Below, piece by piece: positions 1-64,000 of a DNA stretch of 64,000 nt. Position 1 is the stretch's first letter, and every line of letters begins with the position of its first letter. Made by a program: the position numbers and the translations under genes. The stretch lies in IMG/VR virus record IMGVR_UViG_3300030104_006994; one strand, written 5' to 3'. The DNA is from an uncultured virus (IMG/VR IMGVR_UViG_3300030104_006994) (Duplodnaviria > Heunggongvirae > Uroviricota > Caudoviricetes). The notes below the pieces were generated by a model. That model did no database searches. It was not told where the DNA came from and saw only the letters and a list, made by a program, of their open reading frames with translations.

Positions 1-252
1 CTTATCATCTTTAAAAAAATGTTTAGGTATTTTTACGTTAAAATGTAGTTGACTAAGGTCTTCAGCATCTTTGAAATATATAGCAGGCTTTACTCTTAAT
101 TCTTTTTTCAGTCCAGACCAATCACTATCTTCAGGTATAGCTTTAGCGCTGCTATTTTCAGTATATATTGCAGCGTTTCCTTTGCTATCTTCGGTCGCTA
201 CTCCTACTACAATAACTCTACGAACATTTTCTTTTTTTGAATATCCAGCCAT
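1..252 (-). CDS. Hypothetical protein, likely tail-associated (partial, runs off the window start)
   Basis: ATG at 252, 1 nt after the stop of the upstream gene. The frame MAGYSKKENVRRVIVVGVATEDSKG... is open to position 1. Not in the ORF track because it is truncated. Confidence 0.7.
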   Translation of the reverse strand, partial: MAGYSKKENVRRVIVVGVATEDSKGNAAIYTENSSAKAIPEDSDWSGLKKELRVKPAIYFKDAEDLSQLHFNVKIPKHFFKDDK

Positions 253-253
253 A

Positions 254-1984
254 TCAAAGTTTAGGTACTAAAGGGACTGCATATCCCGTTTCCATCACTG
301 TTCCAGTAACCCTATGTTTAACTCCATAGCCATCAGCGCCACTGAATACTAAATTATACACCATGGGGTCAGTATCAACATAATTTTTTGCTTTAATCAC
401 AGCCCCAAGAAATATATCTTCTGTCCCTTTATATCTCCTTAAGGGTGTCTGGCTTATCCCTGTTGCTGTATGCTCCAAATATGTAGATGTATCTTGTCCA
501 TATTCTCCAGTGAAAAGCTGCCAATCTGAAGCGGGTTTTTTATAAGAAAATACCTTAGCTATTCCGCTTGGTTTTTCTGTGACCGTATCGTCTGAATTGG
601 TGTCGAAAATAGTTACTATATCAGAAACATTATTATATTGGGTCATTACATGCCCGTCTTGCATCTTCTCTATATCAAAAACAGAAGCTCCTACTGCTTG
701 ATCTGTCCCCACATATAAGTTCGTTCTAATCGAGTCTATACTAGCTTCAGTTATCATTGAGCTATAATCATCTGAATTACTTATTAAGCCAGAAGCTCTT
801 TCCGATGTTTCCGATCCAAAAGTGGCTCCGTTTACATTTTCAGGATTAGAGCTTCCTATATCTCCAACTCTGAACGTTACTTTTCTTACGGAATCTAAAT
901 CCGGACTATAACCTAAACCATTTCCGCTTAATTCAACTCCCGTTATGAAAGAATAGTTTTTATTATGGTCTCCTTCTACGTGCTCTAGATATATTTTATA
1001 AGGTATCCCTTGCGTTAAATCGTCTCCCTCTGCTAAGTCAACAGAGTAAGCTACAGCAAACTCTCCGCTAACAGGTTCCCCATTACTTGAAGAAAGAGAA
1101 TTAGTTGTATTTTGACCACTTTGTAACGGATAGCCATCTCCTAGTATATTTACTTTTACCCCACTAGTATTATCATTTGCTCCCCCAAGCACTAAAGCTT
1201 TGCGACTTATATTTCCAAATGTTGTATAAAAATCTATTTCTATAGGGTAAGATCCGTCTGTTAAATCTACATTAGCTTTTAAACTTAAGTCTTTTATATT
1301 GCTTCCGTTTCCTACGTTCCCCACTACTCCGCTCAAAGTTTTTAAGTAGCTCTCCCTGTTATCAAACTCAAAAAATTCAGAACCTAAAGTCACTTCTCCA
1401 GATACAACGTCTCCTTTTATATCAAGATTATGATTAAAAGTTATCGCATTAGAAAAAGTTAAATAATCTCCAGCTTTTGAAGTCCCAGCATAAACGTTAC
1501 TACTATCGCCAACGTTACCATTACCTACGCTTCCTGCTGACCCTATACTATCGGAGCTTATGTTCGCACCGAAAGTCATATTTCTTGCTAAATCTATAGT
1601 GCCTGTTGCTCCGTAAAAATTTAAATCATTTAGCTCTATTTCGCAGCCTTCTGTTTCAAAAAATATTTTGTCAATAGTATAGCTATTTTTAGTCCCTAAG
1701 GATGATATTAAATTATCGTCTATAAAATAATCATACGTAGTAGGTAAAAAAGTGCCTTTTAAATTAATGGGCGTGTTTCTTTGATAAGAGTATACATTGT
1801 TTCCATTAGGGTCAAAAACTCTACCACTCTTGAAGTTAAAGAGGGTTGATTTGGGGGTAGCGCCAGCTAAGCCAGATATACCAAAAGAAGCTTCTCCGGT
1901 AACCTCGGTCAGCTCCATGTCTAATTCAAAAGCTAGCCTTTCGTCACTATATATTCTCCTTATATTTCTTCCTGATAGTCTCAT
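254..1984 (-). CDS. Putative tail tip/baseplate structural protein
   Basis: 576 aa ORF, beta-rich and G/S/T/N-rich. TAATG stop/start overlap with the upstream gene. Lies downstream of the tape measure gene. Confidence 0.55.
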   Translation of the reverse strand: MRLSGRNIRRIYSDERLAFELDMELTEVTGEASFGISGLAGATPKSTLFNFKSGRVFDPNGNNVYSYQRNTPINLKGTFLPTTYDYFIDDNLISSLGTKNSYTIDKIFFETEGCEIELNDLNFYGATGTIDLARNMTFGANISSDSIGSAGSVGNGNVGDSSNVYAGTSKAGDYLTFSNAITFNHNLDIKGDVVSGEVTLGSEFFEFDNRESYLKTLSGVVGNVGNGSNIKDLSLKANVDLTDGSYPIEIDFYTTFGNISRKALVLGGANDNTSGVKVNILGDGYPLQSGQNTTNSLSSSNGEPVSGEFAVAYSVDLAEGDDLTQGIPYKIYLEHVEGDHNKNYSFITGVELSGNGLGYSPDLDSVRKVTFRVGDIGSSNPENVNGATFGSETSERASGLISNSDDYSSMITEASIDSIRTNLYVGTDQAVGASVFDIEKMQDGHVMTQYNNVSDIVTIFDTNSDDTVTEKPSGIAKVFSYKKPASDWQLFTGEYGQDTSTYLEHTATGISQTPLRRYKGTEDIFLGAVIKAKNYVDTDPMVYNLVFSGADGYGVKHRVTGTVMETGYAVPLVPKL

Positions 1985-4900
1985 TATACCGACCTTAATG
2001 TTGAAAATTTAGCTCCGACTTCTTTAGCCACAGGCCCAACTTTTCTATATATTTGTTCTAGTTGAACATCTGCAGAAGCCCTATTACTTAAGTTGACATT
2101 TATACTAAAGCCTCCTTCACTCATAGATATAGATAAAGACTCTAATCCATTTTCTGGTTTTAAATAACTTATTAATGTATTAAGGCCTCCTACGCTATCG
2201 ACGTATATAGTAAAAGTATAGCTCTTTCTTGGTTCTTCTACCTGCAAGTCAGCGACGTTACCTTTTAGTCTTTGGTGATAAGCATCGGCTGACATGTTCT
2301 GCAGTTCTGTATAAGTAGTATCTCCTTCTTGCCCTTGTATATTATCAACATCTGCGATAATATTTGTAGGGACTTCGCCTTCTAATATTTTTTGTTTATT
2401 ATCTTCATTTATAACGCTTGTTATATCTTGCGTTATATCTTTAACTTGATACTTAACAGCAGAAGATCTCTTGTTAATCGGAACTCTTGCTCCATTTATT
2501 GGGTCAAATACTTTTCGCACCCCAAGGTCAGTTATGGTGCTTTCTCTATTATATACTAACATACCATTGTGAGCGTTTTCACTTGGGTATATTATATCGA
2601 CTTTATCACTGCCGGAGAGGCCTACTTTTACATCTGAATATAATTTCTGAGTAGCTATCGCCTCCCCTTTATCAAAACTACCTATCTTAGCGGAGCTAAA
2701 AGCTTCTACGCCAACATCTCTATTTACTCTTCTTAATGTTATGCAGTCTGCGTATATTCCTTCTTTTGCGTTATGACCTTTTCTATTATCTGTTTGTAAC
2801 TCTAAATCGTAAAGTGAGTCCGCTATAGCCTGAGCTTCTCCGCAAGTTTTATCAGACTGACCAAACAATTTCGAAGAGCACAGTTCTTCAACAAAATCTC
2901 TTTCGCAAGTGGTTTTAAGTTCAGCCGCCATATCCGACATTGCGTTAGTGTGCCTATCACAAAGACTTCTTAACGCGTTTATTTCTTCTATAGGGTTTCT
3001 TACTCCACCAACTGTTTGGTTTATCTTTCTTCCAGATCTGTCGTAGTCGACAACGTCTCCTTTGAAATTGTAGCCTATTAAAATGTCTCCTATCTTGTGA
3101 AGGCTGACAGTCCCAGCTGGATCATCCCCTTTTACTAAAACTATAACAAACTTTTTATCTGTCGCCTCTCCTTCTAGTATCATATGATGAAGCTTAGGAG
3201 GCATAATAGCAGATACGGTTGAAAGCATTGGGGGTTCAGAATGGAAAGGCACATACTCTTTCATTAGGGGGCTCTTTACCCTTTCTTTTACATCATCTTT
3301 AAAATGAGTAACCCCAGAATTATTATCAGTATCAAAAAAAGGCCTAGCAGATAGCTTGTATGGATTAAGTAAAGACTCGACATCTTCTTGGAAAGTTGCC
3401 CAAGGAGCCTCTCTTTCAAAATGATAAAAACCTCTTTTAAATGCATCTTTATATAGACTCTTGTCTGTCTTTTTCTGGTTGCATTCGTCTAAGGCATCAA
3501 ACTGCATTTGATTAAGTTCGTCATACAATTTATTTCTGTATACTTCGTCGGTTTCTAAAGCTTTGTTTAACCTCAGGTCTTGTATTTTTTTTGCAAACTT
3601 TGCTAAAGGAGTTTTGTAATGCTGGTTTAAAGAGTAGTATTGAGAGCTAGGCTTCGTTTCTGTTGTTTCTTGAATTTTGCTACTTCCAGTAAAGTCTAAA
3701 GATTCTGATCTAGGAGCTCCATACAGGTAGTGCCTACCTAAAAAACTATCAGCTATCTCAGATTCTATAGAAGTGCTTAAATTTTTTAAAGACTCGTCAT
3801 AAACACCTATGAACATTTTATAACCGTCCATTGCCGATATTGCTTGCTCTGTAGTTCCATTAGATGGGGAATGCGAACCTATTAATTGAGTAAGGTTAGC
3901 AGTATCCATTATATGTCTAGTTTGAGTCCTAGACAAATCTTTTCCGTAGTTAACAGCTATTACATCATCAAAACCTATAGCCCTGTAATAACCCCTAGCG
4001 GCATCAAGTCCAGAATCCATATGGGTTATGATAGCTTTTCTTGCATTCCAAGCGTCCCTTAAGTCTGGCGCATACTTGCCTAAAGCGCAACTAGTCTTTA
4101 TATCTCTAGGAGTTCTCCCTAAAGATATACCTGAAGCTATGATAGAATCTATTGTCTGACAATCAAAGTATATTTTACTTGTCTTTCTTTTTGATTCAGT
4201 TTTAGCGCGAGGACCTACATTAAATGTAGAAGAAAAAGCTTGAGTGAATGTTCCGTCTAATGTGACATTCTCGTTCTTGGAGTTAATTACTATATCGCTA
4301 AGATTAGAGCTAGAAGTCCCGCCCTCTTGGCCTTTATCTAAAGCTGTTATCGCGCTTGCGGTCTCATCAACCTTCACATCCACTGATCTATCTGCATTAC
4401 TTATAATAACTAGAGTAGGAAAGTCTTTAGTAAAATCCCAATAATAAGATATACTCAAATCGTTACCCCAGTTTTGTAAGACATCTTTTACTGTTCCACT
4501 ATAAGTCCTTAATAGTAAGTTCGAATCTTTTGTTTTTATATATCTACTTGAATCTACAGTTATCCCAAATCCATTTTTAACATCTGACAAGGCTGATAAA
4601 AAATCTTCAAATCCATAGCTAACATCTCTTATGTCGCATTCCACTTCACTAAACTCCTCTCTGCCTAAAACCATGTAGCCACCCTCCCAAATATTATTTC
4701 TGTTCTGAGGGTAAACCATATAAGGTCTTCCTGCAACGCCAGTAGGCGAGGCTAGTTTTTTCATAACTTTAACATCTTTATGCAGAGTAGTGCCATCCTG
4801 ACTACAGACAGGTCCGGTATTAGTTTGTTCTATTTGAGGACAAAACACATCAAACTTAACTAAGTTAGGTACTAGATGTTTTTCTTTATTGACTTGAAAG

Positions 4901-5265
4901 TGTTCATGAATCAAACCTACAAAAATTCTATCTAAAAGAACAGATCCGTCACTATATGTTAAATTTAAAACTTTATTATCTACTCCTGTATTTATTGAAT
5001 AGGAAGTTAGAAACATATTTCTGAACATTTCACTATCTGCTATATTTATATTTACTGGAGATGTTAAGTCTAAGTCGTTTTTAGTTATTAGAAAGTTTCT
5101 TGATTTGGACAGCTTTGTATCTAATACGGCATTTATATTTAATTTTGTTGACTCTGCGTTGTAACCAACAGAGACGTCAGAAGAGTATATAACGCCACCG
5201 TAAGCCATACCTGCTTTTTGGTTGCTTATGTTAATTGTTGGTACCTTTGCTCTATCCTTTGCCAT
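1984..5265 (-). CDS. Putative baseplate hub / tail tip protein
   Basis: 1093 aa. Fourth gene after the tape measure. Segments such as YSGTVKDVLQNWGNDLSISYYWD and a C-terminal GLESLSISMSEGGFSINVNLSN resemble hub proteins. Preceded by the AGTGTAAT motif. Confidence 0.5.
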   Translation of the reverse strand: MAKDRAKVPTINISNQKAGMAYGGVIYSSDVSVGYNAESTKLNINAVLDTKLSKSRNFLITKNDLDLTSPVNINIADSEMFRNMFLTSYSINTGVDNKVLNLTYSDGSVLLDRIFVGLIHEHFQVNKEKHLVPNLVKFDVFCPQIEQTNTGPVCSQDGTTLHKDVKVMKKLASPTGVAGRPYMVYPQNRNNIWEGGYMVLGREEFSEVECDIRDVSYGFEDFLSALSDVKNGFGITVDSSRYIKTKDSNLLLRTYSGTVKDVLQNWGNDLSISYYWDFTKDFPTLVIISNADRSVDVKVDETASAITALDKGQEGGTSSSNLSDIVINSKNENVTLDGTFTQAFSSTFNVGPRAKTESKRKTSKIYFDCQTIDSIIASGISLGRTPRDIKTSCALGKYAPDLRDAWNARKAIITHMDSGLDAARGYYRAIGFDDVIAVNYGKDLSRTQTRHIMDTANLTQLIGSHSPSNGTTEQAISAMDGYKMFIGVYDESLKNLSTSIESEIADSFLGRHYLYGAPRSESLDFTGSSKIQETTETKPSSQYYSLNQHYKTPLAKFAKKIQDLRLNKALETDEVYRNKLYDELNQMQFDALDECNQKKTDKSLYKDAFKRGFYHFEREAPWATFQEDVESLLNPYKLSARPFFDTDNNSGVTHFKDDVKERVKSPLMKEYVPFHSEPPMLSTVSAIMPPKLHHMILEGEATDKKFVIVLVKGDDPAGTVSLHKIGDILIGYNFKGDVVDYDRSGRKINQTVGGVRNPIEEINALRSLCDRHTNAMSDMAAELKTTCERDFVEELCSSKLFGQSDKTCGEAQAIADSLYDLELQTDNRKGHNAKEGIYADCITLRRVNRDVGVEAFSSAKIGSFDKGEAIATQKLYSDVKVGLSGSDKVDIIYPSENAHNGMLVYNRESTITDLGVRKVFDPINGARVPINKRSSAVKYQVKDITQDITSVINEDNKQKILEGEVPTNIIADVDNIQGQEGDTTYTELQNMSADAYHQRLKGNVADLQVEEPRKSYTFTIYVDSVGGLNTLISYLKPENGLESLSISMSEGGFSINVNLSNRASADVQLEQIYRKVGPVAKEVGAKFSTLRSV

Positions 5266-5279
5266 AATCCTTATTAATA

Positions 5280-5287
5280 ATTACACT
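5280..5287 (-). promoter_or_regulatory. AGTGTAAT putative late promoter
   Basis: Exact motif overlapping the stop of the upstream gene, 14 nt before ATG 5265. Confidence 0.6.
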
Positions 5288-7545
5288 TTCTCAAATAAAT
5301 TTTGTTTTTGATCTGAACTGTTTAAAGAAAATATTTTAGTATTATTATTTTCTGCCTCACTAGAAATATTAACGTCTATTGAGTTTGTTTGAGTTTCTAA
5401 CACAAAAGAGTTATTTTTTTGACTTGGGCTTTCTGCACTAGATATTAAACTATTATCTGGTATTTTAAAATAATGAACACCGGGGATCATTCTTCTTCCA
5501 TTCCTCCACACTTGCTCAAAAAATATGTTGTCTACAGTAATTTCATTTAACTCTGAACCAGCCCCCACTATTCCCGTTGCTCTTGTATAATAAGTAGAAG
5601 CAGGAGGCACAAAAACTAATTTAGACCCCGGAGGGATAACTAAAGACTCTTCGTGCGCTTCGCTCTGTAAGACCTCTCCGTTAAGGCCTCTCATTATAAG
5701 AGTATCTTCATAGTTTGTATTGTAATAAAAATGAACTCCTGAAATTAGCTTTTGGCCATTGTAATAAACATCTTTACCGAAATAATTTTCTCCTTGAAAT
5801 TGTTGGTCTCCGCCTGTAAACTCTCCAGTTATAGCGGCTCCTGAAGCTAGATCAAAAATTAAACTATCTTCTTTTGCGTCCCAAGTCGCCTCTTTGCTAT
5901 TCAAAGCTATAAAATATCTATCGTTTTTAATTCTATTAGGTACAAACTTGTCGCCATCTACCCCAGCTGAAGCATCATGAATAAAATAGTCTCCGTCATA
6001 TGCACTAGTCACATCAGCTTTTTTCTGTATGTTGTACAAATAAAATATAGAATCAACAGTATAAAGTCCAGAAACTTCTTGCTGATATAAACCATTTCTA
6101 AACAACTGTAAATACGGCTGTAGCGTACCCGGTCTGTATGTAAAATTATTACTCTGTATTTTTGCAAAAAACTTTTCCCCTGCTCTAGGGTTATCTATAA
6201 AAGTATTAGCTGGCTCAAACACTCCGAAACTTTGAAGGTTAAGTTCTCCACCTAAAGTGTCTGCTTTCGTGGCTACGGTATTTATAAAGCTATCATGGCT
6301 ATATATTTCATATATTTCGCCCTCCTCTAAAGGGTCTACAAATTTAATTTTTCCAGCAACTCTCTCTATACTATTTACATAAGAATTTTTTTCTGTTATC
6401 TTTTCCGGTGCGTACTTACCTGTTATAGACTTAACATCCACATCGCTAGTAAGGTCCACAAGGACGTCCTGAAACACATTACCCATAACAGGAACATTCC
6501 CGTATAAAGGTACAGTTTGCCCAGCTTGATTTACATAACTACCAGTCTGTTCCATGTTATAGGATACTATACCTTGGCCAGATAGAACGTTTTGAACCTC
6601 AACACCAGTTACTTCTTTGTGAGTTGACTCTCCGGTTTCTAGTGTCTCTGGAGTGTAAGAATCAGACCAAAAACTTTGAGCTATTGTATTTCTAGAAGTT
6701 TCTGGTATATAATCATTGAAAAGTAAGAATGTATTTATGTGGCCTGAAAAGCCAGTATAATAACTATCATATATTTCATTGTTTGTTACGAACTGAGGGG
6801 ACATACCTCCCAACAACAACTCATTAGATCCTGAATACTCAGGAGTCAAAGTTTTTAAACTCTCTGTCTCCTCATTGGGTTTGTGTAAAGAAAATTCTAC
6901 TCCATTCTTACTTTTAGATAAAGATACTATATTTAAATTTTTTAAATGGTTAGTTAAAGATTGAGTCTCTCTTTGGAATCTTGGCGAGACGTTTAGCTGC
7001 CTCTCTGTTCCTTCTTCATCAAAATAATTATTTTCTCCCCCACTTATATACTCATAATAAAGTCTATTACTTCCATTTATACCAAAATTAAAACCAGAAA
7101 GAGAATTTTCAGAAAGCATAGTAGAAAGCATAACTTGGTTTAACCCAAGGGTATCGCTATCTATATCATAACCAGAAAAATCAAAAAAGCAAGTCCAAGA
7201 ATCACCTAGCTGCGCATTAGCCACCCTTAAGGAACAAGATCCATCAAAAAGGCCACTGCCCGTTATAGTAGTAGAAGAACTAGCGATAACAGCAGGATAT
7301 CCCTCTGTAGATATTAGCGGGTTGCTTTCTGAGTCAGGTACAAGTTGGGATCCAGTTGGAAGTAATTGATTATAAACAACATATGTATCTTTTGTATTTG
7401 TAGCTCCGCTAGTTAACTTGTAAAAAGCATCTCTATCTACTGGGTTAGCGGTATCAACGCTCCCGCTTAAATTATAAAAAGCCTTAAGATTGCCTGTTTC
7501 CACGCCAGCTTTGTCTACAAAATCTAAAAGTACAGACTTTATCAT
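5281..7545 (-). CDS. Tail protein with LamG/concanavalin A-like domain
   Basis: 754 aa. LamG-like pattern (LKAFYNL...WTCFFDF...FNFGING...LLLGG...FSGHINTFLLFN). The C-terminal part has repeated VxxNGxxx(I)xGxHF beta modules. Confidence 0.6.
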   Translation of the reverse strand: MIKSVLLDFVDKAGVETGNLKAFYNLSGSVDTANPVDRDAFYKLTSGATNTKDTYVVYNQLLPTGSQLVPDSESNPLISTEGYPAVIASSSTTITGSGLFDGSCSLRVANAQLGDSWTCFFDFSGYDIDSDTLGLNQVMLSTMLSENSLSGFNFGINGSNRLYYEYISGGENNYFDEEGTERQLNVSPRFQRETQSLTNHLKNLNIVSLSKSKNGVEFSLHKPNEETESLKTLTPEYSGSNELLLGGMSPQFVTNNEIYDSYYTGFSGHINTFLLFNDYIPETSRNTIAQSFWSDSYTPETLETGESTHKEVTGVEVQNVLSGQGIVSYNMEQTGSYVNQAGQTVPLYGNVPVMGNVFQDVLVDLTSDVDVKSITGKYAPEKITEKNSYVNSIERVAGKIKFVDPLEEGEIYEIYSHDSFINTVATKADTLGGELNLQSFGVFEPANTFIDNPRAGEKFFAKIQSNNFTYRPGTLQPYLQLFRNGLYQQEVSGLYTVDSIFYLYNIQKKADVTSAYDGDYFIHDASAGVDGDKFVPNRIKNDRYFIALNSKEATWDAKEDSLIFDLASGAAITGEFTGGDQQFQGENYFGKDVYYNGQKLISGVHFYYNTNYEDTLIMRGLNGEVLQSEAHEESLVIPPGSKLVFVPPASTYYTRATGIVGAGSELNEITVDNIFFEQVWRNGRRMIPGVHYFKIPDNSLISSAESPSQKNNSFVLETQTNSIDVNISSEAENNNTKIFSLNSSDQKQNLFEKV

Positions 7546-7546
7546 C

Positions 7547-9331
7547 TTAAGTTAATTTCCTCTCTAACCTTACGCTCTCTGGGGTTTTTTCGTGCGTAAA
7601 AGTTCTGTTATAAGTTATAGCTCCTAAGTCTTTGTTTTCTACTTTATTTTCTGAAGCTAGCCTAGCGACCTCCCCGTCAAGGAAAGAGTCTTTCAAGAAG
7701 CTGCTTACAGAGTTCACTTCGGAGACAGAAACGTCAAAGTTAGAAGAATCCTTCTTAAAAGCAGATCCTTGAACATTGACGGACAAGCTTTCTCTTTTGC
7801 TCTGTAGATCAAGATCATAAATCAAGTAATGTCCGTCTTCTTGGCAAGATGGTATCGGCCTGTATTGTTGAGTGGCAGGTTGCACATCGACAGAGTAGCT
7901 TAAAGAAGAAAGGTTTGAATTTTCAGGAAAGTCTGCATCAGAAAACGAGGCCGAATAAGTAATTGTGCCATCAAATGTATTTTGATTAACTTGTAAATTA
8001 GAAGGCTTAGGAGAAAGAACGTAATTGGTTCTCTCTGGAAACATAGTTCGATATATATCCTGAGCTTCGTCCCTTATAGCACTTGAGTCATTCGCTAGTA
8101 TTTCATCGTTGAGTAAACTTTTTGCTGCAGAATTTTTTTTGTGAAGCGCGGCTCTGGTTCTTATTGTCCCATTGCAGTTAATAGTTACTATATCTGTTAC
8201 GTTATCGTGCTGAAATGATATATTGTAATCAAAATATGCTCCATCACTATTTTTTATTTTAGCTCTTGAATATAAATCATTATTATCGAAACTTAAATTA
8301 AAAGATATAGTTCTTGCTTCTTCATTTGGGTTTATACTAAATGTTATTGGAGACTTGTTTAATTCTAAATTATTGCCAGTTCTTTGTATATAGTTTTGAT
8401 ATGCTTTATTAGCTAAGTCATAAAAGTCTCTAGATTTAAAATCTGTTTTAATTTGATCCCAAGTTACTGTTGTATCCTTTGTTCCTGCAACGTTTCCGGA
8501 TAATCCAACTGTTACAAAGTCTCCCCCTTGCTGCTCGTCTATACTTAACGTATAAGTCAAAAGTATATTAGCAGTCTGCATTAAAGGTAGGTTATTTTCT
8601 GATCCAGCCTCTGTTTGAGATTCATTAGTAGCAAAAGAATAATTTTCTGTTATTCCGTAACTACCTGAAAATCTGTCCACTTGCTCACTTATGCTATTTA
8701 GTATTAAACCAGAGTCAGGATGAACATTCCTTATTAAGAACGGAGCTATTTTTCCTGATGTGCCTTTTTTAGACTCGACAAATGCTTTAGCCTTTAAAAA
8801 TGCATCGTATTTGTTTGATGTAGCGTTGTATCCTTGAGCAGATATGGTGTGAGTCAGAGAAGCTGTTCCGTCTGATTCTGAATAAGCCCAAGTATCAACA
8901 GGGTTAATCACTCCATAGTTAGCAGCAACGAAACTATTACTATCATCATAACCCGTAAGAGTTATAGTATAGCTGACTAGGCCTCTGTAGTTAGAAGACC
9001 CAAAGCTTAAGCTAGAAACAGAGCAATTTTTCAGAGTAAAGTCTGTTCCGTGACCGGAGACATTTAAAGTTTGAAAATTTTTACCTAGAGCCCCGGCAAA
9101 TGCAGTAGCAATTTCGTTTCTTTTGTCTTTTAAGTCTCCATAGGTATTACCTCCGCTAACCGCATCTCTGTCCGGAAGTATAGCTACTTGGCCAGTTAAA
9201 GTCACTTCAACCGTAGTAACCCATAAATCTCCACCTACTCGCTCGTTATTGTATGTCCTAGAGACATATGGAGAGGGAACCGGAAAAGTAAAATCCCCGT
9301 ATTTAACTTTTATGTCTTGTTGGTAGGCCAT
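7547..9331 (-). CDS. Putative distal tail / tail-tip structural protein with internal repeats
   Basis: 594 aa with recurring G(T/A)ITYxxxF-type beta motifs. Second gene after the tape measure. Appears paralogous to 9333..11174. Confidence 0.5.
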   Translation of the reverse strand: MAYQQDIKVKYGDFTFPVPSPYVSRTYNNERVGGDLWVTTVEVTLTGQVAILPDRDAVSGGNTYGDLKDKRNEIATAFAGALGKNFQTLNVSGHGTDFTLKNCSVSSLSFGSSNYRGLVSYTITLTGYDDSNSFVAANYGVINPVDTWAYSESDGTASLTHTISAQGYNATSNKYDAFLKAKAFVESKKGTSGKIAPFLIRNVHPDSGLILNSISEQVDRFSGSYGITENYSFATNESQTEAGSENNLPLMQTANILLTYTLSIDEQQGGDFVTVGLSGNVAGTKDTTVTWDQIKTDFKSRDFYDLANKAYQNYIQRTGNNLELNKSPITFSINPNEEARTISFNLSFDNNDLYSRAKIKNSDGAYFDYNISFQHDNVTDIVTINCNGTIRTRAALHKKNSAAKSLLNDEILANDSSAIRDEAQDIYRTMFPERTNYVLSPKPSNLQVNQNTFDGTITYSASFSDADFPENSNLSSLSYSVDVQPATQQYRPIPSCQEDGHYLIYDLDLQSKRESLSVNVQGSAFKKDSSNFDVSVSEVNSVSSFLKDSFLDGEVARLASENKVENKDLGAITYNRTFTHEKTPESVRLERKLT

Positions 9332-9332
9332 A

Positions 9333-11174
9333 TTAATATTCTAGTATTTCTGCAGCTACTCCCCTTCTATCCACGAACGCCATTTCAGCTGATGAATTAA
9401 AACTGTACTGAGAGTCAAAATTATAGCCCATTGATTCTAAGAAAAATGAAAGCTGGTTGCTAACATTTTGTTTAGCGTTAATAAAGGCGGACTTCTCTAT
9501 TTCTGTTTTTATGCTACTGAATACACTAGCAGATGAAGTTTTTAAATAGTCAGTATGAGCTTTGTTTATTAGATTTGAGTTTGGGTTTCTTTTAAAAACA
9601 CATTCAAAGCTTAAAGACTTTTTACCTAAAGATGTTTGATTAGAGTCGTAGTTTGTTTCTTTATTATTAGGTGCTATTACATTAGAAGTAATCTTAGTTG
9701 GCGCATTATATGAGTCTGTCTTCTTCAGTTTTCTAACATAAGTTTCGTTCTTTAGAGATTTATCATCAGAATAAACAAAACTGTAACTTATATTTAAACC
9801 ATAGGCAGGAAAAGATACGCTAGACGATATTAAGTTTTTTGGGTACTCTAAAGTCACAGCGTCAGAGTCTTTCAAAGAGTTATGCAAAACATTTACCCTA
9901 GACAATACATCTGCGCTAGATGTAAATCTGTCGTAAAGAACCTTTGCATTAAAGTCTGAATTTTTATTTTCATCATAAGGTATTATATTACCTGACTCGG
10001 TAATTTGTATATAACCTTCTTGATCTCTTGAAGCAGACAAGGTATGATCAAATATTGCCTCTTCGTGCATTCTTGGATTATTTGTATAAACTATATTGTA
10101 AGTTATAACCCCTGCTACCCTATTTAAATTCTTGCCAAAAGAAACAAATTTCTTTTTTAAATCATCTGAAAGATTCCAAGCCTCGGAGCCCTCAATCCAG
10201 TCAGGTTTATCTTTTATCATACTATCCATTAAAGCTTGACACCTATCATAAGAACCCGATTCTAAAGTAGTAAAACCTGAGTAAGCGTTGCTGTATAAGT
10301 CCTCTGTTGTCTCTGAATTTTCTAAGCCTATCCTACCTTGTATTGTAGCGTTCTCTGTTATATTTATAATTCCATTTCCATCTCTCTGTATTGCATAATC
10401 TAGCCCAGCTGACCATTTCTCGCTTTTTTGATTTGATTTGTGAGCCCCGCTCCTAGTGCTTACAGACCTACTAAAAGAATAGTTATTAGTTATTGAATCA
10501 TACGATTCAGAAAATCTACCTCTTGCTTTTATAGCTTGGATGAAATTATCATATCTATTGTCTAGGTAGCCAAGCTTTGGAGGGCTGCTAAGAAAAACGT
10601 CTCTGACTAGATTCTTGGCTTGTTGCACTAAATCTGCAGGAGTGTGGGAGGTTTGCTCTAAAACAAAATTTATATTTTGCTGAAAGCTGAACTCTCCACT
10701 TTCGCTCAATGAAAAATTATAGTTCTCAGAAAACGATTCAAAATACTGAACATAATCAAATGCTTGTAGGTTTGTATATATATCTGCATCAGCTGCTGTT
10801 AGACTTGATTTGTTATCGAAAGTTTCATTATATTCTAGAGTCATATTAACTCTAAGCAAATCTATTTTATTATTTTGTGTGTCAGTAGAAAAAGAATAAG
10901 ATAATATTTTTACATTATTAATAGTTTCTGACTTATCTCCATTCCCTAAAGTAATAGACTCTGCAAATCCGTTATCTAATATTTCTTGTATATGACTATT
11001 TTGTTTAGTATTTATTGAAGAAAATTTTGTAGCTTCGCTTTGCCCATCAGTTGGCCTTATGAAAGCAGTAAGGTTTAAGTTTATCGTACGACCAAACTGA
11101 TACATGCCGACCATGTTAAGAGTATGATTGTAGTCAAGAACTTCAGTATTAGTTAAATCTATAGTAGAGGCCAT
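9333..11174 (-). CDS. Putative distal tail structural protein with internal repeats
   Basis: 613 aa, directly after the tape measure (Dit position). Recurring GVITYNIVY / NISYSFVY motifs like those of its neighbour. Confidence 0.5.
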   Translation of the reverse strand: MASTIDLTNTEVLDYNHTLNMVGMYQFGRTINLNLTAFIRPTDGQSEATKFSSINTKQNSHIQEILDNGFAESITLGNGDKSETINNVKILSYSFSTDTQNNKIDLLRVNMTLEYNETFDNKSSLTAADADIYTNLQAFDYVQYFESFSENYNFSLSESGEFSFQQNINFVLEQTSHTPADLVQQAKNLVRDVFLSSPPKLGYLDNRYDNFIQAIKARGRFSESYDSITNNYSFSRSVSTRSGAHKSNQKSEKWSAGLDYAIQRDGNGIINITENATIQGRIGLENSETTEDLYSNAYSGFTTLESGSYDRCQALMDSMIKDKPDWIEGSEAWNLSDDLKKKFVSFGKNLNRVAGVITYNIVYTNNPRMHEEAIFDHTLSASRDQEGYIQITESGNIIPYDENKNSDFNAKVLYDRFTSSADVLSRVNVLHNSLKDSDAVTLEYPKNLISSSVSFPAYGLNISYSFVYSDDKSLKNETYVRKLKKTDSYNAPTKITSNVIAPNNKETNYDSNQTSLGKKSLSFECVFKRNPNSNLINKAHTDYLKTSSASVFSSIKTEIEKSAFINAKQNVSNQLSFFLESMGYNFDSQYSFNSSAEMAFVDRRGVAAEILEY

Positions 11175-11175
11175 A

Positions 11176-14100
11176 TTAAACTGTTGCTGTTTGTACCGGG
11201 GCTACTTGCCCATAAGTTGTTGGGTCCATCCTTTTTAACATTTCATCATGTCTTTCCATTTCAGATTTTAGTCTATGTAAGCTTTCTATGCCTCCGTCTA
11301 TTTGAGCAGTTGTTGGCGAGTCTCCACTATTTGTTTTTAGATTTCCTGTTCTATCAAAATTGAAAGTAGAGTTAATATTAATATTTTTAGCGGCTTCTTC
11401 TCCTCTTTCTTGTATGTTTTGAGTAGCTCTTTGCCTTCCTAATCCTTGCCCTGCTTGTCTCTGGTGCTTTTCTATTCTTTGTTCTGGAGTCAATGCGCTA
11501 CCTACAGACATCCCTAAGAAATTGTGCTCTGATTCTAACATCTTAGCTGGATCTAATCCATATTGGCCAAATGTTCCATTAGGATTAGTTAAACCAAACG
11601 TATTTCCTAATGTCGCAAGAAGGGCAACAGGGTTGGAATTCGTGCGCAATGCGGCTGAAGCTAAATCCACGCTTTGTCCGGATGTAGCAAGCTGAATTGA
11701 TGCATAATCATCCATTATATCATCTTGTCTAAATTGACTAGCCTGCCTAATATCTCGACTAGCAGATCTGAATTGTCTTTCCCTAGTCGCTTTATCTACT
11801 CCAGTAATATTCATCGCTCTATTTACAGCGACTGTATCTTCCCTAGATCTAGAAACAATATCCTTATTGTTTTTTAAAGTCTCGGTTAAACTTTCTATAG
11901 CTGAAGTATTTCTGTCAGTTGGGTTGTCCCCTTTGAATAAAGCCGCCGCCTGCTCCTGTGCTGCTTTTCTAATTTCGCCTTGAGACATATTTAAGCCTAA
12001 AGCTTGATTCATTTTGCTTATATCGCTAAACTTCACTTGCTCGGCTTGTTTTAAGCCTCTAGCTCTGGCTTCTTCAGGAAGAGACCCTCCCATTAATTCC
12101 TGAACTGCTGCTAGTTGGTTGATACTGCCTCTGTTAAAGCCTGTTAAGCTACCAGACGCCGCAGACATAGCCATAGCCTGTCCTCCGGCTCTTATCTGAG
12201 TAAACTGAGCGTTTAATTTACTAGGGTCAAGCAACGCTTGTGTACCGCCAAAGGATTTGAGTCTCTGCTGTTGCCTCGCGACTAACTTCTGAGCTCTTGT
12301 TTGCTCTTTTATTTCGTGCGTCTGTTGATCTAGCTCATCTTTTAATCTTTCGCTATTTCCGCTTAGATTTTCTAGTTCTATTTTAAGCGCGTTTAATTCT
12401 TTAAGCTGCTGTTTTTGGTTATCATCTGCGTTACTATTATTTTCTAAAGCAGCTATTTGCTCGTCTAAACTCGCAGTTAAACTTTCTACGCCTTTAACGC
12501 CTCCGACTCCTTTTCTTGAGGCCGTACTTAGCACAGATGTTATTCTGTCTGCCAAATCTGTTCCATCAAGACCTCCACCCTCTAAAGCTTTACCAAAAGC
12601 TGTTTGAGATTGAGAAACAATAGTGCCAAATTTTTGAGCAGTACTCGCTTGAATATCTCCTAACTTTGCCATTTCATCTAAGTTTATTTTACCCACTTCT
12701 GTCATGAAAGCTTTTGCCCCCTCCATAGTTATCTTCATAACAGCTTGTCTAACTCTTTGTTCTGACTCTAGTTGTTTTTTAAGGGCATCAACAGCTTTCA
12801 GTTGGGCTCTATTGGCCCTTAAAATACCCTCTCTAATAGGCTTAAGTTTTTTATTCGCTTCCGCGTCTTCTTTAGCTGCGACAGCGGCCTCAATAAGACT
12901 ATCCGCTGCTTTGTTTCCGGCTGCGCCCCCATGAATTATGAATTTTTCAAACGCTGCAAGGTCTGGCCCAGATAAACCTAAGTCTTTCGCTGCTTTAACT
13001 CTAGTTTCCACATCTCTTGTGGACGCCATAGTTTTGGCTATTTCCGCTACAGGAACATTTTCTAATGCGTTAGGGTTTTTTGATAGCAAAGAGGTTATCA
13101 TAGCTTCAGATTGATCTGCTATTCGCGCATTGTCTTGTCTTAACTCCTCTGCTCCTTTACCTGATAAATTACCTGTTGTAAAAAGATTGAGAGCATCCCC
13201 GCTTAAAGCGTCAAAGAATCCTTTGTCTCTTGTCTCTTCTAGTAGGTTAGCTGTGTCTGAACGTTTTTGAGCTTCGGCCGCTCTGTTTTGTTCCTTCTCT
13301 ACCATTGACTCTATCATAGAGTTAACTCTTTCTGGGTCTATAATGCCTCCCAACTTAGCTCTCATCTCAGCAGGTAGCTCTAGCATAGCCTTGTCCATAG
13401 CTTTTGTTGCCTGCTGGAGTTCGGCCATACTAGCATTCACATTATTAAAAACTTGAGAGGCTTGTTCTGCAGCGGTGCCGAATTTACTTAATTTTCCTAT
13501 ATTTTTTTCTGTTTCTTCTTTTACTCTTTTTAGAGCCTTTCCTGCTGCTTCAGCTTCCTGAAAAGTGTCGCTAAAAGTTGTACTTCCTAAGTCTCCCACA
13601 GCTTTTAAACCGGCAAGAGCGATACCAGCTCCCATGAGCCCCCCACTAGCTGCAAGCCTACCTACTCCTGCTCCCGCTCTAGCCATGCCTACCCCTGCTG
13701 CCCCTCTGGTTCTAGCAAAACGCTTACCTCCTTTTTTTAATTCCTCCGATCTTTGCCGCGCTCTATTTACTTTATCTTGCCCCACCACAAGAGCGTCACC
13801 ATACATTGGATTTGCAGCAGCCAAAGTAGCTTGTTTACTTCCAATTACAGGAGGCGCTATTGTTCCAGTTTTTCTTAAATCTGCTGCTTTACTAGCAAAA
13901 CCATCTGTGAACTGACTACTTGCAAACTTAAGACCTACTATAGTGGTAGCTAAGCCACCTAAAGCTTTTACAACATCAGCAGTTTTAGAGTTGTTTTCTC
14001 TTAATGCGTTTTCTAACCCTGTAGCAACTTGCTGGACCAACATTAATTGACCAATACTATTCATAGTTGCATTTTCGTTCCTATTAATAGCTGCTGTATT

Positions 14101-17100
14101 TGCTTTTAAACTCTTTGAGGTTTTTTTATCTTCTTTTATTGGGTCTATATCTATAGTTGGGGCCTTTGGTACGGCTTTTTCGACACGGTCCATTACAGGT
14201 TCTTTGTTTAACCTTTTTGCTCCACCTGCACCCATGCCCCCTTCTATTGCTTTTTGACCAGTCTTAAAAGCCCTTGTAAAAGTGTTTACTAGTGCTGTTT
14301 TTGTTTTATCATATAAAACTATTGGAAATTCTTTAGGTATATTACTTTTGTCTCCTGCCGGGTTAGCTACGAAGAAGTTAGGTATAAAACCACCGGATCT
14401 ACCTTGTTTTTTAGGATCAATTCCTGCTGCTATGCTATTATTAATGCCTTGGTTCAAGCCCATAGGTTCATCTCTTGTATTGTATATGCCAAATCCGGCT
14501 GGGTTATCGGCACCTTTTAACTTGTCACTTTGACCTATTCTAATTCTACCAGCAGGAACGCCAGCTTCTTTCTCTCTTCTAACAGATTCGTATATAGCAT
14601 TAAAGTTAGGTATATAGCCACCAGCTTTTCCGCCTTGTGCTTTTTTTGCTTTCGTTAGCTCGGTCATCCAAACAGAAGTGCTTTCAGTATTAAATATCTT
14701 ATTAACCATCGAAGATGCGGCTTTTTTATTTAAAGTCCTCTTCGCGTCAGCTTTTAACATACCGGGATCAAAGTCAAAATATTTCTTGAACAAGCTATCT
14801 GGTCTGCCACTTTCTTCGAAATCCCATACTTGTTGCTGGTCGGCTCCTAACGCAGCCTCAAAAGCTGGAGCGCTCACTTTACCTCCTCTTCCTTGAGCTG
14901 TTAAAGCGTTAACCGCTGTCTCGAATATATTACCTTCCGCACTAACAGAAAATAAGGGCTTACCTGAGCCGCTTATTTTTACAGACATAGCGTCTTCTCC
15001 TAAGCCCAATCTTTTGCGAGCCCAACTGTTAGTTAAACGTTCCATAGGTAAAGCAAACTTTTTCCTTAACTCTTTACTAAACCAAGCGTCTTGCTTATCA
15101 TCTGACAGCTCTTGCCCTACAGATCTAAATTGAACATTTCTAAAACCTACTCTACCCGGAGCTCCTGCTTGACCCGGAGTTATACCTTTAAATTTTGATA
15201 TTTTGCTAACAGGAGATTCAACGTAACCCCTATCAGAACTTGTGCCGTACAAACCAAGCAAACCAAATTTTTTCTTAGCATCATATATTCTAAGTGGGCC
15301 ACCTGTCGCTGCTTGCCTTTTCTTCAAGTCGATTGCATCTCCTTGCCCAGTAACTAATTCTCCTTTTTTCGAAACAATTTTTGATTTATCTAATATAGCC
15401 TTTCCTTCTTGTCGCGCTTTATTAAGGTCCTCCACTGACAAACCTAGGTCCGATCTTCCAGCCTGAAGTACGTTCGCAGACATTTTTCCGCTTGCTATAT
15501 CTGTTCTTATTTTCTTAAGCAGGTCATCTCCGGTACCTTTGAAGTTTTTAACAAAAGGACCTAACGATACGCCAGCAAAATTAGGTACGAATCCCCCACT
15601 TAAAGCAGACATGTACTCCTTGTAAGCGTCTGTATTCTTAGGGGGAACTACAAAAGTAGCTTTCTTACCCATAGAATTTCTAGTGTTTATTATATCCTCA
15701 TGTCCGTTAACAGTAGAAGTAAACGAACCCCCCATACCATCATGTATGTTTTGTTTTCTTACTTTAGGGTTTCTAATTTGAGAATTTGAATACCCTGAAG
15801 ACATCATCCCTGCGACCTCATCAGCAAAATTAGGCGCGTAGCCTGCAGCTTTACCAAATTTAGGTCTTCTGCTACCAGCATAGGCTCCGAACTCTGCGTC
15901 AAAACCAACCCCAGATCCAGATAAACCTTGAGCTAATCTTTGTGACATTCTGAGCTGCTCTTCCAGAGCGTCGGTATTCTTGCTTATTTGACTAAATATT
16001 TCTTTATGTGCGTCTTCAACACTTATTGCTCCAGATTTTATTTTATTTAGTAGGTCCGGGTTCTCCTCAAGGACATTAAAAATTTGTTTCTGTAGGTTGA
16101 GTTGAGTTTGAAAATTCTTATTAAGTCCCGTTAGAGTCTTAAAGGCATCCGCTGCAAACTTACCTAACTGAGAAAATGTTTTAAATAGAGTAAAGCCTAT
16201 AATAAGCAACCCGGGACCAGATATAAATTGACCTATTCCTTCAAAAATACTTTTAGCTATAGCTCCACCTATTTTCCCCCCATCTGTCTGACCTAATTTT
16301 TCAAAACCCTCAACTACACCAAAAAGCCTTTCTAAACTTGGGGCAAAAGTTAACTGACCCAGTTCGGCTGCTCCTTCTTTAAAAGTATTGACTGTTCTTT
16401 GGAACTGAGCAGATAAAGTTTTATTCAATTCTTCATTTCTTCTTATAGCTTGATCACTTGATCCAAGAGATATATCTAAAGCTCTGCTGTATATACCAGT
16501 TTCTTTACTTAAGTCGCTCATTGCAGCTTTAAGTATATTAACTTGAAACACACCACCAACAAGTTCTGATATTTGAGACCTTTGAGAGGAACTTAAATTA
16601 TCAAATTGTCTTGCTAAGTTACTTAATACTTTAATAGCAGGTAGAACCTCTCCTTCTACATCTCTAACTGCTATACCTAAGTTCTCTAATTCTTGTATGA
16701 CTCTAGGCCTTTGTATTCTTGTAAAAATTGTTTTAAAACTGTTTCCTATTACAGCTCCACCTCTGGCTGTCTTTTGTTGTACAGTTGTGACAATAGCTAA
16801 GAGCTGATCTAAACTAACCCCGGCCCCTTGAGCTGATGAGCCCACACGACCAAGAGCTTTAGCTAAATCGTCAGAACTAACAGCAAAGGCAGCGTCAACG
16901 TTAGCTAGCTTGTTGATTATAGTCGTGCTATCTAATCCAGCCTTGTTAAAAGTGTTTATAGCCGCAGTCAAGGAGTTCACAGCTTCAGCTGCACCCATAC
17001 CAGATAACCTAGCTAATATAAGGGCATCTTTTGTTCTCTTTAGAGTCTCTGCTGTACCTAGACCTTGCCTTGCTAGCTCTGCTGCTGCTTCAGCTGCTAC

Positions 17101-17415
17101 TTGAAAGCTTTGTCCTGTTTGGGATGCTATTTGAAACAAGTCTGAGCCGAACTTTTTTAAGTTGGAGGAGGTAGCTTGGAGTATAACATTTATATCTTGG
17201 AGGCTTTTCTCTACTTCTATGGCAGCTTTTACTGTGGCTGTAAGCGCTTTCCTTACTGCTAGAATTGCTCCAGCAGAAGCTCCGAATGCTAAAACACGCG
17301 CATTAGATGCGTCGAGAGACTTCTCAAACTCACCTAATTGACCATTTATTCTACCAAGGGGACGAAAACCCTTGGCGTTTAACACTAGATCGATATTAAT
17401 TTTACTGCTAGCCAT
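11176..17415 (-). CDS. Tail tape measure protein with inserted cargo segments
   Basis: 2079 aa, Ala/Leu/Lys-rich and helical. The N-terminal region is a TP901-type tape-measure core (AAAELARQGLG...KLANVDAAFAVSSDDLAKAL...GGAVIGNSFKTIFTRI). Follows the tail tube and chaperone genes. Confidence 0.9.
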   Translation of the reverse strand: MASSKINIDLVLNAKGFRPLGRINGQLGEFEKSLDASNARVLAFGASAGAILAVRKALTATVKAAIEVEKSLQDINVILQATSSNLKKFGSDLFQIASQTGQSFQVAAEAAAELARQGLGTAETLKRTKDALILARLSGMGAAEAVNSLTAAINTFNKAGLDSTTIINKLANVDAAFAVSSDDLAKALGRVGSSAQGAGVSLDQLLAIVTTVQQKTARGGAVIGNSFKTIFTRIQRPRVIQELENLGIAVRDVEGEVLPAIKVLSNLARQFDNLSSSQRSQISELVGGVFQVNILKAAMSDLSKETGIYSRALDISLGSSDQAIRRNEELNKTLSAQFQRTVNTFKEGAAELGQLTFAPSLERLFGVVEGFEKLGQTDGGKIGGAIAKSIFEGIGQFISGPGLLIIGFTLFKTFSQLGKFAADAFKTLTGLNKNFQTQLNLQKQIFNVLEENPDLLNKIKSGAISVEDAHKEIFSQISKNTDALEEQLRMSQRLAQGLSGSGVGFDAEFGAYAGSRRPKFGKAAGYAPNFADEVAGMMSSGYSNSQIRNPKVRKQNIHDGMGGSFTSTVNGHEDIINTRNSMGKKATFVVPPKNTDAYKEYMSALSGGFVPNFAGVSLGPFVKNFKGTGDDLLKKIRTDIASGKMSANVLQAGRSDLGLSVEDLNKARQEGKAILDKSKIVSKKGELVTGQGDAIDLKKRQAATGGPLRIYDAKKKFGLLGLYGTSSDRGYVESPVSKISKFKGITPGQAGAPGRVGFRNVQFRSVGQELSDDKQDAWFSKELRKKFALPMERLTNSWARKRLGLGEDAMSVKISGSGKPLFSVSAEGNIFETAVNALTAQGRGGKVSAPAFEAALGADQQQVWDFEESGRPDSLFKKYFDFDPGMLKADAKRTLNKKAASSMVNKIFNTESTSVWMTELTKAKKAQGGKAGGYIPNFNAIYESVRREKEAGVPAGRIRIGQSDKLKGADNPAGFGIYNTRDEPMGLNQGINNSIAAGIDPKKQGRSGGFIPNFFVANPAGDKSNIPKEFPIVLYDKTKTALVNTFTRAFKTGQKAIEGGMGAGGAKRLNKEPVMDRVEKAVPKAPTIDIDPIKEDKKTSKSLKANTAAINRNENATMNSIGQLMLVQQVATGLENALRENNSKTADVVKALGGLATTIVGLKFASSQFTDGFASKAADLRKTGTIAPPVIGSKQATLAAANPMYGDALVVGQDKVNRARQRSEELKKGGKRFARTRGAAGVGMARAGAGVGRLAASGGLMGAGIALAGLKAVGDLGSTTFSDTFQEAEAAGKALKRVKEETEKNIGKLSKFGTAAEQASQVFNNVNASMAELQQATKAMDKAMLELPAEMRAKLGGIIDPERVNSMIESMVEKEQNRAAEAQKRSDTANLLEETRDKGFFDALSGDALNLFTTGNLSGKGAEELRQDNARIADQSEAMITSLLSKNPNALENVPVAEIAKTMASTRDVETRVKAAKDLGLSGPDLAAFEKFIIHGGAAGNKAADSLIEAAVAAKEDAEANKKLKPIREGILRANRAQLKAVDALKKQLESEQRVRQAVMKITMEGAKAFMTEVGKINLDEMAKLGDIQASTAQKFGTIVSQSQTAFGKALEGGGLDGTDLADRITSVLSTASRKGVGGVKGVESLTASLDEQIAALENNSNADDNQKQQLKELNALKIELENLSGNSERLKDELDQQTHEIKEQTRAQKLVARQQQRLKSFGGTQALLDPSKLNAQFTQIRAGGQAMAMSAASGSLTGFNRGSINQLAAVQELMGGSLPEEARARGLKQAEQVKFSDISKMNQALGLNMSQGEIRKAAQEQAAALFKGDNPTDRNTSAIESLTETLKNNKDIVSRSREDTVAVNRAMNITGVDKATRERQFRSASRDIRQASQFRQDDIMDDYASIQLATSGQSVDLASAALRTNSNPVALLATLGNTFGLTNPNGTFGQYGLDPAKMLESEHNFLGMSVGSALTPEQRIEKHQRQAGQGLGRQRATQNIQERGEEAAKNININSTFNFDRTGNLKTNSGDSPTTAQIDGGIESLHRLKSEMERHDEMLKRMDPTTYGQVAPVQTATV

Positions 17416-17441
17416 AGTACCTTAAACCGTAATTTTTATTA

Positions 17442-17449
17442 ATTACACT
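17442..17449 (-). promoter_or_regulatory. AGTGTAAT putative late promoter
   Basis: Exact intergenic motif 26 nt before the tape measure ATG. Confidence 0.65.
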
Positions 17450-17460
17450 AAAATAGCTTA

Positions 17461-18471
17461 CTATAACCCATGCAGATCCATTAATTCATCAAAACTTATC
17501 TTGTCTTTTTCTTGGGCTAATTTATTCAAATCAACTACTTCATTGTCTTCGTTCTCTAGGGACTTAAGCTCACTCTTGCTTGCTCCAACTATAGATGTTC
17601 CTCCTGCGTCTCCTTGCTGAGACAAACCATCTTTTACTTGCTTTGTCTTGTCTTGTAGCTCGTACCATTCGGATAGTTTTTTAGGATTGTCGTAATATTC
17701 ATCCGGAGCTGGTTTCGAACTAGTTATTAAAGACCTTATATACTTAGCTGAATTAAGCAAAGAGGTCTGAAAATTAGTTAATTCTACTATAGGCTTAGCA
17801 AAAAAAGCATATGCATTATCACCACATAAAGAAAAAACATTCATAAAAAAAGGACAAACAGCTATTAATTTCATTTGTTCGTCCCTGAAATTTGCATGTA
17901 TATCAGCAAACTTATTCATTAATTCAGTTAATTCTTCTGTTTCTATTATATCAAACTCTTCATCTGTATATAGTAATTCTTTTAATTCTCTATCTTTGTA
18001 AAAAGCTTTCTGAACCATAAATTCATTAACTTTTTTAGAAGCGAAGCCCTCTGCTGTTAGACCCATGCTTTCTGTTCTCTCGTGGGATAAAATAAACACC
18101 TTTTCTTTAATAGGCTTTATTTCTCTTTCTAATGAAGCTAATTGAGACTTAATTATTAATTTTCTTTTAGTGCTTTCTAAGGTCTTGAGATTTTCCCTAG
18201 ATTCTTTAAGGTCTTTTTCTTTTTCTTCGCTCCAGAGGTCCTGCTCTATCATGAATTTAAGACCTTCTTTTTCTGTTTTAAGCCCTCTTTCTTGAGCTAT
18301 AAACAGATAATCATCATACTCCCTGTCTGTTATTCCCGCGTCTAATTCATCAAGATGTTTAAGAAAGACCTTTTGTTTGAACTCACCTACTCTAGCTTCG
18401 GAGTAACCAAATATTATATCTCTGTATAGTTTTTTGCACTCGGAATAAGAATTTTTAATCTCATCCTTCAT
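17461..18471 (-). CDS. Putative tail assembly chaperone
   Basis: 336 aa, charged and helical, immediately upstream of the tape measure. Overlaps the preceding gene by 11 nt. Confidence 0.55.
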   Translation of the reverse strand: MKDEIKNSYSECKKLYRDIIFGYSEARVGEFKQKVFLKHLDELDAGITDREYDDYLFIAQERGLKTEKEGLKFMIEQDLWSEEKEKDLKESRENLKTLESTKRKLIIKSQLASLEREIKPIKEKVFILSHERTESMGLTAEGFASKKVNEFMVQKAFYKDRELKELLYTDEEFDIIETEELTELMNKFADIHANFRDEQMKLIAVCPFFMNVFSLCGDNAYAFFAKPIVELTNFQTSLLNSAKYIRSLITSSKPAPDEYYDNPKKLSEWYELQDKTKQVKDGLSQQGDAGGTSIVGASKSELKSLENEDNEVVDLNKLAQEKDKISFDELMDLHGL

Positions 18472-19435
18472 CTACCTTCGGCTCTTCATCTGGAGCTGGC
18501 TCTTCTTTAAGTTCCTCTTTAGGCTCCTCTTTAGATTCTGGAATTTCTATATCTAAACCAGCTAACTCTTTTATTTTCTCGTCGTAAACTTCCTGCAGAG
18601 ACTCATCTTTTCTTACTTCTTCTTTAATAAAGTCTAAAGACTCATCGACTCTTTTGAAATCTTCGTAAGTTTTTGCGTTCCCTCCATTCCAAGCAGCTAA
18701 TATATAGCTAGCTCTTTCTATTAAGTTAGCGCCGAATTCGTTATCTGTCTCAGCAATCATTTCTTCTATTTCTTCGTAGAATTTAGCTTTGTCGTCAAAA
18801 GATTTGCCTTCGAAGAAGGGTAAAAATTCATCTATGCCCTTTTGTTCGTTTTTAGTCCTTATAAAAGTAAGAAAGAACAGCCACCACATATTCGTTCTCC
18901 TAGCTGCTCTAGCTTCAGCTGTGTGCTCATACAAACTCTCAGCAACTACTTCGTACTTTTCGAGCTGGGCTTTAAGCTCCTCTGTCTCTTCTACTATTTT
19001 ACTTAGTTTTTCCTGCCTTTCTTCCAGAGTCATCGTGTCGTCTTCTTGAAGATTAAGCTGCACAACTTGGAACTCTCTTTCTTTGAGCATTAATTCATTA
19101 TACTTCCTTCCAAAATCTTCTTGTTCTTCTTTGCTAAGTCCGCCTCCGTCATTTTTGTATCTTTTGGCTATCATAGCGCGAGTCAACATGCCCTGCTTGA
19201 CTCCTTTTGAGATCTCTACAGAATAAAATAGATTGCACTCGTCATACATTTTTCTAGTAGGTCTTTTGAGATATACATGAACATTCTCTATGACGTCCTT
19301 CTTTTTTTTGATAATGACTTCTTGTCCATCTTCTTCTCTTTTTTCTTCTACTTCTACTTGAGTCTTCCTTTTTAGCGGAAAGGAGTATAACCATTTCTTT
19401 GTATTGATTGGGGGTTTTTCTTTATCTTCGGCCAT
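18461..19435 (-). CDS. Putative tail assembly chaperone
   Basis: 324 aa E/K-rich coiled-coil protein between the tail tube and tape measure genes. Confidence 0.55.
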   Translation of the reverse strand: MAEDKEKPPINTKKWLYSFPLKRKTQVEVEEKREEDGQEVIIKKKKDVIENVHVYLKRPTRKMYDECNLFYSVEISKGVKQGMLTRAMIAKRYKNDGGGLSKEEQEDFGRKYNELMLKEREFQVVQLNLQEDDTMTLEERQEKLSKIVEETEELKAQLEKYEVVAESLYEHTAEARAARRTNMWWLFFLTFIRTKNEQKGIDEFLPFFEGKSFDDKAKFYEEIEEMIAETDNEFGANLIERASYILAAWNGGNAKTYEDFKRVDESLDFIKEEVRKDESLQEVYDEKIKELAGLDIEIPESKEEPKEELKEEPAPDEEPKVDEG

Positions 19436-19436
19436 G

Positions 19437-19736
19437 TTATTTTTTCTTTAAAGTTACAGTGACAAATTCTAAAGCTTTGTCTATTTCTCTAGCAGCGTCA
19501 TTGCCAGCATCTAGAATTTTTTTTCTTGTTTGGGTGAAACGATCTTCTGTGAAGTAATCTAAATCATCAATTACATTAATGTCATCAAGAGAGCTTTTTT
19601 TAATTCTGTCTTTGTAGACTTGATGCTCTCTTAGTAGATCCTCGGTGATTTCGAAGTATTTTTTATATAGATTGACTATATTCCTGTGGACTTGGAAAGA
19701 TATGATATCTTTAAGTTCTGTTTTTTCCTCACTCAT
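19437..19736 (-). CDS. Hypothetical protein
   Basis: 99 aa ORF with a GAGG/AAGG SD-like sequence upstream, packed 1 nt from the next gene. Confidence 0.7.
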   Translation of the reverse strand: MSEEKTELKDIISFQVHRNIVNLYKKYFEITEDLLREHQVYKDRIKKSSLDDINVIDDLDYFTEDRFTQTRKKILDAGNDAAREIDKALEFVTVTLKKK

Positions 19737-19781
19737 AAACCTTTTACCTCAAGGAGTTATAAAAATTTTTTTAAAAAAACC

Positions 19782-19811
19782 AAAAAAAATCCCCACTCAA
19801 AGAGCGGGGAT
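19782..19811 (-). terminator. Rho-independent terminator after the tail tube gene
   Basis: Minus strand reads ATCCCCGCTC-TTT-GAGTGGGGAT followed by a T-run. Confidence 0.85.
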
Positions 19812-19848
19812 CTAAAAGAAAAAGACGATTTGTTTCGGCGATTAAAAC

Positions 19849-20922
19849 TTAAATGGATGCCAAAAAGAAACCAGCAGAAGAGCTAGCGCTAGAGTAACCA
19901 TACAAGCCAGAATCAACCTGAACAGCATAATCAAGAGTGATTGATTTGTTCGCTCCTATGCTAGAAGAAATTGAGTGGCCTTCTACTTTAGCATTCTTAA
20001 ATCTCAAGTTAATTCCGTTAACACCTTGACTAGCTTTGTTGCAGTGAATATCTATATCAAATCCGGGATCTGGGGCTTGAGTATTATCATCTCCAACTAT
20101 GTCAGACAATTTACTTGCAGCCTGATCAGAAACGATAGCCTCGATAGACATTGTGGCTTGAATTGGGAACGTAATCACACGGGCAAATTCGTATCTATCT
20201 CCCATTCTCTGAATTGACTCACGGGGAATGTCTATAGAAACAGTAAAGCTTTGAACGTGTATTCCCTCGAAACCCATCACAGGCAAATCATCATCCGAAT
20301 CTGAAAGTCCAGCAGTTGTAGTTGGAGCAGATCTGAAAGTTACGTTACCGGGTCTTAAAACAACTGGGTTATTAGAAGTCTCAGGTGCGACAACTGTTCC
20401 AACATCTGCTACTTCCATTTCAGTAGATTCAAGGTTAACGGTGGAGCTAGGCACATCTCCAACTGCACCAGTCCAAGAATAAGATGTTATGAAGCCGTTA
20501 GGAACAATAATACCTTTGTTAGAATGAGCTGAGCTATTGTTGTAGTCAATACCTTCGTTAGCTAAACCTACTTTAAAATTTTGAACATATTTACTGCTGT
20601 CGGTGTTATTAAGATCCTTTAGGAATCCAAAACTAGATCCATTTGCTCCGTTACCCAAAAGGGCTGTTTCGTTTGTTGTTCCAGCTAAATGGTAAGTGAA
20701 GTCCATCGATACAGTAGGAACCTCGGTAATAACCCTTTCTATCTGTCCTAATTGACCATATTGGTTAACGTCAGTTCTTGGTACCGTGAAACTATAGTTT
20801 ACGCTCTGAACTCTTTGAATATTGGTACTGCCAGCGAAAAGAGCTTCACTCTGGTAAATGACCCTCTTTCTAAAGCCAGCCGTATTCTTATCTTTTTTTG
20901 TATCTGCTACTAAAATTGCCAT
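19849..20922 (-). CDS. Major tail (tube) protein
   Basis: 357 aa. Contains IQRVQSVNYSFTVPRTDVNQYGQLG and a repeated second half (HVQSFTVSIDIPRESIQRMG). Strong TAAGGAG RBS, own terminator, and canonical position before the chaperones and tape measure. Confidence 0.75.
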   Translation of the reverse strand: MAILVADTKKDKNTAGFRKRVIYQSEALFAGSTNIQRVQSVNYSFTVPRTDVNQYGQLGQIERVITEVPTVSMDFTYHLAGTTNETALLGNGANGSSFGFLKDLNNTDSSKYVQNFKVGLANEGIDYNNSSAHSNKGIIVPNGFITSYSWTGAVGDVPSSTVNLESTEMEVADVGTVVAPETSNNPVVLRPGNVTFRSAPTTTAGLSDSDDDLPVMGFEGIHVQSFTVSIDIPRESIQRMGDRYEFARVITFPIQATMSIEAIVSDQAASKLSDIVGDDNTQAPDPGFDIDIHCNKASQGVNGINLRFKNAKVEGHSISSSIGANKSITLDYAVQVDSGLYGYSSASSSAGFFLASI

Positions 20923-20952
20923 AATGTAAAAATCTCCTTATTCTTTAGTCTA

Positions 20953-20960
20953 ATTACATC
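20953..20960 (-). promoter_or_regulatory. GATGTAAT variant of putative late promoter
   Basis: Variant motif 30 nt before the tail tube ATG. Confidence 0.5.
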
Positions 20961-20997
20961 TCTAAACGTTTATAGAGAAATATTTTCTGGGTCGCAT

Positions 20998-21864
20998 TTA
21001 CTCCCTTGGATAGCGGTAGCTATGCAACTCAAAATCCACGAACGCCGAAAAAACATTTGGGTTTAAATTTTCAAAATCTCCCCTGTTTGCAACGTTTTTC
21101 GAAACCGTTACCCTGTCTATAAAACAAAAATCTCCTGTAGCCGAACCTGTATAATTATAATTTACACCTGTAAAGGCTCCAAGTGCATTTAAATTTAAAT
21201 TAGACTGCTCTATTATTGGCATGTTTGTTCTTACTGTATCTTTTAAAATACCACATGCGGCATCTAAAGAAAACATAGAATCACCTAATACTATAGCTCT
21301 AGCATTTATTACTGTATCGTCCATTCCACCAAAAGCAAACTCTTCGTTTCTCCCGCCGTTATCTTTTATAAAAATAGCTGGGTAAGTTTGTGTGCTTGAA
21401 TCGACTCCAGTAGTTACGTTAATGTCACTTGTTCTTGGGTTTAATGTCAGCTTAGTCTCAAAAAGCAACTGTTCTTCTGGCATACTTGTTAAGAAAACAT
21501 TGAAATCTTTTATTGAATAGTCTCCGCTTATTGTTTTGCCAGCCATCGGGTCTGTATCTCCAGTAAAATAAAGCTGACCCTGCATGTAGTTTATTGAATC
21601 AAAACCGCTGTTCCCTACAAAAAGAGGTCCGTCTCCGTCAACATAAATACCTGACATTACTGTAGGAGTTGAGGATCCTGTCACGCTAACATCAGATACC
21701 ATTTGTTTAAAAGGAGCAGAATAAACATGATAATCTTTAAATAAACTATCTATTTTAAAAAAGTTACTTTTAGTATTTGTATATGCATCGCCTTTTTGTG
21801 TGACTTTGTGATCTACAAACATCAAAAGACTACTCATTACTTTATTTTCAAACTGTACTTTCAT
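20998..21864 (-). CDS. Putative tail terminator / neck protein
   Basis: 288 aa. YPAIFIK and C-terminal FVDFEL motifs are typical of tail completion proteins. Lies just before the tail tube gene. Confidence 0.55.
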   Translation of the reverse strand: MKVQFENKVMSSLLMFVDHKVTQKGDAYTNTKSNFFKIDSLFKDYHVYSAPFKQMVSDVSVTGSSTPTVMSGIYVDGDGPLFVGNSGFDSINYMQGQLYFTGDTDPMAGKTISGDYSIKDFNVFLTSMPEEQLLFETKLTLNPRTSDINVTTGVDSSTQTYPAIFIKDNGGRNEEFAFGGMDDTVINARAIVLGDSMFSLDAACGILKDTVRTNMPIIEQSNLNLNALGAFTGVNYNYTGSATGDFCFIDRVTVSKNVANRGDFENLNPNVFSAFVDFELHSYRYPRE

Positions 21865-22493
21865 TAGCTTTCTAATCTCCTTCTGTAGTTAGTAAGTATT
21901 TCAGTTATATATGGAGTTGTCTTAAAAATTCCAGAATTTACAGACTTCTTAACTTGCAAAGCTTTTCCTGATCTAGATTTTTTTGATTCTTTTCCTTCTC
22001 CAAATTTAAAATACATATAGTTACTGTATCCAGATATACCTTTTTCTATACCTTCCACCCAACTATTACCACTCTCCCAAGGCATTCTAGACACTAAGTC
22101 AAAAGTAGAAAATGTAGGAAAGCTTAACTCGTACCTATAACCAATAATCACACCTTTGGCTCCTCTTCTCTTTTTTTGTCTACTTGTTAAATTTAAATTA
22201 GATTTTAAAACCTCTCTAACAGGGGCTAAAGGATCAGAAGTTTTATTAAAACCAATAAAAGAAAATAAGTTTCCTTCTCCACTTAAGGTATTAGATATGT
22301 TAGGCGCTTCTGGCCCTTGAGCTATCTCTTTAGATACTGGGTGCGAATCGAACTCCCTTAAAGCTACTCCTTTTATTCCAGCTACTCTCCTCTTTATTAT
22401 TAAATCAGCTTGAGAAGCTACAGCAGCAGAGTTTCTAACTGTTTTCTCTAGAAAATCTTTTTTTAAAAATTGCTTTAAGGTGACTACAGCCAT
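21864..22493 (-). CDS. Putative neck / tail completion protein (basic)
   Basis: 209 aa, K/R-rich, in the connector cluster with TAATG overlaps on both sides. Confidence 0.5.
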   Translation of the reverse strand: MAVVTLKQFLKKDFLEKTVRNSAAVASQADLIIKRRVAGIKGVALREFDSHPVSKEIAQGPEAPNISNTLSGEGNLFSFIGFNKTSDPLAPVREVLKSNLNLTSRQKKRRGAKGVIIGYRYELSFPTFSTFDLVSRMPWESGNSWVEGIEKGISGYSNYMYFKFGEGKESKKSRSGKALQVKKSVNSGIFKTTPYITEILTNYRRRLES

Positions 22494-22933
22494 TATTTTG
22501 TAGCCTCCAATCTGTATACATAAAACTTGCTATCTAAGAAACTTTTATTGGCATCTTCAGAAACAATTTTAAATGATTTATTATCAAAAGTAATTTTTTC
22601 AGTTTTACCTTTGTTGATATAATTTTTAGCCCCTTCTTGAACTTTTATATAAACATTTCCTAAAGATATATTCTGAGGTATATCAGCTAACCTTTCTGTC
22701 TCTTGGTTCATGTCGTACCTTATTGTAGCGCTGAAGATCCCAGAGACCGGCTCGTAACTATAGTTGACAGAGCTAGCAGGATCGCCATACCCGAAGAGAG
22801 ATGCGGTGTTAACTTGAGAAATTACCTTGCGGGGCTCTTTATGAATAACTATCTCTCTTTTGAAAGTGTCAAATATGTCAGTAAAGATTCCGGTTAGTTT
22901 TTGTTTCTCTGTATCTGATATAAGACTAGGCAT
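22493..22933 (-). CDS. Putative head closure (stopper) protein
   Basis: 146 aa beta protein with C-terminal KITFDNKSFKIVSE...FYVYRLE. Follows the adaptor candidate. Confidence 0.55.
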   Translation of the reverse strand: MPSLISDTEKQKLTGIFTDIFDTFKREIVIHKEPRKVISQVNTASLFGYGDPASSVNYSYEPVSGIFSATIRYDMNQETERLADIPQNISLGNVYIKVQEGAKNYINKGKTEKITFDNKSFKIVSEDANKSFLDSKFYVYRLEATK

Positions 22934-23466
22934 TAGTTTCTAAATACTTCAGTTCTAGTATAAGTGACATCCCCCTTGAATGAGCCTTTAGTAGTATCAT
23001 CACCAACGACTTGTCTTGGTTGAAGCCTAGATCTTCTATAATCACTAATAAGATCCTTCATTTCTTGGTACTCTTGTTTCTTAAGAGTAGTTAAAGATCT
23101 AACAACTTCATTTTTATTAATTTTTCTTACTGTTGAGCCTTGGTCTGTAACTTGAATAATAGTATCATTATTTGCATTAGTTATATTGCTTCTTATTTCT
23201 CTATCATAATAATGAATCATAAACATTTTTTTAAGAATAGAAGCTTCGTCTAAAGTGATTTCTTTACTAACTAATATGTTATCGTTTTTTTCGTCTATTT
23301 GTTGTTTTATTTCGTAAGTATCTTCTTCAATCTCAAAGAAAGTACTTAAGTGATTGTTTAGTCTACCAATATTTGCTCTAACCCAATAGGATATAGAAGC
23401 TATAGAATAAGTGGAAGGTTCTCCTATTTCCCTATAAAGCTCGTCAGCTATGTCAACTACTTTCAT
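22933..23466 (-). CDS. Putative head-tail adaptor
   Basis: 177 aa, helical. First gene of the connector cluster and preceded by the AGTGTAAT motif. Confidence 0.5.
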   Translation of the reverse strand: MKVVDIADELYREIGEPSTYSIASISYWVRANIGRLNNHLSTFFEIEEDTYEIKQQIDEKNDNILVSKEITLDEASILKKMFMIHYYDREIRSNITNANNDTIIQVTDQGSTVRKINKNEVVRSLTTLKKQEYQEMKDLISDYRRSRLQPRQVVGDDTTKGSFKGDVTYTRTEVFRN

Positions 23467-23474
23467 CTGTAAAT

Positions 23475-23482
23475 ATTACACT
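23475..23482 (-). promoter_or_regulatory. AGTGTAAT putative late promoter
   Basis: Exact motif just after a terminator, 8 nt before ATG 23466. Confidence 0.65.
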
Positions 23483-23490
23483 AATAAAAG

Positions 23491-23518
23491 AAAAAAGGGC
23501 AACCTAAAAGGTTACCCT
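23491..23518 (-). terminator. Rho-independent terminator ending the fibre block
   Basis: Minus strand reads AGGGTAACC-TTTTA-GGTTGCCCT followed by a T-run. Confidence 0.75.
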
Positions 23519-23560
23519 CGATATTGGAACATACCCTTCTTGTGAATAACAGCTCCTAAA

Positions 23561-23767
23561 TTAAGATTGAGAACCTTGTACTAGCTCAGCTAGCACCCTA
23601 GCACAACCATCAACAGCGGCATGCTCTTCGTATGTCAGTCTTGCCTGACGAGCAGCAGCAGCAAGTGTATTCAACGCCTGCTCTGGTGTCGGAGCGGCTT
23701 GGCTAGCGGCCTCTTGAGGGGCTGCATCTTCCACAGGTGGGGTATCAATTACGTTATCTTCACTCAT
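23561..23767 (-). CDS. Small helical hypothetical protein
   Basis: 68 aa Ala/Gln-rich ORF on the coding strand, preceded by TAATATAACT. Confidence 0.65.
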   Translation of the reverse strand: MSEDNVIDTPPVEDAAPQEAASQAAPTPEQALNTLAAAARQARLTYEEHAAVDGCARVLAELVQGSQS

Positions 23768-23810
23768 ATCACAAAGTTATATTAGGAACGAGTAAAAAAA
23801 ACAAAAAAAA

Positions 23811-24125
23811 TTAATTGACACTTGGAGGAGTTAAAACACCAGTATAAGGATCAGGTGAGTCCTTCAGAGCGTTTACTTGACCTGCAAGAACATTCTTCCA
23901 GTCTCCGTCTGCTGCTGCTCCATTGCAGATTGCAGAAAGGTCTAGATCTTCTGCAGCTTTTCTAGCGTCTCCAGTTAGAGCAACAGTCGTATCGATATAA
24001 GCAGAGGTTTCTCCATCTATAGCTGTCATTCCTACTATAACCTCACAAATTTTACCTTCGTCCGGATCCCCAGCTTTACAGACGCAATTTGCTTCTACTC
24101 TTGAAAATGAATATTCTATTGCCAT
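23811..24125 (-). CDS. Putative fibre-associated small protein / fibre assembly chaperone
   Basis: 104 aa. Paralog of 24143..24466 (MAIEYSFSR vs MAIAYEFSR; YTGVLTPPSVN vs WTGSLTAPNVS). AAGGA RBS. Confidence 0.55.
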   Translation of the reverse strand: MAIEYSFSRVEANCVCKAGDPDEGKICEVIVGMTAIDGETSAYIDTTVALTGDARKAAEDLDLSAICNGAAADGDWKNVLAGQVNALKDSPDPYTGVLTPPSVN

Positions 24126-24142
24126 TTTATTAGTCCTTTAAA

Positions 24143-24466
24143 TTAAGAAACGTTAGGAGCGGTTAAGCTGCCAGTCCACTCATGAGCCTCACCTTTTTGG
24201 TCAGAGATGCTCGCATCAATACCAGCTTTGACATTATTGTCCGATATGTAACCATTTAAAAGAGTATCCAAATCAAGAGACGCCGGGGCAACGCTAGCGT
24301 CGCCAGAGAGGGCTATTTCATGATTAGCGTAAGCTTCATAAGTCACTCCGTTAACTGTCTCCGAGCCTTTTAAAGTAAACTCGACCATTGTTGTCTTCTC
24401 ATTAGACCCATCTGAATCTGATGTACAAAGAGGGTTAATTCTGCTGAATTCGTATGCTATTGCCAT
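24143..24466 (-). CDS. Putative fibre-associated small protein / fibre assembly chaperone
   Basis: 107 aa paralog of the downstream gene. AAAGGA RBS and AGTGTAAT motif upstream. Confidence 0.55.
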   Translation of the reverse strand: MAIAYEFSRINPLCTSDSDGSNEKTTMVEFTLKGSETVNGVTYEAYANHEIALSGDASVAPASLDLDTLLNGYISDNNVKAGIDASISDQKGEAHEWTGSLTAPNVS

Positions 24467-24494
24467 TTTTCTAAAAATCCTTTTCTTTTTTTAA

Positions 24495-24502
24495 ATTACA
24501 CT
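24495..24502 (-). promoter_or_regulatory. AGTGTAAT putative late promoter
   Basis: Exact intergenic motif 28 nt before ATG 24466. Confidence 0.65.
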
Positions 24503-24504
24503 CC

Positions 24505-25602
24505 TTAGGTTGCTGGGAGAACATCCGGTTGTAGGGCTGGTTGTGCCTGCTGAGGCATCGGAATACCTTGTGGTTGAGCTCCAAAGCCCTGCTGGGGCAT
24601 CCCTTGAGGTGGCATACCCTGAGGTGGGCAAGGCTGTCCCGGCCCGCATCCCTGCTGTTGTTGAGGTGGTGGAGCTAAATTCATTAAACTTTTAGGGAAT
24701 TTTGTATCTTTTTGTCTTTTTAAACTTTTAACAACTTTTTCTACATCAAAAATGTTATCATCTTTAAATGGGCACATATGAGGTTGACCAGATATATCTA
24801 AATCTCCTAAATAACTATCAATTAAATGAGTTTTCTTTAGTGTCACATTACTCACTATATTATCATGGAAATGTTCATAACCTAAAGCTTTAACATTATC
24901 CATTGGCCATAATACAGTAGACTTTTTATCTAAAGCCATAGCTGCATGCTGAGCAAAACTATCAATAAATAATCTTTTACTAGACCATTTTATTAATGCT
25001 ATTAACTCTCTAACATTTGGGCTTGAAATCCAAGGCATGTTTTCAAAACCCGGTTGGTGTTCTGTTCTTATTTGTACCGGATTGTATTGCTCAAAAAATG
25101 GTTCAATCATTTTAAGCACAGTTGGGAGAGGTGCGTCACGAACCCAAGACATAGGAGCTCTATCTGGACCCATGGCTCCGCCATTAGTTTGAATTAAGAA
25201 AATTGGTTTATCTGATGAGCCGAACTGCATTCTGGCTTGCTCAGATTCTGAATGAGTTAAATAAATCTCTGGTTTTTCACTATTATAATCAACTCCTAAA
25301 AGCTCGCACCAAGCTTGAATACAATGAACTTTTTTATTAATGTAGCCATGGTGGTGGTATGGCTCTTGTTTCATAATTAGAGTATCTTTATCTCTAATAT
25401 AATCTTCAAAGATGTAAGGAGTATTGCCTAATTGATAAAATCTTTCAACATTTGGGTTATTAAACCAAATAGCTGGCCATGAGCCAATAGTGATAATATC
25501 TCTTTCTGGGTACTTCTTTTTGATAGCCGCGGCAACCGCAGTTGCCATGATATTCTTACCGATTCCGCCTTCTACATGGAAGATAATATTCTTGTCATTC
25601 AC
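24505..25602 (-). CDS. GT9-like (heptosyltransferase-family, GT-B fold) glycosyltransferase
   Basis: N-terminal GGIGKNIMATAVAAAIKKKYP...NNPNV and C-terminal FIDSFAQHAAMALDKKSTVLW match GT9 signature regions. GTG start. Q/P-rich tail. Confidence 0.8.
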   Translation of the reverse strand: MNDKNIIFHVEGGIGKNIMATAVAAAIKKKYPERDIITIGSWPAIWFNNPNVERFYQLGNTPYIFEDYIRDKDTLIMKQEPYHHHGYINKKVHCIQAWCELLGVDYNSEKPEIYLTHSESEQARMQFGSSDKPIFLIQTNGGAMGPDRAPMSWVRDAPLPTVLKMIEPFFEQYNPVQIRTEHQPGFENMPWISSPNVRELIALIKWSSKRLFIDSFAQHAAMALDKKSTVLWPMDNVKALGYEHFHDNIVSNVTLKKTHLIDSYLGDLDISGQPHMCPFKDDNIFDVEKVVKSLKRQKDTKFPKSLMNLAPPPQQQQGCGPGQPCPPQGMPPQGMPQQGFGAQPQGIPMPQQAQPALQPDVLPAT

Positions 25603-25647
25603 AAATAGTTATATTATTATCTTGTGATTTAGACTAAAAATATTTAA

Positions 25648-25965
25648 CTAAACCTTTGCAGCGCCAGAAAACGGAGCATCCTCTCCCGTCGTAAATAAAT
25701 TATAAACCAAAGTGGGCAAATTCTCAGGAACAGAACCTGAATGAGCCACATCTTGGGAGATGTAATCTAAAGGCTCACCATTTGCCTCTGCGGTAGATTG
25801 GTCTTTATATACAAAAAAAGAGCCACGAACTGTTGTGTATTTTTCCGCTACTCCTGCCTGATCTGCTTCAGGTTCGTTCTTCCATCTATACTCAGACTCA
25901 TGTAATCTGAAATAAGCTTGATCAAATGTGATCCCAAATTTTTCGTGACTATGTAAAAATGCCAT
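25648..25965 (-). CDS. Putative fibre-associated small protein / chaperone
   Basis: 105 aa (FGITFDQAYFRL...VYNLF) directly downstream of a fibre gene. AGGA RBS. Confidence 0.55.
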   Translation of the reverse strand: MAFLHSHEKFGITFDQAYFRLHESEYRWKNEPEADQAGVAEKYTTVRGSFFVYKDQSTAEANGEPLDYISQDVAHSGSVPENLPTLVYNLFTTGEDAPFSGAAKV

Positions 25966-26013
25966 TTTTATTCCTATATTATTATAACTTAAAAACTCCT
26001 ATAAAACAAAACT

Positions 26014-29000
26014 TTATCCATAACATGGCTCCGTCCACTCCTCGTCCCTTTCTACCCCTTTCCAACTTTGGGACACAGCTGAGTCTTTTCTTGTGCCAAC
26101 TAACAACACGTTAAAGCATCCGTCTGAATTAGAACAAATTATTAAACAACACTGGTCAGCAGTAACCTCTCCATAAGCAGATCCAAAATGCCTATAAGGA
26201 GATACCCAAACCATATCGTTTTTATTTAGGTACCTATAATAATTTGGCAACGTTACTACGCTTACACAGTTGGAGGTCTCCACCTGCCACCTATAAATAT
26301 TATCCCCTTCGTTCGGCGACTCTACAAATGAATGGTAAAGCGTCCTATTATTAGAACAAGACGGATTAGGATGCTTTATTCTAAATGAGCCAGACGACTT
26401 ATTCAAAGTACTTACATGAGTGCAAGCAGCACAAATACAAGCATTACTTATGTTGCCATCTCCAAGAATCATGCATCCTGAAGTACTAGCGTTCAAGCAC
26501 TGGCCAGCTGCGCAACTATTATGAGGATTGCCTATTACTATATTGTAATTAAAAGAGCCACTAGTATGGGAGCCGCAAGCGAGAGCACAAGCCCCTATAG
26601 CTATATTGTAACATTCCTTGTGGTTCCATTGCCCTTGGGCGTACCCTGCGCAGTGACCTATTGCTATCCTACAGCAACCACATCCAGAACTATACAAACT
26701 TCTGTAGCCCATCGCCACATCACCTTTAAAAGTACCATCGTTAGCCCCACTAGAAAAACCAACCATCACTGCTTCGTTGCCTGCGTCAGCTTGGGCTCCG
26801 ACTGCAACTGAACAATCACTCATGTATCTATCAGTGCCAGTTCCTATTGCTACGGAATAATTACCGAGTATACCAAGGTAACCAGTACAGGCGCCAATGC
26901 CTACGTTGTAACATTTACAATTGTTAGCAGCCCCTCTCATAGCCATCCATCCTACAGAGGTATTTTGAAAACCCATACTACATTGTTGGGAGTCAGCGCC
27001 AACAGCGGTATTTGCAGATTGGGATCCATAATACCAACTACAGTTTTGATATTGTAAAGCGTTATTCCCTATAGCTGTGGAGTTTACTCCTTTCCCCGTG
27101 GGCATAGCGCAAGTACCTAATCTAACATTAGTAGTTCGTTCGTAACTACAACCGCTAGGATTACCCACAGCGCCTTGAAAACTGCATCCATCTATACCAG
27201 CACTAATACCACTTAAATTAGAACCATCGCCATAAAAACCACCACTAGCGGTAACTGTACCTGCGAACGTAGCCGCACCGCTACCATCGATTGTAAGTCT
27301 AGCGGTTTCATTAGTCATTAAAACCAAAGACCTTGAAGAAGAGTTATGGCCAAAATAAGCAGCAGTTCCATCCATCGCAAGGAACGTACTATACCCAGAG
27401 CCGGTTACTACAACTTGACCTGCCGCTCCTGAACTCGGTGAGACATTTCCTCCATGGTTGACATTTAAGCAGCCATCACAAAAATAAGAGTCGCCAGAAC
27501 AGAACTTGCCAGAATTCACATAACTAGTACCGCAAACTGCAGGAGAACTAACGCAAGTAGTGCCACAAACTACAGGCGCTTTCATTGAGCCAGTAGCGCA
27601 AACAATAGGAGAACAAAGGCAACTAGAGCCCCATACATAAGTAGTACTATGTAGATAATTAGAATAAAGTTGAGAGTGAAAGTAAAAAACACCAGAACCA
27701 TCTCCGCTATGGAAATTGAGGTTACCGCTGGAAGCACATACTTTCCAAGATCTTACGCCATTTTCATCAAACATCAAGCAACTAGTAGGGAACACAATAG
27801 TAGAGCGAACAAGAGCAGTTGCAACACACGTAGGAGCACAAAGAATAGGAGTACAAGCTAGCCCGCTCTTAAGGCACATAGACATTGCGCTACCAGCTTT
27901 AAGCAGCAGGTTGCCGGTCGATTGTATAGTAGCGGCATGACCATTATGCACCCAAAAAGAAAGGCACTGTGCGTTGTCTGTAGCGTCACCAGCAGCTTTC
28001 TTTATTCTTAGTATATTATGGTCCTTACCATAACTGTTAATCTGATTATGCCAACCACCTTCATTAGAGAAGACTTGCCCAACAGCTAGTCCGCAACAAC
28101 TAGCGCCAGCATTGCCACTATTTAATACTGTATGAACAGACGCAACACCACTTAAAACAGCTGACGTAGACTGAAGATAACCAGTAGCTATAACTGAATC
28201 TCCATGAATACAACCAGCAGCTAAAATGCAAGCCGCAGAACACATCATAGTTGTCGCACAAACGCTCGCTGATTTAAGGCAAGTAGTAGCGCAAACCCTA
28301 GGAGTATGAACACAGACCATAGCGCATTGGTATGCTGCCATACTGAATGAAGTAGATCTTAAGTCTCCACTGGTGTGATTGTAATAACTGTCAGCGCAAG
28401 TTACTCTCTTAACATACCAAGGAGTACCCATATTCATATTGCTACAATAAAATAATCCATTAGTTATACTTCTCACATGAACAGAGCCGTAATTCCAAGT
28501 ACTATCGCATTCTCCAAGTAGTATTACATATCGACCGTTACTAGTGCCTCCACAAGAATGATAAGCTAACTTAATAGGTTTGTCTGTGCAGCCGCCTGTT
28601 ATATGAGCACCGCAATTATACCATCGACAATTCCAGTTATGCCCACCTACAATAATAGTTGTAACATCATTACTGTTGTATTCATAAACATCAACAGCTA
28701 CGTGAACCATTCCGTGATGAGTAGCCCCGCCTTCACCATCTAAAGTTGGTAAGCCAATTTCTATACGACCAGTTTTGGAGCCGCTCTCTCCCCAAACCGC
28801 TTGCGGTAATCCTCCTACTTTACCTAAAGTAATACCATTGTTCATGTCCCCGCTTGAATCGGGAGCCATACAAAGAGTGCAATTAACGCAAAGGCAAACA
28901 CACGCAAAAGTATTACCTCGTAAGGTGATATTAGATCCAGTTCCTCCCCATATATCAAGTGTAGATGCGGTATCATCACAAATACCATTACGGTGCATTG

Positions 29001-31845
29001 TGGTATTTTCAGCATAGAAAGTTCCGCCGCTCACATAAATTCCACTTGGAACAATTATGTACGAACCGCCAGAACAAAGATAAGGATTGCTTTGGGTAAA
29101 CTTAAAGCAATTATCTGATCGAAAACAACTAGTAGCGCAAACAATAGGAGATCTAACACAAATCGAACCACAAAATTTACCAGTAAGAAATTCAGTGTTA
29201 TTAAGGTCTCCGTCATGTCTTTTAAGAGCCAAAGTAGGAGCAGAGTAAGAACCGCCGGTCTGAAGATATGGGCCGCAATTAGATGGATAACACCACCTAA
29301 CAATACTTCCGGAAGTCTCAAGAACAGGAGATTGTACGCAATTTGAGTTTATTAGCTCGCATGTTTGCTTAAAGCATGAACCATTAAACGCAAAGCATCT
29401 TGTACTATACGTAGCCCCTACCATGCTACAATTCGAATCTGTACTAATAACAAAATGCCCACCCGGACCACATATGATAGGAGTGTTTACTCCTGTTAAC
29501 TTGATTATAGGAGTGTTCACGCAAACATCAGCATGAGCTTTGTTGACGAATAGACAATTTGAATACACGCAAGTAGCGCCACAAACAATATTCCCTTTGA
29601 TAAGTGAACAACTACAAACAAGACCAAAATAATGATTAGAAAAGGAAGTTGAAGTACCACATCTCCAATACCAAGTTGCAGGTGTCGTAGATGCTCCACT
29701 TCCTGCACAACGATAATTTATATGAATACCGGCACTACCAGCACCTATCATCATTTCACTACCATGACCTACTAATTCTAATGTATCATAACTTGCATTC
29801 TTTTTAATGTGAGAGCGAGCTGGAGTACTTCCTGTAGCGACACAGCTAGTACCATAAAGCACTGAACCGCTTACGCAACTAGTACCACAAAGTTTTTGTA
29901 TCTTTAAAGTGTTTTCAATATTTGAAGACTTATTATGAGCTGAAGGATGACCATTTAATAATTCACCAAAACTAGGCTCCATACCATTCATCTCATAGAA
30001 ACCCGGACCCCACCATTGCACAACTTCGTCGCCGCCGTCAGAATAATAAAGATAAACTCTATGTCCATAGGTCAAACAAGTACTAGAGCCCATTCTATAC
30101 GTGGCGTTTGTATTTGTTTTTGTGCCGTCGCATAATCTATATATTCCACCATTATAACTTGCACTTGTGTCATCACAACCGACTATATATCCAATAGACA
30201 CATACCATTGTCCCTCTTCGAAGCTACTTATACCTGAACTAAAGAAATAAGGATTAGTATTAGCACTTCCGTCAATATTTCTTATATTATTTGTCCCAGT
30301 ACCTGTCCCATGATAAAATGTGCCGCTATTGTTGCCAGCAACTAATTTTTTAAAATATACAACAGACAGGTAAGCTCTTTTTGGATCAAGATTACATATA
30401 TTCTTACCCCAGCCTCCATCACCGTTGCTACCTGAATCATTTTGGTAGCTATGCCATATTAAAGATCTACGGCCCCAAGGATCAATACCAAAGCAAGTCC
30501 TATTGCAGTCTCCATTAGCAATGTAGCACAATCCGTCGGGCGAACATTGGCTATGGTTAGTAGTAGGACAAACTCTCCAACAACTAGAAGGAGCATAGTT
30601 CCATCTTACGTGCTTTGCTATTTCTCCTCTTGGGCTTGCGTTGTCTCCGGTCGATCCACTCAAACAAAGTTTTGCACCTTGTGATGTACCGCAACTAACT
30701 ATACTAGTATTAGCGCAAAGAACACCACACGCCTGAACAGTTCCTCCATTATGTATTATAAGTCTACCACTGTTGTTAGTGCCAAAGCATATAGCGCTAT
30801 TAGATCTATTCCATATGCATATATGAGATGCGGCTGAATCATTTTCAATAAATAACACTTTGTTGTTATCATGCCTTATCCATGCATAGTCAGAACCAGA
30901 AAAATCTCCATCAGAGCCGTCTAAGAGTAAAGTTGCGTGGTTATCAGTTGAGCCTATATATACAGCCTTTGCGCCAGACCCAGCAACCTTAAAGTCCTGA
31001 CAACTAGTAGTAGTACCACTTCCTATTACAATTCTAGCCGTACCACCACCGGCGCACGAAAGAACTAGATTTTCATCGTAGGACTTTACATGACCACCAT
31101 CTACAGCAATAGGCTTATGAATATAAAAGCAGTCTCTATCAGTGTTTATATGTGCCCAAGTAGAATTACCGGGACCTAAACTTATGAAGCCATGCTGAGT
31201 AGTATGCTTCATCATATCTCCATCAGAAGCTATTTTACTAGTAGCACAAGCACCATAGTTTGTGCATGAAGTAGCACAAAGAATAGGAGTCTTCAAACAA
31301 GTAGTGGCTTCTAAAGGATGGCAAGTATACATACATGAATTGCTAGACTGGGTTCCGATTATTTTTATAGCCCACTGCCCACCGCAATTCAATAAACCAA
31401 AGTTAGACGAACCATCAAAATAGACATACCCTCTAAGTGTACCACCGCATGACATAAATTTCATGCCGCCCGGCTGGTTATTATCACAACCGGTATATAA
31501 GCAAAGATAATTTTGACCCGTGGTTTGTCTTAATGAATGAGTTTTAGTGCAGGTAGTAGCAACAAGAGTAGGGCTTTGAAGGTAATTGCAAGCAAAAACA
31601 GCTGTTCCTAAAATTCTAAGAGCAGTATTATTGCCACCATTAGCATAAGTTGCTATTTTAAAATCTTGGCCAGCAGTTCTTTGAAGTGTTATATCAACCG
31701 AGCCATGACTAGTGCCAAGATAAAAAGCGGGTGTACCGTTACTTTGAACAAATCTACCACTACCGCAGACCATTAATTGTTCTGGAGCTGCTGTTGTCCC
31801 TGCTACCGTTAACTTTGTCGCACAAGTTGCTAATAGATTTGCCAT
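26014..31845 (-). CDS. Cysteine-rich fibre protein
   Basis: 1943 aa with about 126 Cys by hand count. Has an 11-aa C[AG]T[ST]C[VL]x[ST]P[IV][VL] repeat, YadA-head-like NxAxG repeats near the C-terminus, and a C-terminal SFRIKHP...LYHSFVESP domain shared with 39146..46018. Confidence 0.8.
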   Translation of the reverse strand: MANLLATCATKLTVAGTTAAPEQLMVCGSGRFVQSNGTPAFYLGTSHGSVDITLQRTAGQDFKIATYANGGNNTALRILGTAVFACNYLQSPTLVATTCTKTHSLRQTTGQNYLCLYTGCDNNQPGGMKFMSCGGTLRGYVYFDGSSNFGLLNCGGQWAIKIIGTQSSNSCMYTCHPLEATTCLKTPILCATSCTNYGACATSKIASDGDMMKHTTQHGFISLGPGNSTWAHINTDRDCFYIHKPIAVDGGHVKSYDENLVLSCAGGGTARIVIGSGTTTSCQDFKVAGSGAKAVYIGSTDNHATLLLDGSDGDFSGSDYAWIRHDNNKVLFIENDSAASHICIWNRSNSAICFGTNNSGRLIIHNGGTVQACGVLCANTSIVSCGTSQGAKLCLSGSTGDNASPRGEIAKHVRWNYAPSSCWRVCPTTNHSQCSPDGLCYIANGDCNRTCFGIDPWGRRSLIWHSYQNDSGSNGDGGWGKNICNLDPKRAYLSVVYFKKLVAGNNSGTFYHGTGTGTNNIRNIDGSANTNPYFFSSGISSFEEGQWYVSIGYIVGCDDTSASYNGGIYRLCDGTKTNTNATYRMGSSTCLTYGHRVYLYYSDGGDEVVQWWGPGFYEMNGMEPSFGELLNGHPSAHNKSSNIENTLKIQKLCGTSCVSGSVLYGTSCVATGSTPARSHIKKNASYDTLELVGHGSEMMIGAGSAGIHINYRCAGSGASTTPATWYWRCGTSTSFSNHYFGLVCSCSLIKGNIVCGATCVYSNCLFVNKAHADVCVNTPIIKLTGVNTPIICGPGGHFVISTDSNCSMVGATYSTRCFAFNGSCFKQTCELINSNCVQSPVLETSGSIVRWCYPSNCGPYLQTGGSYSAPTLALKRHDGDLNNTEFLTGKFCGSICVRSPIVCATSCFRSDNCFKFTQSNPYLCSGGSYIIVPSGIYVSGGTFYAENTTMHRNGICDDTASTLDIWGGTGSNITLRGNTFACVCLCVNCTLCMAPDSSGDMNNGITLGKVGGLPQAVWGESGSKTGRIEIGLPTLDGEGGATHHGMVHVAVDVYEYNSNDVTTIIVGGHNWNCRWYNCGAHITGGCTDKPIKLAYHSCGGTSNGRYVILLGECDSTWNYGSVHVRSITNGLFYCSNMNMGTPWYVKRVTCADSYYNHTSGDLRSTSFSMAAYQCAMVCVHTPRVCATTCLKSASVCATTMMCSAACILAAGCIHGDSVIATGYLQSTSAVLSGVASVHTVLNSGNAGASCCGLAVGQVFSNEGGWHNQINSYGKDHNILRIKKAAGDATDNAQCLSFWVHNGHAATIQSTGNLLLKAGSAMSMCLKSGLACTPILCAPTCVATALVRSTIVFPTSCLMFDENGVRSWKVCASSGNLNFHSGDGSGVFYFHSQLYSNYLHSTTYVWGSSCLCSPIVCATGSMKAPVVCGTTCVSSPAVCGTSYVNSGKFCSGDSYFCDGCLNVNHGGNVSPSSGAAGQVVVTGSGYSTFLAMDGTAAYFGHNSSSRSLVLMTNETARLTIDGSGAATFAGTVTASGGFYGDGSNLSGISAGIDGCSFQGAVGNPSGCSYERTTNVRLGTCAMPTGKGVNSTAIGNNALQYQNCSWYYGSQSANTAVGADSQQCSMGFQNTSVGWMAMRGAANNCKCYNVGIGACTGYLGILGNYSVAIGTGTDRYMSDCSVAVGAQADAGNEAVMVGFSSGANDGTFKGDVAMGYRSLYSSGCGCCRIAIGHCAGYAQGQWNHKECYNIAIGACALACGSHTSGSFNYNIVIGNPHNSCAAGQCLNASTSGCMILGDGNISNACICAACTHVSTLNKSSGSFRIKHPNPSCSNNRTLYHSFVESPNEGDNIYRWQVETSNCVSVVTLPNYYRYLNKNDMVWVSPYRHFGSAYGEVTADQCCLIICSNSDGCFNVLLVGTRKDSAVSQSWKGVERDEEWTEPCYG

Positions 31846-34800
31846 TTATTTAATTTTTTCCTTTATTTCTTTTAGTTCTTTGTACATCTGTTTAAATCCA
31901 TCAAAAAGAACTGTTACTGCTCTAGTATAATTTACACTTGTAGGATTCCCATCTTTATCATTTTCTACTAATTCTGGGAAGATTTCTGCTAATTCTTCAG
32001 CAATTAAACCAATTTCTTTTTTATCTTTACTTGTTTTTCTATTATACTTAACTGGACGTACTTTAGATATTTTTTCTAATGGAGAAGTGAAATCAAATAT
32101 ATTTTCTTTTATTGCTATACTTGATGACTCTGTAATACTTCCAACTCTCAAAGCGGCGTAAGAAGCTATAGTCACGTTGCCTGCTGTAGATCCTGTTTCA
32201 TTAGTAAACATGAAAGCAAATTCATCTGCGCTTTCGTCGTATATTAAACCGGCATTTGAATAGTCTCCTCTTTCTATTATTAAGCCTGCATCTAGAGTAG
32301 GAGTACCTGATTGAGCTTTAGCTAAAACTATTAAAGGATCTTCAACTAATAAATTAGTAGTATTAACAGTAGTAGCGTCTCCGTTTACAGTTAAGTCCCC
32401 GGTGATTATTACATCATTTGAAAAAGTTGCGTCTCCAGTACTTGCGGCTATTGTTAGTCGATTAGTACCTGCTGTTTCGTCTCTAATTATAAATCCTGTG
32501 CCATAGTCAGAAGTTAGATCATAAACTAAATTGCTACCCTCAGAGTCTTCAAGGCGAAGCGATGCGGGTCCTCCGTATTTAATATGAATTGGTTTTGCAG
32601 CGACATTGCTTGTAGCTGAGTTGCCGAACATTGCGGTCGTACCCCTAATTTGGCCATTTACTTCTAGTTTACTAGCTGGAGCAGTTGCTCCTATACCAAC
32701 ATTACCATCATTTTTAATGATAAACGGAGAGGCACTATGGACATACATATAGGTGTTAGACGGGCAAGCAGTATCATTGTAGTCTTGATTTACTACAAAG
32801 GGGTGATAATGTACTCCTACTTTCCCTCCATCCATCACCCAAAGATTAGTATTACCAGAAGAGTCAGTTGTTTTAAAAGTAAGTCCAGTAGAAGCACCAG
32901 CTCCTTTTATTTCTAATCTTGAGTCTGGATCAGTTACACCTATACCAACATTACCTCCAGATTTCAAAAATAGATTTGTTACCAATGCAGACGAACCGTC
33001 GTAAGTTTGTAATGATAAACTGTAGTTAGTAACTAGACCCTCTGTGATTCTTGCGTCACCATTTCCCCAATCTAAGCTACCTGAACTTGGTAAATCAAAT
33101 TCTGAACCATATACAGGGCCATTAACATAAAGTTGTGCGTTGTTGTTATTGGTTGTGGCAGTATCATTAATGAGTAATTTACCTGCACTATTAAGACGCA
33201 TCTTTTCGCTACCGCCAATTTCCCATGTCACGCGATTACTGCTATAAGTCAGCATACCGGTGTTCCCATCCAAATTGCCAATCATATAGGCATCAGTCAC
33301 CCCTATTTTGCCTTGGAAGACGGAAAGCATTTGTGACGGAGAGCTTGTCCCTATACCAACCTTACCATCTTCATCTATAACCATTCGGTCAGCACCAGTT
33401 CCATTTTTAGTTGTAGAGAAGATTAAATCAGCATCACCGTCTCCAGCAAATTGCGTACGAATAGTACCCTCAGCAGCTGCAGAATTGCTGTTTATTTTCA
33501 TTTGTATTGCAGCAAACCTGCCAGTATTAACCGAACCAGAATCACTATTCCTTAAAACAAGAATAGAATCAGCTTGATCGTTTAAGTTAAATGACGTGTC
33601 TGCACTAGGTTTTGCGATCTCTAAACCTTCGGTAGAAGGAGATTCTGTTCCTATTCCAACAACCCCAGAGCCCAATATAGTCATGTTAGCTGCGCCACCA
33701 TCTCTGAACTTTATAGGAAGCCCGGAGTCGACATTAAAGTTAAACGCGCCACCTCCCATATTAATATAACCTCTTTGGGTGTTTGCTGAACGTTCAATAG
33801 TTATACCAGAGGTAGAATTGCTATCTGCATCAGATTTGACGTGAAGCGCAGATCCCGGACTTGTAATCCCTATACCAACACTGCCTCCTTCTTTTATGAA
33901 AACTGGAACAGATGAAGTGCTTGCGTCATAAAAACTGAAGCCATCCGCATTTCCGTTATAGTGGCCTACATACCATTTAGGGCTTCCAGCATTTTCATAT
34001 ACAATCCCTGCGCTATAGCTATTTCCAGATGTAATAGAAATCCAGTTATTAGTATTGCCTGCGTCAAATCTTGCTAGAGTAGTTGAGGTTGCACTAACAT
34101 GAAGTTTGTAGCTGGGACTTGTTGTTCCTATTCCAACGTTACCGGAGGACTTAATACGCATATGTTCAGTATGATCATTTGTTTGAAAACTAATATAATC
34201 ATCATTCTTACATCGAATCGTCCAATATCCCCCACTATCTAAAAACCCTACGCTGTCACCGTTCGCATATATATAACCATCTGTATTACCAGCACTATCT
34301 TCAAACTGTATTCCTGTATCAGCACCTGAGCCTTTTATCTTAAGTGATGAATTATAACCTCCACCTGCGATTTCTAACTTTGAATCTGGTGTAGTTGTTC
34401 CTATGCCAACACAACCACTAGCGTTTATAGTCAAGTTGCTAGTTGACAAGCTGTCGCTTCGACCGACAGAAGCCATTGAATCTTCGGCAATCAGGTAGGT
34501 GCTTGTGTCGTTATCAGCTACTACTAATTTAGCTCTGCTTGAAGTTCCCTTAACCTGCATCCCAATAGCAGCGCCTCCAGCATATTGAACTTGCAGAGGA
34601 TAGCTGGGGCTTGTCGTCCCTATGCCAACGTGACCTGAGCCTTCTAATGTCATTCCAACAAGAAGTCCCAACGACCCCGAATCGGGCTGATACAGAAATT
34701 GTAAACCTCCTCCATAATTATCACTCGGCCCAGTCTTCCAACCACGAACAGCCCCAACTGGTGCAGTGTAATCTTGATTTCCAGAATGATACCCTTGATT

Positions 34801-37800
34801 AAACATAATCTGTGCGCCAGCGGTACTTGGAGCATGACCAGACTTGTAATCTAATTTTAAAGTTGAAAATCCATTAACAGTTGAAGAAGCTGTAGAACTC
34901 AGAAGATGAACAAGTGATGCAGCCGATTCCGATGAATCCGTAATTGTTCCAATTTGTAAAGCAGCAGTTGGAGCAGTTGTTCCTATACCAACACTACCAC
35001 TAGACAAAATCCGCATAGCGTCTACGAAAGTATCTCCAGAGTTGACAGTGAACTGCATAGACCCAGTAGCTGCCCCACCGGGAGCGGTAGCCAAGACTCT
35101 AATTCTTGCTGCTGTATTACTTGCTGAGCCGCCAGAGCTACTACCACCTATAAAGTTGATATCATGGTTACCGCTAGACCAAGTGTTTTTTATGTTTATA
35201 TTAGAGCCATTATCTTCAAATATTGCGTCCCCATTAACATGCAGCTTAGCCCCCGGACTTGTGGTGCCTATGCCAACATTACCGTCAGTCTTAACCGCTA
35301 TTCTTGTTCCCCCAGCGTCCTGATCTCTTAGGTTAAGGAGTCCGTTTGAATCGACATATAGCCTATACTCTCTAGCATCAGTTCTATGCAGCCATAAACC
35401 TACGTCACCCCCTGAAGTTTCTAAATTGAGGTTACCTGCAACTTCCAATTTAGCAGCTGGAGTTGCTGTTCCTATCCCCACGCTACCACTATCAAGAGCA
35501 ATAATAGAAGAGTTCTGTAAAGTCCCAGTCCCATTAAAACGCGGAATATAGTTATCAGTACCAGAACCACTTATTGAATTCCCTACTCCAGAAACAGTTG
35601 TCCATGTCAGAGTGCCACTGCCATCAGTTTTTAAAACTTGGTTTGCGCTACCGTCTGCGGTCGGGAAAGTAAATGCTCCTATAGTAACTGCTCCATCAAT
35701 ATGCAGCTTAGCGGATGGAGACGTTGTTCCTATCCCTACATTACCATTAGAATTAACTACTATCGCATTATAAGCAGCATCGTGACCGTAGAAAGCGTAA
35801 TCATGCGCATGAACATAACCTAGTTGTGCCCCAGCTGATGTAGCACTTCCAATATGAACTGTAGGACTAGCGCTAGGCCTAATAATATACGCAACTACAG
35901 AATCGCTACTCCTGAGATCTAACTTTGCGGCAGGAGAAGTTGTTCCTATACCGACATTACCATTAGTGTTAAACGCCATTCTTGTCGCAGAATCTGTAGC
36001 GTCGTAAAACTCTAAAGTTCCATTGACAGTTTGTCCGTCTACTATCTTCCAGTGTTGAGTAGTGGAACCAGTTTTCTTGATCTCGTAACCTACAGTAGAG
36101 TTTGCAGCTACTTGAGTTAATACGGTTGTAGTACCGGCAGTTTTACTAACATGAAGGTGAGCGGCGGGAGAAACTGTACCTATACCAACATTACCGTTAT
36201 AAGTAATTCTCATTCCCTCGGTAATGCCTCCGCTTCCTGACCCGTATCCAAGCGCTAGGTCTGCTGCTCCCGATGTTGCGGTAGTACGAATCGCTGTTAT
36301 CGCAGCTCTCCCAGCCCCAGAATCTCCAGCCATTAAAAGTAGCTGCGCTCCCGGAGTACCATAAGTTGATGTCGCCGCATTATTTCTAATAGTCAATCCG
36401 GAATGCGCTGGCTCCCCAGATGGCGCACTCATATTTGCACTATAAGTATAAAATACCTCAAGCTTTGTGCCCGGAGTTGCTGTGCCTATACCAATGTTAG
36501 CAGTGCCAATCATACCCATGGTAACCATACCATCGTTATAAGTACGCAGTAATTCGTCTCCGCCTTGTCGGAACACCCTCAAGGCTGATGTGGCATTATT
36601 AGCCCCTGCTCCTAAAATGTTTACCAAAGCCGTGGTGTCACCGGTGCCAAATCCACTAGCGCCACTTGGTACATATACGCCACCCACCACATGGAGAGCT
36701 CGAGTTGGGCTTGTTGTTCCTATACCAACACTACCTCCATTTACTACAGTAAGATAATCACCACGACCAGTAACATTTGAACCGGGATCAGTAAATTTAC
36801 TTATAGCAATTCCTGCGTCGGTAACTATAACGCCAAAATTATTATTAGCCGTACTAGACCAATCTCCTGCGCCACGAGACAATTTAATACCAGAATAGTA
36901 TCCTGCTGTAGCTTGTACTCCTATCCAAGTATTATTGTCAGTACCATCTCCAACATGTAATTGATTGACAGGAGCAGTTGTTCCTATGCCAACTCGGTTG
37001 TTTATTCCATCTAGGTTTAGTACTGTTGTACCACCTGTCGGAGCAGTCGCTCTTGTTCCTAAATAATTAAAACGGAACATTGCGTTACCGTTATGCCCGA
37101 TCGACCATGTTCTGTCATTAGTTGCTGCACCACCGAAAAACTTTATCCAAGAATCCTTCGTGTTCGAGGCGTGTAAATCGCTTCCTAATAGAAGTAATGA
37201 TTGATTTACATTGGAGTAAGTGTCATGTATCCGTATTGCTGCTTGAGTACCCCTAACCTCCAGCATTTGGGTGGGCGCAGTAGTCCCGATGCCAACTTTG
37301 CCATCGACTTTAATACGAACATGTTCTGTGTAAGTATTATCTTCCACTGACCCAAAGGTTAGATGACCTGCACCAGTTACGCCATCGTTCGTAGCTTGTA
37401 TACCGGCACCATCCCAATTGGAGCCGGTGTTATTGTTCATTCTAAAAGCTATACCAGCTCTTGAATCAGCAGCGTGGGTTGTGTTTCTAACATTTAAAAT
37501 AAAATTATCTGAGCCAGCTGCTACTGTATTTTCAACTTGGAGTTTAAATTCTGGACTTGTTGTTCCTATCCCAACATTACCACTACCATCTATTCTTACT
37601 GCCTCCGAATCTGAAGTCTTGAATTTTATATAAGAAGCATTGTCTCCAATGAAAATTGGCTTGTTTACATTTTGTCCTGCTCCAGTTGCGAAATAATAAC
37701 CGCTTGTATCCTGCCCTGCTAATATTTCACCATCCCCGCCGAATAAATAACCAGCAGATATATTAATTTTTACTCCATTACTAACAGTCTCAAACGTTTT

Positions 37801-39144
37801 AGTGCCATTATAAAACAAATTAACAGCACCATCGTTTACGCATTGGAGCATGGTTTCCCCAGAATGCTTTATATAAAAGTTTTGAGCTGTATCTAATATT
37901 AAATCTCCATTGGCAATTACGCTATTTATATAGTTATTAGAACCGTCATGGTAAATTTGAAGATCATCACCTGTTCCCAAAAGAATTTTTATATTATCAG
38001 GAATTTTAAAATCACCAGTGTCATACCATTCGGCACATTTAGTAGTTTCGTTGTAAACTTCTAATCCACCATATTGATTGACTCCTAATTGAAAATATTC
38101 ACCACCTGAGTTTTCAAATATTTTTAAAGCGTAACCACTGGAGTTTGTATTTAGTGTTGTTAATTCAGAGACTGTTATGTTGCCATTAAACTGTACTGCT
38201 CCGGCATCGCCGGTCAGAATATTCATCGCGCTCGTTGCAGTAGTAGCAACATTACTACCAATACGAAGTTCTGCTGTTCCACCGTTATAAGTCTGCTGAA
38301 TTGCTGTGCTAGCGGAAACGCTACTTGTATTGTTAAAAGTTACGCTGCCGTGAATTGGTCCGACAGTTACGCCTGTCGAATTTGTCCTCATCCTTTCCGA
38401 AAAAGACGATCCAACCGCAAACACCAAACCATCCGAACCATTATTGACATTTATGGAGCCACGGACTTGAGAAGAATCTTTTAACTGAACATAAGCGCCT
38501 CCCGATTTACTAAGTATAAGGTTGCCGCCGCTATCAATTCGTAACCTCTCTGTTGGAGTATCCGAATTAACTCCATGACCAATAATAAAATTACCAGAGC
38601 CATCATTGAAAATTCTACTGTCTGCACCACCAGAAGGAACAGAAAATACTAAATTAGGCGCAGCTGAAGTTATTCTTAATAAGCTGTTTTCAACTGTTAT
38701 ACCCCCGGTGAAAAAACTTGCTCCTGCTTTAAAGCCCGCATAACTTGCAGGAGTCAAAGTCGTAGCCGAACCATCTCCGGTAGTTAATATAGCTGCAAAT
38801 TGGTCAGCAGACTCGTCCCATATAAAAGCCGCATTATTTGAATCTCCCCTTAGCCCAACAAACCCTATATCGACCGTAGGAGAACCACTTGTCTGTCCTT
38901 TCGCTAACTGAAGAATAGGATCTTCTATAAGAATATTAGAAGTATTAACAGTTGTAGTTGTGCCGCCAACCGTAAGGTTACCGTCTAGAACTATGTCATT
39001 AGCATAGATGTCAACAAAATTAGACTCTCCAGAATCTTTGAATTCAAATCTGCCACTGCTAGTTTTTAAGACAGTCGTAGTGTCGCCAGAATCAGTAAAA
39101 GCGATTTTGGTTGAAGCCGGTGTTATGAGTACGTCTTGTGCCAT
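31846..39144 (-). CDS. Long fibre protein with GNVGIGT repeats and C-terminal peptidase S74-type intramolecular chaperone
   Basis: 2432 aa with about 19 xxVGIGxxxP repeats. The C-terminus SSIAIKENI...RPVKY...IGLIAEEL...PELV...VNY plus a coiled coil is an S74 chaperone pattern. Confidence 0.85.
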   Translation of the reverse strand: MAQDVLITPASTKIAFTDSGDTTTVLKTSSGRFEFKDSGESNFVDIYANDIVLDGNLTVGGTTTTVNTSNILIEDPILQLAKGQTSGSPTVDIGFVGLRGDSNNAAFIWDESADQFAAILTTGDGSATTLTPASYAGFKAGASFFTGGITVENSLLRITSAAPNLVFSVPSGGADSRIFNDGSGNFIIGHGVNSDTPTERLRIDSGGNLILSKSGGAYVQLKDSSQVRGSINVNNGSDGLVFAVGSSFSERMRTNSTGVTVGPIHGSVTFNNTSSVSASTAIQQTYNGGTAELRIGSNVATTATSAMNILTGDAGAVQFNGNITVSELTTLNTNSSGYALKIFENSGGEYFQLGVNQYGGLEVYNETTKCAEWYDTGDFKIPDNIKILLGTGDDLQIYHDGSNNYINSVIANGDLILDTAQNFYIKHSGETMLQCVNDGAVNLFYNGTKTFETVSNGVKINISAGYLFGGDGEILAGQDTSGYYFATGAGQNVNKPIFIGDNASYIKFKTSDSEAVRIDGSGNVGIGTTSPEFKLQVENTVAAGSDNFILNVRNTTHAADSRAGIAFRMNNNTGSNWDGAGIQATNDGVTGAGHLTFGSVEDNTYTEHVRIKVDGKVGIGTTAPTQMLEVRGTQAAIRIHDTYSNVNQSLLLLGSDLHASNTKDSWIKFFGGAATNDRTWSIGHNGNAMFRFNYLGTRATAPTGGTTVLNLDGINNRVGIGTTAPVNQLHVGDGTDNNTWIGVQATAGYYSGIKLSRGAGDWSSTANNNFGVIVTDAGIAISKFTDPGSNVTGRGDYLTVVNGGSVGIGTTSPTRALHVVGGVYVPSGASGFGTGDTTALVNILGAGANNATSALRVFRQGGDELLRTYNDGMVTMGMIGTANIGIGTATPGTKLEVFYTYSANMSAPSGEPAHSGLTIRNNAATSTYGTPGAQLLLMAGDSGAGRAAITAIRTTATSGAADLALGYGSGSGGITEGMRITYNGNVGIGTVSPAAHLHVSKTAGTTTVLTQVAANSTVGYEIKKTGSTTQHWKIVDGQTVNGTLEFYDATDSATRMAFNTNGNVGIGTTSPAAKLDLRSSDSVVAYIIRPSASPTVHIGSATSAGAQLGYVHAHDYAFYGHDAAYNAIVVNSNGNVGIGTTSPSAKLHIDGAVTIGAFTFPTADGSANQVLKTDGSGTLTWTTVSGVGNSISGSGTDNYIPRFNGTGTLQNSSIIALDSGSVGIGTATPAAKLEVAGNLNLETSGGDVGLWLHRTDAREYRLYVDSNGLLNLRDQDAGGTRIAVKTDGNVGIGTTSPGAKLHVNGDAIFEDNGSNINIKNTWSSGNHDINFIGGSSSGGSASNTAARIRVLATAPGGAATGSMQFTVNSGDTFVDAMRILSSGSVGIGTTAPTAALQIGTITDSSESAASLVHLLSSTASSTVNGFSTLKLDYKSGHAPSTAGAQIMFNQGYHSGNQDYTAPVGAVRGWKTGPSDNYGGGLQFLYQPDSGSLGLLVGMTLEGSGHVGIGTTSPSYPLQVQYAGGAAIGMQVKGTSSRAKLVVADNDTSTYLIAEDSMASVGRSDSLSTSNLTINASGCVGIGTTTPDSKLEIAGGGYNSSLKIKGSGADTGIQFEDSAGNTDGYIYANGDSVGFLDSGGYWTIRCKNDDYISFQTNDHTEHMRIKSSGNVGIGTTSPSYKLHVSATSTTLARFDAGNTNNWISITSGNSYSAGIVYENAGSPKWYVGHYNGNADGFSFYDASTSSVPVFIKEGGSVGIGITSPGSALHVKSDADSNSTSGITIERSANTQRGYINMGGGAFNFNVDSGLPIKFRDGGAANMTILGSGVVGIGTESPSTEGLEIAKPSADTSFNLNDQADSILVLRNSDSGSVNTGRFAAIQMKINSNSAAAEGTIRTQFAGDGDADLIFSTTKNGTGADRMVIDEDGKVGIGTSSPSQMLSVFQGKIGVTDAYMIGNLDGNTGMLTYSSNRVTWEIGGSEKMRLNSAGKLLINDTATTNNNNAQLYVNGPVYGSEFDLPSSGSLDWGNGDARITEGLVTNYSLSLQTYDGSSALVTNLFLKSGGNVGIGVTDPDSRLEIKGAGASTGLTFKTTDSSGNTNLWVMDGGKVGVHYHPFVVNQDYNDTACPSNTYMYVHSASPFIIKNDGNVGIGATAPASKLEVNGQIRGTTAMFGNSATSNVAAKPIHIKYGGPASLRLEDSEGSNLVYDLTSDYGTGFIIRDETAGTNRLTIAASTGDATFSNDVIITGDLTVNGDATTVNTTNLLVEDPLIVLAKAQSGTPTLDAGLIIERGDYSNAGLIYDESADEFAFMFTNETGSTAGNVTIASYAALRVGSITESSSIAIKENIFDFTSPLEKISKVRPVKYNRKTSKDKKEIGLIAEELAEIFPELVENDKDGNPTSVNYTRAVTVLFDGFKQMYKELKEIKEKIK

Positions 39145-39145
39145 T

Positions 39146-42100
39146 TTATTCTTCTATTTCTACTTGTAGTTTATCCACGTCTATTCTCTCTGCATTTATT
39201 AAATAATAATAATTTAATTGACTTATGTTCTTTCTATTTTCCTCTGACTGTATATACACTACATTATTTTCTATTCTTTCTACATATAATTGTTGAGGTT
39301 TGCCTATTGCTGTTAGCTGTACTGTTATACTGTCTTCATCTATTAACTTGGTCCAATATTCTGGTAATTCTATTGAGTTATTATTAGATTTGCCTCTAAT
39401 GTAAACTCCATTTTCTGGGCCTTCCAAAGAACCATATCTTAGCTTCTTACCGGGTTTAGTCGGATGATCGATCGTAAATGATTTTGTAGTAGCTGTTAAA
39501 AGGCCCGTAATTGTTACTCCAGTTGTAGTTGTTTCTAATTTCTTTGCGTTATTGTGGTAAAGAGTAACTGGTCCGTCTGGTTCAAATGTGGCTAGCTTTT
39601 CGCCGCCTACTTTGTAAAATCCACTATCTCCTGTACCAGCTACCTCAATTAACAGAGAACCCGTTCCAGCATCTTTTATATAACTGTTTGAACCATCATG
39701 ATAAATTTGTAAATCATCACCATTACCAAATACAGCCTTTGTGTTGTCTCTGTATCTGGTTAAGCTCATACTTGCATCCCACTCCATGTACTGACTTGAA
39801 GTAGTGCTATGGAACATAGCGTCAGCCCCAGAACCGTTTGATCCAATAGTTAGTATACTTGATAGATTTAACGTACCCGTTACGCTTACGCCAGTAGAAG
39901 TTGTTTCTAATTTCTTGCTGTTGTCGTAATATAGCTCGACAGCACCATCATCGTTAGCAACTATTGACTCTTCGCCGCTTTTGCCTCTAATACGAACGTC
40001 GCCATTGGCATCCCCAATTATTAGAATTCCTGTACCATTATTTGTAATCCATGAGTTAGAGCCATCATGGAAAATTTCCAAATCATTACCAGTACCTAAA
40101 AGAAGTTTGTCATTGTCTTGAAGGTCAAGTGAACCAGTGAAAACACCGCCAGTTGCAGTTACTGTTCCGCTAACATTAATGCCAGCTGAAGTAGTGGCTA
40201 ATTTGACTGAGTTGTCATAGTAAAGGGAAACTGCTCCGTTCTCTATGAAGGATAGCCCTGTTTCGTTATAAGCTGCGTTCTTTATATATAAGGCGTCTGA
40301 CGCTATGACTAAAGCGCCTGCTCCGTTATCTATGATATATGAGCTACTTCCATCGTGGGTGATTAGCAAATCGTCACTTGTGCCTAGTTTAATCCACGCA
40401 TTATCTGGCATGTCCAAATGAGAGCTAAGATCAAGTTGGCCATTGATTGTGGCTCCACCCGCAGTAATGCTATTGCTGAAAAATGTGGAAGCGCCGCTAC
40501 TTGCAATTTGGAAATAAGTTGAGCTACCTTGAACAACCTCGAAAGCGTTACCAGTAGTTCTATCTTGTTCTCCCCCTATACGAACGTCAGTCCCGGTCGA
40601 ACCATTGGAAGCGGCACGATTGCCTAATATTTTTAATGTTTGATTACCTCCGGAATCTTCACAAGATATTAAATTTTCATACTGACTAGTGCGGGAAAGT
40701 CTTATCCCATTTGTAATCTCAACGGTTCCGCCAAATGTGGATTTCCCATCACCAGTAATATTTAAAACTGACCCGCCAGAATTTTCAACATAAAGTAAAG
40801 ACTTAGTAGCATTCCCAGTATCCATATAGGCATGAATTGCCTTATTCGTACCGTATGCAGTTCCTATTACTTTAAGAGCGGCCGCGCCTGATTGGTCTGA
40901 TGCTGCTTGGTTAACTTGAAGCCTGCCTGCTGGAGAAGTCGTCCCTATACCGATATTTCCGTCGGACTTAATGCGCATTCTCTCCAGAATATTTGGAACA
41001 CTCCCAGAAGCATCTGAAGTAAAAAACCTCATATCGGAAGTATGAGTTGCTCCCGGCTCCGTTACTTGAATTCTAGCTGTTGGATTAGCGTGAGTTGTTG
41101 TTCTTGTGAAATCTATTACTCTAACGTTGCCACTTGATGACCCTATTTCTATTCCGTCGTTATCAGCAGAAGCAATAACCTCTAAAGCCTTGCCCGGAGT
41201 CGCTGTTCCTATACCAACATTACCGTCACTTTTTATTGTTAAAGCTTCTGTAGTGTTATTAGTAAAGAATGATATATTAGAGTTTTCGTAATTTTGAATT
41301 CTTAAAGCAGAGGAATTGTAACCTATCCTTGCTCCGTCTGTAGCCGTAGCTCCTATTGCCCCATCTGTAATTCTAATATAACCAAAGCCATCTCCACTTC
41401 CATGAACATGTAGAGCGTTTTGTGGGCTAGTTGTACCTATACCAACATTTCCACTCTTAATATAAAGCCTAGAAGTTGATCCTTCCTTTATATTAAAATT
41501 ATCCCCACCACCATCATAGTTAGCCCTAATGCTCCAATCCACACTATCGTCGTTACCGAGCCATTCTATGTCTCCGTTGGCCACGGCATTCCCAGTTCGT
41601 TTTAGCTGTATTTTTGGGAGAAAAGCTGTTGACCTAATTGTACCACTTGCCTCAAGTGTTGTAGCTGGTGCATTTGTTCCTATACCAACATTACCGTCAT
41701 CATTTATAACTAGTCTTTGATTCGAGTCTAAATTAGAAGCCTCTGCGATTACAAAAGAAGTGGCTGAACGATCAAGGCCTATGGTAAATTCTCTTGAGCC
41801 TTGTGTTTCGAAGGAAATCACAGAATCATCTCCCGCTGCTGTACCTGTATTATGTATATCAATACCAAGTTGAGAACCGCCACCGCCTGCTTTAACTGCT
41901 AGTTTTTTAGCTGGAGCAGTTGTACCTACCCCAACATTCTTACTTGTATCTATATATAAAGCCGCTCCTGCATTTTGCTCTATTTGAACAGGGTGATTTG
42001 TTCTTGAGCCGAAAATTGCTTTAGTGTTGTTGGACTGTATGTATGCCCCGACTGTATTTGTAGTATCGGTAACCCTAAGTTCTGGACTACCTACTCCTTG

Positions 42101-45100
42101 AATATCTAACTTTGAAGCAGGGCTTGACGTACCTATTCCAACCTCTCCATCTCCATCAATAATCATTCTAGTCACACCATCTGTAGCGTCATAAAATTCT
42201 AATCTACCGTTAACTGTTTGCCCGTCTACTATTTTCCAATGTTGATTAGTAGCGCCGGTCTTCTTTATCTCGAAGCCTATTGTAGAGTTGGCTGCTACTT
42301 CCGTTAGTACTGTTGTGGTTCCAGAGTCTTTCTTTAAATGTAGCATTTGGCCCGGAACGTCTGTTCCTATACCGACATTACCATTGCCAGTAATTGTCAT
42401 TGCTGTGGTGCCAGCGTTGCTCCCAACTCTAAATCTAATATTTTGGTTTTGATATGCAGCTATATCTAGAGCATGGCTAGATCCAGCTCCCTGCACGCCA
42501 ATAAAAGCATAAAGATTATTACTTTTTGATAACTCTATAGCAGATGATGACGACCCCTCTACAGTAAGAGCATTTGTCCAGCCCCCTATGTTCGCACCCG
42601 TTGTTCCCATGCCAACACTGCCAGCTGCAGAGATTCGCATTTTTTCGGTTGCATTTACTCTAAAACCAAGATGGTTATCGGCGTGGTCATAAGAAATTTG
42701 ACCTACGTCATTATCATCACCGTCTGAAAAATTAATAAAAGACTCAGAAGTATTTGCTGTTTGCAACATCAGTCCATCTTGATCAGAATGAGTTATATGA
42801 GTCTTAAATAATGGCACAGTAGTTCCTATACCAACATTACCATCTTGCTGGATGGTCATTTTTGCATTACCTATTGCCACTGGATTGCTATTGTGGCCCG
42901 CGGTAAACATTAACTTTTCAGTCCCAGCAGTACCATTACCTACTTGCAATATTGCGCAACCATAATGACCCGCGTTCCTCTGGAAATACAGAGATGAAGA
43001 AATGGCATCATCAGCCCCATTTTTAAATAAATTTAACTGTGCTGCTGGACTATCTGTTCCTATGCCAACATTACCGGATACGTTTAAGTTATCTGTTATA
43101 TCAGCGGCGCCACTAACTTGAAGTTTACTGGTTGGACTTGTCGTGTTTATACCAACATTTCCGTTAGATGTAACGGCTATTGCGTTAAAATCAGCATCAT
43201 GACCGAAGAAAGCATAATCATCAGCGTGGACATAACCTATTTGCGCCCCAGCTGATGTAGCGCTACCTATATGAATTGTTGGACTCGCGCTAGGTCTAAT
43301 AAAATACGCAACTACAGAATCACTGCTTTCGAGATGTAACTTCGCGCTCGGAGCAGTTGTTCCTATACCAACATTTGAATCACCAACATTTAAAACTGTA
43401 GAAATATTAGTTGTTCCATGCTCTCTTCCTCCAATATGAACCGTACCTCCATATTGACCATTTCCAGCGTTAGGCCTGCTAGCCCACACCGCCGCTAAAA
43501 TAGCTTGGTCCTCGCTGCTGTTATATGCTCCCCCAAAAGCAATGCCCCCAGCGTGACCATTACCATAGGTATTAGACGAAGATATTACTGTATTTACATT
43601 CGCGCCATTCCAACCACCTAGAGTTGGGCCCAAAACTTGCAATTTATGACTAGGTGAGCTAGTTCCTATACCAACATTCGTTCCATTATCAAAAAGCGCT
43701 CCGCTCGTTAGAGACCCTGTAGTAGCCCACCTCGCTACATAACCAGAAACTCCCGTTCCTCCAATACCGCCACCACCACCAGCGCCAGCCGGACCAGTTG
43801 CGCCCGAAGGTCCCATGGCAAGATGGCGTATATCTATCAAATCTCCGCTTGTAACCCCAGTAGTGAAGACGACTCCTGTAGCGCCTGTTAAAGTATAGTC
43901 AGTCGTAGGGATTTGCACTAATCCTTCTACTGAGACCATAACGTCTCTAACGTTAGAAACGCTTGAGCCTATTGCGTAAGTTGTTGTGGTTCCGTCTCCA
44001 GTAAAGAGATTATTACTGGCTACCCCAACCCCAGTTGCCGATGCTCCAGCGGGACCGGTTGGGCCAGTTGGCCCCGCAGCCCCATTCGCACCGCTAGGCC
44101 CAGCTGCACCGCTAGGCCCAGCTGCACCGCTAGGCCCAGCTGCACCCGCAGGGCCGGTTGGACCAGTTGGGCCAGCAGGGCCAGCCGGACCCGTTGGGCC
44201 AGCAGGGCCAGTCGGGCCAGTTGCGCCAGTCGCGCCGCTAGCACCTTTATAATCTATATTTCTTACTTCTATTTCTGCTCCAGAAGGAGGTGCACTTGTT
44301 AAATTAAGAGTGCTTCCATCTAATACATAGTTTGTAGTTGGAGTCTGAAGTATACCACCAACACTTACTAATACGCTATTTACTCCTGAAGGAGTAAGAG
44401 AAAGTGAAAATCCAGTGAGCACTCCGTTAGCTGTAAAAGTATCAGAGGTCAGAGTTGCCGAAGGTCCTCCGCCTCCGCCGCCTGCTCCCGCAGGCCCAGC
44501 CGGACCCGTTGGTCCTGTCGGTCCAGTCGGTCCTGTCGGTCCAGTTGGACCCGTAGATCCTGCTGGGCCAACAAGAGCGTCTGTGCCAGAAAAAGTAATA
44601 CTGCTGCCGCTACCCACTAAAACTTGCCCAGCTGTGATTGAACCGGGAGTGTCAGTTAATCCAGTAAACGCAGTCGGTATTAAAGTTCCTTCTGTGGCTA
44701 TAGGAAAGTTTACTTCAAATCTATCAGTAGTATCGTTAAATAATATATTTGCATCAGTAGCGCTGCCTCTGTCTATTACCAATCCTCCAGAGTTAAGAGT
44801 AATCCCAGCGCTACTTTCGCCGCTGTTTATTTTAATTATATTATCTTTAACGTTTAGCTCAGTAGTATTTACTGTTGTTGTAGTCCCAGTAACTGTTAGA
44901 TTTCCTATTGTCGCTTCATCAACAGTAAAAGGACCATCTGCAGCTAGCTCTATACCACCTTCTGCCGAAGCAGATATAGATGGAGCGGAATCACTTGTTC
45001 CGAAAAATATAGTTCCGGTCTTAACAGTTAACGTGTCTATAAAACCACTTCTAAAAGCTAGAGTCTGAGATCCTATATCTATAGTACCGCTAGCATTTGG

Positions 45101-46018
45101 CAAAATTGAGCCTGTTACTGTTAAGTCATTTACGGATACATCATTTATAAAAGTTTTATTGCCAGCTATACTCTGATTAGTTGTCAGTTTAACTGTTGTA
45201 GAATCTAATGTACTGATGTCAGAGTCGTTACTGGTAATCTGTGTTTGTAAGGTCTGACCTGTAGTAACCAAGTTAGATGTTAGCGTCGAAATATCTGAAT
45301 CATTCGAGGTGATTTGCGCTTGAAGCGCTGCTCCTGTTGATATTAGATCAGAGTTAGTAGCTAGTATTCCCGTATTGTCATAAATTTTAGCTGCGGCCCC
45401 CATGCCAGCATGCTGACCACAGTTATAGTAAAGAATATTTGGAGCTGATTGAGGTACTCTAAAATAAAGTATTCCGCCATTTTGAGCTCTGGAATTTGTT
45501 ACTCCAGAAGTATACTCGTAAGTATAATTACCGCCATTTCCTTGGGTAGCGAAAAAGAACGGATGATTATTTGTAGTACCATTAGTTGTAAATTTGTAAG
45601 TATTTCCTCTTTGTAGATATATTTCCAACTGTTGGACTTGAGAAGTATTTGTGTGACTAGCTCCAGTTACTTCACTCAAAAAATAATAATTAACCCCATC
45701 AACATTTGCAACACTTACATTAAATTGAGTTGAATATGTTCCAGAAGTACTTGCTTCGGTAAGAAATCCAGATTGGGTTAAATCTGAGCTTGAAGTGAAA
45801 ATATCACCGCTTTGGAAAAGAGTTCCTGAAATCTCTACATCGCCAACTATATTGAGTTTTTTGCCAGCTAATGAGTCAGAAGTGCCGATATTAAGGCCAG
45901 ATAAAGAAAGTTCATTTGCGAAAACTGTATCGCCGCCACTAATAGTGAGTACATCATTAGCCGATGCTCCTGTGGTCCTTATACTTTCCGGTCTTAACTT
46001 TTTAATTTCCGTTGCCAT
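39146..46018 (-). CDS. Long fibre protein with cupredoxin-like module, collagen-like segments and GNVGIGT repeats
   Basis: 2290 aa. Contains GPT/GPA triplets, about 13 VGIGT-type repeats, three DNxKxxxGxxxDLxIxHDG repeats and C-terminal KSFTIDHP...LRYGSLEGPE. Confidence 0.85.
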   Translation of the reverse strand: MATEIKKLRPESIRTTGASANDVLTISGGDTVFANELSLSGLNIGTSDSLAGKKLNIVGDVEISGTLFQSGDIFTSSSDLTQSGFLTEASTSGTYSTQFNVSVANVDGVNYYFLSEVTGASHTNTSQVQQLEIYLQRGNTYKFTTNGTTNNHPFFFATQGNGGNYTYEYTSGVTNSRAQNGGILYFRVPQSAPNILYYNCGQHAGMGAAAKIYDNTGILATNSDLISTGAALQAQITSNDSDISTLTSNLVTTGQTLQTQITSNDSDISTLDSTTVKLTTNQSIAGNKTFINDVSVNDLTVTGSILPNASGTIDIGSQTLAFRSGFIDTLTVKTGTIFFGTSDSAPSISASAEGGIELAADGPFTVDEATIGNLTVTGTTTTVNTTELNVKDNIIKINSGESSAGITLNSGGLVIDRGSATDANILFNDTTDRFEVNFPIATEGTLIPTAFTGLTDTPGSITAGQVLVGSGSSITFSGTDALVGPAGSTGPTGPTGPTGPTGPTGPAGPAGAGGGGGGPSATLTSDTFTANGVLTGFSLSLTPSGVNSVLVSVGGILQTPTTNYVLDGSTLNLTSAPPSGAEIEVRNIDYKGASGATGATGPTGPAGPTGPAGPAGPTGPTGPAGAAGPSGAAGPSGAAGPSGANGAAGPTGPTGPAGASATGVGVASNNLFTGDGTTTTYAIGSSVSNVRDVMVSVEGLVQIPTTDYTLTGATGVVFTTGVTSGDLIDIRHLAMGPSGATGPAGAGGGGGIGGTGVSGYVARWATTGSLTSGALFDNGTNVGIGTSSPSHKLQVLGPTLGGWNGANVNTVISSSNTYGNGHAGGIAFGGAYNSSEDQAILAAVWASRPNAGNGQYGGTVHIGGREHGTTNISTVLNVGDSNVGIGTTAPSAKLHLESSDSVVAYFIRPSASPTIHIGSATSAGAQIGYVHADDYAFFGHDADFNAIAVTSNGNVGINTTSPTSKLQVSGAADITDNLNVSGNVGIGTDSPAAQLNLFKNGADDAISSSLYFQRNAGHYGCAILQVGNGTAGTEKLMFTAGHNSNPVAIGNAKMTIQQDGNVGIGTTVPLFKTHITHSDQDGLMLQTANTSESFINFSDGDDNDVGQISYDHADNHLGFRVNATEKMRISAAGSVGMGTTGANIGGWTNALTVEGSSSSAIELSKSNNLYAFIGVQGAGSSHALDIAAYQNQNIRFRVGSNAGTTAMTITGNGNVGIGTDVPGQMLHLKKDSGTTTVLTEVAANSTIGFEIKKTGATNQHWKIVDGQTVNGRLEFYDATDGVTRMIIDGDGEVGIGTSSPASKLDIQGVGSPELRVTDTTNTVGAYIQSNNTKAIFGSRTNHPVQIEQNAGAALYIDTSKNVGVGTTAPAKKLAVKAGGGGSQLGIDIHNTGTAAGDDSVISFETQGSREFTIGLDRSATSFVIAEASNLDSNQRLVINDDGNVGIGTNAPATTLEASGTIRSTAFLPKIQLKRTGNAVANGDIEWLGNDDSVDWSIRANYDGGGDNFNIKEGSTSRLYIKSGNVGIGTTSPQNALHVHGSGDGFGYIRITDGAIGATATDGARIGYNSSALRIQNYENSNISFFTNNTTEALTIKSDGNVGIGTATPGKALEVIASADNDGIEIGSSSGNVRVIDFTRTTTHANPTARIQVTEPGATHTSDMRFFTSDASGSVPNILERMRIKSDGNIGIGTTSPAGRLQVNQAASDQSGAAALKVIGTAYGTNKAIHAYMDTGNATKSLLYVENSGGSVLNITGDGKSTFGGTVEITNGIRLSRTSQYENLISCEDSGGNQTLKILGNRAASNGSTGTDVRIGGEQDRTTGNAFEVVQGSSTYFQIASSGASTFFSNSITAGGATINGQLDLSSHLDMPDNAWIKLGTSDDLLITHDGSSSYIIDNGAGALVIASDALYIKNAAYNETGLSFIENGAVSLYYDNSVKLATTSAGINVSGTVTATGGVFTGSLDLQDNDKLLLGTGNDLEIFHDGSNSWITNNGTGILIIGDANGDVRIRGKSGEESIVANDDGAVELYYDNSKKLETTSTGVSVTGTLNLSSILTIGSNGSGADAMFHSTTSSQYMEWDASMSLTRYRDNTKAVFGNGDDLQIYHDGSNSYIKDAGTGSLLIEVAGTGDSGFYKVGGEKLATFEPDGPVTLYHNNAKKLETTTTGVTITGLLTATTKSFTIDHPTKPGKKLRYGSLEGPENGVYIRGKSNNNSIELPEYWTKLIDEDSITVQLTAIGKPQQLYVERIENNVVYIQSEENRKNISQLNYYYLINAERIDVDKLQVEIEE
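44088..44146. repeat. Perfect 18-bp tandem repeat (3.3 copies) in a collagen-like segment
   Basis: gcaccgctaggcccagct x3 plus gcacc. Encodes GAAGPS repeats on the minus strand. Confidence 0.9.
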
Positions 46019-46031
46019 TCCTTAGAGTTTA

Positions 46032-46039
46032 ATTACACT
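46032..46039 (-). promoter_or_regulatory. AGTGTAAT putative late promoter
   Basis: Exact motif 13 nt before ATG 46018. Confidence 0.65.
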
Positions 46040-46044
46040 TTTTT

Positions 46045-47196
46045 TTAATTCCCGAAAAATGTTACCGCGTTATAGTCCATATCTGCAAGCACCGAAGAGC
46101 TTGATCTGTAACCAGTGCTTATATGGCAAGCCGTCGTCGAAATAGTTCCTCCTGTACGAGCGGTTGCCGTCGTAGCAGTATCGCTGCCGTGACCACTCGT
46201 AGCATTAACGGCATAATTTGCGTCAGTCATCGCTGTCGAAAAATTAACCGTAAATAGTCCAGTACCTCTGTCAGAAATGCTACTCACATTATAAGAACCC
46301 CTTATATTAGAGGTATCCGTTCCCTCAAAATTAACCCACGCTTTCGCAACCCTATTAGAGGTATCCGTTCCAATCGCCACACCGTCTGCGTCAGAGTTCA
46401 AAACGATTTGCTTATTCCCGTCTCCAGCCGAAGTTAAATGAGCCGTACTGGGCGGCGTGAAAGAAGTTCCAGAATAACGAGCCAAGCCTTGAGTAACTCT
46501 AAAATCATCATAATAGGCTTCGGGAGATGCAACCGTTGACCAACTTTTGCCTAACGTAATATAGCTAGGAGTTGATTGAGAATAAAGTGTGGAGCTGCCA
46601 AGACTTGCATTGTATGTTCTTGATCCGTCTACATAGTAGCTCCAGTCACTACCGCTCCTGACTAAAGCGTGATGCTCCCACGCTCCAACAGTAGGAAGAT
46701 CACAGATCAAATTTCCGGCGGAAATATCCCAGCTGCCACTTCCGCTAGCAGCGTATAAGCCAATTTTAGTAGATGAAGAGCTATTATAAAAGTACCCGCA
46801 AGCCAGCCCCATTGCATTGTTCGGACTAGTAGAGGAAGACGCTCCGTACATAGGCCCAAACATCATATTATCAACCACAGAAACCTGCACTCTTCTTATC
46901 CACCATTCAATAGTGAAATCTGCTGTTAAATTTAAACTAGCCCCAACTATTTGAGAAACTATACCATCCGGATTAGCGTTAGTAGCGTACAGGCTACTGC
47001 CCCCAAACTTACTTTGGGCTGTCGCTATTGTTGCAGAGCCCTGAAAAGTAATAGATGCGTTGTCATTGCTCGAATCACTAGTAGAGGTAGCTCCATTACT
47101 CCCATCAAAAGGTAACAGAAGCTTCACTTTCGAGAAGTTAGCATCTCCAATCGTCGTTCCGGTCGCTTTAATTTTATCTAGTTTAAATTGTCTCAT
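46045..47196 (-). CDS. LamG/concanavalin A-like domain virion protein
   Basis: 383 aa. LLLPFDG...SKFGGSSLY...DFTIEWW...WEHHALVRSG...YDDFRVTQGLARY, plus a C-terminal AKAWVNF domain. Confidence 0.8.
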   Translation of the reverse strand: MRQFKLDKIKATGTTIGDANFSKVKLLLPFDGSNGATSTSDSSNDNASITFQGSATIATAQSKFGGSSLYATNANPDGIVSQIVGASLNLTADFTIEWWIRRVQVSVVDNMMFGPMYGASSSTSPNNAMGLACGYFYNSSSSTKIGLYAASGSGSWDISAGNLICDLPTVGAWEHHALVRSGSDWSYYVDGSRTYNASLGSSTLYSQSTPSYITLGKSWSTVASPEAYYDDFRVTQGLARYSGTSFTPPSTAHLTSAGDGNKQIVLNSDADGVAIGTDTSNRVAKAWVNFEGTDTSNIRGSYNVSSISDRGTGLFTVNFSTAMTDANYAVNATSGHGSDTATTATARTGGTISTTACHISTGYRSSSSVLADMDYNAVTFFGN

Positions 47197-47199
47197 TTT

Positions 47200-48312
47200 T
47201 TAATTCCCGAAAACCATAACATTAACGTCATTATAGTCTCTTTTATCTACTGCGGAAGCTGTCGCTAACATGCAACCTATCCTTATAGTTGTCGTAGTTT
47301 TGTTGTTGTCTGGATTTAATGACCTAACTGCAAAAACGTTATCGCTTGTACTGTCCTCAGCGCCTGCACCCCCTGCCCAACAATAATTAGAGTCTGACAT
47401 AGCAGTAGAATAAGTCACGGTAAAATCTCCTGTGTCGTTATCAGTTATGCTACTAACGTTATAACTGCCTAATATAGACGCAGCAGCCATATCAATATTA
47501 GCCCACGCTTTTGCAACCCGCGCTTGGTTTATGCCGCCCGTTCCAATCGCAAGGCCATCAACGGTCGAATTTACAACGATGTGTTTGTTTATGTCTCCCG
47601 AGGAAGTTAAATGAGCGGAAGTTGGCGGCGTAAAATTTGTCGTATAACGAGCGAGTCCTTTGGTGACTCTAAAATCATCAAAAAAACCGGGCGTTGTATA
47701 TTGGCTATAAGAAGTTGAGGAGCCTGCCCAAAATCCTAATGTTGTGCCACCTGTATCGACATAATCAGTGCTATCAGAAAAGCTCCCGCCGCTGACACCA
47801 TTCATATAAAGAGTTGTAGTCCCCGAGTTTCTAACTACTGCTATATGCGTCCAAGCATTCGTTCCTAAATTTATTGATGAAGTTATCTGGTCAGAAGAGT
47901 TGGTATGATATCTTGGAGCGGTCGTACCAGTTGTCATATATAACATAAATGTATTAGAATTGTTCCCGCTTGGTCTTCCATCAACTATAAAATTATTGCT
48001 AGATCCTAATCCTGTTCTATAAAACCAAAACTCTACAGTAAAATCTGAAGTGCCAAAATTAAATATATTAGTTGTTGATATAAAAATATCTCCGGAAGCA
48101 GTAGCTAAACTAGAGCTGCCAAATTTGCTTTGAGCTGTTGAAATTTGAGCTGATCCAATGCACGTTATACTTGCATTAGTATTACTTGAATCAGTCACGG
48201 TAGTAGAACCGTTGCTCCCTTCGCAAGTAAGATGCAGGCTCACTTTCGGATAATGCAACTCTCCAACCGTCGTTCCGGTCGCTTTAATTTTATCTAGCTT
48301 AAATTCTTTCAT
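47200..48312 (-). CDS. LamG/concanavalin A-like domain virion protein (paralog of 46045..47196)
   Basis: 370 aa with the same architecture and an identical N-terminal FKLDKIKATGTT. Confidence 0.8.
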   Translation of the reverse strand: MKEFKLDKIKATGTTVGELHYPKVSLHLTCEGSNGSTTVTDSSNTNASITCIGSAQISTAQSKFGSSSLATASGDIFISTTNIFNFGTSDFTVEFWFYRTGLGSSNNFIVDGRPSGNNSNTFMLYMTTGTTAPRYHTNSSDQITSSINLGTNAWTHIAVVRNSGTTTLYMNGVSGGSFSDSTDYVDTGGTTLGFWAGSSTSYSQYTTPGFFDDFRVTKGLARYTTNFTPPTSAHLTSSGDINKHIVVNSTVDGLAIGTGGINQARVAKAWANIDMAAASILGSYNVSSITDNDTGDFTVTYSTAMSDSNYCWAGGAGAEDSTSDNVFAVRSLNPDNNKTTTTIRIGCMLATASAVDKRDYNDVNVMVFGN

Positions 48313-50501
48313 TAGTATATATGCCTCACCATGATTTTATCTCCACTAGCTATTTCCCCGCTGGAGAAGAATAACCCTGTTCCGTTAGTAACGCTAAAGT
48401 TCTCTCCACTATCTTGTACTAATCCATTCACAAAAACAAAAATTTGATCTGCAGTTGAAATTGATCTCGTCATTTCAAAACCACTAACAACTCCGTTGCC
48501 GGTAAATCTATTGGTTAAGTAACTAATACTCGCCGAAGCTCCTGCTGGCCCAGTAGAACCAGCAGGCCCGGCCGCTCCCGAAGGCCCTAAGGCTAAATGC
48601 CGGAAACTAATTTCGTGACCACTTGTAACGCCGGTTGTGAACGAAACTCCCGTCTGACCTAAAAGAGTATAGTCGGTTGTCGGCGTTTGTATTAGACCTT
48701 CGACCGAGACTAGCACGTCTCTCGCGTTAGAGACGTTTTCTGAAAGTGCGTAGTTAGTAGTCGTACCATCTCCAGTATAAACTTGATCAAAAGCTATGCC
48801 TTGTCCCAGCGCGCCTAATTTATTTACGTTTACATAAAGTCTGTCGGGAGTAAAAGTATTGTCCGACAATTTTTTGACCATTAATTGAGAATTAGACAAT
48901 TTTTCTATGCCGTAATCCACATCAGTATCATCTATACCGCCAATCTGACCAATGTATTTAGCTGCAGTAATATTTTGTGATGTTGGAAAAGCGGCGATCG
49001 GAGCAGTAAAGCTAGAAGTATATCGTGCTACCCCTAAAGTAACCCTAACATCGTCATAATACCCTTCATTTGTTCTATTAGAGGTTGAATTATATCCTCG
49101 ACCTAGCCAATGATACTGGCTGTCTGTATTCAAGGCGCTGCTACCCAAGTCCGCTGTCCAATATAGTGTACCATTTTGAAAAGAGTACCAAGTGCTACCA
49201 CTTCGCACTAAAGCTCTATGTACCCACTGGTCATCTAATTTGTCTCCGACTTCTACGGCGTTTGCAATATTCCAACTAGAACCGTTCGAAGACGAGTATA
49301 ATTTGATCTTAGTGCCACTATTATAATATCCATATAAAATGCTATGCCAAACATAATTCGTACTGCTTGCATTAAAGCCGATAGAAATAGAGTCGTTATA
49401 TCTTGTGTCTATATATTCCCAGAATTCTATAGTAAAGTCTCCGGCGAAAGAAAAATTTCCACCTATTTGACAAGCATTACTGCTTCCGGGAACGTACAAA
49501 CTCGTTCCCCCAAATTTAGATTGTGTTGTGGATAACACAACACTACTATTCAAAGTTATAGTTCTGCCACTATCACTTGAATCTGAGGTTGAAGTAGCTC
49601 CGTTTGACCCATCGAATGGAAGAAGTAGGCTTACATCAGAAAAATTTGCATCTCCTACGACAGTGTCTCTCTCCTCTATAACACTAACATCGAACTTGTT
49701 ATCGGCGAGATTAAGGTTAGATATTATTCCGCTAGCACCACTCACTATTCCCACATTACTTCCGGTCAAAGTTAAACCTGTAAAGAATCCTTGCTCTACA
49801 GATTGATGACCAGATAAAGTAGAAGTGTCAAAAGTTGTTTCTACTGCATTTCCTGCTGAGTTAACCGTAAGAACTTTACTAGCGGTAAATGAACTTGGCG
49901 TATCGCTCAAACCGGTGAAAGTCGAAGATCCTCCTCCTCCGCCTCCGCCTTCAAATACTGAGCCGCTTTGGAATATAGTTCCAGAGATTTCTACGTCACC
50001 AACGACGTGAAGAGCTCTTTGTGGATTTTCTATCCCTACGCCAATTTTGGCCGTACCGCTCGGCGTGGCTATGATAGTACCATGAACCTCCAATTCCGCT
50101 TCGGGAGAGCCTACACCGTTAATTCCTACTCTACCCAGAGATGCATCAGTCTTGAATAACGGGTCACCTTCATTAGATCCGTTGCCCTTAATAATAAAAT
50201 CTACATTATTACCACCATCATTTACTGTGAGATTGTGGGGAGCACTCGAAGAATCGTCGCAATCTATATAATTTATACCACCAGCGTTAATTTTGACTCT
50301 ATCATCTAAAAAATTAATAAAAGTATTAGGATCGTCTTTGTGGTAAATATGTTGAGCGATAGTAAGAGAATCTCCCACTTCTAACTTACCGGTGACATTT
50401 ACCCCTGTGCCTGCAATATTGCCAGCGACCTCTAAATCTCCAACGATACTTAAATCGCCGCTGTCTATTAAATTTGGTAATATTTTCTTAATATTTGACA
50501 C
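48312..50501 (-). CDS. Fibre/appendage protein with LamG domain and two FTGDG beta modules
   Basis: 729 aa. GTG start with AAGGA RBS. The LamG domain resembles those of the two downstream genes. Short collagen linker. Confidence 0.75.
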   Translation of the reverse strand: MSNIKKILPNLIDSGDLSIVGDLEVAGNIAGTGVNVTGKLEVGDSLTIAQHIYHKDDPNTFINFLDDRVKINAGGINYIDCDDSSSAPHNLTVNDGGNNVDFIIKGNGSNEGDPLFKTDASLGRVGINGVGSPEAELEVHGTIIATPSGTAKIGVGIENPQRALHVVGDVEISGTIFQSGSVFEGGGGGGGSSTFTGLSDTPSSFTASKVLTVNSAGNAVETTFDTSTLSGHQSVEQGFFTGLTLTGSNVGIVSGASGIISNLNLADNKFDVSVIEERDTVVGDANFSDVSLLLPFDGSNGATSTSDSSDSGRTITLNSSVVLSTTQSKFGGTSLYVPGSSNACQIGGNFSFAGDFTIEFWEYIDTRYNDSISIGFNASSTNYVWHSILYGYYNSGTKIKLYSSSNGSSWNIANAVEVGDKLDDQWVHRALVRSGSTWYSFQNGTLYWTADLGSSALNTDSQYHWLGRGYNSTSNRTNEGYYDDVRVTLGVARYTSSFTAPIAAFPTSQNITAAKYIGQIGGIDDTDVDYGIEKLSNSQLMVKKLSDNTFTPDRLYVNVNKLGALGQGIAFDQVYTGDGTTTNYALSENVSNARDVLVSVEGLIQTPTTDYTLLGQTGVSFTTGVTSGHEISFRHLALGPSGAAGPAGSTGPAGASASISYLTNRFTGNGVVSGFEMTRSISTADQIFVFVNGLVQDSGENFSVTNGTGLFFSSGEIASGDKIMVRHIY

Positions 50502-50514
50502 TTCTTATTCCTTT

Positions 50515-50522
50515 ATTACACT
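50515..50522 (-). promoter_or_regulatory. AGTGTAAT putative late promoter
   Basis: Exact motif 13 nt before GTG 50501. Confidence 0.65.
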
Positions 50523-50523
50523 A

Positions 50524-53500
50524 TTAACTTCCTAAGAAACTTAAGTAAACTCCTTGCCCTGTTGAATCTATTCTACTTTGACCAGAAACTATTGCTATTT
50601 GGTAACCTGAGACCGAAGTAGTCCCCGTAGCGTCACGCACCGGCATGACTGCATGACCACCTTCATTTTGATATCCACCGGCTGTAAATATATAATTAGT
50701 ATCGTCAAAATGACCGCTAAAGTTAACAGTATAGACTCCTGTCGATATTCTATTAACGCTGTTTACGTTCAAGCTATCTGTTATAGTAGCGTTGCCTCCA
50801 GTTACTCCTATAAAATTAACCCATGCTTTTGAGATGCCTTTTATATCAAAGTCATTTGCCAAATTAGCATTTAGTCTTATTCTATTTACTGTCGGAGCGT
50901 CTGCAGCTGTTGGCCCACTTGAAATATAAACTTTTATTTTCCAAAACTTGTTATGTTGAGTAATAGCTGTCGTTAAATCAATTTGACTGCCATTATCTAT
51001 ATCGTACGTACCGCCTTCTTGATAGTAGTCGCTAACTCCCGGGTAATAGTTAATAGAAGAAAAATCAGATGTGTCAGAACCAAGCAACTGATACTTTGGT
51101 TTTATATTGTCTGAGTCGTCTGTCCACGAAGCTAAAAATGAAGTAGGAGTTATCCTCTTCACACCACCACCCAAAGATTGCGACGTCCAAGTTTGTTCGG
51201 TGCCGATAAACAAATCAGGATCGTAATCTAGCTTAAGAGTATCCAGCTCTGGACTGCTAGTTCCGTTCCCAGTTAAAGTTAACTTGTAATAGAAATTAGT
51301 GCCAGACCAGTTTAAAGAAGACAGATCTGTTACTGTATCTGTTCCTGCTGTCAAAGCTGTGCTTAAACCAGAGCCTCCCGTTGCATCTTGCCAGTAAAAA
51401 CCTGCGCCAGTCCCAGTAGCAAACTGTATTAAAGCTTGTGATCCTCCGGGCAAACTAGTAACAGTTGTTAGAAGTCTATTAATTGAATCAACCTGCCCAG
51501 CGGTAGAAAGTATATTAGTTGACTGTATTATGGCGCTCGCGGAAAAAGCTCCGGCTATCTGGCTAGAATAAAAGTAAGTACCGGAATATATGCTTCCGGA
51601 CAAACTTACGTAAGTCATTCTAAATCTACCAGAACTAGACGTAGTCGCATACCCGTTGTTTGTGTAACCTGCTCCAGCAACTGAGAAAGAGTTTCCTGTT
51701 AAAGTTACTGAATTTACAAAAATTTGAATTTCACCACCAGCGCCATAACCACTATTGCCACTATTTCCATTACTCTGACCTCCGTTATGATAACTTGACC
51801 TTATGTTAGCTGTTCCGTCTTGAATATAAACGTTAGCATGAAAATATATAATACCCCCACCATCTCCACCATTGCCGTTTCTATATTGCCCTCCTCCAGA
51901 ACCAAAAAGCAATTTTGAGTAATCTGTTATAGAACTTAATACATTTCCCGAGAACTGTAAATAATCATAAGGATTAGTATAATTATAATAGTTCTCAGTA
52001 GTATTGCCATCAACGATTTCATCATCTCCGTGATGATTTCCACCTGTCCCTTTCGCTGCATGAGATCCTCCCCCAGCATCATTACGGGCTACACTATCTG
52101 AGCTGTACGCGAATGGGCCACCCATTATACTTTCTCCAGCCGAAGACCTAGCACTAAACGCAGCTCCAGCAAGACCTCCTCTATATCCAATAGCCGCAGC
52201 ATCTATAGTTCCATTATTTGTAAGAGCCCCTCCTACTCTAAAAATCATCAAACCTCCCTTGGTGCCGTTCCACTTACTGGCAGTCATAGTGGCACTTTCA
52301 CCTACGGTTAAGTTTGCGTAATGAGGAACTCGTTGAACAATGACTTTCATTTCACTGCTTCCTGTTCCTATAGTACTATCTGAACCTGATGCGTTTCCGT
52401 AATATTTTTTCTTAGTAGTAGTAAAAGTTATTGTCTTGCTGCTAGAATCTACAGAATCTACTGTTAAGAATTCATAATTACCTACGTTAACTCTTCTGCT
52501 ATTCGGCGCATCATTTCCAGAAGTTCGAGTATGAGTTCCATAACCTTGCGCGCAATAAATTATCACTTCATCTCCCGCAACAATACCACTTGGAGTATCG
52601 GTCAAAACAACAGTATTAGTAGTAAATGAATCAGCGTTAAAAGCGACAGCATCCGGAACTGTTCTATCGGATATTAAACTGTCGGTGTCCATCGTATAGG
52701 TCCCTGAATTAGATACAGTTACATCTCCATCCGATCCGTCGCCTGTGTTTAATTGCTGTTCTATTTTTGCTTTACCATCTATTGCATAACCACTACTATT
52801 ATTTGTATCTATATTATTTGTATTACTATACTCTTCTATAAACATCCCAGTAGCTAAATCTAGCTCGAGTCTTCCGCCAGTTGCGGGATTCAGTAAGCCG
52901 TCTGAAAATACAGCAGAAGTATTATTGAAATCTGCAGTGCTATCAAAATTAAAAGCGGAATGACTCTCAGAAGCCGATATAGCAACATAAGAATCATCAG
53001 TCACTGATAATGTAGTTACGTCAGAAAAAGTTAATCCATCGTCAGTGCTAAGTTTTAGACCCGCTCCAGACTCTAATAATACTTTTTGCCCTAAATATAT
53101 AGAAGTACCAGACAAATAAAGGTCTCTCCATCTTTTACCTGTTGTTCCTAGATCTCGAGTATTTGTAACGTCAGGAACGATATTTTGATCAACTGCCGAC
53201 AAATCTGTACTTGACCCTGCTGTTATTCCCGAGAATGCCAAAGTGCTGCCGGACACAACTGGTACTTGACCCTCCGATCCTAAACTCGCAACAGTATCAC
53301 TGAGAGATATAAAAGAAGCTGCTCCTCCTGTTCCGTCTGCACCAGCTGCTCCAGATGGACCTCGTATACCTGCTAAATGCCTAACTTCTATCTCCAATCC
53401 GCTAGACGGAGCTTCCGGAAAAGTTAAACCTGAGCCACTAATTGTATAGTTTGTAACGGGAGATTGAAGCAAACCATTAATACTTACTATAATATTTTTA

Positions 53501-55029
53501 GCTTCGCCTATACTATTTGTTAAGCTATAACTTACTGTTGATCCGTCGCCAGTAAATAAATCAGAAGCTAAAGCTCCTACTACTCCTGTTGATTCACCTT
53601 GAATTCCTTGAGGGCCAGTTGCGCCAGTAGGCCCAGTTGGGCCGGTAGGCCCTGTCGAACCTGCAGGACCTGTTGGTCCTGTTGGGCCAGTAGGTCCTGT
53701 TGGGCCACTTGGTCCTGTTGAACCTGCTGGCCCTGTTGGCCCCGTGGCACCAGTTGCCCCCGTGTCTCCTTGTATGCCCTGTTCTCCGGACGGGCCTACT
53801 AAACCTCCCAAATGTCTAACGTCTATTTCTACGCCGCTAGAAGGAGCCTCTGGAAATAGAAGCCCGCTTCTACCACTTATTAAATCATAGTTATTACCGG
53901 GTATTTGAAGTAGCCCATTTACTGCTACTGTTATACTAAAATCATTTACTGGAGCTCGAGTCATCATGAACCCGGTCGTTACTCCATCTCCCGTGAATAA
54001 ATCTTCTCCTAATATTCCACTATTAGAAGTAGTTACTCCTCCTCCTCCTCCTCCTGCCCCAGCTGGCCCTGTTGGCCCAGTAGGCCCAGTAGGCCCGGTA
54101 GGTCCTGTCGGACCCGTTGGGCCAGTCGCCCCTCCTCCAGAAACTCCAGAAAAAACAAGAGAGTTGCCATCAGCAGAAACAACCACTGATTGACCAGCAG
54201 ACCCTAAACTGCCCGGAGTGTCTGATAAACCCGTAAAGGCACTAGCTCCTCCAAAAGAGCCTGTTTGCCCAGTAGTAACTAAAGAATCAAATCCAGAAAA
54301 AGCCAGTCCTGTTCCACTCCCTATAAGAAACTTTCCGTCTTCTATACTAGAAGGAGTGTCGATCAATTGAGTGAATTGACTAAATGTTCCTGATACAACA
54401 GTCGTGCTTGTTAATGTTATTCCAGAAAAAGCTAGGCCTGAGCCAGATACTACGACAACCTGACCTTCACCTCCGAGTCCAGTAGGAGTATCTGTTAAAT
54501 CGGGAAAAGCTGAAGCTGTTCCACCTCCGCCAGTTACCCCAGAAAATATTAAAGAGTTTCCATCTGAAGAAACCACTACTGACTGTCCAGCACTGCCAAG
54601 TGAACCCGGAGTGTCGGTTAAATCGCTAAATGCAGAGGCTGAAGGTGTGATGCCCGAAAATGCTAGCTCTGTCCCAGAAACAACTACTACTTGTCCTTCC
54701 CCACCTAAAGAAGAAACAGTGTCAGTCAAGTCGACAAAAGTTGAAGAACCCCCACCCCCTCCAGCCACTCCAGAAAATACTAAAGAACTGCCATCTGAAC
54801 CAACTACAACTGATTGACCGACAGAACCGTAGCCAGCAGGAGTATCTCCTAATCCTACAAAATCATTTGCAGAAGAAAAGAAATTGGAAAGATCCCCTAC
54901 AGTGGTGGACTTGTTGGTCCCACTAGGAGAATAAAAAGTATCACTGATGTCTACTACTAGTAAAACATCTTCCGACGCCAAATTCCCAGATGATAAATTA
55001 GGGAACTGTGATATCCTTGTTCCGGCCAT
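50524..55029 (-). CDS. Collagen-like fibre/appendage protein with Gly-rich distal domain
   Basis: 1501 aa. N-terminal RISQFP...DVLLVVD anchor, several FxxLxDTPxSLGxxGQxVVVS repeats, GPT collagen runs, a GDGSDG...[12 protein letters not shown]...KWNGTKGG Gly-rich domain and a C-terminal KAWVNF domain. Confidence 0.75.
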
Positions 55030-55043
55030 TCTTAGCTAAATAT

Positions 55044-55051
55044 ATTACACT
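55044..55051 (-). promoter_or_regulatory. AGTGTAAT putative late promoter
   Basis: Exact motif 14 nt before ATG 55029. Confidence 0.65.
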
Positions 55052-55057
55052 TTTTAA

Positions 55058-56701
55058 TCATATCGTATATAGTTGTCCTGTATTTGTAAAGTTTTCTGGT
55101 AATAATAAAAGTCCGTCTTCTAAAAATATTTCTGCATATCTGGTATTTTCTTGAGCTATATACTGACACGGAGCTCCATCTGCTAAGTGAATTGTAGAAT
55201 CTACTGTCAAAAGATCAGGTAAATACCAAAAAGGATTATCTTTTTTGTTTGATCTAGAGCTTATTTGAACTGGATCTAAAGTCCTATCCGCTGTTTCTGG
55301 AAATTCACAAGGATTAAAAATACCGCTCCTAATTCCATAATGGAAATATTCCCACTGATAAGCTCCTGTATCTGGCTCATAATAAAATAAATTTTCTTCT
55401 TCCACTCCTTCATATTGTAAATAACCATAAGTATTACTCCCTGTCGAAGCTTTTGTATAGTCAGGTTCTGCTGTTTGATATCTTATTTTTGGAAATTCAA
55501 CTCCAGTTGGAAAAGAAGGCTCGGTCTTAGCCTCTTTAGAGACAGGGTCAGAATTATAATCTATTCTATTTAAAGTATTTGTTTCGGAAAATCTTTCAAA
55601 AGATTTGGAAAAATAATTTACATCTGACATTCTACTTTTTCCGAATCCTCTAATCAAAGACGTAGATAAATAATTTATGTCCGATAATCTATTTTTTGTA
55701 AATCCTTTGTTAAAAGACGTTCTAAAGTTTTCAATATTATTTAAAGATATATTTGCCGAAAAGACTCCCTCGAAATCATCTCTAGTAAAATAGTTTAAAT
55801 TACTTAAAGTATTTGTATATTTATACCTATGGAAACTATTTCTTGGGTTATATATAGAAGTAGATAAAGAGTATTTCTGTTTTTCAAAGTTCTCAGCATG
55901 ATCAATTCCGACGCTTCTACTTAGGCCAACTCTTTGACTAAAATTGTAAGCGTGATTAATATTTACGCCTCTGCCTAAATCAAAACGCTCTGCTATTCTA
56001 TAAGGATTCTGAAGCTCTAAAGATGTGGAGCTTTTGCCTTCAATAAAACTTTCTTGAAAATAATTAACCTGCAGTATTAAATTATTTTTTCCTTCAATGA
56101 AATCATCTGAAAAGTAATTAGCTTCAAAACTTCTGCCTAAGCCAACCCTTGTCGATAATTTTTCTTTTTTCACCAAATTAATATTTACAGACCTTGAGCT
56201 TTTACCCTCAATAAAAGATTTACCGTAATAATTTGCTTCTATTGTGTTATGATTTTTTCCTTCAGCAAAATCATTTGAAAAGTAATTAGCTCCAAGTTGA
56301 GAAAAAGTTTTGCTCTCAATAAAAGCTATCGAATAATTCTGTAGGTTAATTTGTCTGCCCAAGTTAAATCGCAAACTTATTTTGTAAGGATTGTGAATAT
56401 TTGGTCTTATTTCAAAATCTATTCTTGGAGCAATTAAATAGTTTGACTTAAAAGAAGGATCAATTTCAAAATCTACTCTTGGCGTGATTAAGTTATTTAA
56501 ATTAAAAGTTGGATCTATTTTTAAATTTACATCTTTTCTATTTTCTTTTGTGAAATATTGTATGTTAGAAGCTGAAGCCGTAACCTTTCCAGTTTCAACC
56601 GGAGCGTCAAAAGCTCCTGTAGGATTAAATGTAGGTATGTTCCCTCGGAAGCCCCAGCCTCCGGTATTGTAGATGGGCGGAGCTGTGTAGAAGGTAGACA
56701 T
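55058..56701 (-). CDS. Hypothetical N/F/S/K-rich repeat protein
   Basis: 547 aa with imperfect 18-19 aa repeats (NYFSNDFAEGKN, NYFSDDFIEGKN, IDPxFxxNxLIxPRxDFE). Confidence 0.65.
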   Translation of the reverse strand: MSTFYTAPPIYNTGGWGFRGNIPTFNPTGAFDAPVETGKVTASASNIQYFTKENRKDVNLKIDPTFNLNNLITPRVDFEIDPSFKSNYLIAPRIDFEIRPNIHNPYKISLRFNLGRQINLQNYSIAFIESKTFSQLGANYFSNDFAEGKNHNTIEANYYGKSFIEGKSSRSVNINLVKKEKLSTRVGLGRSFEANYFSDDFIEGKNNLILQVNYFQESFIEGKSSTSLELQNPYRIAERFDLGRGVNINHAYNFSQRVGLSRSVGIDHAENFEKQKYSLSTSIYNPRNSFHRYKYTNTLSNLNYFTRDDFEGVFSANISLNNIENFRTSFNKGFTKNRLSDINYLSTSLIRGFGKSRMSDVNYFSKSFERFSETNTLNRIDYNSDPVSKEAKTEPSFPTGVEFPKIRYQTAEPDYTKASTGSNTYGYLQYEGVEEENLFYYEPDTGAYQWEYFHYGIRSGIFNPCEFPETADRTLDPVQISSRSNKKDNPFWYLPDLLTVDSTIHLADGAPCQYIAQENTRYAEIFLEDGLLLLPENFTNTGQLYTI

Positions 56702-56702
56702 T

Positions 56703-57767
56703 TTAGTACTCTCTTAAATGCACATCTAGATAATGATAGCTCAATCCATCTAAATCTGTGCTTGTAGAACCAGCTCCAGAAACAGCTACATTTTTAGGAT
56801 TAGAAGTTCTAGTTATAGCTAAAATATTATTTCCCGAAGTGCTTAAGTTATAATCTTTGTCTGTATCATAAGGACTGCCTATATTATTTATTGGATAAGA
56901 GATTAAGTAGCTACCTGCTCCTGTTAGATATGAATATGGAGAAGATGAAAATGAAGAGCCTGTTCCAAAATGAAATTCTTGAAAAGTTACATTGTAGTGA
57001 CCGTCTCTAATACTATTTGATATAGAACCTGTTATGCGCACTGTTTCTCCATTAACTAAACTATCATATCTTCTATTCGTTACAATTGGAACTTTATCAT
57101 GAATATTAACTCTAGCTCCATAATTACCATGAGCGCCGCATGCGTAATTAAGAGAACTAGGGGCTGACTGAGGAACTCGAAAGTAAAGTATTCCACCGTT
57201 TTGTGCTCTTGAGTTTGTTACGCCAGAAGTATATTCATACGTATAAGCTCCTCCGTTACCTTCGGTAACAAAAATAAAAGGATGCCCGTTAGTACTAGAA
57301 TCTGTGGTGAACTTATAAGTATTACCTCTTTGAAGGTTAATTTCCAATTTTTGAACTTGAGAAGTTGTAGTGTGGCTTCCTGCTGTTATTTCACTTAAAA
57401 AATATGCTCCACCTGCTGCAGTTACATTAAATTGGGTTGAATAAGTGCCACTAGAACTCTCTTCTGTTAGATAGTCTCCCGTTTGTCCTTGTAAGGTAGT
57501 TATTTGAGTTTGAAGATTACCACTTAGTACATCATCTGCATTTTCATATTCAGTTTGTAAATTCCCACTTAGATCATTAAATTGGTTTTTAAGCCCAGTT
57601 AACGATATGTCGCCAAGCCCTGAAATAATTTGAAAACCTGTTATGCCTAATTGGCCACTTAAGGTAACATCATTGTTGTGAGATTTAGAAAAGGCAGTTC
57701 TTAAAGGATCACCTAATCCGTCATTTGCGGAAACTCCTGTATTTACGACTTCTAAACTGAAACTCAT
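56703..57767 (-). CDS. Virion appendage protein with T4 gp9/gp10-like N-terminal motif and cupredoxin-like module
   Basis: 354 aa. N-terminal VNTGVSANDGLGDPLRTAFSKSHNN. The central module is shared with 39146..46018. Confidence 0.65.
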   Translation of the reverse strand: MSFSLEVVNTGVSANDGLGDPLRTAFSKSHNNDVTLSGQLGITGFQIISGLGDISLTGLKNQFNDLSGNLQTEYENADDVLSGNLQTQITTLQGQTGDYLTEESSSGTYSTQFNVTAAGGAYFLSEITAGSHTTTSQVQKLEINLQRGNTYKFTTDSSTNGHPFIFVTEGNGGAYTYEYTSGVTNSRAQNGGILYFRVPQSAPSSLNYACGAHGNYGARVNIHDKVPIVTNRRYDSLVNGETVRITGSISNSIRDGHYNVTFQEFHFGTGSSFSSSPYSYLTGAGSYLISYPINNIGSPYDTDKDYNLSTSGNNILAITRTSNPKNVAVSGAGSTSTDLDGLSYHYLDVHLREY

Positions 57768-57776
57768 TTATATACA

Positions 57777-59789
57777 TTATAGCTGCCCAGTATTTCTAGT
57801 CCAAGTATACTTAAAGGAAACCTTCAAGATATGATCATTATCTTTATCTCTTGGAGTAGCCAATCTATAAACGTAGCCATTGTCTCTCGCCGCACCACTC
57901 ATTGTTATAGGATTAATTGATGTATCAGTAGTTGCACCAACACCGACAGTCGCCCACGCGTCATGAACTCGAGATCCATTTTCTATAGAATTCCCAACCG
58001 CATTGTCATAGAAACAGAATTTTGTGAGAGTTCTAGAATCACCTGATTGCGCTTCATTATATTCAGCTTTTCTTAATGGTAATTCATAATAGTTTACTCC
58101 ACTACTTCTATCGTATGCTACCCCAGTAGCCCCAAAAGCTTGAACTGGATCAGTACTTGTTGACAAGAAACATGAAGCTCCTCTTAAATCCCATGAATCC
58201 CACTTTGCGCTAAGACTAGCGTTATCAAAGCCTTTAAGTGTAACTCTCTCGTCAAAAGTCAAATAAGATCCGACCGTGGAATTTTGATCTGGTTGATAAA
58301 AATGATCAACGTTAAAATACTGAGCTCTTTTGCTTTTAATATCTTGGGTATCAGTAGCCGCGCTCACGCCCATTTCAGTTAAATATAATTCGTAGTTAGG
58401 ATTATACTTTTCGCTGCTGCTACTGGTAGACGGAACGCCTTCCTCAAGAAACGGTTGACTAGTTCCATCATCAGCGCCGAATGCCGACCAATTTACTTGA
58501 GAATTTTCTACTCCATATCTAGACACAGGCCTCATAACAAAAGACAAAGGGCCATTTGTAAAAAACGGAGTTTGATAGTTATTAGCGTAAGTTATGGTAT
58601 TAGTTCCAAAAAATCGTAAAAGGTTATACCCGTAAGCAGAGCTATCTGCTGTCCAATTAGTAGAATGAGAATCAGTGCCATGAGCAGCAGCAAAATCTTC
58701 TAATTGCTGAAAGTTAAGATAATTACCCCAAGGCCAGTAACCAGAGGCTCCAGAAATAGTATTTGAAGTAGTCGCAGCTCCAGCTACTCCACTCATATTT
58801 TTATGAACGTTTACCCCAAGAACTCCGCTTCCTGTTATTGCATCATGATTTATAAATCTATTTATATCTTGATAGTCGGTCAGCGTTAAGAGTGGCCCCG
58901 GCCTGTCTGAAAGTCTTTGGCTGCCCACGGGTTGTTTATATCCAAGAATCGTACCATCCGCACCAGTTTCTTGGAAAACATTTTCTCCATTTTGCCATCT
59001 ATTAATATACCCAAATCCCGGCCCGAAATCTACGGCTCCAACAGCAAAAGGCTCGTTAGAAGCCCCGCCAGCATCCACCGGATCGGCAACACCTGAATGA
59101 TTAATTCCAATCATTCCTATATGCTGTAATCCATGCCTGTCTCCAGAAGCAGCAGAGCCACTCCAAGAAATAGTGGGTAGGCTGCCATCTGACCCTGTTG
59201 GAATTAATCCTGATATACTTGGATTAATTGGATCGAGCTGAACGTTCAATTCGTACTTTACTCTTAAATATTGACCCGGACGTAATACTTCTGGATCAGG
59301 TCTACCGGCGGCAGTATTACCATCTAATACAACTCGCGAAAAAAGTTTTTTAGCTCCGGGAGTTTCTTTAAATCCAAGCTCTGTAATAACAGCGTTTTGT
59401 TTCTCCGCCAAGAAATCAAAAGTTCTAAATAACTGAAGATATCTATTATCTCCGCTAGAGTAAATGTTATGACCACAATTCCCACTTCCCGGAAGGTAAA
59501 AGGAATTCATCATCTTCGGTTTTTGCAGCTGAGTATCAGAGATAGCGGCAGGAGTGACTGATCCTGACGGTTGATTACCAGCAACGCAAAACTGAAATAC
59601 CTGAGCCCAAGGCATATAAGCAATTTTGTCCAAGCCACAATCTAAAATTAAGTTCTTGTGCCAATCTCCTTCTTTTTCCATGGAACCATCTGGGTTCATG
59701 ACCATGGTTTTATATTTACCTTGAACAGAGCGTTTAAATTCTATTTCAGGTATTTCGATAACTTTTTTGGGCTCGTATCTAATACTCAT
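57777..59789 (-). CDS. Virion structural protein with tail-collar/fibre-attachment-like domain
   Basis: 670 aa. KNLILDCGLDKIA...SDTQL...ITELGF...LFSRVVL...LRVKYEL resembles fibre N-terminal attachment domains. Confidence 0.55.
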   Translation of the reverse strand: MSIRYEPKKVIEIPEIEFKRSVQGKYKTMVMNPDGSMEKEGDWHKNLILDCGLDKIAYMPWAQVFQFCVAGNQPSGSVTPAAISDTQLQKPKMMNSFYLPGSGNCGHNIYSSGDNRYLQLFRTFDFLAEKQNAVITELGFKETPGAKKLFSRVVLDGNTAAGRPDPEVLRPGQYLRVKYELNVQLDPINPSISGLIPTGSDGSLPTISWSGSAASGDRHGLQHIGMIGINHSGVADPVDAGGASNEPFAVGAVDFGPGFGYINRWQNGENVFQETGADGTILGYKQPVGSQRLSDRPGPLLTLTDYQDINRFINHDAITGSGVLGVNVHKNMSGVAGAATTSNTISGASGYWPWGNYLNFQQLEDFAAAHGTDSHSTNWTADSSAYGYNLLRFFGTNTITYANNYQTPFFTNGPLSFVMRPVSRYGVENSQVNWSAFGADDGTSQPFLEEGVPSTSSSSEKYNPNYELYLTEMGVSAATDTQDIKSKRAQYFNVDHFYQPDQNSTVGSYLTFDERVTLKGFDNASLSAKWDSWDLRGASCFLSTSTDPVQAFGATGVAYDRSSGVNYYELPLRKAEYNEAQSGDSRTLTKFCFYDNAVGNSIENGSRVHDAWATVGVGATTDTSINPITMSGAARDNGYVYRLATPRDKDNDHILKVSFKYTWTRNTGQL

Positions 59790-59801
59790 TATGTTTTAAT
59801 T

Positions 59802-59809
59802 ATTACACT
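59802..59809 (-). promoter_or_regulatory. AGTGTAAT putative late promoter
   Basis: Exact motif 12 nt before ATG 59789. Confidence 0.65.
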
Positions 59810-59812
59810 TTT

Positions 59813-60280
59813 TTAAGGGCTTTCTGAAACAAAAATAGCAGACCAATCTTTTAAATTAGGATATAAATAAGTATAGTCTCCATGGTAAGTTAGTGCATAG
59901 ATATAATGTTCGCCACTTGGGACAGTTACAGTCGCTGGAGGTTTTTGCCCGTGCCAAGCAAACTTTTCATATTCCTGTACTAAGATATCTCCGTTTCCAG
60001 AATTATTATATATTCTTACCTGATAGCTTCCTTCAACATCTGGGATACCAGAAAAATATATATTTGAATCATTATGATTTAAGATGAAAGTATGAAATTC
60101 TTGACTATGATCAAAGTAGTAAGTTCCATTATTTCCAGTTGTTCCGGTAGGAGCACCAACTCTTAAAAGATCTCCAAAGTCAGTATCAAGATTATCTCCT
60201 GTAATTCTTAATACTTGAGAGTTTCTACCTCTAGAACCGTCTACATACCTAGGGTCTATTTTATTTAACCCATGAGACAT
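59813..60280 (-). CDS. Hypothetical virion protein
   Basis: 155 aa beta protein. Its N-terminus resembles that of fibre 39146..46018. Confidence 0.55.
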   Translation of the reverse strand: MSHGLNKIDPRYVDGSRGRNSQVLRITGDNLDTDFGDLLRVGAPTGTTGNNGTYYFDHSQEFHTFILNHNDSNIYFSGIPDVEGSYQVRIYNNSGNGDILVQEYEKFAWHGQKPPATVTVPSGEHYIYALTYHGDYTYLYPNLKDWSAIFVSESP

Positions 60281-60283
60281 TTA

Positions 60284-60643
60284 TCATCTTCCCTCTGCTA
60301 AAATGTCTCTAATTTTTTTAGGGATATTTTGCTGTTCTGATAAATCTTCAACTGGTTTTTTAAAAGAAGAAACGTGTTTGCCGAACTCTCTTAGCAGTCT
60401 ATCTGTTAACATGTTACGATTATCAATTGGAACAATGCCAACACGAGAAGCATGAGCCTGAAGATCCGACATATTCATATCGAAAATTTTTCCCTTGTAG
60501 CTATCGTAGTCTAAAGTTCCGTATTCGGAGGCACCGTCATCCCCCCAAATTTGATCTAAAGTTGTAGGCTCAAACTTTTTTTCTACTTTAGCGTGAGTCT
60601 GATTAATACTATCTAAACTTTTCTTTTTCCTTTTAACTGCCAT
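60284..60643 (-). CDS. Hypothetical protein
   Basis: 119 aa ORF with an AAAGG RBS, first gene after the capsid terminator. Confidence 0.65.
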   Translation of the reverse strand: MAVKRKKKSLDSINQTHAKVEKKFEPTTLDQIWGDDGASEYGTLDYDSYKGKIFDMNMSDLQAHASRVGIVPIDNRNMLTDRLLREFGKHVSSFKKPVEDLSEQQNIPKKIRDILAEGR

Positions 60644-60673
60644 AACCTTTTAACCTTTCCTTATTATATATAA

Positions 60674-60681
60674 AATACACA
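60674..60681 (-). promoter_or_regulatory. TGTGTATT variant of putative late promoter
   Basis: Variant located just after the capsid terminator, 30 nt before ATG 60643. Confidence 0.4.
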
Positions 60682-60702
60682 AATAATCTAATAAATAGAA
60701 AT

Positions 60703-60731
60703 AAAAAACCCGTCGACCGAAGTCGACGGGC
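60703..60731 (-). terminator. Rho-independent terminator after the major capsid gene
   Basis: Minus strand reads GCCCGTCGAC-TTCG-GTCGACGGGT then TTTTT, giving a cUUCGg tetraloop. Confidence 0.92.
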
Positions 60732-60752
60732 TTTGAATTATATAACGTTTTA

Positions 60753-61892
60753 TTAAGAACGCTTAAGGTGAGCACCCACGAGTACACGAGCATCGATACA
60801 AACACGACCCTCTTCGACAGAACCGTAAAAACCGGTCTTGTCAGCACGCTGAGTGAACTGATCGTCAGGCAATGCACTGAACGTAGCACCAGACTCAGAG
60901 TTACGAGCGACAGGGCGAATAAGAGCCTCGCGGCTAGCATCCACACCGACAATAACCTCGTGGCTAGAACCATCGTTAAACGCGGAAGTGGTTGAAGCAC
61001 CAGCCTCGTTAACAGCGCCAGCTAAGCCAGCAGAGTCACTGAAGGTCTCGTACAATGTGTTGTACTTCTGACCAACACCGAGCTCCTGCAGGTCGATGAT
61101 GTTAATACCGAAGATGTTGGCAAGGCCAGCGCCTCTGTAAGCATCTTCCTTGGCACCGTTCGGTAAACTCTGAGCAGCATTATTACCGACCGGAGAGTAT
61201 GAGAACGCTCTGATGTCTTGTTTGACTTCAGGGCTAACATACAGATCAGTGATGCCTTCAGAGTAAACTTGAGCGGCAGTACCACCAGCGAACGACTTAT
61301 TGATACGCTTCATCCGAGTGATGATTGCATTCAAAGTGTCGAGCTGGAAGGTCTCAGTGCTACCAACGTTATTAACAATGTGAGCGCCGTTAGCGGAAGC
61401 AGTTCCCTTACCCTCAGAGAGAGCTTTAAGGATAACTGCCCAAGCATTACGCTCCTGCTTCACCAAGACTTCTTGAGCCATACGCTCAACAGCCTTGCTA
61501 ACTACGTCTAAACGACCACGGCGAGCGTATTTCTTCAAGAAACTGACGGCTGCGTCGAGTTTGTAGGTGGCTACCTTCAACTCGTTAGCGCCAGCGATTT
61601 GAGAGCTCGGAAGACCACCAGCAATGTTCTGCTGAACTACAGAAACGTAGTTATCAGAATTTCTTTGCTCGAAGAACAAATCGAGCGGATAGCTCGGATT
61701 GTCGTCTTCGTCGTAAACGACGTCGGAGTAAACAGCCGAAGCTGTATCAGCTTGGCTAAGCACTTGCTGAATAACAGGGCCAATAAAAGCTGCAAAAGCC
61801 TCAGAAGCTTCACGGGAAACTTCAGGACGCTTAGAGCCCATAGCCTTAATCAATTCAACCTGCTCTGGAGTATTTTTAAATTTTAACTTCAT
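60753..61892 (-). CDS. Major capsid protein (HK97 fold)
   Basis: 379 aa following the protease/scaffold and decoration genes. Strong AGGAG RBS and own terminator. Motifs RLDVVSKAVERMAQEVLVKQE, DLYVSPE and IFGINII. Confidence 0.85.
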   Translation of the reverse strand: MKLKFKNTPEQVELIKAMGSKRPEVSREASEAFAAFIGPVIQQVLSQADTASAVYSDVVYDEDDNPSYPLDLFFEQRNSDNYVSVVQQNIAGGLPSSQIAGANELKVATYKLDAAVSFLKKYARRGRLDVVSKAVERMAQEVLVKQERNAWAVILKALSEGKGTASANGAHIVNNVGSTETFQLDTLNAIITRMKRINKSFAGGTAAQVYSEGITDLYVSPEVKQDIRAFSYSPVGNNAAQSLPNGAKEDAYRGAGLANIFGINIIDLQELGVGQKYNTLYETFSDSAGLAGAVNEAGASTTSAFNDGSSHEVIVGVDASREALIRPVARNSESGATFSALPDDQFTQRADKTGFYGSVEEGRVCIDARVLVGAHLKRS

Positions 61893-61911
61893 TTTATAAA
61901 TCTCCTATTAA

Positions 61912-62484
61912 TTACAGTTCAAGTTTCACCAAAACGCTACCGTCATCATCAGCGCCACCTAGGGCTTTACCGATAGATGAGTTCTCAGCAGCTTGGTTTG
62001 TGATTTGACCGTCACCTGTTACGTACAGGGTGTCGCCAGCAGAAATCTTAGCAGTAACAGCGGTAAATGCGCCAGTTGCGAAAAGGAACGTTCCTTTTGT
62101 TGCGACTGGAACAGCTTGTCCACTAATAGCTGCATTAAGCTCAGCCGCTTTTTGCGGATTGAACTTAAGTGATTCTCCATTTTCATCGAATTCTCTAACG
62201 TCATAAAGAAGAATTCCAAGCGGCGCTTCGCTACCGCCATTTGCAAATTCTACTTCTGCGTTAACGCCATAACGTTGAGAAACAACGTTATTGTAAGCAG
62301 CTCCAACGTCTGTCAAAAGTTGCGTTTCATCGGTGTTGCTCCAGCCTGTTTTAATCTTAACAACTGAACCAGCTTCAACAGTGGTTGAGGAGTTAAGAAC
62401 AACGGCTGTATCACCAAACGCAAACAAATTGACGACATCGTGCTCATCATAATCCCGGAAGGGCATTAGTCTTTCGTTTGCCAT
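61912..62484 (-). CDS. Head decoration / capsid cement protein
   Basis: 190 aa between scaffold and capsid genes. PLGILL...GQAVPVATKG...GDTLYV...IGKALG...VLVKL is a beta-tulip-like pattern. Confidence 0.7.
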   Translation of the reverse strand: MANERLMPFRDYDEHDVVNLFAFGDTAVVLNSSTTVEAGSVVKIKTGWSNTDETQLLTDVGAAYNNVVSQRYGVNAEVEFANGGSEAPLGILLYDVREFDENGESLKFNPQKAAELNAAISGQAVPVATKGTFLFATGAFTAVTAKISAGDTLYVTGDGQITNQAAENSSIGKALGGADDDGSVLVKLEL

Positions 62485-62502
62485 AATATTTTAGGTTTCC
62501 TA

Positions 62503-63945
62503 TTAGAGTTTGATATCGAAATTTTCGATACTAAAAGCTTTACTATACTTATCGGTAATAGAAGGCTCTTCGGCTGGAGAAGAAACAGGAACAGTTTCCT
62601 TTTCGACTTCTGCGTTTTCAACAGCAGATTCGACAACTTCCTCAGCTACAGAAGCTTCCACTTCCTCTACAACTTCTTCAGTCTCTTCAGTTTTAACTTT
62701 AGAGGAAAGAAGAACCGTCATGTTCTGATCAAAGGCGGTAAAATCTTCTTCGGTCAAGTCCTTGATTTGAGTAGCGAGAACCTTACGGTCTTCGTCAGTC
62801 AAGTCATAACGCTCGTCGAAGGAGGCCATTCTCTGATTGAACTGCTCTAGCATTTCTCTTTCAACTTTTTCAGTTTCTAGAGAAGCTAATTTCTCCTTGA
62901 CGGACTCTAATTCTGCCTTGAGAGTTTCATGCTCTTTTAGCAGGCCTTCATGCTTTTCATTAGCTTCAGCAAGAGCGTCTTCTTTTTCTTGCTTCTCAGA
63001 AGTGAACTTCTCAGAGGCATCCTTCAGACTCTCTTGAATGTACTCATGAATCGCAGAAGCTTTAAGAGTCTGCAAGGACTCGTCATTGATGTCTGTGATA
63101 TTTTCTATTTTCATAGCTTCTACCTTAGGAATACTTACATTTGTTTTAGTATTTTGGGAAATTTTTTCTTCTTTTTGTTCGGTAACTTCAGCTTCAATTT
63201 GTGTATCTTCAGATGCTACGAGAACACCTTTTACGTCCGCCGCTGGATTTTCAGTTAGGCCGATACCTAGAGGAACTACTTTATTTACTACTTTTCTGTA
63301 AACATGAGAACCGTCGTCTAACTTACCTTCGCCACCAAAACCTCTCAGTTTGCCTTGATGAGCTTCAACTTCTTGTGGGTCAGAAATAATTCTAGCATTT
63401 TCAATATTTTTCTCTTCAGCTTCAAGCACAACAATATTATATTCATTAAAGCCAAGCTCCCAGCTAGCACTAATATTCATGTAATCATCACTAGTTGGAT
63501 CGCTAGAGTTTTCTATTTTATCAGCGAGTTCTTTGTCTGTAATCTTCCAGATAACTCCGCCGAGAGTTACATTGAAAGGACCTTTCATCTCTCTAGCTTC
63601 TTCTTCAGTTAAAGGCTTGTCATCTCCAAAAGAAGAAAAACCTGCTGTAAGAATAGTCCCAATTACAGATTTACGATTATGCTCAATGTTAACAGGTTTA
63701 TTAACAAAGTTTTTGTGCATCGCTATAGCTGTCTCAGTATCTACTACGTCGCCATTTTTATTAACTCTGTTTGCAACGAAAGCGTTAAACGCTACGGGCA
63801 ACAAATCATAGTTGGCATCTGTGTCTACTTCTGGGACGAACTTCTCTAAATCAACCATAGAGGCTAACGCTAGATGCTGGTCTTTTTCTTCAGACACTAG
63901 CGGCCTAATATGGGAACTAAAAATAGTCGTATACTTAGTTTTCAT
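62503..63945 (-). CDS. Prohead protease fused to scaffolding domain
   Basis: 480 aa. The N-terminal part (NKNGD...KPVNIEH...IGTI...SASWE...GIGLTENPA) is typical of phage prohead serine proteases. The C-terminal part is an acidic coiled coil. Confidence 0.8.
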   Translation of the reverse strand: MKTKYTTIFSSHIRPLVSEEKDQHLALASMVDLEKFVPEVDTDANYDLLPVAFNAFVANRVNKNGDVVDTETAIAMHKNFVNKPVNIEHNRKSVIGTILTAGFSSFGDDKPLTEEEAREMKGPFNVTLGGVIWKITDKELADKIENSSDPTSDDYMNISASWELGFNEYNIVVLEAEEKNIENARIISDPQEVEAHQGKLRGFGGEGKLDDGSHVYRKVVNKVVPLGIGLTENPAADVKGVLVASEDTQIEAEVTEQKEEKISQNTKTNVSIPKVEAMKIENITDINDESLQTLKASAIHEYIQESLKDASEKFTSEKQEKEDALAEANEKHEGLLKEHETLKAELESVKEKLASLETEKVEREMLEQFNQRMASFDERYDLTDEDRKVLATQIKDLTEEDFTAFDQNMTVLLSSKVKTEETEEVVEEVEASVAEEVVESAVENAEVEKETVPVSSPAEEPSITDKYSKAFSIENFDIKL

Positions 63946-63947
63946 TT

Positions 63948-64000
63948 TTAAATATCTCCGTCGGCTTTTCTATAAGAATCTTTTACTTTGCCTCCGCGTT
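63948..64000 (-). CDS. 3' end of an upstream gene (partial)
   Basis: Open frame ...RGGKVKDSYRKADGDI* ending 2 nt before the protease ATG. Confidence 0.5.
   Translation of the reverse strand, partial: RGGKVKDSYRKADGDI

Follow-up and report, generated by a model that had tools for sequence, protein, structure and literature searches.

The protein heptosyltransferase TibC modifies Ser residues in a beta-helical adhesin, with Asp110 as its proposed base (excerpts of PMC4358343). It belongs, as TibC/TibA and together with AAH/AIDA-I (PDB 4RAP, 4RB4), to the bacterial autotransporter heptosyltransferase (BAHT) systems, in which the partner of a GT9-type GT-B enzyme is an autotransporter; features of this group are an iron-bound dodecamer and O-heptosylation of Ser. 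Sugar-Cys bonds are formed in bacteria by the glycocin S-glycosyltransferases SunS, GccA, and ThgS, a precedent for cysteine as acceptor, although S-linked glycosylation is rare, and the excerpts of these sources give as natural cases, besides glycocin peptides, a small number of mammalian proteins (PMC9877059, PMC12457901). In phages, glycosylation of virions by phage-encoded glycosyltransferases has been described for mycobacteriophages (as cited in passages of PMC12619734 and PMC10877033).

The locus described here lies in a 64,000-nt stretch of DNA (the window), and its likeness to the BAHT systems is at the level of how it may work: the gene of a GT9-fold enzyme lies near a repetitive, beta-rich, adhesin-like partner, a UspA1-like fibre two genes upstream. 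The partner is a phage fibre rather than an autotransporter, however, and where TibC has Asp110 in a TLGD motif and Ser acceptors, this enzyme has the Lys of GIGK and a Cys-studded partner. Mycobacteriophage glycosylation reportedly (Freeman et al. 2023) concerns the C-termini of capsid and tail-tube proteins, in contrast to the fibre with dispersed Cys and GT9-fold enzyme found here. Whereas glycocin enzymes, in the parts of the sources cited above, act at one or two sites on small peptides, approximately 126 sites would be possible on this 1943-aa structural protein. The C-terminal part of the fibre shares its repeat scaffold with the left-handed beta-roll trimer heads of the YadA/UspA1 type (PDB 3PR7; excerpts of PMC9543794), yet its repeats are longer (15-17 residues), carry Cys at variable positions, and are found without an autotransporter anchor. 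We consider it reasonably likely that this is a TibC-like system glycosylating fibre cysteines. In the open-licence literature searched, no publication came up that describes this enzyme together with fibres rich in Cys.

A cysteine-studded fibre and its gene neighbourhood

The window encodes phage structural proteins from its minus strand, with the following features around the fibre:

39146..46018, minus strand: Cys-poor fibre with collagen repeats and an SFxIxHP domain (3 Cys in 2290 aa)
31846..39144, minus strand: Cys-poor fibre with an S74 chaperone domain (PF13884) and matches to tail fibre PHROGs (5 Cys in 2432 aa)
26014..31845, minus strand: Cys-studded tail fibre, the proposed acceptor (126 Cys in 1943 aa)
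25648..25965, minus strand: 105-aa ORF between fibre and transferase (0 Cys, no family match)
24505..25602, minus strand: 365-aa GT9-fold (GT-B) transferase, from a model fold match to GT9 enzymes
24143..24466, minus strand: 107-aa small protein, DUF7936-like as a weak lead (Atlas 0.89 to a cluster in which 56% of the members carry PF25590)
23811..24125, minus strand: 104-aa small protein with 4 Cys, its start like that of the 107-aa ORF
23561..23767, minus strand: 68-aa acidic ORF, the last gene before a terminator-like hairpin
23519-23495, minus strand: terminator-like hairpin (11 pairs, then a T run; a consensus match only)

Counted from the translation, Cys make up 6.5% of the fibre, which agrees exactly with the approximate hand count of the preliminary description, as do the 5 and 3 Cys of the two adjacent, larger fibres; these two are internal controls outside the proposed system. 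The Cys are spread throughout the protein, as had been stated, with 3-10 in every 100-aa block, and the binomial chance of 126 Cys at a base rate of 1% is about 2e-59. Recoding as the source of the high Cys content was ruled out, because both Cys codons are used (68 TGT and 58 TGC) and other genes have ordinary Cys levels. Ser and Thr together account for 19% of the fibre vs 20-22% of the Cys-poor neighbours, and His for 2.8% vs 1.5%. The earlier claim that the Cys do not cluster into CxxC pairs also held (5 vs 8.3 expected), but other spacings are enriched, namely CxxxC (17 vs 8.2 expected, matched by 0 of 300 shuffles) and Cx10C (16 vs 8.2, matched by 1 of 300). This enrichment fits an 11-residue repeat of the fibre (e.g., SPIVCATSCFR). 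A local Cys cluster, CGCC, occupies residues 1722-1725.

The fibre is a mosaic of 11-residue repeats, beta-rich modules, NxAxG beta-roll repeats (approximately residues 1585-1780), and a C-terminal SFxIxHP domain. It has no direct Pfam or PHROG match itself, and is identified as a tail fibre by its UspA1-like repeats (a profile of its C-terminal part matched the UspA1 head 3pr7, E 8.8e-15) and by flanking PHROG tail fibres in a tail gene block. A monomer model of the last 374 residues (mean pLDDT 59) is confident for the last domain only, which resembles fibre tip domains with a middling fold-search score (Z 6.8); the best score for the C-terminal model was Z 8.0, likewise middling, with an rmsd of 23.8. 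The SFxIxHP domain of fibre 39146..46018 does lack Cys, as the preliminary description noted, but belongs to another subtype (YGSLEGP vs HSFVESP), so that the two domains are only distant counterparts.

Cys placement was counted in repeats whose middle was left unconstrained and in which no position was fixed (268 17-mers and 450 15-mers). All 206 Cys of the 17-mers lie at positions 2, 3, 5, 6, 12, 13, 16, and 17, and none at positions 1, 4, 7-11, 14, and 15, which include small Ala/Ser sites that would fit a buried Cys. Variable positions likewise hold 278 of the 281 Cys in the 15-mers, and in residues 1585-1780 of the window fibre 13 of 14 Cys occupy repeat positions 3, 5, 6, 13, and 17. According to excerpts of PMC9543794, the core of solved beta-roll trimers is formed by two beta-branched residues flanking an Ala; these would correspond to repeat positions 8 and 10, where none of the 268 repeats has a Cys. 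In the last domain, Cys1830, 1860, 1899, 1904, and 1910 align mostly with K, G, T, S, and E columns of nine Cys-poor homologues, and Cys1900 with a mixed column. Judged by this sequence pattern, the variable Cys positions probably face solvent.

Pairs were counted in 344 17-residue repeats, in which positions 7-11 were set by the search pattern. One Cys was present in 149 and none in 137, and pairs within and between repeats matched chance, except for position 3-3 (5 vs 0.8). In alignments with close relatives, 200 of 273 sites keep their Cys (73%), a level similar to that of Gly and Pro; where Cys is replaced, K, T, S, A, or Y takes its place, most often Lys. The suggestion that the Cys are exposed and unpaired gains from their variable positions, the Cys-free core, and the chance-level pairing in 17-mers, and loses from the excess of 3-3 pairs.

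The transferase gene is the second downstream of the fibre, where the preliminary description had placed it; it shares the fibre's strand and follows the 105-aa ORF, the two intergenic gaps being 48 and 45 bases. ORFs of about 105-120 aa occupy the place of the 105-aa ORF in many related loci, and from its position this is probably a fibre-associated small protein. The 107-aa and 104-aa ORFs are paralogue-like; close relatives keep the latter with 4-5 Cys, and it is a possible second Cys-bearing partner. The hairpin closes a run of fibre, small ORF, transferase, and three small ORFs. It is the clearest of nine terminator-like sites in the scan, vs 5.9 in shuffles, and this marks a putative operon limit; a promoter scan was at chance (28 vs 26.5).

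A GT9-fold enzyme with Lys at the catalytic position

The transferase had no Pfam or NCBIfam match, heptosyltransferase models included, and sequence searches against solved structures returned nothing useful; it matches PHROG 8954, to which no function is assigned in PHROG. A model built from 110 sequences (pLDDT 96) has a GT-B fold most like that of WaaC and WaaF (Foldseek, VIA-align), with Z 22.5 to 3tov, 21.0 to WaaF, 19.7 to TibC, and 19.4 to WaaC, and rmsd 3.3-3.5 over 247-274 residues. The next unrelated GT-B proteins match from Z 11.7 downward. The label "GT9-like" given earlier is thus borne out by the model fold, but not shown by Pfam (PF01075) or NCBIfam profiles. GT9-fold subunits of the plant NDH complex also score Z 18.5-18.9, so that the fold alone is no proof of catalysis. 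The enzyme has many relatives, with 355 returned by a first search and 700 cluster representatives by a second; three relatives narrowly pass the PF01075 cut-off, and one Atlas cluster carries PF01075 on 45% of its members.

With the GT9 lipopolysaccharide (LPS) heptosyltransferases WaaC, WaaF, WaaQ, and WaaU, for which ADP-heptose is the donor and LPS the acceptor, the enzyme shares the fold (Z 19-21), the glycine loop between beta1 and alpha1, and the C-terminal DSxxxHxAAA, retained here as DSxxxHAA. It differs in its gene position among fibre genes, in the lack of a PF01075 match, and in the loop after strand 1, where the xGD motif is replaced by GGxGK16 (GGIGK). In a sequence alignment, Lys16 aligns with the xGD Asp of E. 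coli WaaF, WaaC, WaaU, and WaaQ. In two alignments, 87 of 87 and 102 of 110 rows have this Lys, and one branch has Arg instead (GGAGR); K16, R155, D214, S215, and H219 are cleft residues at least 90% conserved. The Asp-to-Lys change fits the S-glycosylation reading and goes beyond the evidence of the preliminary description.

TibC stood outside this four-enzyme alignment, and its Asp110 was located in TLGD separately. The model match begins at TibC residue 92, the N-terminal part of TibC being missing from the enzyme, and the two sequences resemble each other only weakly (hhalign probability 25%, 67 columns). NCBIfam presumably holds a TibC/Aah model, and no NCBIfam family matched the enzyme at E up to 1. 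The enzyme would work like TibC/AAH, yet it stands outside the BAHT family because it has no catalytic Asp and no profile match. Glycocin S-glycosyltransferases have a GT-A fold and go with a small precursor peptide and a peptidase-transporter, whereas the model here is GT-B and no peptidase-transporter is encoded among the 31 scanned ORFs; the enzyme is not a glycocin enzyme.

Thirteen long relatives were scanned for domain fusions, and GT25 was found in three and FkbM in three, as is expected for a glycan-building enzyme. After approximately residue 305 (window 24505-24687), the enzyme has a Gln/Pro-rich low-complexity tail with CGPGQPC, which is missing from most relatives (290-305 aa) and kept in the closest ones. 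With the full-length query, this tail dominated the first locus scan (14 of 15 loci spurious or partial), and later queries were therefore restricted to residues 1-305.

Co-occurrence of the enzyme and Cys-rich fibres

The enzyme and a Cys-studded fibre travel together in many phages and some bacteria. Among the best 80 of at least 465 confirmed viral loci selected by the enzyme, 65 hold a fibre-like ORF with at least eight Cys in a 200-aa window, and the other 15 are loci of 4-16 kb. All close relatives caught have Cys-rich fibres (4.4%-8.8% Cys), the fibre being mosaic (best segments 25%-73% identical).

The co-occurrence anticipated by the preliminary description was recovered in two controls blind to the enzyme. 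The fibre-first control comprised 150 phage loci chosen by the C-terminal SFxIxHP domain alone (all 70 loci of the window fibre's own subtype and the best 80 of 602 of its neighbour's subtype); 147 whole records were searched for the enzyme, two loci (L103, L104) being positive within the locus and one (L158) left out. Only full-length Lys/Arg-type matches were counted, and Asp-type or split genes (L182, L187, L228) were set aside. The enzyme was present with 26 of 30 Cys-rich vs 1 of 120 Cys-poor domain-bearing fibres (p 8e-24), and the single Cys-poor positive locus holds other Cys-rich fibres. Counted per locus, it was present in 27 of 36 vs 0 of 114, all 27 positives holding some Cys-rich fibre-like ORF; after dereplication at 70%, in 11 of 12 Cys-rich vs 1 of 43 Cys-poor (p 1e-9). 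Most of these records are fragments, and the subset seeded by the window fibre leans to its kin; in near-complete records, the enzyme was present in 2 of 2 whose domain fibre is Cys-rich and in 0 of 9 whose domain fibre is Cys-poor.

The repeat-first control used a DNA pattern for the 17-residue NTAIG repeat with four Cys-prone positions left free (at least 134 stretches); 70 records were searched for the enzyme, and 14 with fewer than five repeats were set aside. Cys per repeat was near two-state, with none in 74 of 104 loci. The enzyme was present in 3 of 11 Cys-substituted vs 0 of 45 Cys-poor records (p 0.006), the eight Cys-substituted records without it being 7%-37% complete. A tree test gave two independent pairs on well-supported branches and five in all, too few for significance, so that independence rests on the recurrence of the link in unrelated fibre modules and lineages. 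Overall, we regard some coupling between enzyme and fibre as very likely.

Two cultured phages carry the pair. In Pelagibacter phage HTVC111P, the enzyme gp53 (GGVGK) directly follows fibre gp52 with 12 Cys, and in Prochlorococcus phage P-SSM2 an Arg-type enzyme, gp307 (GGAGR), lies beside gp304 and gp306 with 36 Cys each. The latter two proteins (L401:27261-30127) are 355 aa each with 10% Cys, gp304 being without a Pfam match, and directly precede the Arg-type enzyme, a carbamoyltransferase gene, and heptose-synthesis genes. A carbamoyltransferase-like ORF also adjoins the Arg-type enzyme in L247 and L252 and the Lys-type enzyme in L016.

Cys-rich proteins were also found on records without the enzyme. 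Three loci (L108, L112, L116; 11-34 kb, 7%-22% complete) encode Cys-rich fibres, a sulfotransferase, and a GT2-looking gene, so assigned by motif reading with no Pfam match, and no Lys-type enzyme; this clade counts against the S-glycosylation reading. A broader profile detected no divergent enzyme in Cys-rich, enzyme-negative fragments (best E 0.058). The sulfotransferase of this clade (e.g., L108:8111-12004) differs, and a sister locus, L142, has sulfotransferase, GT2-looking gene, and Lys-type enzyme. Another record (62% complete, no enzyme) encodes a 321-aa protein whose Cys (8%) recur at regular intervals (L223:17749-18714), probably a separate, disulfide-type class.

Enzyme loci also came from cellular genome assemblies, but only 12 of 22 had a Cys-rich ORF in the flank. 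In L456, L452, and L455, two enzyme paralogues lie among housekeeping genes beside a beta-roll protein with the same kind of Cys (26-39 in L452 and L456, 13 in L455), and L456 and L455 also have a sulfotransferase; L457 has the enzyme and fibres with about 1% Cys. A bacterial chromosomal arrangement of a sulfotransferase and two enzyme paralogues by a large surface-type protein was seen in L456:6242-12738, L452, L455, L448, L444, and L445, one of the two paralogues being without the GGxGK motif.

In the enzyme-first loci (n=81), the gene context included a sulfotransferase cluster in 49, APS kinase in 29, and a nucleotidyltransferase-like gene in 24, which hints at a coat sulfated from a donor that the phage itself makes. 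None of these three was found among the 31 scanned ORFs of the window. In many of L017-L096 (e.g., L020:2705-4572, L027:12665-13511), the genes after the enzyme are for sulfotransferase, APS kinase, a nucleotidyltransferase-like protein, and DUF2061; APS kinase is usually classed as a host-metabolism gene.

Proposed cysteine glycosylation and alternative explanations

The recurrence of the pairing in many phages and some bacteria suggests that the enzyme probably attaches sugars to sulfur atoms of the fibre. We infer an active enzyme with the fibre as substrate and sulfur as the site of the bond. Such a protein glycosyltransferase of the GT9/TibC fold would move a sugar from an NDP-sugar to surface Cys thiols of the fibre, in the host cytoplasm and before or during assembly. 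On chemical reasoning, a thiol should need no carboxylate base, and Lys16, in place of the base needed for a hydroxyl, could stabilise the thiolate. Cys would then serve as an address, one fibre being coated and its Ser/Thr-rich neighbours left bare; since these neighbours have as much Ser and Thr but almost no Cys, only fibre 26014-31845 would be coated. Shielding, adhesion, and host-glycan mimicry, put forward in the preliminary description, are conceivable purposes of such a coat. In other phages, the first sugar might be extended, methylated, or sulfated by the products of fused or adjacent GT25, FkbM, and sulfotransferase genes. While the enzyme-fibre system is strongly supported, the S-linkage is a proposal. 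The S-glycosylation reading of the preliminary description is backed by co-occurrence, Cys placement, and the lack of pair enrichment in 17-mers, and is weakened by the CxxxC and Cx10C spacings, the enzyme-less Cys-rich clade, the eight Cys-substituted repeat-first records without the enzyme, and the cellular loci, among them L457, in which the enzyme lacks a Cys-rich partner. A broader reading, in which a widespread Lys-type GT9-fold enzyme densely S-glycosylates surface Cys of beta-roll fibres to give S-glycosylated virions, often with sulfation via phage PAPS, and the cassette also coats surface proteins of certain bacteria, is one that we favour by a small margin.

The enzyme may instead act on the fibre while placing its sugar on Ser, Thr, or Asn, or a non-sugar group on Cys, the role of the Cys being in recognition, in cross-linking, or as sites of a different modification, for instance direct sulfation. 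We regard this as unlikely, though it has a basis: TibC, the closest characterised protein-modifying relative, uses Ser (excerpts of PMC4358343), and nearly a fifth of the fibre is Ser and Thr. The Cys-poor neighbours are equally rich in these residues, however, the hydroxyl-activating Asp is replaced in the enzyme, and where Asp-type or split GT9-like genes do occur, on three control records, they accompany Cys-poor domain fibres. Also in favour, 44 of 80 enzyme loci have a sulfotransferase motif, and of the 25 control loci with this motif 21 hold a Cys-rich fibre, three of these without the enzyme; on the other side, 32 of the 36 enzyme loci lacking the motif still have Cys-rich fibres, and the gene is missing from both the scanned window ORFs and the close relative G001 (67% complete). 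The CxxxC and Cx10C enrichment and the 73% Cys conservation fit cross-links as well, and together with the 3-3 stacking and the enzyme-less Cys-repeat protein of L223 they favour an armour of disulfides formed after lysis, with the transferase as a passenger by linkage whose target lies elsewhere, for example in host LPS or a different virion protein. Cyanophage sugar genes have been interpreted as host-surface modifiers (excerpts of PMC12801897), which would suit a passenger. Yet most 17-residue repeats have a single Cys or none, pairs are at chance, and Cys exchanges with K, T, S, A, and Y; a passenger would leave without explanation the 1/120 vs 26/30 association across unrelated fibre modules, the recurrence of the cassette in bacterial chromosomes next to Cys-substituted beta-roll proteins, and the Asp-to-Lys change. 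We consider this combination improbable, less likely than sugar on other residues or a non-sugar group on Cys.

Metal-bound fibre needles are known from T4, and the Cys could in principle coordinate metal (Zn, Fe, or Fe-S) along the three-fold axis or at the surface, for stiffening or metal scavenging. The CxxxC enrichment, local clusters such as CGCC, and the raised His content are in line with this, whereas the absence of Cys from the core-facing positions 8 and 10 and the lack of excess CxxC are not, and the link to the enzyme would be left unexplained; metal binding is highly improbable. Slightly less probable again is that the GT9-fold protein has no catalytic function and serves Cys-rich fibres as a chaperone or structural partner. 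The catalytic Asp is missing, the NDH-complex subunits match as well as real enzymes, and divergent motif-less paralogues adjoin the enzyme in some bacteria, but the conserved cleft residues, the GT25 and FkbM fusions, and the sugar-synthesis genes beside the relative in P-SSM2 point to an enzyme.

If S-glycosylation of the fibre holds true, a GT-B enzyme that sugars tens to a hundred Cys of a structural protein would represent a new scale of this modification, and Lys for Asp a new catalytic solution, with potential as a tool for stable S-glycoproteins. It would also account for the 3%-9% Cys in some phage fibres despite the reducing cytoplasm where they fold, and genes of phages for sugars, sulfotransferases, and APS kinases could be re-read as virion-coating genes. 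Since the cultured phages HTVC111P and P-SSM2 carry the system, the proposal is directly testable.

With respect to redox functions, thioredoxin-family genes were present in three of five enzyme-bearing records checked, far from the fibre locus, which counts against the S-glycosylation reading; a search for Erv/Alr oxidases had no match even in the control genomes and so carries no weight. The close relative G001 encodes Gmd-, Pse-, and Neu-like sugar genes; its contig C1 (L255-L257) has a nonulosonic-acid/GDP-mannose cluster, two other GT9-like ORFs, and a 5689-aa ORF, and a prepilin-type gene there gives a weak host hint only. The window itself has an unusually large set of fibres, with three successive Laminin_G_3 lectin-domain proteins (46045-50501) and, upstream, several fibres that bear collagen repeats.
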